Shown here one piece after another: positions 1 through 64,000 of a stretch of 64,000 nucleotides of DNA. Every line of letters starts with the position of its first letter. The stretch's first letter is position 1. The stretch comes from Dendrobates tinctorius (Eukaryota), in the NCBI RefSeq assembly GCF_039654945.1, contig NW_027361696.1, positions 46,686,001 to 46,750,000 on the forward strand. The letters run 5' to 3'. The position numbers and the translations under genes were made by a program. The notes under the pieces are model-generated. The model was not told where the DNA came from, ran no database searches, and saw nothing but the letters and a program-made list of their open reading frames with translations.

Positions 1-1706
1 TGAGAGACTTTGTCAAATGCTTTGCTGAAGTCAAGATATACTATATCTACAGCATTTCCTTGATCCACCCAATCAGTGATACCGTCATAGAAGGAAATTA
101 AGTTAGTCTGACATGACTTATTAGTTACAAACCCATGCTGACTCTGTTTAATCACTTCATTCTTATCCAGGTATTGACATACATGTTGTTTAATAATTTG
201 TTCAAAGATGTTTCCTGGTATAGAAGTCAGACTCACCGGCCTATAGTTGCCTGGGTCCACCTTCTTCCCCTTTTTGAAGATAGGAACAACATTTGCTCTT
301 CTCCAGTCTTCTGGCACTTCTCCTGTTCTCCAAGAATTTTCAAAGATTATGGAGAGGGGTTCAAAAATTTCTTCTGCTATCTCCTTCAGTACTCTGGGGT
401 GTAATTCATCTGGACCTGGAGACTTGAATTCATTCAGGTTAGCTAAGTGTTTCCTCACTATCTTTCTGTTTATAGATATCCTGGATTCTTCTATTCCCTT
501 AATAGGACAGTGAATAACAGTTGATGTTACATTTCCTTTCTGAGAGAAAACAGATGCAAAATAGGAATTTAAAAGTTCAGCCTTCTCAACATCCTGTCTT
601 ACCATTTCATCATTTTCATCCTGTAAAAATCCTATAGCATCTTTGACTTTTCTTTTACTTTTGACATATCCCCAAAATCCTTTATTATTGCTTTTGACAT
701 CTCTTGCAAGCCTCAATTCATTTTCAGATTTAGATAATCTGATTTGTGCCCTGCAGGTTCTGCAGACAGCATTATATTCTTCTTTAGATATGCCTCCCTC
801 TTTCCATTTTATAAACATTTTTTTCTTCCTTTTTAGCATGTGCTTAAGTTCTGTGTTCATCCATCCTGGTTTCCTTAAATGCTTCCTATTCTTCCCTCTT
901 TTCGGAATTGTTAACAACTGTGCTTTGAGAATTTCATTTTTCAAGATTTCCCATTCTTCCTGGACATTTTTGTCTTTTAGGATATCCAGCCATTGGATCC
1001 CTCCAATTCTCTTTCTGAATCCCTTAAAATCTGCCTTTCTGAAATCTAACCTTGACGTCTGAGTCTTCACAGGTCTTCCGCCTCTAGTTATCCAAAATTC
1101 TAAAATAGCATGGTCGCTACCTCCTAGGGTCCCAGCCACTTTTACCTCCTCAACCATTTCCTCCCTGTTTATAAGGATTAGATCCAAGGTAGCAGTTCCC
1201 CTTGTTTTCTCCCTTACCTTTTGGAAGATAAAGTTGTCAGCAAGAGAGGATAAGAATTTCCTTGACCTGTTAGTTTTGCCTGAGAGAGATTCCCAACAAA
1301 TGTCTGGATAGTTGAAATCTCCCATGACAACTATGTCATATTTTTTGGAGAACTTGGCCATTTGATGCAGAAAGAGTTCATCCATATCTTCAGCTTGCAC
1401 AGGCGGCCTGTAGTAAATGCCTACAATGGTGTCCTTTCCATTGTTCTGTCCTTGTATTCTTACCCAAACAGTTTCCACAGAACTCCCAGTCTCTGAAGCT
1501 TCAATCTCTGTGCAGATATACGCGTTTCTAACATACAATGCAACACCTCCTCCTCGTTTATCAAGTCTGTTTCTTGCAAATAAGTTGTATCCTTCTAGTC
1601 TTGTATTCCAATCATGTGTATTGTCCCACCAAGTTTCAGTGATTCCAATGACATCATATTTCTTTTCCTGTGTTAGTAGTTCCAATTCTCCTTGTTTGTT
1701 GCCCAT
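1..1706 (-). CDS. CR1 ORF2 N-terminal part (APE endonuclease, start of RT), running off the window
   Basis: Reverse complement reads MGNKQGELELL...ITETWWD...GDFNYPDI...GSDHA...YLDFSKAFDKVS, matching ORF 6132..8864. Confidence 0.9.
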   Translation of the reverse strand, partial: MGNKQGELELLTQEKKYDVIGITETWWDNTHDWNTRLEGYNLFARNRLDKRGGGVALYVRNAYICTEIEASETGSSVETVWVRIQGQNNGKDTIVGIYYRPPVQAEDMDELFLHQMAKFSKKYDIVVMGDFNYPDICWESLSGKTNRSRKFLSSLADNFIFQKVREKTRGTATLDLILINREEMVEEVKVAGTLGGSDHAILEFWITRGGRPVKTQTSRLDFRKADFKGFRKRIGGIQWLDILKDKNVQEEWEILKNEILKAQLLTIPKRGKNRKHLRKPGWMNTELKHMLKRKKKMFIKWKEGGISKEEYNAVCRTCRAQIRLSKSENELRLARDVKSNNKGFWGYVKSKRKVKDAIGFLQDENDEMVRQDVEKAELLNSYFASVFSQKGNVTSTVIHCPIKGIEESRISINRKIVRKHLANLNEFKSPGPDELHPRVLKEIAEEIFEPLSIIFENSWRTGEVPEDWRRANVVPIFKKGKKVDPGNYRPVSLTSIPGNIFEQIIKQHVCQYLDKNEVIKQSQHGFVTNKSCQTNLISFYDGITDWVDQGNAVDIVYLDFSKAFDKVS

Positions 1707-1885
1707 GCTTTGTGCATTAGTATAGAAACATTTTAGTTTGTGATTGGTTTCTCTTTCTCCAATATTTTTATTAATTAGATTCTTTCGTATTTGTTCTTCC
1801 TTTCCATTTCTAATAGCAGAGTTCTCAATAGCATTTGTCAGGTGTATGGCTTTTTCTGGTCTTTTGCTTCCCTTCCCATGTTGTT

Positions 1886-2389
1886 CTAGTTTAAAGCTCT
1901 CCTTACAAGTGTAGCAAGGCGACTTCCAAATACATGCTTTCCAGTCTTCGTAAGGTGCACCCCATCTCTAGCAAGTAGTCCATCGTATAAGTAGTTCACT
2001 CCGTGATCCAGAAATCCAAATCGTTGCTGACGGCACCATCGACGTAGCCAGTTGTTCACCTGCAGAATCTTATTCCACCTCCTTGTTCCATGGCCATCCA
2101 CTGGGAGGATGGAAGAGAAGACCACCTGCGCTCCCAGTTCTTTCACTTTCTTGCCTAAGTCTTCAAAGTCTCTGCAGATGGTTTCCAGGTCATTTCTTGC
2201 GGTGTCATTTGTCCCCACATGTAGTAGCAGGAATGGGTAGTCATCTGTAGGTCTGAAGAGTCCTGCTATCCTGTCAGACACATCTTTAATTTTTGCACCT
2301 GGAAGACAGCACATTTCTCTTGAAGATATATCCGGTCTGCAGATAGCGGCCTCTGTTCCTCTCAACAGGGAATCCCCCATGACCACCAC
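1886..2389 (-). CDS. CR1 ORF1 C-terminal SGNH/GDSL-type esterase domain (partial)
   Basis: GDSLLRG, HVGTND and DGVHL motifs; ends RRALN* like ORF 4906..5952. Confidence 0.9.
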   Translation of the reverse strand: MVVMGDSLLRGTEAAICRPDISSREMCCLPGAKIKDVSDRIAGLFRPTDDYPFLLLHVGTNDTARNDLETICRDFEDLGKKVKELGAQVVFSSILPVDGHGTRRWNKILQVNNWLRRWCRQQRFGFLDHGVNYLYDGLLARDGVHLTKTGKHVFGSRLATLVRRALN

Positions 2390-2899
2390 TCTCCGTTAAA
2401 TAATGCGTACAGGCAAATATTTATTTTTTTACAAAAAAGCCCTGATAATACTTGTGGCACACGTCTGGCATGCATGTGCCGCATCCCTACCACAACGATG
2501 GGTGCCAGGGAAGAAGCTTTACTGTAAGTGCCTTTCCCAAGTGCTGGGTTCTGAACATGGTTTTCATCATTCTCCCCTGCTCTGCCAGCAATCGGCAGAA
2601 GCAGGGGACAATGATGAGAGCAAAGTTCAGCACCTGATGCCGGGTATCAGTGCTTACTGTAACTCTTCTTCGCAGCATCGATGCGTGTCACATGGATGAT
2701 ATCCATATATGTTATGTGTATGAACGTGTGCTGGATGTTTTGTGGCATATGCTAACATTATAAAATGGACATGTCAGTGTGTGTTGCCCATGAACACACC
2801 GTCCGCGGAAACACACTGACATATGCACAGACCCATTCTCTTGAATAGGCAAATAGCTCTCCATTCCTCCCAAGTCTCTCTGCATTATTAAGTAGCACT

Positions 2900-3907
2900 G
2901 TATAGCCACATATGGGGAATTGCCATGTTCAGCAGAAATTGTGGGACTAATTTGGCTGCCATTTTTACCCACTTCTTGTGTGAAAATCTAAAATCTTTGA
3001 CTAAAGCAAAATGTTGATGGTAAAAATGTTGTTTTTTGTCTTCACTGCCCAATGGCATAACATTCTGTGACACACCCATGGTGTCAAAATGATCACTGCA
3101 TTTAGACACATCAGGGGCTCTCCAAGCACGACATGGTGTCCGATCTTAATTACAGCTTATTTTGCGTTGAAAAATTCAAACAGTACTCCTTCCATTCCGA
3201 GCTCTGCCATGCACCCAAATAGTGCTTTACCTCCAGATATGTGGTATCAGCATACTCAGGACAAATTGCACAACATCTTTTGCATCCAATTTTTCCTGTT
3301 ACCCTTGGGAAAATAAAAAATTGGGGGTGAAAAAAATCATTTTTGTGAAAAAAATATGCTTTTTTATTTTTACGGCTCTACGTTATAAACTTCTGTGAAG
3401 CACTTGATGATTCAAAGTGCTCACCACAAATCTAGACAAGTTCCTTATGGGGTCTACTTTCCAAAATAGTGTCACTTGTGGGGGGTTTTCACTGTTTTTC
3501 ACTCCAAATGCAACATGGTGTCTCAATTCCAGCCACTTTTGCACTGAAAAGTCAAATGGTGCTCCTTCTCTTCCGAGCCCAGCCATGCACCCAAACAGTG
3601 GTTTACCTGCATATATGGGGTATCAGCGTGCGCAAGAGAAATTGCACAATAACTTTTGTGGTCCAATTTCTCCTGTTACCATTGGTAAAATCAAAAAAAT
3701 TTAATCTGAATTAAATTTTTGTGAATAAAGTTAAATGTTCATTATTTTAAACATTCAAAAAACTCCTGTGAAGCACCTGAAGGGTTAATAAACTTCTGGA
3801 ATGTGGTTTTGAGCACCTTGAGGGGTGCAGTTTTTACAATGGTGTCACTTTTGGGTATTTTCTGTCATATAGACCCCTCAAAGTGACTTCAAATGTGATG
3901 TGGTCAC
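2900..3907. repeat. Dispersed DNA-transposon-like repeat (possibly Kolobok-type), left part; host of the hAT insertion
   Basis: Internally repetitive (about 3100-3400 resembles 3500-3830). Resumes at 16341 after the TSD. A reverse-complement homolog lies at about 51700-51851. Left boundary approximate. Confidence 0.5.
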
Positions 3908-4549
3908 TAGTGTTGAGCGATACCATTCGATATCCAAAAATATCGTATCGGATGGTATCGCCCGATACGAAAAAAATATCGGGTATCGCCGATTCCCATA
4001 CCGGAAGTCCCATTCAAGTCAATGGGACTTCCGGTATCGGAATTAAAAAAAGCCCTTTATTTCCTTGTTGGCTAATTCTACATAATTGAAAACAAATAAG
4101 AATCATGTAGAATGTATTGTGGGAGGTGGAGGAGACATTAAAGGCATAATGGTTTATTCAAATCACATGGCATAGCATTAATTCCAATTTTTTTTTTCAA
4201 GACGTTCGCAGTTGAAAAGATATTGACTATGTTAACTTTTTTATATTTTGTCAGATATGTATGTTTCACAACTTCCATGCTCTTCACCTTCTTTTGTAGT
4301 TCTCCCACACTTTCTCCTTCATGATCCGCAGCAGTAGCATTTATTTCATCAACTTTTTCTTCACCTTATTCATCTTCTTCTTCTTCACCTTCTTCCCTTT
4401 ATTTTTTTTTCCATTCTTCATATTCTTCTTATTCAGCTATTATTAATTTTCATATGCTATTTCTTCATCTTCTTCCTATTCTTCTTTTTCTTCATTTTCT
4501 TATGGTGACAGGCATTCCTGTAGTACTTATCTATAAAAGTTATAAGATC

Positions 4550-4930
4550 AAACCAGGGGAAGAGTCTTGAGGAGATCATTTGCATATTCCCAGTGCCTTC
4601 TGGGATAAGTGAAGAGTCTCCGCGAGCTCAACGATCACTGGGTTTTGGCCGTTGCAGCTGAAAAGAGGAAATCGGAAAACCAGGGGAAGAGTCTTGAGGA
4701 GATCATTTGCATATTCCCAGTGCCTTCTGGGATAAGTGAAGAGTCTCCGCGAGCTCAACGATCACTGGGTTTTGGCCGTTGCAGCTGAAAAGAGGAAATC
4801 GGAAAACCAGGGGAAGAGTCTTGAGGAGATCATTTGCATATTCCCAGTGCCTTCTGGGATAAGTGAAGAGTCTCCGCGAGCTCAACGATCACTGGGTTTT
4901 GGCCGTTGCAGCTGAAAAGAGGAAATCGGA
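4550..4930 (+). promoter_or_regulatory. CR1 5' UTR: three 127-bp tandem monomers, each with an octamer ATTTGCAT and a GATAA site
   Basis: Unit AAACCAGGGGAAGAG...GGAAATCGG repeats at about 4550, 4677 and 4804. Identical short ORFs at 4576 and 4703 are offset by 127. Promoter function is inferred. Confidence 0.75.
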
Positions 4931-4989
4931 AAAACCGCGCGCCGATAGGCGGAGACTCTCATCTTTCATCGTTTTTAAGAAATCTCAAG

Positions 4990-5952
4990 ATGGAAGAGGC
5001 CAGGAGCCATTTGGTGAGCTGCATTTCTTGCTACATGTTCACAGACTTACCAGTGGAAAAGCCAAACTTCACATGCCACAAATGCAAGCTTGTGTCCCTG
5101 TTGGAGGAAAAGTTGCAAAATCTCGAAGAGAGGTTGGCTACGTTGAAGATCATTAAGGAAGGTGAAGAGTTCTTGGACAGAGCAGAATTATCTCTTCATG
5201 TTACAGAAAGAGAAGAAATTCGAAGTGCACCTGAAGAAACAGAGGAATGGAGACATGTGACCCAGAGAAGCAGGAGGATCAGGAGGCAGTCAGCACCCAT
5301 ACTGCTCAGAAACCAGTACCAGGCTCTCACGCAGGAAAATGATGAAGAAATACATCAGGATAAGACTTTGCCAACAAACAGCAACCTTGTACGCCTTCAG
5401 AGTCCTCCTGGATGGAGAAAGAAAAATGTTGTGAAGAAGAAACGGAGAGTGGTGGTCATGGGGGATTCCCTGTTGAGAGGAACAGAGGCCGCTATCTGCA
5501 GACCGGATATAACGTCAAGAGAAATGTGCTGTCTTCCAGGTGCAAAAATTAAAGATGTGTCTGACAGGATATCAGGACTCTTCAGACCTACAGATGACTA
5601 CCCATTCCTGCTACTACATGTGGGGACAAATGACACCGCAAGAAACGTCCTGGAAACCATCTGCAGAGACTTTGAAGACTTAGGCAAGAAAGTGAAAGAA
5701 CTGGGAGCGCAGGTGGTCTTCTCTTCCATCCTCCCAGTGGATGGCCATGGACCAAGGAGGTGGAATAAGATTCTGCAGGTGAACAACTGGCTACGTCGAT
5801 GGTGCCGTCAGCAACGATTTGGATTTCTGGATCACGGAGTGAACTACTTATACGATGGACTACTTGCTAGAGATGGGGTGCACCTTACGAAGACTGGAAA
5901 GCATGTATTTGGAAGTCGCCTTGCTACACTTGTAAGGAGAGCTTTAAACTAG
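4990..5952 (+). CDS. CR1 ORF1p (CxxC...CxxC zinc finger, leucine zipper, SGNH esterase)
   Basis: First in-frame ATG at 4990 (MEEARSH). CISC...CHKC, then heptad leucines LEEKLQNLEERL, then GDSL, GTND and DGVH motifs. Confidence 0.93.
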   Translation: MEEARSHLVSCISCYMFTDLPVEKPNFTCHKCKLVSLLEEKLQNLEERLATLKIIKEGEEFLDRAELSLHVTEREEIRSAPEETEEWRHVTQRSRRIRRQSAPILLRNQYQALTQENDEEIHQDKTLPTNSNLVRLQSPPGWRKKNVVKKKRRVVVMGDSLLRGTEAAICRPDITSREMCCLPGAKIKDVSDRISGLFRPTDDYPFLLLHVGTNDTARNVLETICRDFEDLGKKVKELGAQVVFSSILPVDGHGPRRWNKILQVNNWLRRWCRQQRFGFLDHGVNYLYDGLLARDGVHLTKTGKHVFGSRLATLVRRALN

Positions 5953-6131
5953 AACAACATGGGAAGGGAAGCAAAAGACCAGAAAAAGCCATACACCTGA
6001 CAAATGCTATTGAGAACTCTGCTAATAGAAGTGGAAAGGAAGAACAAAGACGAAAGAATCTAATTAATAAAAATATTGGAGAAAGAGAAACCAATCACAA
6101 ACTAAAATGTTTCTATACTAATGCACAAAGC

Positions 6132-8864
6132 ATGGGCAACAAACAAGGAGAATTGGAACTACTAACACAGGAAAAGAAATATGATGTCATTGGAATCACT
6201 GAAACTTGGTGGGACGATACACATGATTGGAATACAAGACTAGAAGGATACAACTTATTTGCAAGAAACAGACTTGATAAACGAGGAGGGGGTGTTGCAT
6301 TGTATGTTAGAAACGCGTATATCTGCACAGAGATTGAAGATTCAGAGACTGGGAGTTCTGTGGAAACTGTTTGGGTAAGAATACAAGGACAGAACAATGG
6401 AAAGGACACCATTGTAGGGATTTACTACAGGCCGCCTGTGCAAGCTGAAGATATGGATGAACTCTTTATGCATCAAATGGCCAAGTTCTCCAAAAAATAT
6501 GACATAGTTGTCATGGGAGATTTCAACTATCCAGACATTTGTTGGGAATCTCTCTCAGGCAAAACTAACAGGTCAAGGAAATTCTTATCCTCTCTTGCTG
6601 ACAACTTTATCTTCCAAAAGGTAGGGGAGAAAACAAGGGGAACTGCTACCTTGGATCTAATCCTTATAAACAGGGAGGAAATGGTTGAGGAGGTAAAAGT
6701 GGCTGGAACCCTAGGAGGTAGCGACCATGCTATTTTAGAATTTTGGATAACTAGAGGCGGAAGACCTGTGAAGACTCAGACGTCAAGGTTAGATTTCAGA
6801 AAGGCAGATTTTAAGGGATTCAGAAAGAGAATTGGAGGGATCCAATGGCTGGATATCCTTAAAGACAAAAATGTCCAGGAAGGATGGGAAATCTTGAAAA
6901 ATGAAATTCTCAAAGCACAGTTGTTAACAATTCCGAAAAGAGGGAAGAATAGGAAGCATTTAAGGAAACCAGGATGGGTGAACACAGAACTTAAGCACAT
7001 GCTAAAAAGGAAGAAAAAAATGTTTATAAAATGGAAAGAGGGAGGCATATCTAAAGAAGAATATAATGCTGTCTGCAGAATCTGCAGGGCACAAATCAGA
7101 TTAGCTAAAGCTGAAAATGAATTGAGGCTTGCAAGAGATGTCAAAAGCAATAATAAAGGATTTTGGGGATATGTCAAAAGTAAAAGAAAAGTCAAAGATG
7201 CTATAGGATTTTTACAGGATGAAAATGATGAAATGGTAAGACAGGATGTTGAGAAGGCTGAACTTTTAAATTCCTATTTTGCATCTGTTTTCTCTCAGAA
7301 AGGAAATGTAACACCAACTGTTATTCACTGTCCTATTAAGGGAATAGAAGAATCCAGGATATCTATAAACAGAAAGATAGTGAGGAAACACTTAGCTAAC
7401 CTAAATGAATTCAAGTCTCCAGGTCCAGATGAATTACACCCCAGAGTACTGAAGGAGATAGCAGAAGAAATTTCTGAACCACTCTCCATAATCTTTGAAA
7501 ATTCTTGGAGAACAGGAGAAGTGCCAGAAGACTGGAGAAGAGCAAATGTTGTTCCTATCTTCAAAAAGGGGAAGAAGGTGGACCCAGGCAACTATAGGCC
7601 GGTGAGTCTGACTTCTATACCAGGAAAGATCTTTGAACAAATTATTAAACAACATTTAAGTCAATACCTGGATAAGAATGAAGTGATCAAACAGAGTCAG
7701 CATGGGTTTGTAACTAATAAGTCATGTCAGACTAACTTAATTTCCTTCTATGACGGTATCACTGATTGGGTGGATCAAGGAAATGCTGTAGATATAGTAT
7801 ATCTTGACTTCAGCAAAGCATTTGACAAAGTCTCTCATACAATCCTTATTGAAAAAATGACTAAGTATGGAATGGACAAGGCAACTGTTAGGTGGATTCA
7901 TAGCTGGCTTAGTGATCGGACCCAAAGAGTGGTCGTAAATGGCTGCACATCCAGTTGGAAGAATGTCTCAAGTGGGGTACCACAGGGCTCTGTCCTGGGC
8001 CCTGTATTGTTCAACATCTTTATCAACGATTTAGATGAAGGAATTGAGGGTAAACTGATTAAATTTGCTGATGACACAAAGCTAGGAGGGATAGCTAATA
8101 CTAGAGAAGAGAGAGAGAGGATTCAAAAAGATTTAAATAAACTGGAGAAGTGGGCAGTAACTAACAGAATGGTTTTTAACAGGGAGAAATGCAAAGTACT
8201 ACATCTGGGCAATAAAAATGAAAAAAGCATATATAGAATGGGAGGAATAGGGCTAAGTGACAGCACATGTGAAAAAGACTTGGGTATACTAATAGATCAC
8301 AGACTGAATATGAGTCAACAGTGTGATGCAGCAGCAAAAAAGGCAAATGCAGTTCTAGGATGTATTAACAGAAGCATACAGTCTAGATCACGTGAAGTCA
8401 TTATTTCCCTCTACTCCTCTTTGGTCAGACCTCATCTGGAATATTGTGTCCAGTTTTGGGCACCACATTTTAAAAAAGACATCAACAAACTGGAGCAAGT
8501 TCAGAAAAGAGCGACCAGAATGGTGACCGGTCTGCAAACCCTGTCTTATGAGGAAAGGTTGCAGGATTTGGGAATGTTTAGTTTGCAAAAGAGAAGACTG
8601 AGAGGAGACTTAATTGCTGTCTACAAATATCTAAAGGGCTGTCACATTGTAGAAGGATCAACTTTATTCTCATTTGCACAAGGAAAGACTAGAAGCAATG
8701 GGATGAAACTGAATGGGAGGAGACACAGATTAGATATTAGAAAAAACTTTTTGACAGTTAGAGTGATCAATGAGTGGAACAGGCTGCCACGAGAAGTGGT
8801 GAGTTCTCCTTCAATGGAAGTCTTCAAACAGAGGCTGGACAGACATCTGACTGGGATGATTTAG
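6132..8864 (+). CDS. CR1 ORF2p (APE endonuclease plus reverse transcriptase); frame is open upstream to about 5871
   Basis: 910-aa ORF with ITETWW, GDFN and SDH endonuclease motifs; NYRPVSLT, LDFSKAFD, GVPQGSVLGP and FADD RT motifs; CR1-type C-terminus. Confidence 0.97.
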   Translation: MGNKQGELELLTQEKKYDVIGITETWWDDTHDWNTRLEGYNLFARNRLDKRGGGVALYVRNAYICTEIEDSETGSSVETVWVRIQGQNNGKDTIVGIYYRPPVQAEDMDELFMHQMAKFSKKYDIVVMGDFNYPDICWESLSGKTNRSRKFLSSLADNFIFQKVGEKTRGTATLDLILINREEMVEEVKVAGTLGGSDHAILEFWITRGGRPVKTQTSRLDFRKADFKGFRKRIGGIQWLDILKDKNVQEGWEILKNEILKAQLLTIPKRGKNRKHLRKPGWVNTELKHMLKRKKKMFIKWKEGGISKEEYNAVCRICRAQIRLAKAENELRLARDVKSNNKGFWGYVKSKRKVKDAIGFLQDENDEMVRQDVEKAELLNSYFASVFSQKGNVTPTVIHCPIKGIEESRISINRKIVRKHLANLNEFKSPGPDELHPRVLKEIAEEISEPLSIIFENSWRTGEVPEDWRRANVVPIFKKGKKVDPGNYRPVSLTSIPGKIFEQIIKQHLSQYLDKNEVIKQSQHGFVTNKSCQTNLISFYDGITDWVDQGNAVDIVYLDFSKAFDKVSHTILIEKMTKYGMDKATVRWIHSWLSDRTQRVVVNGCTSSWKNVSSGVPQGSVLGPVLFNIFINDLDEGIEGKLIKFADDTKLGGIANTREERERIQKDLNKLEKWAVTNRMVFNREKCKVLHLGNKNEKSIYRMGGIGLSDSTCEKDLGILIDHRLNMSQQCDAAAKKANAVLGCINRSIQSRSREVIISLYSSLVRPHLEYCVQFWAPHFKKDINKLEQVQKRATRMVTGLQTLSYEERLQDLGMFSLQKRRLRGDLIAVYKYLKGCHIVEGSTLFSFAQGKTRSNGMKLNGRRHRLDIRKNFLTVRVINEWNRLPREVVSSPSMEVFKQRLDRHLTGMI

Positions 8865-8920
8865 CGAATCCTGCTTTGAGCAGGGGGTTGGACCAGATGG
8901 CCCAGGAGGTCCCTTCCAAC

Positions 8921-8953
8921 TCTACGATTCTATGATTCTATGATTCTATGATT
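8921..8953 (+). repeat. CR1 3' terminal microsatellite (ATTCTATG)n
   Basis: TCTACG ATTCTATG ATTCTATG ATTCTATG ATT directly visible. Confidence 0.95.
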
Positions 8954-9359
8954 ACACCTTACGTTCTGCCTGTCACAAAAGATTTACAACAGGATTTGTC
9001 CGCGTTCAGTTTGGCCTGCAGCAGCAGGCATTTTCCAGGGGCACCACGAGGAGGAACGGACTCACCCCCATTTACTGCTTAGTCTTCTTCTGCTTATAAT
9101 TTTGATATCTTCTATGCTGATTTTTAGTCTTATGCTTAATGTTCTTCTGCTTTTGCTTCTTCTGCTTCTTGTTCTTCTGTCTTTTGTTCTGTATCTTGGT
9201 GGTTGTCTTCATGTTCTTTGTCCTCTTGGTCATATTATTTAGGGTCATATTTCTGGTCTTTGGTGTGGTCTTCAGGGTCGTCGTCATCAGGGTCGTCATC
9301 ATGGAGATCAATAAGGATTACCAAAGACAATTTCAAAAAGCTTGATCTTGGCAATGTAG

Positions 9360-10640
9360 CAGAAGGTGCAAGAAGGCTGAGAAACTGGCGAGAACCAGCT
9401 GACAGTACTGGAACCCATAGTGGCAGCAGAAGGAACAAGAGCCAATGGCACTACTGAGTAACAGCTGACGGTGCTGGACCCCGGTTACTATGCAGGAGGT
9501 ACCTGTGCTAGAAACCACTACCAAGGACCAGCTGACGTTGCTGGACCTCGGATACCGAGATGGAGGCACCTAGGCCAAAGGCTCTGGCGAGAACCAGCTG
9601 ACAGTGCTGGCACCCGGATGAGTAGCAGAAGGTACCCATCCAAAACAAAGTAGCCAGGCCGCAAGCCGGCCGCAGTTACCGAAACCCACAGTCCTACAGG
9701 GGGTCCATGTCCCATTGGCACTACGGATCCAGCCTTCAGTGCCAGATCCCGCAGTCCACATTGGAGTCACCTAAACTGCAAGCACCGAAAAGTCGGCTAA
9801 CCCGGCCGCAAGAGGACAGGACAACGGATTGGTGGCAAAGTGACCTTGACACTACCCGGAAACAGCTGGCGTGCTGAAAACAGGCTGGGCAACAGGGAGT
9901 ACCCGTGCCAAAGACACTGCCGAGAACCAGCTGACAGTGCTGGAACCCAGATGGGTAGCAAAAGCTACAAGAGCCAATGGCACTACCGAGGAACAGCTGA
10001 CGGTGCTGGACCACGGTTACTAGGCAGGAGGTACCTGTGCTAGAAAGCACTACCAAGGACCTGCTGACGTTGCTGGACCTCGGATACCGAGATGGAGGCA
10101 CCTAGGCCAAAGGCTCTGGCGAGAACCAGCTGACAGTGCTGGCACCCGGATGGGTAGCAGAAGGAACAAGAGCCAATGGCCCTACCGAGGACCAACTGAC
10201 GGTGCTGGACCACGGTTACTAAGCAGAAGGTACCTGTGCTAAAAAGCACTACCAAGGACCAGCTGATGTTGCTGGACCTCGGATACCGAGATGGAGGCAC
10301 CTAGGCCAAAGGCTCTGGCGAGGACCAGCTGACAGTGCTGGCACTCGGATGGGTAGCAGAAGGTACCCATCCAAAGCAAAGTAGCCAGGCCACAAGCCGG
10401 CTGCAGTTACCGAAACCCACAGTCCTACAGGGGGTCCATGTCCCATTGGCACTACGGATCCAGCCTTCAGTGCCAGATCCCGCAGTCCACATAGGAGTCA
10501 CCTAAACTGCAGGCACCGTAGAGTCGGCTAACCCAGCCGCAAGACGACAGGACAACGGATTGATGGCAAAGTGACCTTGACACTACCCGGAAACAGCTGG
10601 CGTGCTGGAACCAGGCTGGGCAGGAGGGAGTACCTGTGCC
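9360..10640. repeat. Internal tandem repeats of hAT copy 1: ~60-70-bp CAGCTGAC units within a 731-bp higher-order duplication
   Basis: Recurring GAACCAGCTGACAGTGCTGG. Near-identical ORFs at 9518 and 10249, and at 9570 and 10301, are each offset by 731. Confidence 0.85.
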
Positions 10641-11690
10641 AACGAAACTTCTGAGCAGCAACTGGTGATGTTGGAGCCCAGGGACAATTATGGTGTAGGC
10701 CGAGGCCTACTTGGTGGCAGTATTATATAGGTTGTAGACTGCAACAAACGTGCTCCAATTAGGCATCTGTCTCCACTCTGTTTCGAGGATTTCACCTGAC
10801 CACCAACACCGCCAGTTTATGCGTACAGTAGCCGTCTGCCCAATCCATACGTGTTCCTGTGTTACTGGGGTTCTGTAATGTCAGCAGATCCCCTGATGTG
10901 TGTCTGGCAATGTCTCCTGCTCTGTCCACATTCCCACCACTTGTAGTGGGAAGGTGGACAGCGCAGGAGACAGTGCCGGACACACATTGGGGGATCAACT
11001 CACGTAACAGAACACCAGGAACACAGGAACAAGTGTGGAATGCGTGGACGGCAACTGTGAGCAGGAACTGGCAGTTTTGGAGGTCAGGGGAAATACTAGA
11101 GACAGAGGCCAAATCAGAGAATGTTTAAATCAGAAGTAGTTACAATTTGGAGGCAGCAGCAGTTTGCCATCCACACAGCAGGGGATCAGCTGATGTTACT
11201 GACCCCCACTTTCACATGAACGAGTGTTTTTTTCTGTGTGGACAGCACTTCCGAGCACCAACTGGCGTTGTTAGAGCCCAGGGACAATCATGGTGTAGGC
11301 TGAGGCCTACTAGGAGCCAGGTGTAAATCGGAGGTATTTTGACTTTGGAGGGAGCAGGACACTTTGCCATACACACAGCAGGGGATCAGCAGACGTTACC
11401 AAACCCCACTTACACATGAACAAGTGTTTTTTCTGTGTGGACAGCACTTCTGAGTACCAACTGGCGGTGTCGGAGCCCAGGGAAAATCAGGTAGTAGGCC
11501 GAGGCCTACTTGGAACCAGGTGTAAATCTGAGTTACTTTGAGTTTGGAGGAAGCAGGACATTTTGCCATACACACAGCAGGGGATCAGCTGACGTTACCA
11601 AACCCCACTTACACATGAGCGAGTGTTTTGTCTGTGTGGACAGCACTTCTGAGCAACAACGGGCGTTGCTGTAGCCCAGGAAATAAAGTT
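10640..11690. repeat. ~200-bp tandem repeats 3' of the hAT transposase
   Basis: CACACAGCAGGGGATCAGC(T/A)GA at about 11172, 11373 and 11572; GGCCTAC units at about 10705, 11305 and 11503. Confidence 0.8.
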
Positions 11691-11747
11691 CAGGTCATAG
11701 AAACATGAACACAACAGGAGACCTGGATCCTGTTGCCAGACAATTAT

Positions 11748-14700
11748 TTATTCTGGAAGAGGACTGGCAAATTCAGGTGAGATTCAGGCCTTGTTCATTT
11801 TCACAAAAGTAAGCCGGTCAACATTATCGGCGGATAGTCGTGTGCGACGGTCTGTTACCACACCACCTGCAGCACTAAAGACACGTTCCGATAATACACT
11901 GGCAGCAGGGCAAGCCAGCACCTCCACTGCATACTGGCTAAGCTCTGGTCATGTATCCAGCTTAGAGACCCAAAACTTGAATGGGGAAGAGCCGTCTGGG
12001 AGTACACTAACAGGGCAAGACAAGTAGTCTGTCACCATCTGACGGAAACGTTGCCTCCTGCTGACTGGAGCTGTCTGTGATGGTGTAGCCGTTTGTGGCG
12101 GTCCCACAAAACTTTTCCACATTTGGGCCATACTGGCCTTGCCTTGTCCTGCGGCACTGCCTCTGCTACCTCTTTGTGCAGAGCTTCCTCCACTGCCTCT
12201 ACCCACATGGCTGCTTTGAAAAGCACTACCAGCAACACTTGCGGGGAGAATGGAGAACATGATGGCCTGCACAAGTGTTTCTTGGTACTCCCGCATTTTA
12301 CGCTCCCGGTTCAACTGTGGTATGAGGCTTTGTAAGTTGTCCCGGTAGCGAGGATCTAGGAGGGTGTACACCCAATAATCAGCCGTGTGGAGAATGTTGG
12401 CGATGCGGCGGTCATTTAACAAGCACTGCAGCATGAAATCAACCATGTGCTGCAGACTGCCAACTGGAACGGGAACGCTGTCCCCAGCTTGAGGCAGCAT
12501 CTCAGCCTGCTCAGCATCACCCCACCCTCGCTGTACACACTGACTACTAGAGCCTTGTGTACCTCCCTCCTCTGGAGAGATGTGTTTCTCCTCCTCCATT
12601 GACTCCTCGTCATCCTCCTCACTAAGTGTCCCCTGCCTGGGCCTTTGTGTGGAAGCACGTTGTGCAGACTTGCCAGAAGCAGATGGCATTTCTGACTCCT
12701 CATCCTCGACCTCTTCAAAAACCTCCTCACTTAGTGCTTGTAAGGTTTTTTGAAGCAGACAGATAAGGGGGACAGTCATGCTGACTAGTGCATCATCTGC
12801 ACTGGCCATCCGCGTGGAGTCATCGAAGGCACGCAAAACTTGGCAGATGTCCCTCATAGTGGCCCACTCAGTGGTGGTGAAGTGTGTCCGGCGCACAGTG
12901 CGACTTGTTTGCGCCTGATGCAGCTGGTACTCCATTACTGCTGCCTGCTGCTCACACAACCACTCCAACATATGTAACGTTGAATTCCACCTGGTGGGGA
13001 GGTCACATATGATGCGATGATCTGGCAGGTGGAATCAGCGTTGCAGAGATGCAATGCGCGATCTTGCCATGCTGCAACGCCACAAGTGAGCACACTCTAG
13101 GCGAACCTTGTGCAGCAGTGCATCAAGATCCGGATAGTCCCTCAGAAAGCTCTGCACGACCAAATTGAGCACGTGTGCCAGACATGGTATGTGAGTGAGG
13201 TTGCCTAGGCCCAGAGCTGCAACTAGATTTCGGCCATTGTCACTCACTACCAAACCTGGCTGGAGATTCGCTAGCACAAACCACACATCGCTCTCCTGCT
13301 TGATGGCATTCCAGAGCTCCTGTGCTGTGTGGCTCCGATTCCCCAAAGAAATTAATTTACGGACGGCCTGTTGACGTTTGGCCACACCTGTGCTCATATC
13401 TGGCCTAACAGGCTCATGCAGTGCTGATTCCGAGGAACTACAGTAGGAGGAGGACTCAATATGTACAGACTGCATTCCTGCAATCCTTGGAGTTGGCAGA
13501 ATACGTACAGAGCCACTCTCCAGATCTGTACCCGGCTCCACAACATTGACCCAATGGGCAGTGAGGGAAAGGTATCGTCCCTGTCCATGGCTACTGGTCC
13601 ACGCATCGTTGGTCAGGTGGACCTTGCTACTGACGGCGTTTCGTAGCGCATTTTTAATTTTTCCCTCCACATGCTTTTGCAGGGCAGGGACGGCTTGCCT
13701 GCTGAATTAAAAGCAGCTGGGCACATTGTATTGTGGAACTGCCAATGACATAAAGTTCTGGAAGGTGTCAGTCTCCACCAGCCTGAATGACAGCATCTCA
13801 AGGGCCAGTAGTTTGGCAATGCCGGCATTCAGAGCCAGTGCTCGGGGATGGTTTGCCGAGTATGGCCGCTTTTTCTCCCATGCCTGTGCTACCGATTGCT
13901 GGTGAGTAGCCTGGGAGTGTGCTGATGACGGAGAACGTGGTTCAGTGGGTGGAATTTCACTGGGTCTCTGGACAACAGTGGCAGAGGTTCTTCCATGGCG
14001 TTCCAGTGAGGAAGCCGAACCAGCTGTGTGTGAGCTGGAGGAAGAGGCCCCAACATGAGCTGAAGAGGTGGTATGTGCTGTTGAAGGTTGGCCTACATCT
14101 TCAGTGTGTCTGTGTAACTCCACCTCGTGCTTGGTACGCACATGTTTCCACATATTTGTGGTATTGAGGTTGCTCACATTTTTCCCTCGTTTAACTTTCT
14201 GATGACACAGCTTGCATTTGACAAAGCAAATGTCATCTGCAACTGTGTCAAAAAAAGACCACGCACTGTAAGTCCTGGGAGCGCCCGTTTTGTGTTTTGG
14301 AAGAGGATTGCTACTCACGGGTGCCAAAGTGGAGGCTACAGGCAACCAAGTCTGCCCCCGCCCTCTCCCTCCTCTTTTGGCCATTCAGGGAATCTCTTCC
14401 TCAGAGCTGCTCCCACCACCTTCCTGTGGCTGACGCCATGATGGGTCAAGGACCTCATCATCTCCACTCTTCAAGCACCGGCTGGTCCTGGGTTGTCTCG
14501 CCAGCACTGAACGCACCAGAAACTGGCAACTGAGTCTCAGCATCATCAGATGAGTACTGAGGTGTGCTGACAATAGGCACTGGCCCACCCGCCTCTTCAG
14601 ATTCAGAGGGACAAAGCAGTTGCGCATCACTGCATACTCCCTCTTCTTCACGCTCAAGAATGCTGCTTGGCTGGCCACCTCTTTCCAAGCCAACAGATTC

Positions 14701-15080
14701 TGAGAACAGAAGTAAAGATTGAGATGGCTCCTGTCCAGGGCTCTCAGACTGCCTAGGCAATTTGGCAGGTGGTGAAGAGACAGATGGTTGCTCTTCAGTG
14801 CTCTGGCCCTGAGAGGATGCGGAAGTCATTGAAGTGGATGGGTTAGCTGCCATCCATCCGACAACGGCTTCAATTTGTTCGTCACGCAGCAGTGGGGTAC
14901 GGAGAGGTCCTACAAAGTTGCGCATGAAGGACTGTTGCCTGCTAAAAGTGGGGGATGCCGGGTCACTGGTGGCCGCAGCAGACACCGAATCCCCACGTCC
15001 TCTCCCTGCTGAATCCCCCGTCCTCTCCCTGCTGAAACTCCACGGCCACGACCATGTGCCTTACTCCCTGCCTTCTTCAT
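11748..15080 (-). pseudogene. hAT transposase (BED zinc finger, catalytic core, C-terminal dimerisation domain), disrupted
   Basis: SAWSFF...CKLC...MWKHVRTKH (BED), VHLTNDAWTS, VSDNGRN, HIPCLAHVLNLVV, PTRWNST, LLDPRY and CPAASVLSERVFSAAG. Several frameshifts and stops across ORFs 14458, 14385, 13707, 13035 and 11949. Confidence 0.92.
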
Positions 15081-16064
15081 CTTGGTAGACTGATAAAGAT
15101 AGGCAGAAAAGTAAAAAAGGGGGGGCTTAGTGTTCTTATTCCTGAACACCTGCTAACCAGTATCAGAAACACTAATTTTGCTAAGAGTGTGTGTACTACA
15201 CTTTAATATGATCTAATGTGGCCTACACAACTCTAAAGTGGAGTGTTTGGTGAACTTTATTTCCTTTTTTTTTTGGGGGGGGAAATAAAAGGATGTGACC
15301 AAAGTTTGAAAGCTATAGTATCACAAACTTTTTGGAGCGATTACAATGCAGGAAGCTAACCTACAATGCAATTGATGAGGCTCCAAAAATAGGGTGACAC
15401 TAGTCTGGCTGGCCCTGAAGGGCACAAGCCAGCAAAAAGGCTCCTCTATCTAATCCTATATAGTGTTTGCAACCAACCAATGACAATGGATGCGGATGGA
15501 AGCACACTAATATAGGAGCAAAAATCTGGACAAATTAGCTGCAAAAAAAGGACTATGTATGAGGCAGTGACGCATGCTGAGCGGACTACAACCAGCGGTG
15601 GCTGTAGAACACACTGCAACGTGAGCTGCACTCACACACAGAGAGACCTATCAGACAGCCAAAAACAGTGCAGAGAAATGGGCTATAGCACTGAAAGGCT
15701 GCTGAAAGGCTCCACTGTCCACTCCTTTAGTGTTTGCAACCAACGTATATGGATACGTATGGAAGCACACTATACAGGAGGAAAAAAAAGCAGCAATAAA
15801 AGAAAAATGTGTTTGAGGCAGAGACACACGCTGGGCGGCCGACAAGCAGACGTGCCTGCAGGACACACTACACAGCGTGGGTTTGCACTCACACAGCCCT
15901 TGCAGACAGCTATTAAAACAGTGCTGCTGGGCTAAAAAAAATGCTACAGTGGTGGATTATGTAGCCTGGGTAGAGCAATAGATATGTTTGATGATCGCTA
16001 TTTCTAACTGTCCATCACAGTCTTCAACAGCAGCCTGTCCCTAACTGAATTCACAGCAGAGTGA

Positions 16065-16120
16065 ACCCGAAATGGGGGCTGCTGCGGTTTTTATAGTACA
16101 TCATTTCAGCAGCCAATCAC
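16065..16120 (-). promoter_or_regulatory. Putative hAT transposase promoter (CCAAT plus TATAAAA), copy 1
   Basis: TTTTATA near 16090 (TATAAAA on minus) and AGCCAATC at 16111. The same arrangement occurs in copy 2. Confidence 0.45.
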
Positions 16121-16340
16121 AGCCATGCCAGTAGTTAACATGCCTACATGCCTAACAGGATGTGCCCACACTTCTGAGGATCCCCATTGGCTGAATCAAA
16201 TCGAGCGGGCTCCTAGCATTATGGGAACTTCCGATTCTGGTATTCGATATGACAAAAGTATCGGAACTAAGTATCGGAATTCCGATACAGCTAATATCGG
16301 CCGATACCCGATACTTGCGGTATCGGAATGCTCAACACTA

Positions 16341-16765
16341 GTGGTCACTAGAAAAACTTGTAAAAATGAGAAATCGCTGTAACACTTATATATTCCTAAC
16401 AATAAAAAATTTTGGCTCCAAAATTGTGCTGATGTAAAGCAAACACATATGGGAAATGTTACTTATTAAGTATTTTATGTCACATATCTCTGTGATTTAA
16501 GGGCATGAAAATTCAAAGTTGGAAAATTGCTACATTTTCAACGTTTTCGCCAAATTTCCATTTTTTTTCCACAAATAAATGCAAGTATTATCAAAGAAAT
16601 TGTACCACTTTCACGGAGGACAAAATATCATGAGAAAACAATGTCAGAATCACCAGGATCCATGGAAGCATTCCAGAGTTATTACTATATAAAGGGACAG
16701 TGGTCAGAATTGAAAAAATTGGCCTGGTCATTAACATTCAAACCACCCTTTGGGGGTAAAAGGTA
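16341..16765. repeat. Right part of the host repeat interrupted by hAT copy 1
   Basis: Continues homology to the reverse complement of about 51700-51790 (GAAAAACTTGTAAAAATGAGAAATCGCT). Ends in a degenerate GGGGGTAAAAGGT. Confidence 0.5.
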
Positions 16766-17316
16766 TAATAATGGAGAATATATTATTTGAAAATATATGT
16801 AGGATCTAATTCAGGTAAATGGCTATACTGGAAAATATGGACCCCATCCAGGACCAAATATGATGATCTGGCGGGTGGATTGTTTAATGTCTCAGGTCTT
16901 GTATCTTGTCCCAAGCAACCATATCTATCTAGCTGTTGATCCTATCATTTGCCTATTATTTTTGAGTATCTTCTATGCAAAATCCTCATCTATTGACCGA
17001 CCTATCTGTTCAATCCATCACCTAAAATTTGTGCATTCATATAGTTGAAAATTACAACTGAACCTAGGATTATAGGTATTTAGGACAGTTATGATTTCGC
17101 CAAACTAAACAAATGTGTTATGTGTTATATGCTTTACACAATTTTTACCTGTCAATGATGATTTCCTTCTGGATATCAATAATATTGATACTGTCAATGT
17201 AAATCATATGGTGACCTTTTATTTATTTTGTACCTACTTATCTATAAATCTATCACACTTAATAATGTCTATTCCTGTGTTGACTAACCCATTCATCTAT
17301 TGATAAAATACCCTAA

Positions 17317-17711
17317 AGCCCCCTTTACATTTAGCAATGCACCAGCGATCCCTACCATGATACGACCCGGTCAGGATCGCTGGTGCATCGCTAAATGGTT
17401 GCTAGTGAGCTGCCACACAGGCAGATCTCAAAGTGACGGAGCGACGCAGCAGCGGTCGTTACTTACCTTTCAAACGCGGCGATCCTGACGTCCTCCCGCC
17501 CGCGTCCACGCGTCCCTCATCAGTGCCAGCAGGAAGCCCAACGGGAAGTGCCCGATGAGAAATGGAGCTGCACGATCTCGCACGATCAGCGACAGAAAGT
17601 GCGGGAGCCGGTCGGAGATAAGTATCACACATAGCGATATCGCTGCTGCGTCACAAAATCGGTGATGCTTTAGCGATATTGCTAGCGATATCGCTATGTG
17701 TAAAACCCCCT
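17317..17711. mobile_element. PIF/Harbinger-type MITE (AGCGAT/ATCGCT-rich family)
   Basis: TAA/TTA flanks and imperfect TIRs. Homologous to 39214-39619. Absent at the paralogous site near 39150. Confidence 0.8.
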
Positions 17712-18699
17712 TTATTGTACTGTAGACTTAGGTGGATCCTGGGTATTTTCTTGTCTCTTCTTATGCTAAATTACCAATGGGATTACAAGGATCAGGACAA
17801 GTGTGATCTCTGAAGAGTCTGTTATGTCTAATGGACAATTCTCCAAAGTCAATTACGTAATAACAGAGGGAATTACAACTCAAACCAATGCAGCAATACC
17901 TGACTGGTTTCTGGAGAGGAAAATAGGGACAGAGTATTTATTTTATTTAGAATTTCAACTATACATAAATATATTTGTTACATTTCTCATCCTCTCATAT
18001 GTATTATACATAACTATTTTTTCCATATAAAATGTATAACATAATACAAATAGGGAAAAAATTACAGTATTTTTCAGATTACAAGGATGTACCGACCATA
18101 AGACACACCACAAATCTTGGGGAGGAAAATAAGGGGAAAACTTTTAAAATTATGGTGCCAGCAACAAGACTTCCTCACTAATCTGTCGTCCGTGAGGCAG
18201 GAGTGGAGTCAAGGCTCTGTACATTGGATTTTTCCAGTAGTGGGTGTTAGGATTCTCCTGCTGCACTGGATAGATCCCAAGCCTTATCTGCCTCTGTGGC
18301 CACCAATTTGGGCTCGGCCGCTGTGAGTGCTGCTCAGCATAGACATCGGTCCCAGTGTCTTTCTCAGCTCATTGTGTATGCTTGTTTACTGCTGGTTCTC
18401 CATCCAAGTCCTTAGTAACCAGTGATATACAGGTGCAGCCTGGTACTCTGGAGTCTAAGTCCAGAGATCACCTTACTGAGCATTCACAATGAAAGTTGCC
18501 TCTATCTATTCTACTGTGAGGGTTTCTAAAAACCTGTGACACTTGGCACCAAACTTTTTTTATAGCTAGTGTTGCTTAACTCTTTTTTCTGTACCTTGTG
18601 TTTTTATAAAATATATCCTGTGAGCCGATTTATATATTGTTTCAGTGTCAGACATACAATAGTGCTATTGCCATAACTGTTTTTTAATTCTTCTCCAAA

Positions 18700-19110
18700 A
18701 TCCAACAAGTTTAATCAATGTGAATGAATTTTTCATACAGCTCTTCAGAGGATTTTATTCATAAAACAAAAATATTTTCTTTGTATCACAACAATCTCAA
18801 AACTCATCTCATCACTACATTTGATCCCATGGCAGTACCCCTTTACTGAACAAAAAATTAACTACTTAAATAAATTTTCAAAAATAAACAATTATAAGAG
18901 GAGTTGAAAAAATTATTGTAGGAAAATAATTATTGATAATGACATACAAATGTCTTAAACCATATTAACGCACTACTAGAATTCACAGCAGTTTTTAAAA
19001 AACAATACATTTTTGTTTGTCCTGATAGTTGCTTTTCATGAAAATATCTTTGTTAAAGAGTGGCTTATTTTGTTTAAAAAAGCGGTACCGCAATGGGATC
19101 TGATGTTGAA
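18700..19110. pseudogene. Ancient Penelope-like RT fragments in inverted arrangement
   Basis: GGT ACC GCA ATG GGA TCT GAT GTT (GTAMGSDV) on plus at about 19084, and GGT ACT GCC ATG GGA TCA (GTAMGS) on minus at about 18822-18839. Confidence 0.6.
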
Positions 19111-20242
19111 GCTGACCCATAATTTCAGCCAAGTTCTGAGTTTGTTGTAACATATAGATAATATTTTCCTCATATTGTTGGGCTTCTCTGAAGAACTTGA
19201 TCAGTTCCATACTTTCCTTATTTAAATTGACACTAAGGTAAAATTAGGTCTGGTTTCCATTAAGTTTTAAATATAACTGAATTTGTTCGTGATAATAGGT
19301 AAGGGTAATAAAGACAAATTATTTATTTGATCTAGAGCTTTAGTTACAGATACCTGATAAACAAATGTTATTTTCTGCATCTCTCCTTTGTGCCTTGATG
19401 TATAGATTTATTTATTACATTGAAAGTGACTGAAGACTTTGTCTGCTTCAAATGTTTTCTTTAATCTCATATCTGTTTATTTTTCTACATTTGCTCGTCT
19501 TTCCATTCATTTGTTATAACTCCCAATCTGTCTTATTAGATGTATGAAATATTAACGGCTTTAGTAAGTAGAGTATGATGATTATAACAATTGGGGCTAC
19601 AGGTCATTGATGCCATCACTTGGGGTACAGGATAATGATACGTACCTTGAGTTATGGAATAATGAAACCAACAATTGGGGGTACTGAAAAATGAAATTCT
19701 GACATTTGAGGTACAGGATGACAGCAGACAGAAATTTGGTGTCATTACTCTGTACCTCAAATATCAGTGAGTCATTATGTTCTCACCAAGTGTCAGTGAC
19801 AGCCCAATACTTGGGGTACAGGATATTGACACAATGAGACTTTGGATACAGCCAATGACTTTGTTTGATTAACCCTTGGTATTTTTGTATTTTCAGGCTT
19901 CTTCTGTTCTGATTAGAACCTGATCTGTTCTTGATATGGATTCCTACATGATAGGACCAAAGTTCTACCACAAACTAATCACTTTAAAAAAAAAAAATGT
20001 AATTATTTCTTCTAGTAAATTTGTGGTGGTGAATCTGCAGCTCTGTATTTACATGATAAAGTTGTGAAAATGTGTAGAAAAATTAACTTATCCATTTTTT
20101 TTATCATGGCTGCTTGTGGTTGGAAAACATTAATAACCTGCCGGTCAATTAAAATGTGTTAAACCACACATAAAAGGCAACCTTAGAAAACCTTGTGATT
20201 ATGTTGCACGTGCAATGAACATATTTAGGGAGACCTTATAAC

Positions 20243-20562
20243 TAGAGATGAGTGAATTTGGTGGGTTTTCTCTTGCCGAATAAGCTGCATAAGAAACCCA
20301 GCTTCCTGGATCACACCAGCCGATTAGCTGATCGGCGCCACAGCTGCATGTGGTGTGGATGTGTCACAGTCATGACACATGCATGGAGAACCTGTGTGTT
20401 GGGCTCTTCATGCATTTTTCATGACTGTGACACATGCAGATGCAGCGTCGATCAGCTGATTGACCCATGTGATCCAGGAAGCCGGGTTCCCTCTGCAGCT
20501 TATTCGGCAAGTGCTATAACTTGCCAAATAAGAGGGATCCTGAGCAAATTTGCTCATCTCTA
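20243..20562. mobile_element. Palindromic hAT-type MITE
   Basis: TAGAGATGAG...CTCATCTCTA termini. 8-bp TSD CTTATAAC/CTTATAGC. Internal inverted symmetry. Absent at the paralogous site near 42680. Confidence 0.85.
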
Positions 20563-20897
20563 CTTATAGCCAACTATTGACTCTTGCATCTAAAGCACTT
20601 TAACTTCTTGAATCAGAATTGTCTCCTATGTGGGATCCAGCAGCTGCTCAAGACAGACATAGCCATCATTTATTGTTAAAGATGTAGATCAGGATGCATA
20701 ACATGTGTCTGGGGAGCCCTCCATGTGGTTTTGTGCACATGTTCTCATACTACAGTAGTTTATGAAGACAGTTATGTAAAATTCTTAGGGATATTGAATA
20801 CAGAATGGGGGACCCCTAGCTCCCTGCTGAGAACCTGAGAGGAGGATATTAGGTGGATATGGCCCTATGAATATGTTGTGCAGCTTGGCTTGTATTA

Positions 20898-21302
20898 GGG
20901 TACCTTCACACTTGGTAACGCACCAGCGATCTCAACAATGATATGACCTAGTAGGGATCGCTGGTGTGTCACTACGTGGTCACTGGTGAGATGTCAAACA
21001 GTCAGATCTCACCAGCGATGCAGCAACAATGCAGAACAATACAATGGTCGTTGGGACCCTGTCTCTCAAACCTGTAGTATTAAGGTCGTTCGTCGTTGTC
21101 CCTGTCAAACACAGCGATGCATGCTGGCCAGCGGGACACAAGTGATTAAAAAATGGCCCAGGACATTCGAGCACAATTAGTGACATCGTAGCAGGGGCCC
21201 AATCGCCGCTATGTGTCACAAGTAGCAAGATCGCTGTTGCGTCACAAAATCAGTGACGAAACAGCTATCTCGCTAGCGATCTCGCTATTTGAGATGGGGG
21301 CT
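20898..21302. mobile_element. PIF/Harbinger-type MITE
   Basis: TTA|GGGTACCTTCACAC start and ...GATGGGGGCT end. Same family as 22056-22451. Confidence 0.75.
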
Positions 21303-21481
21303 CTAGGCACATAATGACCTTGAAGTCTCAGCGCCCCAGTCATTGTACCCAAAGTCAATCATAACTTATAAACAGATAGGCTTAGAGGAACCAGACCAAC
21401 AATGGTTACAATGTACCTTTTTGAAGAATATGAAGATGACATATGACATAAGGAAGACATTTTTTCATTTGAAATTAAAGT

Positions 21482-21653
21482 TTTATTGAAATAACAAATG
21501 TCACAAAATAATGAAAATACACAAAAGATCCAAGTATCGTCAGTGTCATCAAAATGGGAAGAAATCTTTAGTAACTGGATCCAGAATTATATGGGGCTCA
21601 GATTAGGAGTCACCGGTCCTTCTGCTAACTCCACCAGCAAGAAAATATTTTAT
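21482..21653 (-). other. Terminal exon (stop plus 3' UTR) of ZCCHC3/ORF1-like gene copy A
   Basis: Acceptor TTTTTTGTTCTACAG|A TAA at 21653. AATAAA on minus at about 21482-21487. Both conserved in copy B. Confidence 0.6.
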
Positions 21654-22019
21654 CTGTAGAACAAAAAAGAAATGTACATATTACACTACCATGAAATGCA
21701 CCAAAAGGCAAAATATTATGAAATATATAATTTTGTAAAATGTTCTCGACAGCCTTGATTTTTTTGAAATTGCCCAGTTTTAGATCTGATGGCTCACAAT
21801 ATAAGTGATTGTAACAAGATATGTTCATCCCCAAGCTCATACAGATCAGTTCTGAGTCATTATATTGTGCACAGTAGATTATAAGGATTGTAGCTTCCAA
21901 GAAAACTCAAAATATATAAAAGTTTAACATCAAGTGCATTGTTACATAGTTGACTCAAGAACAGATACATGATATTTGGAGACCCTTGTAATGAATGGTG
22001 GAGGGCATTGTCCTCTTAC

Positions 22020-22900
22020 CTTTTACTCTTCCTCTGCTGCTTCTTGGCTTTCTTAGGGTACCGTTACACTAAGCGATGCACCAACGATCCCGACAGCGAT
22101 ATGGGTCGCTGGTGCATCGCTAAGTGGTCGCTAGTGAGCTGCCACACAGGCAGATCTCACCAGCGACATAGCAGCGGTCGGGGGTCGCTACTTACCTGTC
22201 AAACACGGCGATCCTGACGTCCTCCCGTCCGCATCCACGCGTTGCTTTTCGGCGCCACAGGAAGCCCAGCAGGAAACGCCCGACGAGAAATGGCCCAGGA
22301 CGTTCTCGCACGATCAGCGATAACCAGCAGGGGAGCCGGTCGCAGGTAAGTATCAGACATAGCGATATCGCTAGCGATATCACTGCTGTGTCACAAAACC
22401 TGTGACGTTTCAGTGATATTGCTAGTGATCTCGCTGTGTGTAATGGGGGTTTTAGATGTCCTGTCCTGGATTTCCTTGATATCACCAGGATAGTCCTTGA
22501 AAATATAATCTTGCACAATGCAGCTGCCGCAGAGATTTGTCATGCTGTCCTCCTTGTATTCCATTGTCATCCTTCTATGCTCACTCAATGACTTGTCTGA
22601 ATAAGAAATTATTGCTTCTGAGTCTCCTATTGTGCATCTTTCTGGTAAATGCATGAGTCCACTAAATGGTAAGGACTGGTCTTGTCTCAGTCTGACCATG
22701 ACAGACCAGTTTCCAGTCCAGAAGCCTAAATTATTTAAGATCTTGGTGGGACCTTTCAACACGATGCAGAAGCGTCTCAAGTATTCAGCAACCTCCTTCC
22801 TTGGTGTATGAGGGTTTCGTACTGACACTATCACTTTTATTTCCTCTATGTTAGTGGCGCAGTTAGAGGAGATAGTTTCTGGTCTTGACGATTCATCCAT
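22020..22900 (-). pseudogene. ZCCHC3-like / Tx1-L1 ORF1p-derived gene, copy A, main coding exon interrupted by a MITE (161 aa when the MITE is removed)
   Basis: VIVSVRNPH...EVAEYLRRFC...LGFWTGNWSVMVRL...GLMHLPERCTIG...ISY. Removing 22056-22451 plus one TAA restores DRTSKKAKKQQRKSK and the donor AG|GTAAGA at 22020. Confidence 0.75.
22056..22451. mobile_element. PIF/Harbinger-type MITE inserted in a coding exon
   Basis: TTA TSD at 22053-55 and 22452-54. Absent from paralog B. Confidence 0.9.
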
Positions 22901-24029
22901 GATCTATTCCTTCCAAAGATTAAAGCGTAGCAGAAGAGTTTAGAAGGGTTTTCTCCAGAATGTATGAGGGCAGAGCAAAGAACCCTCTTTTTATCAGACT
23001 GAGTAGGGGCTGGATGGTTTCCTGTTATTGTCTCCACCATCTTGGGTATCAGGTAGAGTAAATCTGATTTACATTGCAAAAGTCTATTCATTATGTGATG
23101 AACTCACACAAAACTTCTCAGAAAAAAGGTTCCCTCCAAATCTCTCTCCATGGTCATATGTCAGGATTTTTCTATTTATCTGTCATGTATCTTTTATATT
23201 TTTTATTTATCACATTTATCTTTCCTGCTATTTAATAAGTAATCATTTACTGGTGTATAAATGTCAAAAACTAATTTAATTACGGTAATTAATCTGTAGT
23301 TATATCTATTGTGAATCGGTATTTAGGCAATTTGTTCATCAAATGATCTATCATAAAAAAGTATAGATATACTGTATCTACAAAAATATAAAATAGTTCC
23401 CAACATCTGCAATAATTCAAATAAAAATAATTTGCTTTGCTTCTATCAGTTGTAAAAAAAAAGATTCTGATACACAGTGCAGACCATCCTGAAAAAGTTC
23501 CTCTTCTTCTCCTTAGAAGACTCTGGTTTATATTGTTGTAGATATGTAGTGTCTGAACTATCTGTATGAATATGTCTATATATTTTTAATGATAAATATA
23601 TAGAGGTAGCTGACCAGGTCAATAAGGTGTAGAAATGTTTAATAATACAAAAGTAATCATAAGTCATATATTAATACATCCATAAAAGTACAAACGAATG
23701 CAGATATAATATAAATCACCAAAATATATAAAATCCATAGCAATACATGCAGTGATGCATCATACAAGGTGTGAAGTGCATAAATTCATAATAATAATGC
23801 TCATGTGTTAGAATAATTAAAGTAGAGGACATCCTGCCAAATAAAAAAGTGTTGACAGCGTGGCTTCTGCATTTTGGAATTATAGTGAATGAGGACCTTA
23901 TCTATGTATCCCACCACTTCAGTTATGTTTTTCAGGAGGTAGAGATGCATATATGATGTCTTCCTCCTATGAAATGGCACTCTAGCATAACTCCATAATT
24001 TCCATGAATTTTCTTTGTAACATGATCTT

Positions 24030-24560
24030 ATATCACATTTACATTAGTCTGCATTACTATTTTAGAACAATTTATAGATGTTTCAATTTCACAGAAAGAA
24101 TGAATATTGACCATTTCCAAGTAAGAAAAATAATATCTATATGTTGTAATCAATTCAGAAATGACTGAAATTTTGGGATAAGCATTACATTGGACCCCAT
24201 TGTGGTACCCCTTCATTAAAATAAAATTTGACATCTTAACAAAGACTTTTTTTAAACAATTATCAAAGAAGAGAAGATTGAAATGATTGCTGAAAAATAA
24301 TGTCATAGGAACTTAGCCAAACCTATGTCATGAATCATAGAAGTTTGAAGATTTAGTATTTCAAATGATATTAGATAGCCATTATCAAGAACAATAAAAC
24401 CAGAAATCATAGTAAGAAAGTAAAATATGTCCTTGATAAAAGAGGATGAATTATTTACAGAGTGATGTAGGATTCTGCCCAGGTAATTGGCAACACTGGA
24501 AAAAATAGACCCCATACAGGACACTGTAGGATGAACTGAAGACTGTCTCAGGTCTTAAAT
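24030..24560 (-). pseudogene. Ancient Penelope-like RT fossil
   Basis: VSCMGSIFSSVANYLGRILHHSVNNSSSFIKDIFYFL...LISFEILNLQTSMIHDIGL resembles PLE RT motifs 2-3, followed by KGTTMGSNV at about 24190-24215. Confidence 0.7.
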
Positions 24561-24687
24561 CTTGTATGAAACGCTCATATCTAGCTATATATTGAACCTA
24601 TCAACTAATATTTTTGCATATCTTCTACCCAAGATCCTTATCTAATGACCTACACATCTGTGGAATCTATCACCTAAAATATGTGTA

Positions 24688-25038
24688 GATTCAAGGAAAA
24701 GAACTTTTATGGATTAAGCGTGCGCTGCCAGACTATCACTCCTCACAAGTAGTGTGCTTTATACATTTATTTCCCATTTCATTTAGGGAAATAAATGTAT
24801 AAAGCACACTACTTGTGAGGAGTGATGGTCTGGCAGCGCACGCTTAATCCATAAAAGTTCTTTTCCTTGAATCTGATGATTTATGGCCACGGCGTGGTCA
24901 TTTGGATGCGCAGCAAGCTGACCTTGTTCCTTTATGTCTGATACCCTCCTACATAGGGTGAGTATAACGAATTGTTTTACATTCTTATTTTCTCGGGTAA
25001 GACTCTATTGCGCTCTTTTTCTTGCAGTTTTTACCATA
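24688..25038. mobile_element. Short insertion with an 89-bp-arm palindrome, probably an inverted Penelope pLTR
   Basis: 14-bp TSD CTAAAATATGTGTA at 24674-24687 and 25039-25052. Arms 24687-24775 and 24786-24874 with one mismatch. Donor-like GGTGAGT and GGTAAG downstream. Confidence 0.7.
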
Positions 25039-25191
25039 CTAAAATATGTGTACGCATACAACCATAATTTTGAACTGAAATTTGTATTTTAAGTATTAGA
25101 AACAGTAATGATTTCAGAAAATGACAAAATTGTGATATGCTGTATATTATATGCTTTATACAATTTCTACCTATCAATCCTGATTCCCAAC

Positions 25192-26325
25192 TAACATAGT
25201 AACATAGTTTTGAAGGCTGAAGGAAGACCTTATGTCCATCTAGTTCAGCCTATTTTTAGTGCAGCTGTTCTGCATTGTTGATCCTGGGGAAGGCAAAAAA
25301 CCCACAGAGTAGAAGCCAATTTTCTCCATAGGGAAAAAAATTCCTTTCCCTAAGCTGGGACAACCGTCTACCTATAATATTCTGTTATTCGTAACCTTCT
25401 ACACTGTTACTCACAAGAAAAGCATCCATTCCTTTCTGAAATTCTTTCAGAGAGTTGGCCATCACCACTTCCTCAGGAAGAGAACTCCAGAGCCTCACTG
25501 CTCTTACCGTGAAGAACCCTCTTCTATGCTGGTGCAGAAATTGTCTTTCCTCCAAACAAAGAGAATGCCCCCTTGTTCTTGTCACAGTCCTTGGTACAAG
25601 CAGTTCATTGGAGAGATCTCTGTATTGCCTTCTGATATACTTGTACATATATATTAAATCTCCCCTAAGTCTACTCTTTTCTAGAGTAAATAGGCCTAAT
25701 TTTGATAACCTTTCTGGGTATTGTAGTGAACCAACTCCATTTATCATTTTAGTAGCCCGCCTTTGAACCCTTTCAAGTTCAGTAATGTCTTTCTTGAGCA
25801 CCGGCATCCAAAATTGCACACAATACTCCAAGTGAGGTCTGACGAGTGGTTTGTACAGAGGGAGAATTATGTTTTCATCTCGTGTCCCCAGACCTCTTCT
25901 AATGCATCGCATGACCCTATTTGCTTTGGTGGCAGCTGCCTGACACTGGGCACTCCAATTTAGCTTCTTATTGACTAAGATGCCTAAGTCTTTTTCCATG
26001 TCTTATTCCCCAGCAGTTTCCCATTTAGTAAGTAATTATAGCATTTGTTTCTCCTTTCCATGTGCATAACCTTACACTTATCTGTGTTAAACCTCATTTG
26101 CCATTTTTCAGCCCAATTCTCCAATTTACTCAAATCTGTCTGTAGTTGCAAACTGTCCCCCTTTGTGTTAACTACCTTACATAGTTTTGTATCATCTGCA
26201 AATACTGATATTTTACTGTGTAAGCCATCCACTAGATCATTTATAAATATATTAAATAGTAGGGGTCCAATACAGAACCCTATGGTACCCCACTAGTAAC
26301 CCTGGCCCAATCTGAGTATGCACCA
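25192..26325 (-). mobile_element. Older CR1 3' fragment of a different subfamily, with a (CTATGTTA)n tail
   Basis: FADDTKL, KCKVMH, EKDLG and RPHLEYCVQFW in ORFs 25984 and 25385 (frameshifted). TAACATAGTAACATAG at about 25192-25207. Confidence 0.9.
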
Positions 26326-29300
26326 TTAATAAAAGTAATAAAAGATTGATACTGATAATATTCATGATATCAGGGAGTTGGAAAAATAATTATAATACAT
26401 ATGGGGATCTTTCATCTATTTAAATATATTTCACATCACGCTTCAGATACATTTATTTTTCAGACAATTAACCCTGTCATCTACATATGAAATGCTCTGT
26501 GTCTACAGCTGGCTTGGGTGGATCCTGGGGATGTTCATGTCTCTTCTCATGCTGAGTTGCTCATGAGATTACAAAGCTCTTGACAAGTGTGATCTCTGCA
26601 GAGTCTCTTTTGTTTTGAGCATTATTCTATCAGGTCAATTACTTAATTACATACAGAACTGCAGAACAAACTATTCAACCAATACCTGACTGGTTTCTGG
26701 AGAGGGAAACGGGGACAAATTATAAATGTTGTTTAAATTTAGAATTATAAATATTTTTAAAATGTTTCTTTCTCTCATATGTATAATAGAATTTTTATTA
26801 TTTATATAAAAAAGTAATAGCCTGATACAAACGGGAACTAATTATGTGATGTGTTTCATGCCTCTGTGTGTCATATTGTAAGAGATATTGCTAATATTGA
26901 TTTTTGATAGGTGAAAATCAACATAGATGTGTAAGATAAGTAAAAAGCGTATTACAATAAGTTATGCAGGAATTTATAATGGAAAGTTAAAAAGTTGCTC
27001 AGTTTGGTGCAGTCATTACTCTCTAACACCTTCTAATTTTCATTTGCATTAGTGCAGAATTGTAATATATATAATCCATTTACTAAATAGGTAGGAAGAT
27101 ATTTATGAATCTTGGGTAGAAGATGCAAGACCTAAAACATCACAAATTAATAACTGCCATTGTTTTATCAAGGACACATCTTTCTATGGTCTCTGGTGTA
27201 ATCATTCTTCTTGATAATGACATACTAAATCATTTCACGGTTTGGGATTATGAAAGGTGGTCGGCCCAGGTTTGCAGCACATGCACTACCTGAACTTATT
27301 GCAGTGTTTCCCAACAAAATATTGTAAAATGTAATTTTATTTGTTTTTGATAAAAAAAATCTTAATGTTAATATGTGATAATTTTCTTAATAAAGGGCCA
27401 CCGCCATGGTGTGTAATTAAAAGGCTAGCCAACAATTTCAGCTGAGTTCTGAGCTTGTTGTGATATACAGATTATATTTTCTTCATATTGATGGGTTCCT
27501 TTGGAGAACTTGATGTGTTTCATACTAATCTCATTTGTATGCACCTCAAGGTAAAATTAGCTTGATTTCTGTCTCTTTTCCATGTTGTTTTTCTCTATAA
27601 CTGTATCGATTTCAAGGTTATATCAATATAAAGTTAAATACCTGCTTTTCTGTCAAGCTTCTTCATCAGAATAATTTATTCCTTCACAATCGCTGACATT
27701 ACTGAGTCTTGACAATTTCTATCCCCGTGGCTTTTAATTTGGAGGAAGAAAATCATTATCAATGGATTCTTTACTATTACCAGACTTGTTGTGATGTGCA
27801 ATCAGCTCTAACTGAATATCTACACAGTTTTATTTGCCTATTTTCTATTTCATATCTACTTACCCACCTATGTCACATGTTTTTTTGTGAAGGAAGAGAC
27901 AGGATACAGCCATTTGTGGAGTTTGGACAAGGATTATAAAACATATATGGGGAACGTCAACTTATTTTGTAGCCATTTCATTAACATACTTCCTCATACA
28001 AGTAATTTATCCTGGGGCTGTTAACTCTGTCATCAACATATGAGATGCCCTGTGTATACAGTTGGCTTGGGTGGATCCTGAGTTTGTGCTCCTCTCTTCT
28101 CATGCAAAATTGGTGACGGAATTAGAAAGCTCCTCAAAAGTGCGACCTCTGCAGTGTGTCTTGTTTCTTATGGATAATTCTATTAGGTCAATTGGATTAT
28201 AATAACAGTGACCTCCATAATGTTATGCTACAAGTGCACTAACAGATGTGTTCCAGACCAATATGCCCAAAACCTGCCAGGTTCTTTTAAAGGGCAATGA
28301 TTAGCAAATATTTAATCTGGAACTTAAATTATGTATAATCGATAGAGAAAAAATAATGTTATTTTCTCTCCTTCTTTATCCCTCTGAAGAATGTATTTAT
28401 TACATAGAAAGTGACAATTGATGTCATCTGCTTCAAATTTGTATCAATATCTCATATCTGTTCATTTATTTATGCTATATAAGTGGTCTATCTACGGCTT
28501 TTTCAATATCGCCCTGTCTTAGTATATTTATGAAACAGTAAAGGCTTTAATAAGTAGAGAATGATGACATCGACACTTGGGGGCACAGGATAAAAAGAAA
28601 CAGACAAATGGGGTCCTGAACAACACTGTAATTTGGGGTACAGGATAATGATGCTTACACTTGGGAATATTATGAAGAAAATGTGTAAAAAGCATAAAGC
28701 AATATAAGTGATGCACGATGTATAATGGCTATTTACCAAGTGTGTCCAGTTTGGTGTAATCATTATTTTCTTATACGTATAATCCAGGTTTAAGTTCTAA
28801 TTTTCATTGTGTGACAGAAAAAATGTTAAATATATATTACATTCACTAAATGTGTAGTACCATAGATATGAATCTTGTGTAGAAGACCTGAAACATGACA
28901 CAACGAGGTCACTGTATTGTGTCCTGAATGGCATCCATATTTTTCAGAAAAACTATTTAGAAGGACAGGATTCTACACAAATTCAGAAATATGCCATCTT
29001 TTCATCAAGGACTTATCTGACTATTAATATGATCTCTGGCCTAATAAATCTTGATAATGAAATCCTAATGTTGTTAGACATACTAAGTTATTACACGTTT
29101 ATCAATTATTAAAGGGGATGACTAATCTCTCCTTCACACTCTCTACCAGAATTTACAGCAGCATTTCCCAAAAATAATTTGTTGGCTCATCTTATAATTG
29201 TTCTTTATAGAAATATCTTTATGGTAAGGAGTGTTTTTTTCCAATAAAGGGGTGCCACCTTGGGTGGCTTATAACGAGTGCAATTTCCTGTACTACTCAG

Positions 29301-31331
29301 AGCCCGGCACTCACAGGGGTCCCGTAACAGCATTATTTTCTCTCCCTCACCATTATCTCTCAATTCAATTCATCTCATTCATTCATTCATATAGAATTCC
29401 AGTTTGCTATATATAGCGCTATGCTTTATTAAGTTGCATTTATTTTTAAGTATAGTGCCGTCCCATATTATATAACTTCCTCTTGTTATATATAGTGTAG
29501 TTTCTTATTACATAGTAGCCTCTACTGGGTATAGCGTTGCTATTTTAGCACTCTACACAAGGAACAAAATTTGCATTGTCCATGTAGCACACCAATGTCT
29601 CTGCTGTCTTACATTTGCACACATACATCTCTGTGTTAAACACTTGACCTATCACATCTCAAAGGGGATCTTGTCACATGTCATGTGATACATCAGGTGC
29701 TGAGGGCACACTCTGTAGAGCCAGAGGTCCTGGCTACTCTTAATCCACCCCAGGGAACCGCGATGGGGTCGAGTGTAAAGGCTAAACCACAATTTTAGCT
29801 GAATTCTAAGTCTGTTGTGATAAATAGAAATTATTTTCTTTCATATGGATGTGCTACTCTGATGAACTCCATGAGTTTCACAATTACCTTATTTGTATGG
29901 ACTCAAGGGTAAAATTAGTACTGGTTTCAGTCAACAATTTTGTTGTGTTTTTACATGTAACTGTATCGATTTATGATAATATATTATGTACCTGCTTTTA
30001 TATCAAGCTACTAATATCTGCCATTACTGAGCTTTGACAATTATTTTCTTACCACAAAATAATAGGCTACATGGATAAAAATGTAATCAATGTGTAATCA
30101 ATGGAATGTTTACATCTATCAGACTTAACATGTGGCACATAATGTTTCTTGTCAAGGAAGAGTCACGACACCATCATTCTCATTATGTAATAAGTAACAT
30201 TTATTGAGTTTCTTCAAGGATTATACAACTTATAATTTACTGATTGCAATGGAGACTAAGATTTATGCAATCTGTACATTAAAATACAGATAAATGAAAT
30301 AGAAATATTTTCTTCATCCTTCTGATGTATTGACTTATGTATTAATTATAAAGTGAAAATGACATCATCTTTTTCCAACTGGTATCATTACCTCATATCG
30401 GTTAATCTATCTATACTGTGTAACTGGTCTTTCTTTTTCCTGTTCTATATCTTCCTGTCTTAATAGATGTGTGAAATATTAAAGGCTTTAATAAGTAGAG
30501 AAAGAGGAAGCAGACTCTTGTGGTACAGAATATAAAGAAACTGACAAATGGGGTTCTGGACAATGACACTAGAACTTGGGGTACACGATGATAAAAACAA
30601 GAATTGGAGGTATAGAAATCTGAAATGCTGACAATTGGGGTACAGGATAATAACAGCCTGAAACTTTATGTCATTATCCAGTATTTAAGTGTGAGCATCA
30701 CTGTACTGTACCCATAATGGCACAATGACACTTGGGGTTCAGGATATTGACACAATGAGATTTAGGGTACAGGACAACTAACTTGATGGATTAACACTTT
30801 GCAATCTTGTACTTTTTTTTACCTCTTCTGCCTCGTTCTAATCTGGATTCCGGCAAGGAGGGTACCCCAGTTCTACCACAACCGACCCAGAGATATACGG
30901 GGTGTATATATTATACAGAAATGTCACATCTGTATATTGCTTTTAGATACAAAAAATGATTCTTTCTTATAATAAAGATCTGGAGATGAATCTGCAACTC
31001 TGTGATTTTTATTTGTGAAGAACCTGGGAACACATGTAGTGTATTGCCATGTACAGAGGACCAGAGCAGCTCATACATACAAGAAATAGATAGAACAATG
31101 CAGGAGATAAAATCTAACCATTATTTGTTTTATTGTTGTAAAAAGTATACACATAATTGAATGGGAGTATTTGCACCCAGTCTGTCATAATCCAGAATTA
31201 CAAATCCATCAATTTTAACCCTAAAAGACACAGATTTGGAGGAGCCTGATTTACATTGAGAACAACTTTTCCCTATTGGATGAATATAAAGATGACACAA
31301 GGGAGAGACATTTCTGGATTAAATTCAAGTT

Positions 31332-31599
31332 TTATTGAAGCAACAAATTTGACAAAATGATCAAAATATACAGAGGATTCAAGTGTCCACAGTTTCATCT
31401 GTCGGTACTAAGTCCCAGTGCTGATGTGTTCATAAATAAGTTGCTTTGGGAAAAATTGGCATTCTTCATAGAGATCGGATCCAGAATTAGTTTTCAAATT
31501 CAGATGGCACCATTTCTTCTGTCATTCTATGATTCTATGATTCTATGATTCTATGATTCTATGATTCTATCTCCATCAGCAAGGAAATCATTATTTTAT
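31332..31599 (-). other. Terminal exon of ZCCHC3/ORF1-like gene copy B
   Basis: Acceptor CCTTATTTTCCCACAG|A TAA at 31599. AATAAA on minus at about 31332-31337. Confidence 0.6.
31524..31570 (+). repeat. (ATTCTATG)~6, an isolated CR1 tail
   Basis: Same octamer as the CR1 tail at 8927-8950. Absent at the paralogous position in copy A (about 21625). Confidence 0.85.
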
Positions 31600-31966
31600 C
31601 TGTGGGAAAATAAGGACAAAATATAGATATTACATCACTATGAAATGCAACAATAGACAAAACTGTCAAATGTAACTATTTTTAGAAAATATGCTGGAAA
31701 AATCAGATTTTTTTCAGAAAGGGCCCCATTTTATATATCATTGGACTCAATAATAATGAAAGAAATAAAATATATTCTGTCCCAAACTTATCCCAATTAA
31801 AACTGGCTCATATTTTGTGCAGTAGATTATAAGATTTGAAGATGGCAACAAAAATTACAATAAATTAATGTCAGCATCAAGTTGGTCGATACCCAATTGT
31901 CCCAAGAACAGATATATGATATTAGAAAATCCAGGTAATGAATGATGGAGTGCGTTGTCCTCTTAC

Positions 31967-32448
31967 CTGTTAGTCTTTCTCTGATGCTTCTTGGCCTTCT
32001 TATTTCTTCTGTCTTGGAATTCTTTCAGGACACTAGAATAGTCATTGAAAACATTGCTTTGCAGAAGGCAGCTGCAATAGAGATGTGTTATGTTGTCCTC
32101 CATATATTCCACCATCATCCTTCTATTCTCGCTCATTGACTTGTCCGAATAAGTAATGATTGCTTCTGAGTTTCCTAATGTGCATCGTTCTGGCAGATGC
32201 AGGAGACCACCATCAGAAAAGGACGGGTCTTCTCTCAGCCTGACCATGAAAGACCAGTTCCCGGTCCAGAATCCAAAGCAATTTAGCATCTTGGTTGGAC
32301 CTCTCAACACGGTGCAGAAGCATCTCAAGTATTCAGCAACCTCCATTCCAGTTGTATGAGGGTTTTGTACCGATACTATCACTTCTGTTTCCTCTATGTC
32401 AGTGGCGCAGTTAGAAGAGACAGATTCTGTTCTTGATAATTTCTCCAT
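31967..32448 (-). CDS. ZCCHC3-like / Tx1-L1 ORF1p-derived protein, copy B, intact 161 aa, no zinc knuckle, basic C-terminus
   Basis: ORF 31963..32448 is colinear with copy A without indels. Donor AG|GTAAGA at 31967, then terminal exon and polyA signal. Confidence 0.75.
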
Positions 32449-32737
32449 TTTCTATTCCTCCCAATGATAGATGTATAGCAGAAGAGTTCAGAATGGCTTT
32501 CTCCAGGAGAATGTATGAGGGAAGAGCAAAGAACCCAATTTATATCAGACTGAGGAGGAGCTCATGGATTTCCTGTCAATGTCTTCACTACCTTGGGAAT
32601 CAGGTAGAGTAAATCTGATTTACATAACAAACATCTATTCAGTAGGTGCAGAGCTCACCCAAAACTTCTCAGAAAAGATTTTCCCTCCAAACCTCTCTCC
32701 ATGGCCATATGTCTGTCATATGCTTGTCTATCTCTCA

Positions 32738-34887
32738 CAGTGGCGTATCTAGGGGGGGCATCCGGGGAAGTTGCCCCGGGCGCAGCCATCAGGGGGCGCA
32801 GTCGGGCCGCCTAATGCAGCGGTCCGCAGTGTCCTCCCTGGCGGCTGTGTTCTGCCGCCCCCCGGCCTGAGAGTCGGCGGTTCTGTCAGCTGTCAAGCTG
32901 ACAGCCGGCGCAGAGAAGGAGGCCGTGCCGGCTCCCAGGGAACAATTGTACTGGCGTCTATACAGACGCCAGTACAAATGAAGCTCTGACCGCCGGGCCA
33001 GAGCGACGTCAGCATCGTGACAGGTCATGTGATCACGCTGCTGACGTCACTCCCCGGCGCCCAAAGCAAACGCTGGTGGTAAGTGTGCTCCTCTGTGGAG
33101 CTGAAGAACCACCGAAGATGGGAGATGAGGGGGAGTTAATGAGTGGAGATGGGGGGGATTTGTAGAGGGGATGGCGGTTAATGTGTGGGGGTATTTAGAG
33201 TGGGGATGGGGGTTAATGTGTGTGGGGGTTAATGAGTGGGGATGCCATGGGGTTAATCTGTGGGGGGATTTGGAGTGGAGATGGGGGTTATTTAATGTGA
33301 TGGGGGTTAATGAGTGGGGATGGGGGTTAATGTGTGTGGGGGTTAATGAATGGGGATGGGGGTTAATGTGTGGGGGTATTTGGAGTGCAGATGGTTATTT
33401 AATGTGTGGGGGGATGTGTAGAGGGGATGGCGGTTAATGTGTGGGGGTATTTAGAGTGGGGATGGGGGTTAATGAGTGGGGATGGGGGTTAATGTGTGTG
33501 GGGGTTAATGAGTGGGGATGCCATGGGGTTAATGTGTGGGTCGATTTCGAGTGGAGATGGGGGTTATTTAATGTGATGGGGTTAATGAGTGGGGATTGGG
33601 TTAATGTGTGCGGGGGTTAATGAATGGGGATGGGGTTAATGTATGGGGGCGTTAATGAGTGGGGTTGGGGTTAATGTGTGGGGGTATTTGGAGTGCTGAT
33701 GGGGGTTAATGAGTGGGGATTGGGTTAATGTGTGGGGGGATTTGGAGTGGGGATGGGGGGTTATTTAATGTGTGGGGGGGATTTGGAATGGGGATGGGAT
33801 ACTTAATGTATGTGGGGGATTGGGGATGGGGGATTTAATGTGTGGGGAGATTTGAGGACACAAAATAAAGAGTATGTATGAGGAAACAGTATGGGGGATT
33901 GGTGCAGACAGTATGGGGAGCGAATGGGTTAATGTATGTGGATGGACACAGTATGGGGAGTCAGGGATATGTGTGAGCAGACAGTATAGAGAGTGAGGGG
34001 GTAAATATATGAGGAGACAGTATGGTGAACAGGTGGGATGCTAGAGGGGAATAGTGTGAGGAGACAGTATATTGCAGATATTTTTATTTAGGAGCATTAT
34101 AATGACACTCCTATCTTTAAGGGCGTCGTGTGGAGATTTGCTGCAGAAGACCGGAGAAGATGGATGTCTACAGAGACGAGATGTGGATGAGAAAACTCAT
34201 CATGGGGTCTAGAAGAAAAGGTGACTGACTTCAGAGACGATGTCATCTATAAGGTACCTGGATGTAAACATTATTTGTGATACTGACTTGTTCTCATGTT
34301 TTTATTTGTTAGGAACATTATAGGGGTTGTCCATGTTTGTGCTGAGTCTGCTGTCATTCTATGTGACTGCAGACTTCTGAATTCTCACAGTGCTCACTGA
34401 ACGCTGTTAGGATTCTCTCATGCCGGTAATTTACATACATGCGGTCACATGCTGACTAGACATGTGTGGCCTCACTCAATGAAAATGAACGGAGCGAGGC
34501 CGGGCACGTCTAGTCGGAATGTGGCCAGAAGTATATATATCACATACTTGTGCTGACATGACGGTACATCAGCAAGGGAGAATCCTAAAAGTGTGCAGTG
34601 CATTTGTTGTGAGAATTCAGAAGCTGCAATGTCAGGACTCAGCTCTGCAGGTCGCCGTAGTCATCACATGGACACTTCACTCATATGCGATTTTCATAGG
34701 TATGGTCCTGTGACAACAAGCTTCTCTTCCTGCTTCTCTCAGTTTTTTACTGAACATTGAGAGCATTAGGAGGAGCAGCTCGCAGGTACATGGCTAAGTG
34801 TTCAAGTCGCATATGTACTTGGGCGGGGGCGGGGGGCGCCGAACCGAATTCTTGCCCCGGGTGCCAGAAAGCCTAGATACGCCTCTG
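32738..34887. mobile_element. Non-autonomous hAT element with a G-rich internal minisatellite
   Basis: TIRs CAGTGGCGTATCTAGG and CCTAGATACGCCTCTG (one mismatch). Exact 8-bp TSD ATCTCTCA at 32730-37 and 34888-95. Confidence 0.93.
33120..33860 (+). repeat. G-rich minisatellite (GGGGTTAATGAGTGGGGAT-like units)
   Basis: Many GGG/GGGG runs with TTAATG spacers, directly visible. Confidence 0.9.
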
Positions 34888-36450
34888 ATCTCTCATGTAT
34901 CTTATCTTTTATTATTTAACACATTTAGCTTTCCTGTTACCTATTTACTAAGTAATCTAAGTAATCTAAGTGATATTAAGTAAAACTTGTGTATAAAAGT
35001 CCAAAACTAATCTAATTATTTTGTATTTCTCTCTATCGTGCATCGGTATTTAGGCTATTTATTCATCAAAGGATCTTATGGAAAAATGTGTAGATCGATC
35101 CATAAAAATGTGAAATAATTCCCAATATCATCAATACTTCAAATAATAATAATTTGCTTTATTTCTATCAGTTATCAAAAATAAACATGAAAGATTCCGA
35201 TACACAGTGCAGACTGAACAACAGCACGAGAAATGCATATTTGGTTGCATACCCCCCAATTTAAAAGTTCCACTTCTCCTCCATGTAAGACACTGGTTTA
35301 TGTTAGTGCAGATATGTGGTGCCTGCATTATCTGTATGTATGTGTCCCTATATATTTAATGATAAATATATAGAGACATCTCTACAGGTCACTAAGTTGC
35401 AAAAATAATAATACCAAAATGATCATAATTCATATGTATACATCCATAAAAGTACAAGTAACTGCAGATACAATATAAATCAGCATAATACATGAAATAC
35501 ACAGCAATACATAAAGATATGTATCATATAAGGTGTGAAGTGCATGAATTCAGAACAATAATGCTCATGTGTAAGAATAATTAAGGAAGATAACATCCAT
35601 TCAAATAAAAAATTGTTGTAAACATGACCCCCACATTTGTAATTATAGTGATATCATCCCTTGATTAGGACCTTATCTGTGTATCCCGCCACTTCTGTCA
35701 TATTTTTTAGTTTGCGGATTTACATAGATGATGTCTTCCTCCTAGGGATCAGAATTCTAGCAGAACTCCATGATTTCAATACATTTTCTATGTCACATGA
35801 TCTTCTACCAAATTTACATTAGTCAAATTTTTTTAGAGCAATTTATGGATGTTTTGATTTCACAGAAGGACAGAGGATTGCCTCGTCTGGATTTGTGATG
35901 CCCACAAATAAAAAAGAGTTTGAGATATGGCAGTCACCGTCCTGATAAAATAGTGCAATCACCATCATATAATCAATATCTGGGAGTCAGAAGCATTTTA
36001 AGTGATAGTAATCAAAAAATACAGATAAATTCAGGGATAAACGGTAACCTAAAACACTGCTGGATAACTGTAGAGGAAAGAACACACGTGGTGACCTATG
36101 GACATATTTTTATCATTCTTGTCCAAACCCAACAAATTAGGTCAATGTGAACAATGGTGTCCTGCTGTACTGACTTTTCTTCAACTTATCACAAAACATG
36201 TCAAGTCTAGGAACGGCAAAGGATCCTTTCCTTTGTACGAGAGTTTCTTCCCTTGAAGTAACTGGCTACAGGAGTAGAAATGTTATCATACCTCAGGTAT
36301 GGAAGCTACTATCAAGGAAAAGAAGATTATGTTCAGTAGACTGCAGACTGCAAGAAAAAGCAAGCATCTGACTTTTTATCAGAAATTAATACATTTATAT
36401 ATAAAGACATATTGCAACTGGGGGTAAGAATGAGTGCTAATTATACTTTA

Positions 36451-36897
36451 AGGCCCCGTCACACACAGCGATCTCGCCAGCGAGATCACTGATTTTGTGA
36501 TTTCACAGCGATCTCGCCAGCGAGATTACTGTGTGTGACATGGATCAGCGACCAGCCCCCCTGCTGGGTATCGCTGATCGCGCTCCATCGTCCTGGGCCG
36601 TTTTTTGATCTCTGGTCTCCCGCTGGCCAGCATGCATTGCTACATGTGGCAGCGAGAGTCCAGCGATCATCAACACTGCACTTTGGTTTACAATGTAGAC
36701 AGCGGGTATCTAAGAGCCGCACGGCTCTTGGACACTCGCTGTTTACATTGGAAACCAGCTTGATCGCTGGTCCTGATCGCTGGAGGGGCTGTCTATGGGA
36801 CTGCTCACCAGCGATCAGCCTAACAATGTCCCAGTGATCCCATCCATGTTGCATCATTGGTGGGATCACTGGGACATCGTTATGTGTAACAGGGCCT
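36451..36897. mobile_element. PIF/Harbinger-type MITE
   Basis: TTA|AGGCCCCGTCACACA...TGTGTAACAGGGCCT|TTA. Reverse-complement homolog at about 51161-51595. Confidence 0.9.
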
Positions 36898-37154
36898 TTA
36901 GAATCCATATTATTAGGGTAGGAATAGCCCTAATTGAATTCTACAGAGGGGCCCGTGCATAAAAGTATAATGTTGTCTATCAAAACAAACTCATAACTCA
37001 AACCACAATGTGGGATAGGTGTTATATTTTACCCCATGGTGGTACTTATTTGAAAAATAGTCACAACTTAAATAAAGGCAATAAAGGAAAGGCAAAAAAA
37101 TATTGCTGGAAAATACTGCAGAAAGTGCTGACAGTGAGTGTGCTGCAGAACTTA

Positions 37155-37493
37155 AGTTATGTGACGTTATAGCGATATCGCTATGTGTGATACTTACCTC
37201 CGACCGGCTCCCCCGCTGTCCATCGCTGATCGCGCGAAAATGTCAGGCTCTATTTCTCGTCGTCAGCTTCCTGCTGAGGCTTCCTGCTGCGACGACGAGC
37301 GACGCTGGAGGCAGGCGGGAGGACACCAGGATCGCTGTGTGTGAAAGGTATCGTGCGCTGCGTCACTGCTGCATCACTGTGAGGTCTGCCTGTGTGACAG
37401 CTCACTAGCGATCATTTAGCGATGCACCAGCGATCCTGACCGGGTCGGATTGCTGGTTGGATCGCTGGTGCATCGCTAAATGTAAAAGGGCCT
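37155..37493. mobile_element. Truncated Harbinger-type MITE, reverse orientation relative to 39214
   Basis: Ends TGTAAAAGGGCCT|TTA. Reverse-complement match to 39214-39560. Confidence 0.75.
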
Positions 37494-37538
37494 TTAGCCA
37501 GACCCATTTTGTAATCTATAATGTGTAAAGAGTTACTA

Positions 37539-38084
37539 CGAGGGGCGCCTGAAAAGTTCGAGGCCCACCCATGAAATCTTTTTTGCATGGTCTTGTTTTG
37601 CAATGCAATATGTTATTTAGTTAGTTGAATGGTCTCATGAGCAATCTGGATTTATTTTGATTTTTTTTGTTTCCTTTACAGCATTTTAAAGTTGGGTCGT
37701 AAGGCTGAAATATGGAAATGAAGAAGTTGGCAAAGTTGGCTGCAATTCACTCCTGTGGTTTCCAACTGCTTCAGCACCCACCCTATTCCCCTGATTTAGC
37801 TCCCTCGGACTATCACCTATTCCCACAGATGAAAAAGCCCCTTGGTGGAAGGTGGAATTGCAGCCATTGCAACAGCCGATGTGTGAACTTTGCCAACTTC
37901 TCCATTTCCATATTTCAGCCTTGCGACCCAACTTTAAAATGCTGTAACGGAAACATAAAAAATAAAAATAAATCCAGATTGCCCATGAGACCATTCAACT
38001 AACTAAATAACATATTGCATTGCAAAACAAGACCATGCAAAAAAGATTTCATGGGTGGGCCTCGAACTTTTCAGACGCCCCTCG
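37539..38084 (+). mobile_element. mariner-derived non-autonomous element with very long TIRs
   Basis: TA|CGAGGGGCG...CGCCCCTCG|TA, with ~200-bp inverted arms. Centre encodes HPPYSPDLAPSDYHLF, a mariner motif. Confidence 0.9.
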
Positions 38085-38449
38085 TATGTCAAATGATGTT
38101 GGTATGCCATTATGCACATCCAAATACTATGAGATCACCTGAGCATGCTCAGGAAATCTCGAGTAATAAATATACTCACTCATCACTAATTAAATATAAT
38201 ATTGTATATGAATCTACTGTGAAATATTATACCAGCAGGGTGTGTTTAAAGGTGTCCGTAGCCAATAGTGTCTGTCACATCTGAGGCCACTATGTTATAT
38301 ATTTAATGTTTGTTTTCATACAAATTTTTAATAAAAATTGCTACTTATTTGGGAAAAACATCTTCTATTTGTGCATTTTTTGGTTACTTCTTATACAAGT
38401 TGGGATTTTTAGCGTAACAGATGGGATTTATATGTATGTTAAGCACATG

Positions 38450-39060
38450 ACTTTTTTTTACCATTGATTGATTCACCCAACAGCACCACCACGAACACTT
38501 ACTGGCGACTAGTTCATGCAGCCTTTATCTATCCCCAACTCCATCAAGATGGCTGGACCATCAATGTAAATAAGCACCTGTACATTTAAAAATATGATGG
38601 ATTTGAGAAATAAAATCAGAGCTTTTCCCCTTTGGTTTGAACAATTAGAATAAGCACCATATTTGACCCCATCGCGGTTCCTCTTTGTTGAATAAAAAAT
38701 TAATTTCCTTACAATGACATTTCCATAAAAAAATTATTAGGGAACGCTAAAAATTATTGCTGGAAAATACTGTCAAAAATGCTGATAGTGAGTATGCTTC
38801 TGGCCTTAGCCAAAAAATTTTAATCATCCAATGAAATATGAAGAGTTACTATGCCAAATGATGTAAGATTGCCATTATCAAAAGTAATTAGACCAGAAAT
38901 CATAATAAGAAAGTCAAATATGTCCTTAATGAGGATACAGTATATTGTTTGAAAAGATGTGTAGGATTCTATTCAGGTAAATGGTTATGCTGTAAAATAT
39001 GGACCCCATCCAGGACACAATATGATGGACCTGGTGAGTGGATTATATAATGTCTCAGGT
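38450..39060 (-). pseudogene. Ancient Penelope-like RT fossil
   Basis: Minus strand IVSWMGSIF..., QQRGTAMGSNM (about 38657-38690) and YIDG (a YIDD remnant, about 38555-38567). Paralogous to the fossils at 16800 and 24300-24560. Confidence 0.7.
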
Positions 39061-39213
39061 CGTGTATCTTGTATGGAAAGTTCATATCTATATAGCTATT
39101 GAGCCTATATGTCTATTTATGGGGTGATTAATCTATTCATCTATATATAAATACCTTTGTGTACATTTGTGTTAGGGAGATCCTGGGTATATGCTAATCC
39201 CTTCTCATGCTTA

Positions 39214-39619
39214 AGGCCCTTTTACATTTAGCGATGCACCAGCGATCCGACCAGCGATACAACCCGGTCAGGATCGCTGGTGCATCGTTAAATGATCGCT
39301 AGTGAGCTTCCACGCAGGAAGATCTCACAGCGATGCAGCAGCGACGCAGCGGACGATACTTACCTTTCACACACAGCGATACAGATGTCCTCCCGCCCGC
39401 GTCCAGCGTCGCTCGTCTCACACGGCAGGAAGCCCAGCAGGAAGCTGACGACGAGAAATGGAGCTGCCCGATCTCGCGCGATCAGCGACAGACAGCGGGG
39501 GAGCCGGTCGGAGGTAAGTATCACACATAGCGATATTGCTAGCAATATCGCTATAACGTCACAAAATCAGTGATGTTTTAGCGATATTGCTAGCGATATC
39601 GCTATGTGTAAAACCCCCT
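39214..39619. mobile_element. PIF/Harbinger-type MITE
   Basis: TTA TSD at 39211-13 and 39620-22. Absent at the paralogous site near 17765. Confidence 0.9.
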
Positions 39620-39771
39620 TTAGTTACTGGAGGGATTATAAGGATCAGGACAAGTGTGACCTGTGAGGAGTCTGTTGTGTCTTATGGACAATTCTTTATA
39701 GTCAATTACATAAAAACAGAAGAACCTACAGCCTAATCCAATGCAGCAATACCTGAATGGTTTCTGTAGAT

Positions 39772-40072
39772 GAATCATAGAATCATAGAATCGTAGAGTT
39801 GGAAGGGACCTCCTGGGCCATCTGGTCCAACCCCCTGCTCAAAGCAGGATTCGCTAAATCATCCCAGTCAGATGTCTGTCCAGCCTCTGTTTGAAGACTT
39901 CCATTGAAGGAGAACTCGCCAATCTCTTGTGGCAGCCTGTTCCACTCATTGATCACTCTAACTGTCAAAAAGTTTTTTCTAATATCTAATCTGTGTCTCC
40001 TCCCATTCAGTTTCATCCCATTGCTTCTAGTCTTTCCTTGTGCAAATGAGAATAAAGTTGATCCTTCTACAA
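39772..40072 (-). mobile_element. ~300-bp 3' fragment of the young CR1 family
   Basis: Reverse complement of about 8648-8950, including the tail. Confidence 0.95.
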
Positions 40073-40921
40073 TTGGGACAAAGTATTTTATTTAGAATTT
40101 GAGTTTCACACAAACATATTTTATTTATATTATTTATATTTATTAAAAGCATGATTCAAATAGGGAACAAATAAACATATTTTTCAGACTATAAGTACAC
40201 ACCAAACCATAAAATACACCCCAAATTTTGGGGAGGAAAATAGGAAAGTATATTTTTTTATGTTAAAATTGAGGTCCATCTTATATTCTGAATTTCTGCT
40301 CCGTATTCACTCTAAAAGCTGCCTGTATCTATCTTTTGTACTGTGAGGGTTTGTCAAATACCTGTGATACTTGGCATCAAACTTTGTTTATAGCTAGTGT
40401 TGCTCAAGTTTTTTTCTCCATACCTTGTGCTTTTATAAAATATATCCTGTGTGTCGATTTATCTATTATCTCAGTGGCAGACATACTGATATTGGTATAT
40501 CTATTTTATAATTCTCCTTCCTGATGCCTGATGAAGGGGCCTTCTGAGCCTTGAAAGCTTGCAAATATAATTTCTCTGGCTAGCCAATAAAGGTATCACT
40601 CCTTGAATACTTTTCTCATATTTTTTGAGGGGACATAAGTATTTACATCTATTTTTCTGGCTAACACGGTACCACAATATTATTTTGTATTGTACATCGT
40701 AATAATTGTCCTTTAAAACAAATTTAATTAACGTGAATGAATTTTCCTTAGGGTTCCTAAGAGGAGTTCATTCATAAAAGAAAAAATAGTTTTAATCACA
40801 ACAATCTCTGAACTCATCTAAAAGGATGGGATAGACGTTACATTCGATCCCAAGGCGGTAACACTTTAATGAGTAAAAAATTAGCTAGTTAAAGAAATTA
40901 AAAAAAAACAAAACCAATATA

Positions 40922-41454
40922 CAGCTCTGGCAAAAATTAAGGGGCCGCTTTCAAATGTTCAGTTTGTCAGATTTTTCTATTTATATGTATATTTTTGAGT
41001 AAAATGTAAATTGTGTTTTAGTCTATAAACTTCTGACATCATGTCTCCAAATTTCCAAGCAAAAAATGTTATATTTTTTTTCTGACAAAGAAAAATGGTC
41101 AAAATAAAAAAACAGTGCTTTCAGACCTCAAATAATGCTAAGAAAACAAGTTCATAATCATTTATAAACAATAATACTAATGTTATAACTCAGGAACAGT
41201 TCTGAAATCAATATTTTGTGGAATAACCATGATTTATAATCACAGCTTTCATGCGTCTTGGCATGCTTGCCACCAGTCTTTCATGCTGTTTCTGGCACAA
41301 AAATGTAAGCAGTTCTTCTTTGTTTGATGACTTGTGACTATCCATCATCCTCTTGATTACATTCCAGAGGTTTTCAATGAGGTTCAGGTCTGGAGAATGG
41401 GATGCCCAAGACAGGGTTTTGATGTTGTGACCACTTGATTTTTTTCCAGAGCTG
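40922..41454 (-). mobile_element. Internally deleted Tc1-like element
   Basis: TA|CAGCTCTGG...CCAGAGCTG|TA. Encodes WASHSPDLNLIENLW...SMPRRMKAVI...GYSTKY. Confidence 0.9.
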
Positions 41455-43748
41455 TATGTGGATCCTAAATTTATTTTGTATACATTTAATTTGCATGTAG
41501 CTTCCTGTACAGTTTTTCTTGCAGCTATTAACCCTGTCATCTACATATGAAATGCCCTCTGTATATAGTACAGTCAGTTTTAATTGATACTGGGTATGTT
41601 CTCCTTTCTTCTCATGCTGAGTGGCTGATGGAGATACAAGGCTCCAGACAAGTGTGACCTCTGCAGGGTCTATTGTATGTCAGGGATAATTCTATTAGTT
41701 CAATTGGATTAAAATAACACTGTCTCCATTATCATTCATTTGAACTAAAAGATTTATCCCAGACCAATGCACCCAAAACAAGACTGGTTTAAAGGAAGTT
41801 AGAAAGACAAATAATGCATTTGACCTAAAGTTTTCATTATAGATACATGATAGACAAATATTATTTTCTGTATCTTTCTTTTTACCCTGATGTATAGATT
41901 TATTTATTATATTGAAACTGACAAAATGCATTGTCTGTTTCAAATGTTATCTCTACCTTATATCTGTTCATTTTTCTTCACTTTTCAGGTCTTTCCATTG
42001 ATTTTTTTTCTCTCCATGTGTCTTATTAGATGTATGAAATATTAACGCCATCACTTTTGGTGCAGGATAATGATACTTACCTTGAGTTATGGGATGATGA
42101 AACCAACACTTGGGGGTGCAGAAAAATGAAATTCTGGCACTTGGAGTAAAGGATGACAACAATCTTAAATTTGGTGTCATTACACTGTACCCTAAATGTC
42201 AGTGTGTTGTTATCCTGCACCCCAAGTGTCAGTGACAGCTCAAAACTTGGGGTACAGGATATTGACACAATGAGACTTATGACATAGACAATTAGTATGT
42301 TTGATTAACCCTTGGTGTTTTTGTATTTTCAGGCCTTTTCTGTCTTGTCCAGAACTGGATCTGTTCCTGATATGGATTCCTACATAGTGAGACCCCAGAT
42401 CTACTACAAACAGACCTATTTTTGTAGAAACAAAAAAATGGAATTCTTTCTTGTAGTAAATATCTGGTGATTAATCTGAACCGCTGTATATACACGATAG
42501 AGTTGTGAAAATATATAAGAAAAAACTATCCATTTTTTTATCATTGCTGCTTGTGGTTGGAAAAGATTAATAAACTGCCGGTCAATAAAAATATATTAAA
42601 CCGTATAGAAAAATTAACCTTAGAAAACTTTGTGATTACGTTGCAGGTGGCAATGACCATACAGAGGGAGACCCTCCATATAACAAACCCTTTAAATGCC
42701 ACAGTTTAATGGCATCTAAAGCGCATCAACTGATTGGATCAGTTTTAGCTCTCATGTGGGATCCAGCAGCTGCTTAAAACAGATATATCCATCATTAATT
42801 GTTAAAGGGGTAGATCAGGGTGTGCAACCTGTGCCTGTAGTTATAAAGACACATCTAACATTTATGTCAAATTCATTGGTCAATTGAATACAGAATTAGG
42901 TCCACAGGCACCCCGCTAGGCAGCAGAGAGAAGGATACTAGGTGGATGTGGCCACATGAAGATATTGTGTAGTCTGGCTTGTATCAGACACATAATTTAT
43001 GATGATCATTATAAAAAAAACTTATAAATTTAGGGATAGTAGGTACCCTAAAACACTACTGGATAACTAGACGAAAGACCACATGTGGTGACGTATGAAT
43101 GTATGTCTTTTAATTCTTGTCTAAACCCAACAAATTTGGTTAATGTGAATAATGGTGTACTGAATCTTATCTAACAAGAAACATGTGATATATGTAGGTG
43201 AGTATTAGATAAGAAATAAAAAAGGTAAGTAGATAAAGTTTTGTAGATTTTTTTTTTTAAACTTAATCACACATCATGCCAAGTGTAGGAACGGCAAAGG
43301 ATCCTTTGTTAAAGATTTTCTTCCCTCAAAGTAACTGACTACATGAGTAAAAATGTTATCGCACCTCAGGTATGGAAGCTACTATCAAGGAAAAGATGAT
43401 TAAGGTCAGTAGGAAGGATATAAAAACAAGTATCTGACCTTTTATTGGAAATCAAAGCATTCATATTTAAAAACATGAAGGAACTGGGGGTAGGAACCAG
43501 AGCTTATTATACTATAGGGTCTATATAATTAGGGTAAGTATGGAACTAATTGAATTCTTCAATGGAGCCCATTCATATAAGAATAATATTGTCTATGTAT
43601 GAAAACAAACTCAGAGCTGAAGTGATCAAATCAGCTGTCATGTGCAGAGAAATATACAGGCTGAACACCAGAGACTGCATTAAAGAGAGAGACACAACTT
43701 GGATGTACCTATATGTCCAATGTTGTGAGGGGGATAATACAACAGATA

Positions 43749-44044
43749 CATAGAATCATAGAATCGTAGAGTTGGAAGGGACCTCCTGGGCCATCTGGTC
43801 CAACCCCCTGCTCAAAGCAGGATTCGCTAAATCATCCCAGTCAGATGTCTGTCCAGCCTCTGTTTGAAGACTTCCATTGAAGGAGAACTCACCACTTCTC
43901 ATGGCAGCTTGTTCCACTCATTGATCACTCTAACTGTCAAAAAGTTTTTTCTAATATCTAATCTGTGTCTCCTCCCATTCAGTTTCATCCCATTGCTTCT
44001 AGTCTTTCCTTGTGCAAATGAGAATAAAGTTGATCCTTCTACAA
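43749..44044 (-). mobile_element. Duplicated CR1 3' fragment
   Basis: Same truncation point and flank (CTACAATTGGGACAAAG) as 39772-40072. Confidence 0.95.
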
Positions 44045-44893
44045 TTGGGACAAAGTATTTTATTTAGAATTTGAGTTTCACACAAACATATTTTATTTAT
44101 ATTATTTATATTTATTAATAGCATGATTCAAATAGGGAACAAATAAACATATTTTTCAGACTATAAGTACACACCAAACCATAAAATGCACCCCAAATTT
44201 TGGGGAGGAAAATAGGAAAGTATATTTTTTTATGTTAAAATTGAGGTCCATCTTATATTCTGAATTTCTGCTCCGCATTCACTCTAAAAGCTGCCTGTAT
44301 CTATCTTTTGTACTGTGAGGGTTTGTCAAATACCTGTGATACTTGGCATCAAACTTTGTTTATAGCTAGTGTTGCTCAAGTTTTTTTCTCCATACCTTGT
44401 GCTTTTATAAAATATATCCTGTGTGTCGATTTATCTATTATCTCAGTGGCAGACATACTGATATTGGCATATCTATTTTATAATTCTCCTTCCTGATGCC
44501 TGATGAAGGGGCCTTCTGAGCCTTGAAAGCTTGCAAATATAATTTCTCTGGTTAGCCAATAAAGGTATCACTCCTTGAATACTTTTATCAATTTTTTTGA
44601 GGGGACATAAGTATTTACATCTATTTTTCTGGCTAACACGGTACCACAATATTATTTTGTATTGTACATCGTAATAATTGTCCTTTAAAACAAATTTAAT
44701 TAACGTGAATGAATTTTCCTTAGGGTTCCTAAGAGGAGTTCATTCATAAAAGAAAAAATAGTTTTAATCACAACAATCTCTGAACTCATCTAAAAGGATG
44801 GGATAGACGTTACATTCGATCCCAAGGCGGTACCACTTTAATGAGTAAAAAATTAGCTAGTTAAAGAAATTAAAAAAAAGCAAAACCAATATA

Positions 44894-45426
44894 CAGCTCT
44901 GGCAAAAATTAAGGGACCACTTTCAAATGTTCAGTTTGTCAGATTTTTCTATTTATATGTATATTTTTGAGTAAAATGTAAATTGTGTTTTAGTCTATAA
45001 ACTTCTGACATCATGTCTCCAAATTTCCAAGCAAAAAATGTTATATTTTTTTTCTGACAAAGAAAAATGGTCAAAATAAAAAAACAGTGCTTTCAGACCT
45101 CAAATAATGCTAAGAAAACAAGTTCATAATCATTTATAAACAATAATACTAATGTTATAACTCAGGAACAGTTCTGAAATCAATATTTTGTGGAATAACC
45201 ATGATTTTTAATCACAGCTTTCATGTGTCTTGGCATGCTTATCACCAGTCTTTCATACTGTTTCTGGCACAAAAATGTAAGCAGTTCTTCTTTGTTTGAT
45301 GACTTGTGACTATCCATCATCCTCTTGATTACATTCCAGAGGTTTTCAATGAGGTTCAGGTCTGGAGAATGGGATGCCCAAGACAGGGTTTTGATGTTGT
45401 GACCACTTGATTTTTTTCCAGAGCTG
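44894..45426 (-). mobile_element. Duplicated Tc1-like element
   Basis: Copy of 40922-41454 within the tandem duplication. Confidence 0.9.
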
Positions 45427-47959
45427 TATGTGGATCCTAAATTTATTTTGTATACATTTAATTTGCATGTAGCTTCCTGTACAGTTTTTCTTGCAGCTAA
45501 TAACCCTGTCATCTACATATGAAATGCCCTCTGTATATAGTACAGTCAGTTTTAATTGATACTGGGTATGTTCTCCTCTCTTCTCATGCTGAGGGGCTGA
45601 TGGAGATACAAGGCTCTGGACAAGTGTGACCTCTGCAGGGTCTATTGTATGTCACGGATAATTCTATTAGTTCAATTGGATTAAAATAACACTGTCTCCA
45701 TTATCATTCATTTGAACTAAAAGATTTATCCCAGACCAATGCACCCAAAACAAGACTGGTTTAAAGGAAGTTGGAAAGACAAATAATGCATTTGACCTAA
45801 AGTTTTCATTATAGATACATGATAGACAAATATTATTTTCTGTACCTTTCTTTTTGCCCTGATGTATAGATTTATTTATTATATTGAAACTGACAAAATG
45901 CATTGTCTGTTTCAAATGTTATCTCTACCTTATATCTGTTCATTTTTCTTCACTTTTCAGGTCTTTCCATTAATTTTTTCTCTCTCTATGTGTCTTATTA
46001 GATGTATGAAATATTAACGCCATCACTTTTGGTGCAGGATAATGACTTACCTTGAGTTATGGGATGATGAAACCAACACTTGGGGGTGCAGAAAAATGAA
46101 ATTCTGGCACTTGGAGTAAAGGATGACAACAGTCTTAAATTTGGTGTCATTACACTGTACCCTAAATGTCAGTGTGTTGTTATCCTGCACCCCAAGTGTC
46201 AGTGACAGCTCAAAACTTGGGGTACAGGATATTGACACAATGAGACTTATGACATAGACAATGACTATGTTTGATTAACCCTTGGTGTTTTTGTATTTTC
46301 AGGCCTTTTCTGTCTTGTCCAGAACTGGATCTGTTCCTGATATGGATTCCTACATAGTGAGACCCCAGATCTACTACAAACAGACATATTTTTGTAGAAA
46401 CAAAAAAATGGAATTCTTTCTTGTAGTAAATATCTGGTGATGAATCTGAACCGCTGTATATACACGATAGAGTTGTGAAAATATCTAAGAAAAAACTATC
46501 CATTTTTTTATCATTGCTGCTTGTGGTTGGAAAAGATTAATAGCCTGCCGGTCAATAAAAATATATTAAGCCGTATAGAAAAGTTAACCTTATAAAACTT
46601 TGTGATTCTGTTGCAGGTGGCAATGACCATACAGAGGGAGACCCTCCATATAACAAACCCTTTAGATGCCACAGTTTAATGGCATCTAAAGCGCATCAAC
46701 TGATTGGATCAGTTTTAGCTCTCATGTGGGATCCAGCAGCTGCTTAAAACAGATATATCCATCATTAATTGTTAAAGAGGTAGATCAGGGTGTGCAACCT
46801 GTGCCTGTAGTTATAAAGACACATCTAACATTTATGTCAAATTCATTGGTCAGTTGAATACAGAATTAGGTCCACAGACTAGGCAGCAGAGAGAAGGATA
46901 CTAGGTGGATGTGGCCACATGAAGATATTGTGTAGTCTGGCTTGTATCAGACACATAATTTATGATGATCATTATAAAAAAGACTGATAGATTTAGGGAT
47001 AGTAGGTACCCTAAAACACTACTGGATAACTGTAGATGAAAGACCACATGTGGTGACGTATGAATGTATGCTTTTTATTCTTGTCTAATCCCAACAAATT
47101 TGGTCAATGTGAATAATGGTGTACTGAATCTTGTCTAACAAGAAACATGTGATATATGTAGGTGAGTATTAGATAAGAAATAAAAAAGGTAAGTAGATAA
47201 AGTTTTGTAGATTTTTTTTTTTAAACTTAATCACACATCATGCCAAGTGTAGGAATGGCAAAGGATCCTTTGTTAAAGATTTTCTTCCCTCAAAGTAACT
47301 GGCTACATGAGTAAAAATGTTATCGCACCTCAGGTATAGAAGCTACTATCAAGGAAAAGATGATTAAGGTCAGTAGGAAGGACATAAAAACAAGTATCTG
47401 ACCTTTTATTGGAAATCAAAGCATTCATATTTAAAAACATGAAGGAACTGGGGGTAGGAACCAGAGCTTATTATACTATAGGGTCTATATAATTAGGGTA
47501 AGTATGGAACTAATTGAATTCTTCAATGGAGCCCATTCATATAAGAATAATATTGTCTATGTATGAAAACAAACTCAGAGCTGAAGTGATCAAATCAGCT
47601 GTCATGTGCAGAGAAATATACAGGCTGAACGCCAGAGACTGCATTAAAGGGAGAGACATGACTTGGATGTACCTATATGTCCAATGTTGTGAGGGGGATA
47701 ATACAACAGATACACAGCAATACAGATGATACATCATACAAGATGTGAAGTGCAGGCTGCTAGACAGCCTGAGTACATGTGGGAATTCCAATAACAAACA
47801 GGCATACCACACATGTATTCAGGTTGTCCAGCAGCCAGAAATCATGCAGTTGCGTCAACAGAAACTAAGTATCCGAGCATGCCAAAATACTCGGAGGTCA
47901 CCTGAGCATGCTCGGAAAAACCCGAGCAACCAGTATACTCGCTCATCTCTAGTAATAAT

Positions 47960-49660
47960 TAGTGATGGGCAAGCACTAAAATGCTTGGTTGCTCGTTGCT
48001 GGGGTCGAATAAATTGGAAAACTCAGGTACTCGGACAGAACAACGAGGCCAATGTAAGTCTATGGGAGACACAAGCATTTTTACCGAGATCCCCCGGGGG
48101 TCCTTTAAAGGTCTAAAAACGTCTGAAAATGATGGAAACACTGATCAATGACACGGGCACATCAAGGGGATCGCCCCTGGAAGCATTCCTGACTCCTATT
48201 TCACAGATTTAAACAATTTTTTCAGAGTCTCATGCCATTTTTACCGGGGCACCAAAAAACATACCAAAACGAAACCAAAACGGATTTTGCTGGGAAATGT
48301 GTAAAGATACATCCTTTCCAGGTTAATGACTTGCATATAAGGCAAAATAATTAACCTCAGACCAAAATGTTCCTCCCCACTTGAGGTATGTTCAGGTGCA
48401 GAGTTTTTGAAGCGTTTTTCAACTTTATCACTGCTTTCAACCATTACAAATGCATTTACTTGGAAATATCACTGTAACATTTAACAACCATAGTTGGCCA
48501 TGTGGTGTGTGACACATAAGCAGACACATCTTGTTTCATTTATGAAGGAGGGACACTTGAAGTCACAGAGCTTATTTTACTGGGGCATCAGGTGGCATTA
48601 ATCTTCTTAAAGGGCCATAATTAAACAGTGGGTCTCCTAAATTGTTATTGTCTATGCAGTGAGTGCATGGACTGCCAAGAATTATGACGCACCACAATAC
48701 CCCTTTCACGAGAGGTACAGGAGAGCTCCCAGAAAAAATGTTGCATTGAATGCAATGCCTAGCTTGCCCCAATGTTACATGCACCCCAATAAGCTTTTTC
48801 AAGACACGTACTTGATGGGCACAGGAAAATCCACTTCACATTATTCATTTTGTACTCCCATTCTGTTTTCTTATGAATTGACAGCAAGGCCTGCCCTGCT
48901 ACCAAGTCATATGCACACCAATAAGCCTTTGAACCCACATACTGGATGGGCACAGGAAAATCCACTTCACATTATTCATTTTGTACTCCCATTCTGTTTT
49001 CTTTGGCATTAACAGCAAGGCTTGCCCTGCTACCAAGTCATATACACACCAATAAGTCTTTGAACCCACATACTGGATGGGCACAGGGAAATCCACTTAA
49101 CATTATTTATTTTGATCTCCCATTCTGTTTTCTTATGCATTGACTGCAAGGCCTGCCCTGCTGCAAAGTCATCTGCACCCCAATATGCCTTTGAACCTAG
49201 GTACTGGAAGGGCACAGGAAAATCCACTTCACATTATTCATTTTGTACTCCCATTCTGTTTTCTTATGCATTGACTGCAAGGCCTGCCCTGCTACCAAGT
49301 CATATGCACCCCAATAACCCCAATCCCCCTTGGAAGAAACATGTAGGAGGGCCTCTTAACAAAAAATGTCCCATTAAAAAGGAGCGGGTTTCCTAGACTT
49401 CTAATAGCCTTACACTAAGTGTATTGGGCTGACAAACATTTTTCCATGTGGGGTACATCTCAACCTTTTCCTTAACAAGTATTTAACGCCCAGCAAAACC
49501 CCCACCCTTGTTAGGATTTCAACACTGGCTGTAGCAGCATGGAACACGTTAACTCTGGTGATCTAGTGGTGGCGAATGATGAGACTTGGAGGAAAGCCTG
49601 GTTAAAAACTATGGCAAATTTAAAGGAACGGGTCTCCTAGACTAGGAATTCCCATACACT
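47960..49660. mobile_element. End portion of another hAT-like element
   Basis: Starts TAGTGATGGGC. Segment 48500-49660 is homologous to about 56107-57520. Confidence 0.6.
48770..49315. repeat. 131-bp minisatellite (~4 units)
   Basis: GGGCACAGGAAAATCCACTTCACATTATTC recurs with a period of about 131 bp. Confidence 0.9.
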
Positions 49661-50099
49661 AGTGGTCACGCTTCTTCTGCATCCAAACACTTTATTTCTC
49701 AGCATCAAAGAAGCACTGAATTTTTTCAAGTTACTGGTATTGAAAGAATGATGTGCAACATGAGAGGTGGCGACTTAAAAAACGCCTTACGACACGTGAA
49801 GCGCACTGGATTTTTTACTTGAATACATGTTTTCCCGACTGACTAAATGCCAGAAAATAAATTATGTTTCATTATTAATGTTTATCATATGTATTAATTT
49901 TTTGATATGCGTCTATATGTTTATATTTAAGTTTGCATTATTATAATTTTCTGTTTTATTTGCTCTTTTGTGCATTTTGTTTTTTTTTTCCTTTACATTT
50001 TGTCTTCCTTTCCACCCTCCCTTTTTTTCGCTTCCTTCCTTTTTTTTTCTCCCTTTCGAACACCATGTGATTTGTATTTGATCTTATTGGGGGTAATGG

Positions 50100-51160
50100 A
50101 CATAAAGTGTGGTAACATAAATGGGAAGCAGCTCTGAAAAAGAACAAGGTTTTTGTTCGAAACGCGTAGCCTATTTGTTACGCATGTAAATTTTAGTGTT
50201 TCTGGACTATATTTTATACAATAAATTGTTGTGAAACTGGACCTTTATTCCACTTTGTTCTTACTACTACGTGATGACTACACGTGGTCCGTGCTTCCCG
50301 CAATACATGCCGATAGGTGAGCTGGCTATCTTTTTCCTTTTATACTGAGTTTCACAGTTTTTATTGCCGTGCACACCGAGAGCTGTTTTATATTAATGTA
50401 GAAAAATAATTTTCTCTTGCATGCTCATATTAGCTCTTTGGCATTGTGTTTGTGTTAAGTCCTACAGTATTTTTTTTTAAATATGGATACAAGTCTAGAA
50501 AGAGCACGCAAGGTGGCTCAATTATTTACAACTGACTGACCCACTTCTGTTGGTAGTTCTGCATCTGATCCTTTTTTAATGGACGTCAAGAAATTGAAAA
50601 AAATGATGGTTAACGAAACTAAAGTTTTCACAACTTTGGAAAATTATGTCCATGAAAATTTGATTCTGAGAGGATTGCGGCTTAAAAAAATTCCTACCAC
50701 CATTTACTCTCAGGACTTTGTTAAAGAATGGAATTGTATTTTAAGCAGCTGCTCTATACAGCTAAAGCAATTAATTATGAAATATGAGTCCACCAAACTA
50801 AAAGATGTTCAATCTGAAATTAATCAGATTAAAATTACTTTGGAGACAAATAATAGTGCCAAATACCAAGAGGAACTTTTGAATATAAAAAAAATCTGTC
50901 TCCAAGTTAGAGGAAACTATTATAGATCGCAAGCGCAATAAGTTTCAGTTCGACTTGGGAGATTACCAGATGGATCAAGTGTATGAATGGGGGAGATGGC
51001 AAAAAACATCAAAAGTTCCTCACCCCATTTTAAAAAACGCAACCATAGTTCCTCTGATGTAGCTAAACGGCGGGTCTCCTTTAGCTTCTCAGATGTGGAT
51101 TCCTTTGACATCAGTTCTAATGAAATTCAAAATGATGTCAGTATGAACAGCATGAGTAAA
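50100..51160 (+). mobile_element. Penelope-like element 5' part (pLTR-like region and decayed N-terminal ORF)
   Basis: TTLENYVHENLILRGLRLKKIPT...FVKEWNCILSSCSIQL resembles the vertebrate PLE N-terminal domain. CTGA...GAAACGCGT motif at 50134-50167 and donor-like AGGTGAGC at about 50315. Confidence 0.7.
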
Positions 51161-51595
51161 AGCCCCGTTACACATAACGATGTCCCAGCGATCCCACCAA
51201 CGATCCGACATGGATGGGATCGCTGGGACATCGTTAGGCTGATCACTGGTGAGCTGTCACATAGACAGCCCCTCCAGCAATCAGGACCAGCGAGCAAGCT
51301 GGTTTCCAATGTAAACAGCGGGTATCTAAGAGCCGCGCAGCTATTGGATACCCGCTGTTTACATTGGAAACCAGCGTCCAGTGTCACTGATCGCTGGTCT
51401 CTCGCTGCCACACGCAGCCACATGCAGCCACACTCGCAGCGATGCGTGCTGGCCAGTGGGAGACCAACGATCAAAAAACGGCCCAGGACGATGGAGCACG
51501 ATCAGCGATACTCGGCAGGGGGGTCGGTCGCTGATCCAGGTCACACACAGCGATGTCACTGGCGAGATCACTGTGGCGTCACAAAATCAGCAATC
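51161..51595. mobile_element. Harbinger-type MITE, right end lost
   Basis: Reverse-complement homolog of 36451-36897. Confidence 0.8.
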
Positions 51596-52074
51596 ACGAG
51601 CATTACAGAGCCCGAAGGGCATCACCAGGTATTCATAGTGCCCGTCCCTGGTGTTAAATGCTGTCTTCCATTTTGGAAACAAATTTTGGAAACAAATTTT
51701 TTTTGTTAGGAAGTTATAAGGGTTAAAAGTTGACTAGCAATTTCTCATTTTTACAACAAAATTTACAAAACCATTTTTTTTAGGGACCACCTCACATTTG
51801 AAGTCACTTTGAGGGGTCTATATGGCAGAAAATACCCAAAAGTGACACCATTAGTGTTGAGCTTTCCGATACCGCAAGTATCGGGTATCGGCCGATATTT
51901 GCCGTATCGGAATTCCGATACCGAGTACCGATACTTTTTTCGTATCGGATACCGGAATCGGAAGTCCAAAATACAATGAGCCACTTTTGTGGCTCTGATT
52001 GGCTGCCGAAATGACGTCATCATGATGCGCTGTCTGTGCGCATCATGATGCGCCGTCAGTTCGGGCCTTCGGGG

Positions 52075-52342
52075 GGGCTGTGCCGACTGTCCGGGGGTCT
52101 GTGCTGGCCTGCCGGTGGTCTGTGCAGGCTCCGGGGGTCTGTGCCGGCCTGCCGGTGGTCTGTGCATTCTCCGGGGGTCTGTGCCGGCCTGCCGGGGGGG
52201 CTGTGCCGGCCTGCCGGTGGTCTGTGCAGGCTCCGGGGGGCTGTGCCGGCCTGCCGGGGGGCTGTGCCGGCCTGCCGGTGGTCTGTGCAGGCTCCGGGGG
52301 GCTGTGCCGGCCTGCCGGTGGTCTGTGCAGGCTCCGGGGGTC
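52075..52342. repeat. GC-rich 20/40-bp minisatellite
   Basis: GGGGGCTGTGCCGGCCTGCCGG and TGGTCTGTGCAGGCTCCG units. Confidence 0.9.
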
Positions 52343-52344
52343 TG

Positions 52345-54593
52345 AGGCAGATGTCCTTCATAGAGGCCCACTCAATGGTGCTGAAGTGTGAACGGCGCAC
52401 AGTGCGACTTGTTTGCGCCTGATGCAGCTGGTACTCCATGACTGCTGCCTGCTGCTCACACAACCGCTCCAACATATGTAACGTTGAATTCCACCGGGTG
52501 GGTAGGTCACATATGATGCGATGTTCCGGAAGGCCAAATCATCGCTGCAGAGCAGCGAGGCGCGATCTTGCCGTGCTGGAACGCCGCAAGTGAGCGCACT
52601 CTATGCGGACCTTGTGCAACAGTGCATCAAGATCCGGATAGTCCCTCAGAAAGCTCTGCACGACCAAGTTAAGCACATGTGCCAGACATGGGATGTGTGT
52701 GAGGTTGCCTAGGCCAAGAGCTGCCACCAGATTTCGGCCATTGTCACACACTACCAAGCCCGGCTGGAGATTCGCTGGCCCAAACCACACATCGCTCTCC
52801 AGCTTGATAGCATTCCAGAGCTCCTGCGCTGTGTGGCTTCGATTCCCCAAAGAAATTAATTTGAGTACAGCCTGTTGACGTTTGGCCACGGCTGTACTCA
52901 TATCGGTCGTAACAGGCTCCTGCTCTGCTGTTTCTGAGGAACTTGAGTAGGAGGAGGAGTCTATGTGTACAGACTGGAGTCCTGCAATCCGTGGCGTTGG
53001 AAGAACACGTACAGCGCCACTCTCCAGATCTGTACCCGGCTCCACAACATTGACCCAGTGGGCAGTGAGGGAAAGGTATCGTCCCTGTCCATGGTTACTG
53101 GTCCACGCATCGGTGGTCAGGTGGACCTTGCTACTAACGGCGTTTAGTAGCGCATGTTTTATTTTGCCCTCAACATGTTTCTGCAGGGCAGGGACGGCTC
53201 GCCTGCTGAAATAAAAGCGGCTGGGCACGTTGTATTGGGGGACTGCCAATGCCATTAAGTCCCGGAAGGTGTCAGTGTCCACCAGCCTGAATGACAGCAT
53301 TTCAACTGCCAGAAGTTTGGCAATGCCAGCATTCAGAGACTGTGCTCGGGGATGGTTTGCCGAGTAAGGGCGCCTTTTATCCCATGCCTGTGCTACCGAT
53401 GGCTGTGATGGATGGGAACGTGCTGCTATGGGTGGAATCTGACAGGGTCTCCGAACAACAGTGGCAGAGGTTCTTCCTTGGCGATCCTGTGAGGAAGCCG
53501 AACCAGCAGTGCGTGAGCTGGAGGAAGAGGCCCCAACACGAACTGAAGAGGTGGTAGGTGGTGCTGTACGTTGGCCTACGTCTTCAGGGTGTCTCTGCAA
53601 CTCCAACTCGTGCTTGGTGCGCACATGTTTCCACATATTTGTGGTATTGAGGTTGCTGACATTTCTCCCTCTTTTGACTATCTGATGACACAGCTTGCAT
53701 TTGACAAAGCAAATGTCATCTGCAACTGTGTCAAAAAAGGACCACGCACTGCAACTCTTGGGAGCGCCCGTTTTGCCTTTGGAATGAGGAATGCTCCTAA
53801 CGGGTGCCGAAGTGGAGGGTACAGGCAACCAAGTCTTCCCCCTCCCTCTGCCTCCTGTTTTGGCCGGTAGGGGAATCTCTTCCTCCGAGCTGCTCCCACC
53901 ACCTTCCTGTTCCTCACGCCATGATGGGTCAAGGACCTCATCATCTTCCCTCCCCTCCTCAAACAGCTGCTTCTCCGGGGTTGTCTCGCCAGCACCGTAC
54001 GCACCAGAAAGTGGCAACTGAGTCTCGTCATCATCTGATGCGTACTGAGGTGTGCTGACCATAGGCACTGGCCCACTCGCCTCTTCAGATTCAGAGGGAC
54101 AAAGAAGCTGCACATCACTGCATACTCCCTCTTCTTCACATTCAGGAATGCTGCTTGGCTGGCCCCCTCTTTCCAAGCCAACAGATTCTGAGAACAGAAG
54201 TAGAGACTGTGATGGCTCCTGTCCATGTCTCTCTGACGGCCTGGGCACTTTGGCAGGTGGTGAAGAGACAGATGGTTGCTCTTTGGTGCTATGGCCCTGA
54301 GAGGATGTGGAAATAATTGAAGTCGATGTGTTAGCTGCCATCCATCCGACAACAGCTTCAATTTGTTCCTCCCGCAGCAGTGGGGTACGTTGAGGTCCTA
54401 CAAAGCTGCGCATAAAGGACTGTTGCCTGATAAAACTGGGGGATGCTGACTCACTGGTGCCCGCAGCAGGCCCAGAATCCCCACGTCCTCTACCTGCAGA
54501 ATCCCCACGTCCTCTCCCTGCAGAATCCCCACGTCCTCTCCCTGCTGAAACTCCACGCCCACGCCCACGCGCCTTACTCCCTGCCTTCTTCAT
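52345..54593 (-). pseudogene. hAT transposase copy 2: open for ~685 codons, then an in-frame TGA and truncation
   Basis: MKKAGSKARGRGRG..., BED finger, VHLTTDAWTS, CDNGRN, CLAHVLNL. TGA at 52539-41, then PTRWNST...KDICL before joining the minisatellite. Confidence 0.92.
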
Positions 54594-55814
54594 CTTGCCA
54601 GACTGCTTAAGATAGGCAGAAAAGTACAAAGGGGGGCCTTAGTGTGCTTATTCCTGAACAGCTGGTTACAGGTACAAGAAACACTAATTTTATGAAGTGT
54701 GTGTGTGTGGACTACACTTTAATAGGAGCTGATGTGGCCTACACAAGTTCCAAATGTAGTGTTTGGTGAACTTTTTTTGTGGTTTCTTTGTTGGAAACAA
54801 ACTCAAAGTATGTGAACAAAGAATTGAAACTGATAGTATCACCAACTTTTTGGAGCTATTACAATGCAGGCAGGTAACCTACAATGCAAAAGATGAGGCT
54901 CCAAAAAAATTGGGTAATACTAATCTGGCTGCGCCGGCAGGGCACAAGCCAGAAAAAAAGGCTCCTCTATCTACTCCTATATAGTGTTTGCAACCAACCA
55001 ATGTTGATGGATACGGATGGATGCACACTAATAGGAGAAGAAAAAATGAGCTGCACTCAAAGACAAATATGTGTGAGGCAGTGACGCACGTTGAGCGTCC
55101 TACAACCAGACGTAGCTGCAGGACACTCTACTCTGCGTGAGCTGCACTCACACACAGTCAGAGACCGTGTGCTAAGTGGGCACTGGCACTGACAGGCTGC
55201 AGAAAGGCTCCGCTGTGTACTCCTATATAGTGTTTGCAACCACCGTAGATGGAGACGGATGGATGCACACTAATAGAAGAAAAAATGAGCTGCAATAAAA
55301 GAAAAATGTGTGAGGCAGTGACACGCTGAGCATCCTACAACCAGACATAGCTGCAGGACACACTACTCAGCGTGAGCTGCACTCACACACAGTCAGAGAC
55401 CTCTCAGACAGCTGTGAACAGTGCAGCAAAGTGGACACTAGCACTGAAAGGCTGCAGAAAGGCTCCGAAGTCTACTACTAGTGTTTGCAACCAACATATA
55501 TGGATACGGATGGAAGCACACTAGATTGAAATTATGTAAAAAATGCAGCTCAAAAATTAAAAGATGTATGAGGCAGCAGTGATCACACTGGGTGGCCTAC
55601 AGCCTGACGTGGCTGCAGGACCCACTCCACAGCGTGAGCTGCACTCACACAGCCCTTGCAGACAGCTGTGAACACTGCTGCTAGGGCAAAGAAGGCTGCA
55701 GTGGTGGTTTATGTAGCCTGGGTAAAGCACTAGAGGTTTGGTGGAATCGCTATTTCTAACTGTCCCTCACTGTCTTCTACAGCAGCCTGTCCCTAACTGA
55801 ATTCACAGCAGAGT

Positions 55815-55880
55815 GAACCAGAAATGGCGGCTGCGGTGGCTTTTATAGTGCATCATGACATCATTTCGGCAGCCAATCAC
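55815..55880 (-). promoter_or_regulatory. Putative transposase promoter, copy 2 (CCAAT, TATAAAAG, GCCGCCATTT)
   Basis: Minus strand reads ATTGG...TATAAAAGCCACCGCAGCCGCCATTT. A pyrimidine tract/AG acceptor lies just before the ATG at 54593. Confidence 0.5.
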
Positions 55881-56369
55881 AGCCATGCCAATAGTTAACA
55901 TGCCTACATGCCTAACAGGATGTGCCCACACTTCGGAGGATTCCCATTGGCTTAATCAAAGCAAGCAGGCTCATAGCATGATGGGAACTTCCGATTCCGA
56001 TTCCGGAATCCGATATGACAAAAGTATCGGAAGTCAGTATCGGAATTCCGATACCGCTAATATCGGCCGATACCCGATACTTGCGGTATCGGAATGCTCA
56101 ACACTATGTGAGACACATAAGCAGACACATCTTGTTTCATATATGAAAGAGGAACAGTTGAAGTCACATAGCCTACTTTACTGGGGCATCAGGTGACATT
56201 AATCTTCTTAAAGGGCCATTATTAAACAGTGGGTCTCCTAAATTGTTATTGTCTATGCAGTGAGTGCATGGGCTGCCAAGAATTATGATGCACCGCAATA
56301 CCCCTTTCACGAGAGGTACAGGAGAGCTCCCAGAAAAAATGTTGCATTGAATGCAGGGCCTAGCTGGCC

Positions 56370-57180
56370 CCAATGTTACATGAACCCGAATAAGCTTTTT
56401 TAAGCCACGTACTGGATGGCCACCAGAAAATCCATTTCACATTATTCATTTTGTACTTCCATTCTGTTTTCTTATGCATTGACAGCAAGGTCTGCCCTGC
56501 TACTAAGTCATATGCACCCCAATCAGTCTTTGAACCCACATACTAGATGGGCACAGGAAAATCCACTTCAAATTATTCATTTTTTACTCCCATTCTGATT
56601 TCTTATGCATTGACAGCAAGGCCTGCCCTGCTACCAAGTCATATGCACTGCAATCAGCCTTTGAACCCACATACTAGATGGGCACAGGAAAATCCACTTC
56701 ACATTATTCATTTTGGTCTCCCATTCTGTTTTCTTATGCATTACCAGCAAGGCCTTCCCTGCTGCCAAGAGTTATGCACCCCAATAAGCCTTTGAACCCA
56801 CATACTGGATGGGCACAGGAATATCCACTTCACATTATTTATTTTTTACTCCCATTCTGATTTCTTATGCATTGACAGCAAGGCCTGCCTTGCTACCAAG
56901 TCATATTCACCCCAATAAGCCTTTAAACCCACATACTGGATGGGCACAGGGAAATCCAATTAACATTATTCATTTTGGCCTCCCATTCTGTTTTCTTATG
57001 CATTGACTGCAAGGTTTGCCCCGCTGCAAAGTCATCTGCACCCCAATATGCCTTTGAACCTTGGTACTGGATGGGCACAGGAAAATCCACTTCACATTTT
57101 TCATTTTGTACTCTCATTCTGTTTTCTTATGCATTAACTGCATGGCCTGCCCTGCTACCAAGTCATATGCACCCCAATAA
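56370..57180. repeat. 131-bp minisatellite (~6 units)
   Basis: ORF starts at 56416, 56547, 56678 and 56809 are spaced 131 apart. Same unit as 48770-49315. Confidence 0.9.
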
Positions 57181-58299
57181 CCCAAATCCCCCTTGGAAGA
57201 AACATGTAGGAGGGCCTGTTAACAAAAAATGTCCCATTAAAAAGGAGCGAGTCTCCTAGACTTCTAATAGCCATACACTAAGTGTATTGGGCTGACAAAC
57301 ATTTTCCCCTTTGGGGTACATCTCAACCTTTTCCTTAACAAGTATTTAACGCCCAGCAAAACCCCCACCCTTGTTAGGATTTCAACACTGGCTGTAGCAG
57401 CATGGAACACGTTAACACTGGTGATCTACTGGTGGCGAATGATGAGATGTAGAGGAATGCCTGATTAAAAACTATGGCCTATTTAAAGGAACGGGTCACC
57501 TAGACTTGGAATGCTCATACACTTAGTGTATGGGCTGTCAAACATTTTCCCCTGTGGGGTACACCTCTATCGACTTCAGAACAAGTATTTTACACACAGC
57601 ATAACCACCCACCCTTTTTAATAATTCGACACTGGCTGTAGCTGCACGGAACAAGTAAACCCTTTTGATCTAGTGGCGGTGGATGATGAGACTTGGAGGA
57701 AGGCCTGATTAAAAAATAGGGCCAATTTCTAGGAGAGGGTCTCATAGACTTATAATGCCCATACACTAATTGTGTTGGCTGTCAAGCATTTGCCACTGGG
57801 GATACATATCAACATAGTGTGGCTGTTTTTTTTGGGGGGGGCATCAGAAACACCTTGCAAAACGGTTTCATGCCAGTCATAAGATCAGTGCACCAGATGC
57901 GTATGTGAGACTCACCCTAAGAAATGCCCATCCAAAATATGTTGCTAAACAAGCATGCGTCTGTATAAAGGGAAAGGTGCAACATGTTATTAAAATGTTG
58001 AATTATAGAAAGCAGATAAGTGATGATGATGATGTTATTGATGACGACTTAGAAATTTTCCATATCCACACCAACAAGATGAAGATCACAGCTGCAAAAA
58101 ATGTTGCAAAAAGGCAGTGAATCTCTTGAAAACCATTTTCTCTAAGTCAAAGTTTACCTCTTAGTAAAGTGGTACAAAATGAGGCATACACAGCTCTCTG
58201 GTGTACTCAGCGTGAGATGCTTGACAGATGATACATTCTGATTTGTACATGTCCACCTTTTGAAAGCGAGCGGAAAAGAAGGATGATTATGGGGGAAGA

Positions 58300-58485
58300 C
58301 ATGTAATTTTGGTCAGTAAGGAGGTGAAGTCAGGTACAGATATGTAGATCTGTGTGTGATGATATTGCAAACTGTGCCCAGGCTGAAGGTGCAGATGGAG
58401 AAGAGTAGTGGTCCTAGAATGCAGGCTTGGGGAACAACGAAAGACAGGTGTCGAGGTGAGGAGGTGGCGTGGTAGAGGGGGACAA
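58300..58485 (-). pseudogene. L2/CR1-clade RT fragment
   Basis: VVPQACILGPLLFSICTFSLG is a degenerate GVPQGSILGPLLFS. Confidence 0.65.
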
Positions 58486-58489
58486 TGAA

Positions 58490-58889
58490 TGTCCCCCTAC
58501 CAGTCTTCTTGTTTTTTAAAGACTCTGCCAATAACCCCAAAAAGGACATTTGCACCACCAGTCATGAGTGCATCTGCAGGGGTAGTAAAACTACCAGCCT
58601 TACCACCACCAGCACTATCAGGCACATGGCAGCAAAGTAACAGACTATTTGTCAACACCAGGCTCCATGAACAGTGTCTGCGGGTGAAACCACTACTTCT
58701 TCCGCTGCTGTGCGTGCAAGCCAATCCCCTGTCCACGGTGCATGTGAAGAAGCCTCCTGCCCTGCACTTATCGTTCACCACAGTCAAATTGCACCATAAT
58801 CAAGCACATACACGTCCTTCTCCCAGCGCAGCCTTCAGTTGTCCACACCCTAGTCGTTGGACCATAAGCGGAAAGACACAGTGTCACAG
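58490..58889 (+). pseudogene. Old hAT transposase fossil, left of the Gypsy insertion
   Basis: KRKDTVSQ joins PMA at 62474 onward, matching the spacing of KRPYSANHPRA in the other hAT transposases. Confidence 0.5.
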
Positions 58890-59371
58890 TTTATGATGAT
58901 CCCGAAAGATTAGCTCTAGCAGAATCTAAAATCCGCGCCCTCCGTCAGGGGGAATGTATGGCGGAAGACTATTGCTCCGAATTACGCCGTTGGGCAGTAG
59001 ACACACAGTGGAACGACCCAGCGCTGCGGAGTCAGTTTATTCATGGGGTTTCAGGAAGAGTTAAACAGGCCCTCCTGATGTATGAGACTCCTGCATTGTT
59101 GGAGTCTGCCATGAGTTTGGTTATACGTATTAATCGCCGTTTGCGTCAGGGGGCACAGGAGACGCTACCCCTGGGGGAAAGCAGGGGTGCAAGTGTGGTT
59201 GCTGCAGGTGAGCCCACTGAACCTATGCAAATTGCGGGGGTGTCACAGGTTAAGCATCGCGTCCCTGGGTTCACGAAGCCCGGAGCATGTTTTTACTGTG
59301 GTAAAAGGAATCATTATGTTAACGCTTGTCCTGTGCTACCGAAGAAGGTCACACCGGCGGAAAACTACTAA
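58890..59371 (+). pseudogene. Gypsy gag, C-terminal part
   Basis: YDDP...AESKIRALRQG, WNDPALRSQFIHG, EPMQI and CFYCGKRNHYVNAC. Confidence 0.88.
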
Positions 59372-61858
59372 GCTCAGTGGGTATGGAGGAGACCCAACTG
59401 AGAGTATGCATATCCTTCATGATGGTATCTCAATGTATGCTCCCTGCCAAGGTTATTATCGCGGGCAGAGATCTACCAATATCACTGTTTGTGGATAGCG
59501 GTTCCACCACCAATCTCATAGATGAGGAGTTTGCACGCACTGCCGGGTTTAAGATCGAAAAACTCCCTCATCCTATTCAGGTGGTTACCATTAATGCCGC
59601 TCCCCTCCCTCAGAAGGAGATTACGGAGTTTGTGGCTGAGGTGAAACTCCACATTGGGGTCCTACATTCGGAGTGGGTTACATGTAGGGTCCTCCGTAAT
59701 CTCCCAGCACAAATGGTCTTGGGTTTTCCATGGTTGTCCAGGCACAACCCAGTGATTGATTGGAAAACTCAGGACATAGTCCAATGGAGTGGTTTTTGCC
59801 AGGACAATTGCTTGGCCACATGTGTGTCCGCCGTGACGCCCAGCCTTCCGGAGGCTTTGCAGGATTTCGCGGATGTTTTCTCTGAGAAGGGTTGCTCAGA
59901 ACTGCCTCCACATAGAGCCTATGACTGTGCGATTAGGTTAAAACCCGGGGCCAAATTACCTAAGGCCAGGATGTTTAATATTTCTGGTCCAGAGAGACAA
60001 GCTCTGAAAGACTACATCGCGGAGAGTCAGAGCAAAGGACACATCCGGCCTTCGTCCTCGCCTGTAGCAGCGGGGTTTTTCTTCATTAAGAAGAAAGATG
60101 GGGGGTTACGGCCGTGTCTGGATTTCCGGGAGTTAAACCAGATTACGATCCGTGATCCATACCCGATGCCTTTGATCCCTGATTTGTTCAACCAGGTGGC
60201 GGGGGCAAAGTGGTTTTCCAAGCTTGACCTCAGGGGGCGTATAATCTCATAAGGGTCCGTCAGGGGGATGAGTGGAAGACGGCCTTTAACACTCCTGAGG
60301 GTCATTTTGAGAGCCTGGTTATGCCATTTGGGTTGACAACCACGCCTGCTGTTTTCCAACATTTTATTAATGACATGTTTGCTCATGTCCTGGGGAAATT
60401 TGTGATTGTATACCTGGATGATATCCTCATTTATTCGAGCGACCGGGACATTCATTTAGAGCATGTCAGGCAGGTGATACAGTTGCTCCGTGAGAATAAG
60501 CTCTAAGCTAAGCTGGAAAAATGCTTATTTTTTGTTCAGGAGTTGCCTTTTTTGGGATATATTGTGTCCGCCGCAGGGTTTAAAATGGACACCGCTAAGG
60601 TGCAAGCGGTGCTACAATGGGAAAGGCCTGATAATCTGAAAGCGCTCCAGCGGTTCCTTGGGTTTGCTAATTATTATAGGAAATTTATAAAACACTTTTC
60701 TACTATAGCCAAACCGCTCACGGACATGACAAAAAAAGGTACCGATCTGACTATGTGGTCTGAGGTGGCGATACGTGCATTTGAGCGTCTGAAGAACAGT
60801 TTTGCTTCAGCCCCCATTCTGGTGCAACCGGACGTGTCCAAACCTTTTGTGGTGGAGGTTGATGTCTCATTGCCATCCTTGCCCAATGCTAAGACGTTGG
60901 CTCAGGTGTTTGTGCAGGAGGTGGTCAGACTCCACGGAGTTCCGTCGGACATAGTATCTGATAGGGGAACTCAATTTGTTGCGAGGTTTTGGAAAGCTTT
61001 TTGCTCACGTTTGGGGATCAAGTTGTCACATTCATTGGTGTTTCAACCACAGTCAAATGGTCAAACTGAGCGCATGAACCAAAATCTGGAGCAGTATTTA
61101 CGATGCTTTGTGTCCGACAACCAAGAGGAGTGGTCTACTTTCCTTCCTCTGGCCGAGTTTGCGCTAAATAATCACCGTCAAGAGTCATCGGGAGAGTCTC
61201 CGTTCTTTTGTGTTTACGGTCAACATCCTCAATTTTGTACCTTACGTCAGGGTGACTCGGGGGGCGTCCCGGAGGAGGACCAGCTAGGAGCTCAATTATC
61301 ATCGGTCTGGAGGAGGGTGAAACAGCAATTGTTGAGCATGAGTGCGAGGTACAAGCGGGTGGCTGACAGTAGACGCGTGCCAGGTGCGGACCTGTGTGTG
61401 GGTGAATGGGTGTGGTTAGCGACTAAAAATATAAAACTCAAAATTCCATCTTTAAAATTGGGTCCAAGGTTTATTGGGCCTTTTAAGATTGCTGCCATCA
61501 TTAACCCAGTTGCTTATCGGTTGGAACTCCCTGCAGTATACAAGATACACAACGTGTTTCACAGGGCTTTATTGAAAAAGGTGGTAGGCTCTGTGGACAC
61601 GACGCCGATGCCACCTCCAGTCATGGTGGATGGCGATTTAGAGTTTGAGGTCTCCAAGGTAGTGGACTCTCGAGTAGTGCGCCATACTCTTCAGTATTTG
61701 GTACACTGGCGGGGGTATGGTCCGGAGGAGAGGTCTTGGGTACCAGCCTCGGACATACATGCAGATCGGCTGGTCAGTTCTTTTCACCGTCGTCATCCGG
61801 ACAAGCCGGGTCCTATGAGTCTTGAGGGCCCTGGGGTCCCTCGTAGAAGATGGGGTAC
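59359..61858 (+). pseudogene. Gypsy pol (PR-RT-partial RH-IN-chromodomain), disrupted
   Basis: FVDSGST, GGLRPCLDFR, KLDLRG, MPFGL, YLDDIL, FVVEVD, IVSDRG, GQTER, GPF and YLVHWRGYGPEERSW. Frameshift near 60240, stop at 60504. Confidence 0.92.
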
Positions 61859-62468
61859 TGTCATGTCGGACGTTATTCACACCACAGCGTCCGGCAGGCA
61901 GAGGTAGTTCCACCTCCGTCCACTATAGCCTCAGTGGCGCCGGCTTGAGTTTCTCAGGCTATCGGGGGTTAATCTAGCTGAAGATCAGGTTGGATGTTTG
62001 GTCACGTCCACGGTCTTTAAATAGTCGTGCTGGCATATGGGCGTCGCCGATTATAGCTTGTGTGTCGTACCAAGTGGTTCCGGTCTGGAGTGGAGGTGTT
62101 GGAGAGAGAGAGAGATTCATATCTGGTGTCGTTTGATTCATTGTTACCTTCTCGCCTTCCCATATTTGTGTTTTGTTGTGCCCTGTTCACATTACTGTAT
62201 AGTCCTGTGTGTATGCGGCGCGGTGCAGTTTAAGTTCTCCCTGTCTGTCTTTATTGTTTGGGGCTTTGGTGGTTTGTCTCCTCACTGGGTGGAGGGTGGA
62301 GGGTTAAGCTTAGGGCTGAGCAGGAGATAAGGAAAGGGTGGAGGCTCAGGCATTTGCACCTTCAGCAAAAACCCTGGGTTGAGGGTCAGACAGGGTTTCC
62401 CCTAGTTAAAGGGACATCACAGGGGCCCCGGGTATTTCTGCCTTAGTTGACCTAAGCCCCGCGTGACA
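61859..62468 (+). repeat. Gypsy 3' LTR (610 bp)
   Basis: Purine tract AGAAGATGGGG immediately upstream. TGTCA...TGACA termini. Followed by CACAG. Confidence 0.85.
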
Positions 62469-62785
62469 CACAGCCAATGGCACACAGGACACAGTACTAA
62501 AGACACAAATTTGTTGTCTGCTTCGCTCAAAATGTTGCATTCTAGGCTTTTGGTAAACGGACGCTTTCCGCAACCTGATGGCAGTGACCATAACAAAGTA
62601 CTCGGTCCCCACCCGGCACTATGTCTCCCGGTCTGTTGCCACGATATTAGACAAGCAAGAACATGTCCCACAATGTTACCAGTGCCATCAGCAATGCTGG
62701 TACAGGGAAAGTGCACCTAACCACAGACATGTGGACAAGTGCTTGTGAGCAGGGATGGTACATCTTGCTGACAGCACACTGTGTT
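62469..62785 (+). pseudogene. Old hAT transposase fossil, right of the Gypsy insertion
   Basis: FRNLM...YSVP...GKVHLTTDMWTSACEQGWYILLTAH. Confidence 0.75.
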
Positions 62786-62794
62786 TGCATAGAA

Positions 62795-63210
62795 AAGGTC
62801 ATGGCCCAGTCGGACGTTGGGAGACCATGTCAAAGATGTATGGAGGAGTCAGTATGGGGAAGGAATTGTATGTCATATTTAGGGTTTTGAACTGTAGCCT
62901 ATTGGCAATAGTAAGGCAGTGAAGGGCATGGCAGAGAGGAGAGGCTGTGGAATAATGGAGGGACAGTTGGATTACTCTGGCAGCAGAGTTTTGGATAGAT
63001 TTAAGTGGTGCAACAGTGCTAGATAGGAGGGTACAGAGTATAAGGTTGCAATACTCGAGGCGGGAGATCATGAGAGCGTGCACAAACATTTTTTAAGTTT
63101 CTTGTAATGTACGGATCCAGGGAATGTTTTAGATTTGTAATGGACAGGAGGAGGCAAGGGCTTTGATATGTAGTTCGAAAGAGAGGGCAGAGTCGAGGAT
63201 CATCCCAAGG
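62795..63210 (-). pseudogene. L2-clade ORF2 C-terminal fragment
   Basis: VHALMISRLEYCNLIL...LKSIQNSAARVI...LHCL...RLQFK. Confidence 0.75.
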
Positions 63211-63214
63211 CCAC

Positions 63215-63545
63215 GAATATGCGGAAATATTACCTGTGCCCTCCACAATGCTGGTACTTGGAAAGTCCACCTAACCACAAACACGTGGACAAGTGCTAGT
63301 GATCAGGGACAATACTTCTCACTGAGTGTACACAGGGTTAATATAATGGAATCTGGGACACACTCAGACCTTGGCATGGTGGCCGTCCTCACAATCACAG
63401 AGTATTGGGTGCCCTACGTCAATCTGGGTTTCCCCCACAGAGTACAGCTCCTGCACCTCCTCCTTCGCCTCCTTTTCAGCTTCCAGCTCCAAAAGGTAGC
63501 ATATCAGTCACAAGCTGGAAGTACTGCAGCACTGCCTAATCAAGG
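63215..63545 (+). pseudogene. hAT transposase fragment
   Basis: KVHLTTNTWTSASDQGQYFSLSVHRVN. Confidence 0.7.
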
Positions 63546-63718
63546 TTAAAAGATTAGTAACAATTTTTCATTTTTTTAAAGAAATTTACAAAACTTGTTT
63601 CTTTCGGGAAATCTTTATTCAGATCTAAATGGACATGTTTTCATAAAGATTTGTTTGGACACAAGGCAGTGCTCCGAGGGAAGAAGTGACATTTGGTATT
63701 TGGAATGTAAATTTGTGT

Positions 63719-64000
63719 TTAAAGGGAATCTGTCACCTCATTTTGGTACGGTATGTAATTGACTTGGTTCCGGTCTGATGGGCTTTGCTTTGGGTCCTTT
63801 CCTCCACCCCTCCTTTGCCGCCATCAGCAACATTTCAGGGAATTTCTGTACTTGTCCTCCGTATTACGCGTGCACGCATTGCAATCTGGACTCGCACGCT
63901 CGCAGTATGCTTTGCCCAAAAGCGGGCAAAGCCAAAAAGCATTAGTGTGCATGCGCCAGTGAACTATGTCCCAGAAGTACTTTCCTCCAAGGAGGGGTGG
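63719..64000. mobile_element. Probable TTAA-flanked Kolobok/T2-type MITE start
   Basis: TTAA|AGGGAATCTGTCA terminus. The other end lies outside the window. Confidence 0.5.

Follow-up and report, generated by a model that had tools for sequence, protein, structure and literature searches.

Two paralogous units on the minus strand of a 64,000-nucleotide stretch of the Dendrobates tinctorius genome (contig NW_027361696.1; hereafter the window) raise the question of whether a piece of a retrotransposon has been turned into a small gene of its frog host. An earlier note on this DNA had described the two units, A and B, as a tandem pair of spliced host genes domesticated from the ORF1 of a non-LTR retrotransposon. 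To our knowledge, few host genes descend from LINE ORF1, L1TD1 being the standard example. L1TD1 is a mammalian gene domesticated from L1 ORF1 (PMC11925450). ORF1 proteins of Type I (ORF1p), which combine an RRM with CCHC zinc knuckles, are known from the L1/Tx1 elements of amphibians and fish (PMC5203782), and full-text literature searches found no description of a host gene derived from an ORF1 of this type. A vertebrate host protein, ZCCHC3, serves as an innate-immunity co-sensor and LINE-1 suppressor (PMC10351740, PMC9580041). We consider it likely that A and B represent a small host gene that derives from the ORF1 of an L1/Tx1-type LINE, arose in hyloid frogs and has kept the second RNA-binding domain (RBD2) under selection, the two copies being tandem duplicates formed at the DNA level.

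Results

Two paralogous units sharing one reading frame

Two copies are present in the window (n = 2), unit A at 21416-23190 and unit B at 31272-32742, each on the minus strand. Their nucleotide identity by blastn is 82% between B 32009-32713 and A 22461-23162, 72% between B 31567-32002 and A 21625-22055, and 76% between B 31272-31399 and A 21416-21550, and the alignment bears out the paralogous minus-strand pair of the earlier note. The coding sequence (CDS) of B (31963..32448, minus strand; ORF 32448..31963) is intact, with an ATG start, 161 codons and a TAA stop. That of A is cut within codon 148-149 by a 396-bp MITE (22056-22451, strand unassigned; boundaries from the A/B alignment): codons 1-148 lie upstream of the insertion (22455..22900, minus strand), and the remnant of the C-terminus, (K)KAKKQQRKSKR followed by TAA (22016..22052, minus strand), is separated from the ORF by it. 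At present the ORF of A (22900..22391) enters the MITE, meets a stop at 22393-22391 and encodes 169 aa; with the MITE and one of the two duplicated TAA triplets removed, it would have (449+34)/3 = 161 codons. The ORF list and this arithmetic agree with the 161-codon frame claimed for both copies; A in its present state is truncated by the MITE.

Proteins A and B, judged by eye to be about 60% identical and free of indels, align gap-free with 99/160 identical residues (62%). The 483 nt of the CDS carry 0 indels between A and B, against 12 in the ~1000 nt of upstream sequence, intron and 3' exon (Poisson P = 0.003 for zero CDS indels).

The MITE is flanked by the target-site duplication TAA (22452-22454 and 22053-22055), bears the terminal inverted repeat CC(G/A)TTACAC..AGCGA in an inverted-repeat alignment, and belongs to a dispersed family with at least 8 copies or fragments within the window (~77% identity); with its 3-bp TAA duplication it is taken to be PIF/Harbinger-like. 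Through this insertion unit A has lost its basic tail. If the intron of A is spliced, the MITE-borne stop would lie ~370 nt ahead of the junction, and the A mRNA would for this reason be a likely substrate for nonsense-mediated decay.

Promoter, putative intron and 3' end

The promoter and 5' UTR block of B (32449..32742, minus strand) is ~85% identical to the homologous upstream block of A (22901..23190, minus strand). It contains the TATA box CTGATATAA (32548-32540, minus strand), 96 nt ahead of the ATG, and upstream of it the conserved block TGTTATGTAAATCAGATTTAC. The same TATA box is found in the Rhinoderma ortholog and in L002, from a further frog; A carries the TATA-like CTGATAAAA instead (22997-22989, minus strand).

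At its stop the CDS of B has a donor, CAG/GTAAGA at 31967/31966, and further on an acceptor, ...cacag/A at 31600/31599, both read from the sequence, which would delimit a putative intron of 367 nt (31600..31966, minus strand; GT 31966-31965, AG 31601-31600). In A the corresponding donor AAG/GTAAGA (22020/22019) and acceptor ...ctacag/A (21654/21653) bound a putative intron of 366 nt (21654..22019, minus strand; GT 22019-22018, AG 21655-21654). A, B and Rhinoderma have exactly the same donor block, AGGTAAGAGGACA, and in all three the acceptor and the first 20 nt of the following exon are also conserved. The putative intron overlaps the stop in such a way that the spliced form reads AG+A = AGA and then TAA and the unspliced form AGG TAA, giving 161 aa both ways. 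The 3' exon or 3' UTR of B (31310..31599, minus strand; end approximate) holds a (ATAGAATC)n microsatellite (31524-31570) and AATAAA at 31336-31331, and the 3' exon of A (21460..21653, minus strand; end approximate) has AATAAA at 21487-21482. All the signals of a spliced unit that had been listed for the pair, namely the GTAAGA donor, the acceptor ~370 bp on, the stop and AATAAA, can thus be read in both copies. TATA box, donor, ~367-nt intron, 3' exon and poly(A) signal recur in the Rhinoderma ortholog. Three small presumed-RNA runs gave no coverage of the unit, the sole covering run (X1) being DNA.

A single RRM-like domain and decayed knuckles

The Pfam model for the second RNA-binding domain of ZCCHC3, PF23058, matches both proteins (E 6e-18 for B and 2e-18 for A; 65-67 bits, the cutoff being 27), so that the ZCCHC3-like domain named in the earlier note is indeed there. 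Neither protein matches PF23057, the first RNA-binding domain (RBD1), the ATG falling just ahead of RBD2; the upstream DNA holds no significant trace of RBD1, the sole match being one of 13 aa in Rhinoderma at E 4. No zf-CCHC match was obtained in A or B at E up to 1, as the reported absence of CCHC knuckles would have it. Protein B consists of the RRM-like RBD2 (residues 20-103), a decayed knuckle region (104-140) and the basic tail RRNKKAKKHQRKTNR. This tail aligns colinearly with the knuckle region: A keeps the relic C124-x2-C127-x4-Y132-x4-Y137, B has lost the first Cys too in the alignment, and in the Rhinoderma ortholog one CX2CX4HX4C is still intact and the basic end is the same. By this alignment the three zinc knuckles have decayed in place, and were not replaced by a different tail as had been proposed; the protein now ends in a basic, probably helical tail.

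The AlphaFold2 model of B has pLDDT above 90 over residues 21-100. In a structure search with it all 50 top matches were RRMs (Z 6.5-7.7, with rmsd mostly 2.0-3.8), and comparison with RRMs gave Z 7.0-7.7 over 73-88 aligned residues. The model has one helix, with a loop and hairpin in place of the second; canonical RNP motifs are not evident, and the conserved W61, G63 and W65 sit on strand 3. The top ESM Atlas matches to B are ZCCHC3-family clusters, in keeping with the suspected kinship to ZCCHC3. The PF23058 domain is accordingly modelled as RRM-like, and we lean towards the view that proteins of this type bind RNA through the conserved aromatic face formed by W61, G63 and W65.

Probable descent from a LINE ORF1

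The full architecture of RBD1, RBD2 and three CCHC knuckles is that of the ORF1 of intact L1/Tx1-type LINEs in Pelodytes and Rhinoderma, which have an EN-RT-zf-RVT ORF2 directly downstream. In Pelodytes (locus L003), ORF1 at 11353-12822 (PF23057 + PF23058 + zf-CCHC) is followed by ORF2 at 12859-16239 (Exo_endo_phos + RVT_1 + zf-RVT), and the window RBD2 is 39-41% identical to this ORF1. A Rhinoderma locus (L005) consists of an array of ORF1+ORF2 pairs, and one of those ORF1s, P0002, is 50% identical to B over residues 1-102. Among the 30 of 99 matches checked by name, all relatives were amphibian or fish, one row being filed as a bacterial MAG, and no amniote ZCCHC3 was found; the loci fetched for three relatives were each a LINE ORF1 with adjoining ORF2. 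Descent of the coding sequence from a non-LTR retrotransposon ORF1, as claimed earlier, is thus supported by sequence comparison. The tree was built without canonical tetrapod ZCCHC3, and descent from a host ZCCHC3 paralog is excluded by nearest-neighbour evidence only.

A, B, Rhinoderma domains 1 and 2 and L002 form a clade with support 98/93, and the clade with Bufo added has SH-aLRT 99. All of these mini genes (A, B, Rhinoderma, Bufo, L002) are devoid of RBD1 and ORF2. They come from no fewer than two hyloid families (Bufonidae, Rhinodermatidae), so that the term lineage-specific used earlier is apt at that level and does not apply to a single species. On the path from LINE ORF1 to host gene, RBD1, the long C-terminus and ORF2 would have been lost and RBD2 alone kept, and the gene would have acquired signals of its own: a TATA promoter ~96 nt ahead of the ATG, a GTAAGA donor at the stop and a short 3' exon with AATAAA.

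Immobility and low copy number

That the units are ordinary transposable element copies, belonging to a mobile non-autonomous element with ORF1 only (a 'half-Tx1'), would fit the duplicated unit being scarcely larger than the gene. A tblastn search of the 64-kb window with the Pelodytes ORF2 found CR1 reverse transcriptase only (7413-8045, 3-425) and no L1-type ORF2, and the 10 kb flanking the Rhinoderma ortholog on each side are likewise free of ORF2. Mobile copies are further contradicted by the A/B alignment, in which neither a poly(A) tail nor a target duplication is found at the unit ends, and by the 5' homology limit of B, which is set by a later high-copy repeat and not by an element end. 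In the related DNA run X1, unit B is covered at a depth of 47-123 and the repeat beside it at 6,000-30,000; from this depth and the two window copies, the family is low copy. The intron is kept in both copies, which speaks against retroelement copies and for duplication at the DNA level, and relatives of the same structure lie in a BTG5-like neighbourhood (Rhinoderma) or are fused to such a gene in a Bufo RefSeq model. Taken with these points, a mobile element is highly improbable, and the missing ORF2 and poly(A) tail of the earlier note stand.

Purifying selection on the domain

A versus B gives dN/dS 0.44, a mean over both branches that is silent on whether A is still constrained, and 0.33 within the domain (P = 0.003 against neutrality); A/B versus Rhinoderma give 0.19-0.27 at dS ~1.0-1.25. 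These values below 1, between paralogs and with an ortholog alike, point to purifying selection on RBD2 after immobilisation. In the X1 ortholog of B the domain has 3 synonymous changes, 1 replacement change and no gaps. The N-terminal 24 codons evolve neutrally between A and B (dN/dS 1.26), and B replaces two residues nearly invariant in the family (R43C, I54M).

The units might instead be old, immobile ORF1 relics without present function and on the way to pseudogenes, their constraint reflecting past selection or chance. The MITE that cuts A, the dead knuckles, the two replacements in B, the N-terminal dN/dS and the presumed-RNA runs without coverage all agree with such decay. It is difficult to reconcile with dN/dS of 0.19-0.27 over a path with dS ~1, all of it younger than the common mini-gene ancestor, with a CDS free of indels against 12 in the non-coding parts, with an upstream block of B that remains 74-78% identical to Rhinoderma (L001 9265-9378 and 9741-9828) against a 58% difference at synonymous sites, and with a frame intact in B, the X1 ortholog, Rhinoderma, Bufo and L002. 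We regard relics as unlikely. With the mini-gene clade, the conserved gene signals and dN/dS of 0.19-0.44, the immobile, low-copy, selected host gene family of the earlier note is upheld.

Relation to the neighbouring BTG5-like genes

In Rhinoderma the mini gene is flanked by two BTG5-like genes of the same orientation (LOC142662649 and LOC142662650, maternal B9.10/B9.15), the next ~18.6 kb downstream. In Bufo gargarizans the RefSeq isoform X2 (P0143) joins residues 1-140 of the mini ORF to a BTG-domain protein exactly at the donor position, and L002 and Bufo have no stop ahead of the donor. From these facts the units could be read as alternative upstream exons of the BTG5-like gene, producing an RBD2-BTG fusion protein. 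The window has no BTG exon in the 21 kb downstream of A, the 8 kb between A and B or the 31 kb upstream of B. In A, B and Rhinoderma alike the reading frame is closed no later than the donor, and in A and B TAA stands at the start of the following exon; no fusion protein could therefore be made there. Besides, conservation extends to an acceptor, 3' exon and AATAAA close by, the Rhinoderma RefSeq annotates the mini gene and BTG5-like as two separate genes, and the Bufo model is possibly a read-through artefact. We judge upstream exons quite unlikely.

Discussion

A small host gene derived from a LINE ORF1 remains our preferred explanation. Counted against it were the absence of RNA coverage in the runs, the disruption of one of the two copies, R43C and I54M in B, the N-terminal dN/dS of 1.26 and the lack of a BTG exon in the window.

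Compared with Type I ORF1p of L1/Tx1 LINEs in the classes of Khazina and Weichenrieder (PMC5203782), the mini genes have a homologous RBD2, a colinear knuckle region and a basic stretch after it, but no RBD1, working knuckle, acidic/proline-rich C-terminus or ORF2; they are low copy and possess their own TATA promoter, intron and poly(A) signal. ZCCHC3 shares PF23058 with the window proteins, whose structural neighbours are ZCCHC3-family clusters, but it has RBD1, RBD2 and three CCHC knuckles where they have RBD2 only. L1TD1 has a comparable history, in that a LINE ORF1 became the gene of an immobile host RNA-binding protein; it arose independently from the other class, Type II ORF1p (coiled coil, RRM, CTD), and has these domains in duplicate. 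The 196-aa Xenopus tropicalis protein NP_001297036 / CAJ82497 (P0113; cluster of P0010), whose record names suggest a cDNA origin, also starts just ahead of RBD2 and lacks RBD1. Its three knuckles are intact, however, and in the tree it joins P0020 (X. tropicalis, 'ZCCHC3-like') and falls outside the mini-gene clade, which makes an independent derivation probable. Fv1, which derives from ERV gag and acts on capsids, is a conceptual parallel only: there too a host has retained a structural protein of a retroelement, but neither homology nor mechanism is shared.

As to function, an anti-LINE role is conceivable from the link of ZCCHC3 to LINE RNPs, and the proteins might act on LINE or maternal RNPs, for instance as competitors of ORF1p for LINE RNA, a possibility that we hold to be doubtful. 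A far more speculative and very unlikely version would have the RBD2-only protein act in the germline or as a maternal factor, recognising the RNA of the parent Tx1-type LINEs and blocking their RNP assembly; where the donor joins a BTG5-like gene, it may deliver the RNA to the CCR4-NOT deadenylase instead. If true, hyloid frogs would have evolved, from a LINE, a module that targets transposon RNA for decay.

Intact LINEs of the parental type persist in frog genomes, which makes a direct test of interference possible, and the maternal BTG5-like neighbours suggest where expression should be sought. Should the genes be silent, the case would document how pipelines come to name such loci 'uncharacterized' or 'ZCCHC3-like'. 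The mini genes would show a path from a LINE nucleic-acid chaperone to a single RNA-binding domain, along which the knuckles were lost stepwise in different frog lineages, ordinary gene signals were gained, selection acted for long (dS ~1 between genera) and the gene was duplicated in tandem.

Two paralogous units with a ZCCHC3-type domain

Two homologous units on the minus strand, unit A (~21416-23190) and unit B (~31272-32742), were compared by blastn and in a full alignment, with nucleotide identities of 82% in the ORF and upstream block, 72% in the putative intron and 76% in the area of the poly(A) signal. The ORF of unit B (32448..31963, minus strand) has an ATG start and 161 codons. That of unit A (22900..22391, minus strand) encodes 169 aa, but its homology to B ends after codon 148, the rest being an inserted repeat; when this MITE and one TAA are removed, A also has exactly 161 codons, and its C-terminal end reads ..KKAKKQQRKSKR, versus ..KKAKKHQRKTNR in B. 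The two proteins are 62% identical and gap-free, and there are 0 indels in the CDS versus 12 events in ~1 kb of upstream, intron and 3' exon sequence (P = 0.003). The ORF list and the A/B alignment thus confirm the earlier note, which had described two colinear paralogs of 161 codons with ~60% amino acid identity and indel-rich flanks. The signals that it had listed for both units, i.e. a GTAAGA donor, an acceptor ~370 bp further on, a stop and AATAAA, are likewise present in the sequence: the putative donor reads CAG/GTAAGA in B and AAG/GTAAGA in A, and the putative acceptor lies 366-367 nt 3' of it. Splicing would turn AGG TAA into AGA TAA, so the putative intron in effect belongs to the 3' UTR, and an identical protein results with or without splicing. 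A retrocopy origin of the A/B duplication is ruled out by the retention of the intron in both copies; the whole gene was duplicated, intron included, hence at the DNA level. No small RNA was matched by Rfam in either intron, and the sole Rfam match within a unit is MIR4387, at 35.8 bits versus a cutoff of 84, inside the MITE of A.

Both proteins match PF23058 ('ZCCHC3, second RNA-binding domain', hereafter RBD2) with E about 1e-18, and no zinc-knuckle model matched either in the Pfam search, in agreement with the domain named in the earlier note. In an AlphaFold2 model built from 27 homologs, residues 21-100 are confident. The top 50 PDB matches of this model by VIA-align are all RRM domains (Z 6.5-7.7), and its shape matches in the ESM Atlas are ZCCHC3-family clusters; both are clearer than the Foldseek search against the PDB, which gave just weak RRM rows (E about 0.02). 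The structural comparison proposed earlier therefore yields a predicted RRM-like fold with ZCCHC3-family neighbours. The PDB searched by sequence gave no match better than E 1.5, and the ESM Atlas search by features was uninformative (scores <= 0.81). In the alignment, the family-invariant residues N29, L41, C45, H84 and L85 are retained, as are the nearly invariant W61, G63 and W65. We infer that the RRM-like domain binds RNA, in which a basic helix may assist.

Origin of the domain in LINE ORF1

An exhaustive HMMER search with B found 99 relatives, whereas a word-indexed protein search gave 0 matches, a result limited by shared words and a length window and hence not evidence of absence. The 30 of the 99 relatives that were checked by name are amphibian or fish proteins, mostly 'uncharacterized' or 'ZCCHC3-like', with one row filed as a bacterial MAG. 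Three loci were examined. In Pelodytes ibericus, a 489-aa ORF with PF23057 (RBD1), PF23058 and zf-CCHC is followed after 37 nt by a 1126-aa ORF (endonuclease, reverse transcriptase, zf-RVT), and the pair is present as a tandem repeat. In Rhinoderma darwinii, the second-best match, P0002, shares 50% identity with B in residues 1-102 and is the ORF1 member of an ORF1+ORF2 pair in a long LINE array. At L004, the third locus, which carries the P0017 gene model, ORF2 sequence directly follows an ORF1-like stretch. As ORF2 adjoins ORF1 at all three loci, the domain architecture is that of the ORF1 of L1/Tx1-type LINEs in frogs, which bears out the proposed origin from a non-LTR retrotransposon ORF1 and agrees with the ORF1p published as 'Type I', which combines RRM and CCHC, from L1/Tx1 elements of amphibians and fish (PMC5203782). 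The Rhinoderma array (CM116783.1, 58.9 kb) is a long head-to-tail alternation of two L1/Tx1-type LINE families, each with ORF1 and ORF2. Identity to the Pelodytes ORF2 is 73% for the ORF2 of one family and about 35% for that of the other; the RefSeq 'gene' of P0002 merges ORF1 pieces across 38.8 kb of this array.

Immobile genes conserved among hyloid frogs

No L1-type ORF2 lies within the 64-kb window (the earlier note had remarked on the lack of an ORF2 in the units), and none was found within 10 kb on either side of the best match, Rhinoderma XP_075696976.1 (P0001, E 1e-84). Like A and B, P0001 starts just before RBD2 and has an upstream block in which CTGATATAA lies some 95-105 nt 5' of the ATG. 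A, B and the P0001 locus also have in common a donor block of 13 nt (AGGTAAGAGGACA), a putative intron of similar length that ends in ..YAG/AT, the conserved beginning of the exon after it, the motif ATTCTGGATCC and a poly(A) signal. In L002, a Logan contig of a further frog, the same TATA block precedes the ORF and a GTAAGA donor follows it. No significant match to RBD1 remnants was found 5' of the ATG.

A maximum-likelihood tree built on the domain pairs A with B as sisters (support 100/99) and unites these RBD2-only mini genes in one clade (98/93; SH-aLRT 99 once Bufo was added) lying within an unresolved bush of frog LINE ORF1s. The L002 protein and a Bufo gargarizans protein are placed in this clade. 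Since Rhinoderma and Bufo are placed in separate hyloid families, the mini gene is older than their split. In Rhinoderma the domain is duplicated within the ORF, unlike the whole-gene duplication in the window species. In X1, a run from a close relative or conspecific that is DNA since its reads cover the putative intron, unit B has a depth of 47-123 versus 6,000-30,000 in the repeat just upstream, and the contigs over its CDS are gap-free.

Decay of the zinc knuckles

The earlier note had held that the CCHC knuckles were replaced by a different tail. This view was dropped in favour of decay in place, since the segment that follows RBD2 aligns colinearly with the three knuckles of LINE ORF1s and relics remain. 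Every ligand of knuckle 1 is lost; knuckle 2 survives as a relic in A (C124-x2-C127-x4-Y132-x4-Y137) and in B (Y124/C125/C127/N132/Y137) and is intact in Rhinoderma; relics of knuckle 3 are kept in Bufo and L002. The knuckles thus decayed independently and to differing degrees. The basic end is common to the Rhinoderma mini gene (KRSKKTKKNQKKK) and the window copies.

Selection on the mini genes

Between A and B, codons 1-146 have dS 0.40, dN 0.18 and dN/dS 0.44 (P = 0.003 against neutrality), with dN/dS of 1.26 in the disordered N-terminus (codons 1-24), 0.33 in the domain (codons 25-100) and 0.42 in codons 101-146. Over the first 103 codons, A or B compared with either Rhinoderma domain gives dS 1.0-1.25 and dN/dS 0.19-0.27, along a path entirely later than the shared mini-gene ancestor. 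The ratio is therefore below 1 both between the paralogs and against the ortholog, the two comparisons that the earlier note had proposed. Among the 15 differences listed between B and its X1 counterpart, those in the domain are 3 synonymous and 1 conservative, and most replacements fall in the tails.

Between genera, the upstream block retains 74-78% identity, whereas 58% of synonymous sites differ, which argues for a constrained promoter and 5' UTR. A block TGTTATGTAAATCAGATTTAC conserved between genera lies 5' of the TATA box, at 32612-32632 in B, 23060-23080 in A, and 9330-9350 and 9806-9826 in the Rhinoderma ortholog locus (L001); TTATGTAA in the conserved upstream block is what we take to resemble a PAR-bZIP/NFIL3/C/EBP-type site.

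The evolutionary case is solid: the mini gene is an immobile, selected, single-domain descendant of a LINE ORF1 with gene signals of its own.

The MITE in unit A

The MITE (22056-22451, 396 bp) shows inverted repeats at its termini and a duplicated TAA target. It has at least 8 relatives in the window at ~77% identity, among them 17322-17703, 39222-39611, 37170-37485, 20884-21018, 21151-21306, 36454-36603 and 51165-51586. Members of the family are ~390 bp long, with a TAA target duplication, termini CC(G/A)TTACAC..AGCGA and internal palindromes (GCGATATCGCTAGCGATATCGC), and a 240-aa ORF at 50987-51709 contains one fragment.

Present-day A lacks the basic tail, and splicing of its intron would place the junction ~370 nt after the stop, for which the usual 50-55-nt rule predicts nonsense-mediated decay. 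Private replacements are similar in number (13 in A, 11 in B) and the terminal branches of the tree near-equal; thus the insertion is recent, or the constraint has not yet relaxed.

Other elements in the window

The window is TE-rich vertebrate DNA with a CR1 LINE, BED-finger transposase-like ORFs, Tc1-like fragments and a Ty3/Gypsy-type element. A full-length CR1-type LINE at 4906-8864 encodes an ORF1 of 348 aa with a GDSL/SGNH esterase domain and an ORF2 of 910 aa with EN and RT; an inverted partial copy lies at 1-2389, and a CR1 RT fragment at 25385-26232, between units A and B. The 696-aa ORF at 52539-54629, which has a BED zinc finger and is probably a hAT-like transposase or ZBED-type gene, has a broken copy in pieces at 11949-14985, about 40 kb away, and both copies are followed by the same 'MLE(W/R)LCEQQAAVMEYQLHQAQTSRTVRR' segment. 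Near-identical DDE_3 (Tc1/mariner-type) transposase fragments of 110 aa at 41208-41540 and 45180-45512, 3972 bp apart, point to a local tandem duplication of ~4 kb. The pol region of a Ty3/Gypsy-type LTR retrotransposon (58958-61907) contains aspartyl protease, RT, RNase H, integrase, SH3_Tf2-1 and a chromodomain, and its reading frame is disrupted between the RT and the RNase H.

Directly 5' of unit B, a GC-rich repeat (32708-33100) sets the 5' limit of A/B homology; its summed contig depth in X1 is 6,000-30,000 versus about 60 for unit B, and small presumed-RNA runs pick up the same repeat. Next to it, at 33121-33854, is a minisatellite rich in G, approximately (GGGGGTTAATGAGTGGGGAT)n, whose higher-order periods are 35, 75, 107, 162 and 237. 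Its GC skew is strong (0.38 for 32001-34000), and a comparable G-rich array of tandem repeats is found 3' of the Rhinoderma ortholog (L001, 16054-17837). The palindromic hairpin of 86 nt at 24738-24823, which is near-perfect, reaches 66 bits on either strand with the mir-944 model, whose cutoff is 100, and other miRNA families match it more weakly; it is most likely a TE-borne inverted repeat and no known miRNA.

Genomic neighbours and possible role

The Rhinoderma mini gene sits between two maternal B9.10/B9.15 (BTG5-like) genes, and a Bufo RefSeq model joins the mini ORF to a BTG5-like gene exactly across the mini-gene donor. This arrangement hints at use of the donor and at possibly maternal expression. 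The three small presumed-RNA runs (X2-X4) touch just a microsatellite and the GC-rich repeat, so that neither expression nor silence of the units can be inferred from them. No BTG exons were found in the 64-kb window, nor in the part of L001 overlapping the upstream BTG gene model. In A, B and Rhinoderma, translation would end at the donor or shortly before it, and in A and B the next exon opens with TAA, which precludes an RBD2-BTG fusion protein in all three.

We found no literature on a gene family of hyloid frogs that is Type I-derived, RBD2-only and without knuckles, nor on ZCCHC3 as a domesticated ORF1 or on the frog mini genes, whose orthologs are annotated just as 'uncharacterized'. 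An event of this kind, in which a host gene was domesticated from a LINE ORF1, is known for L1TD1 (PMC11925450). ZCCHC3, termed merely 'gag-like' in PMC10351740, has its domain in common with the mini genes. Since ZCCHC3 binds L1 RNPs and suppresses L1 (PMC10351740, PMC9580041), it is conceivable by analogy that the mini proteins act on LINE RNPs.
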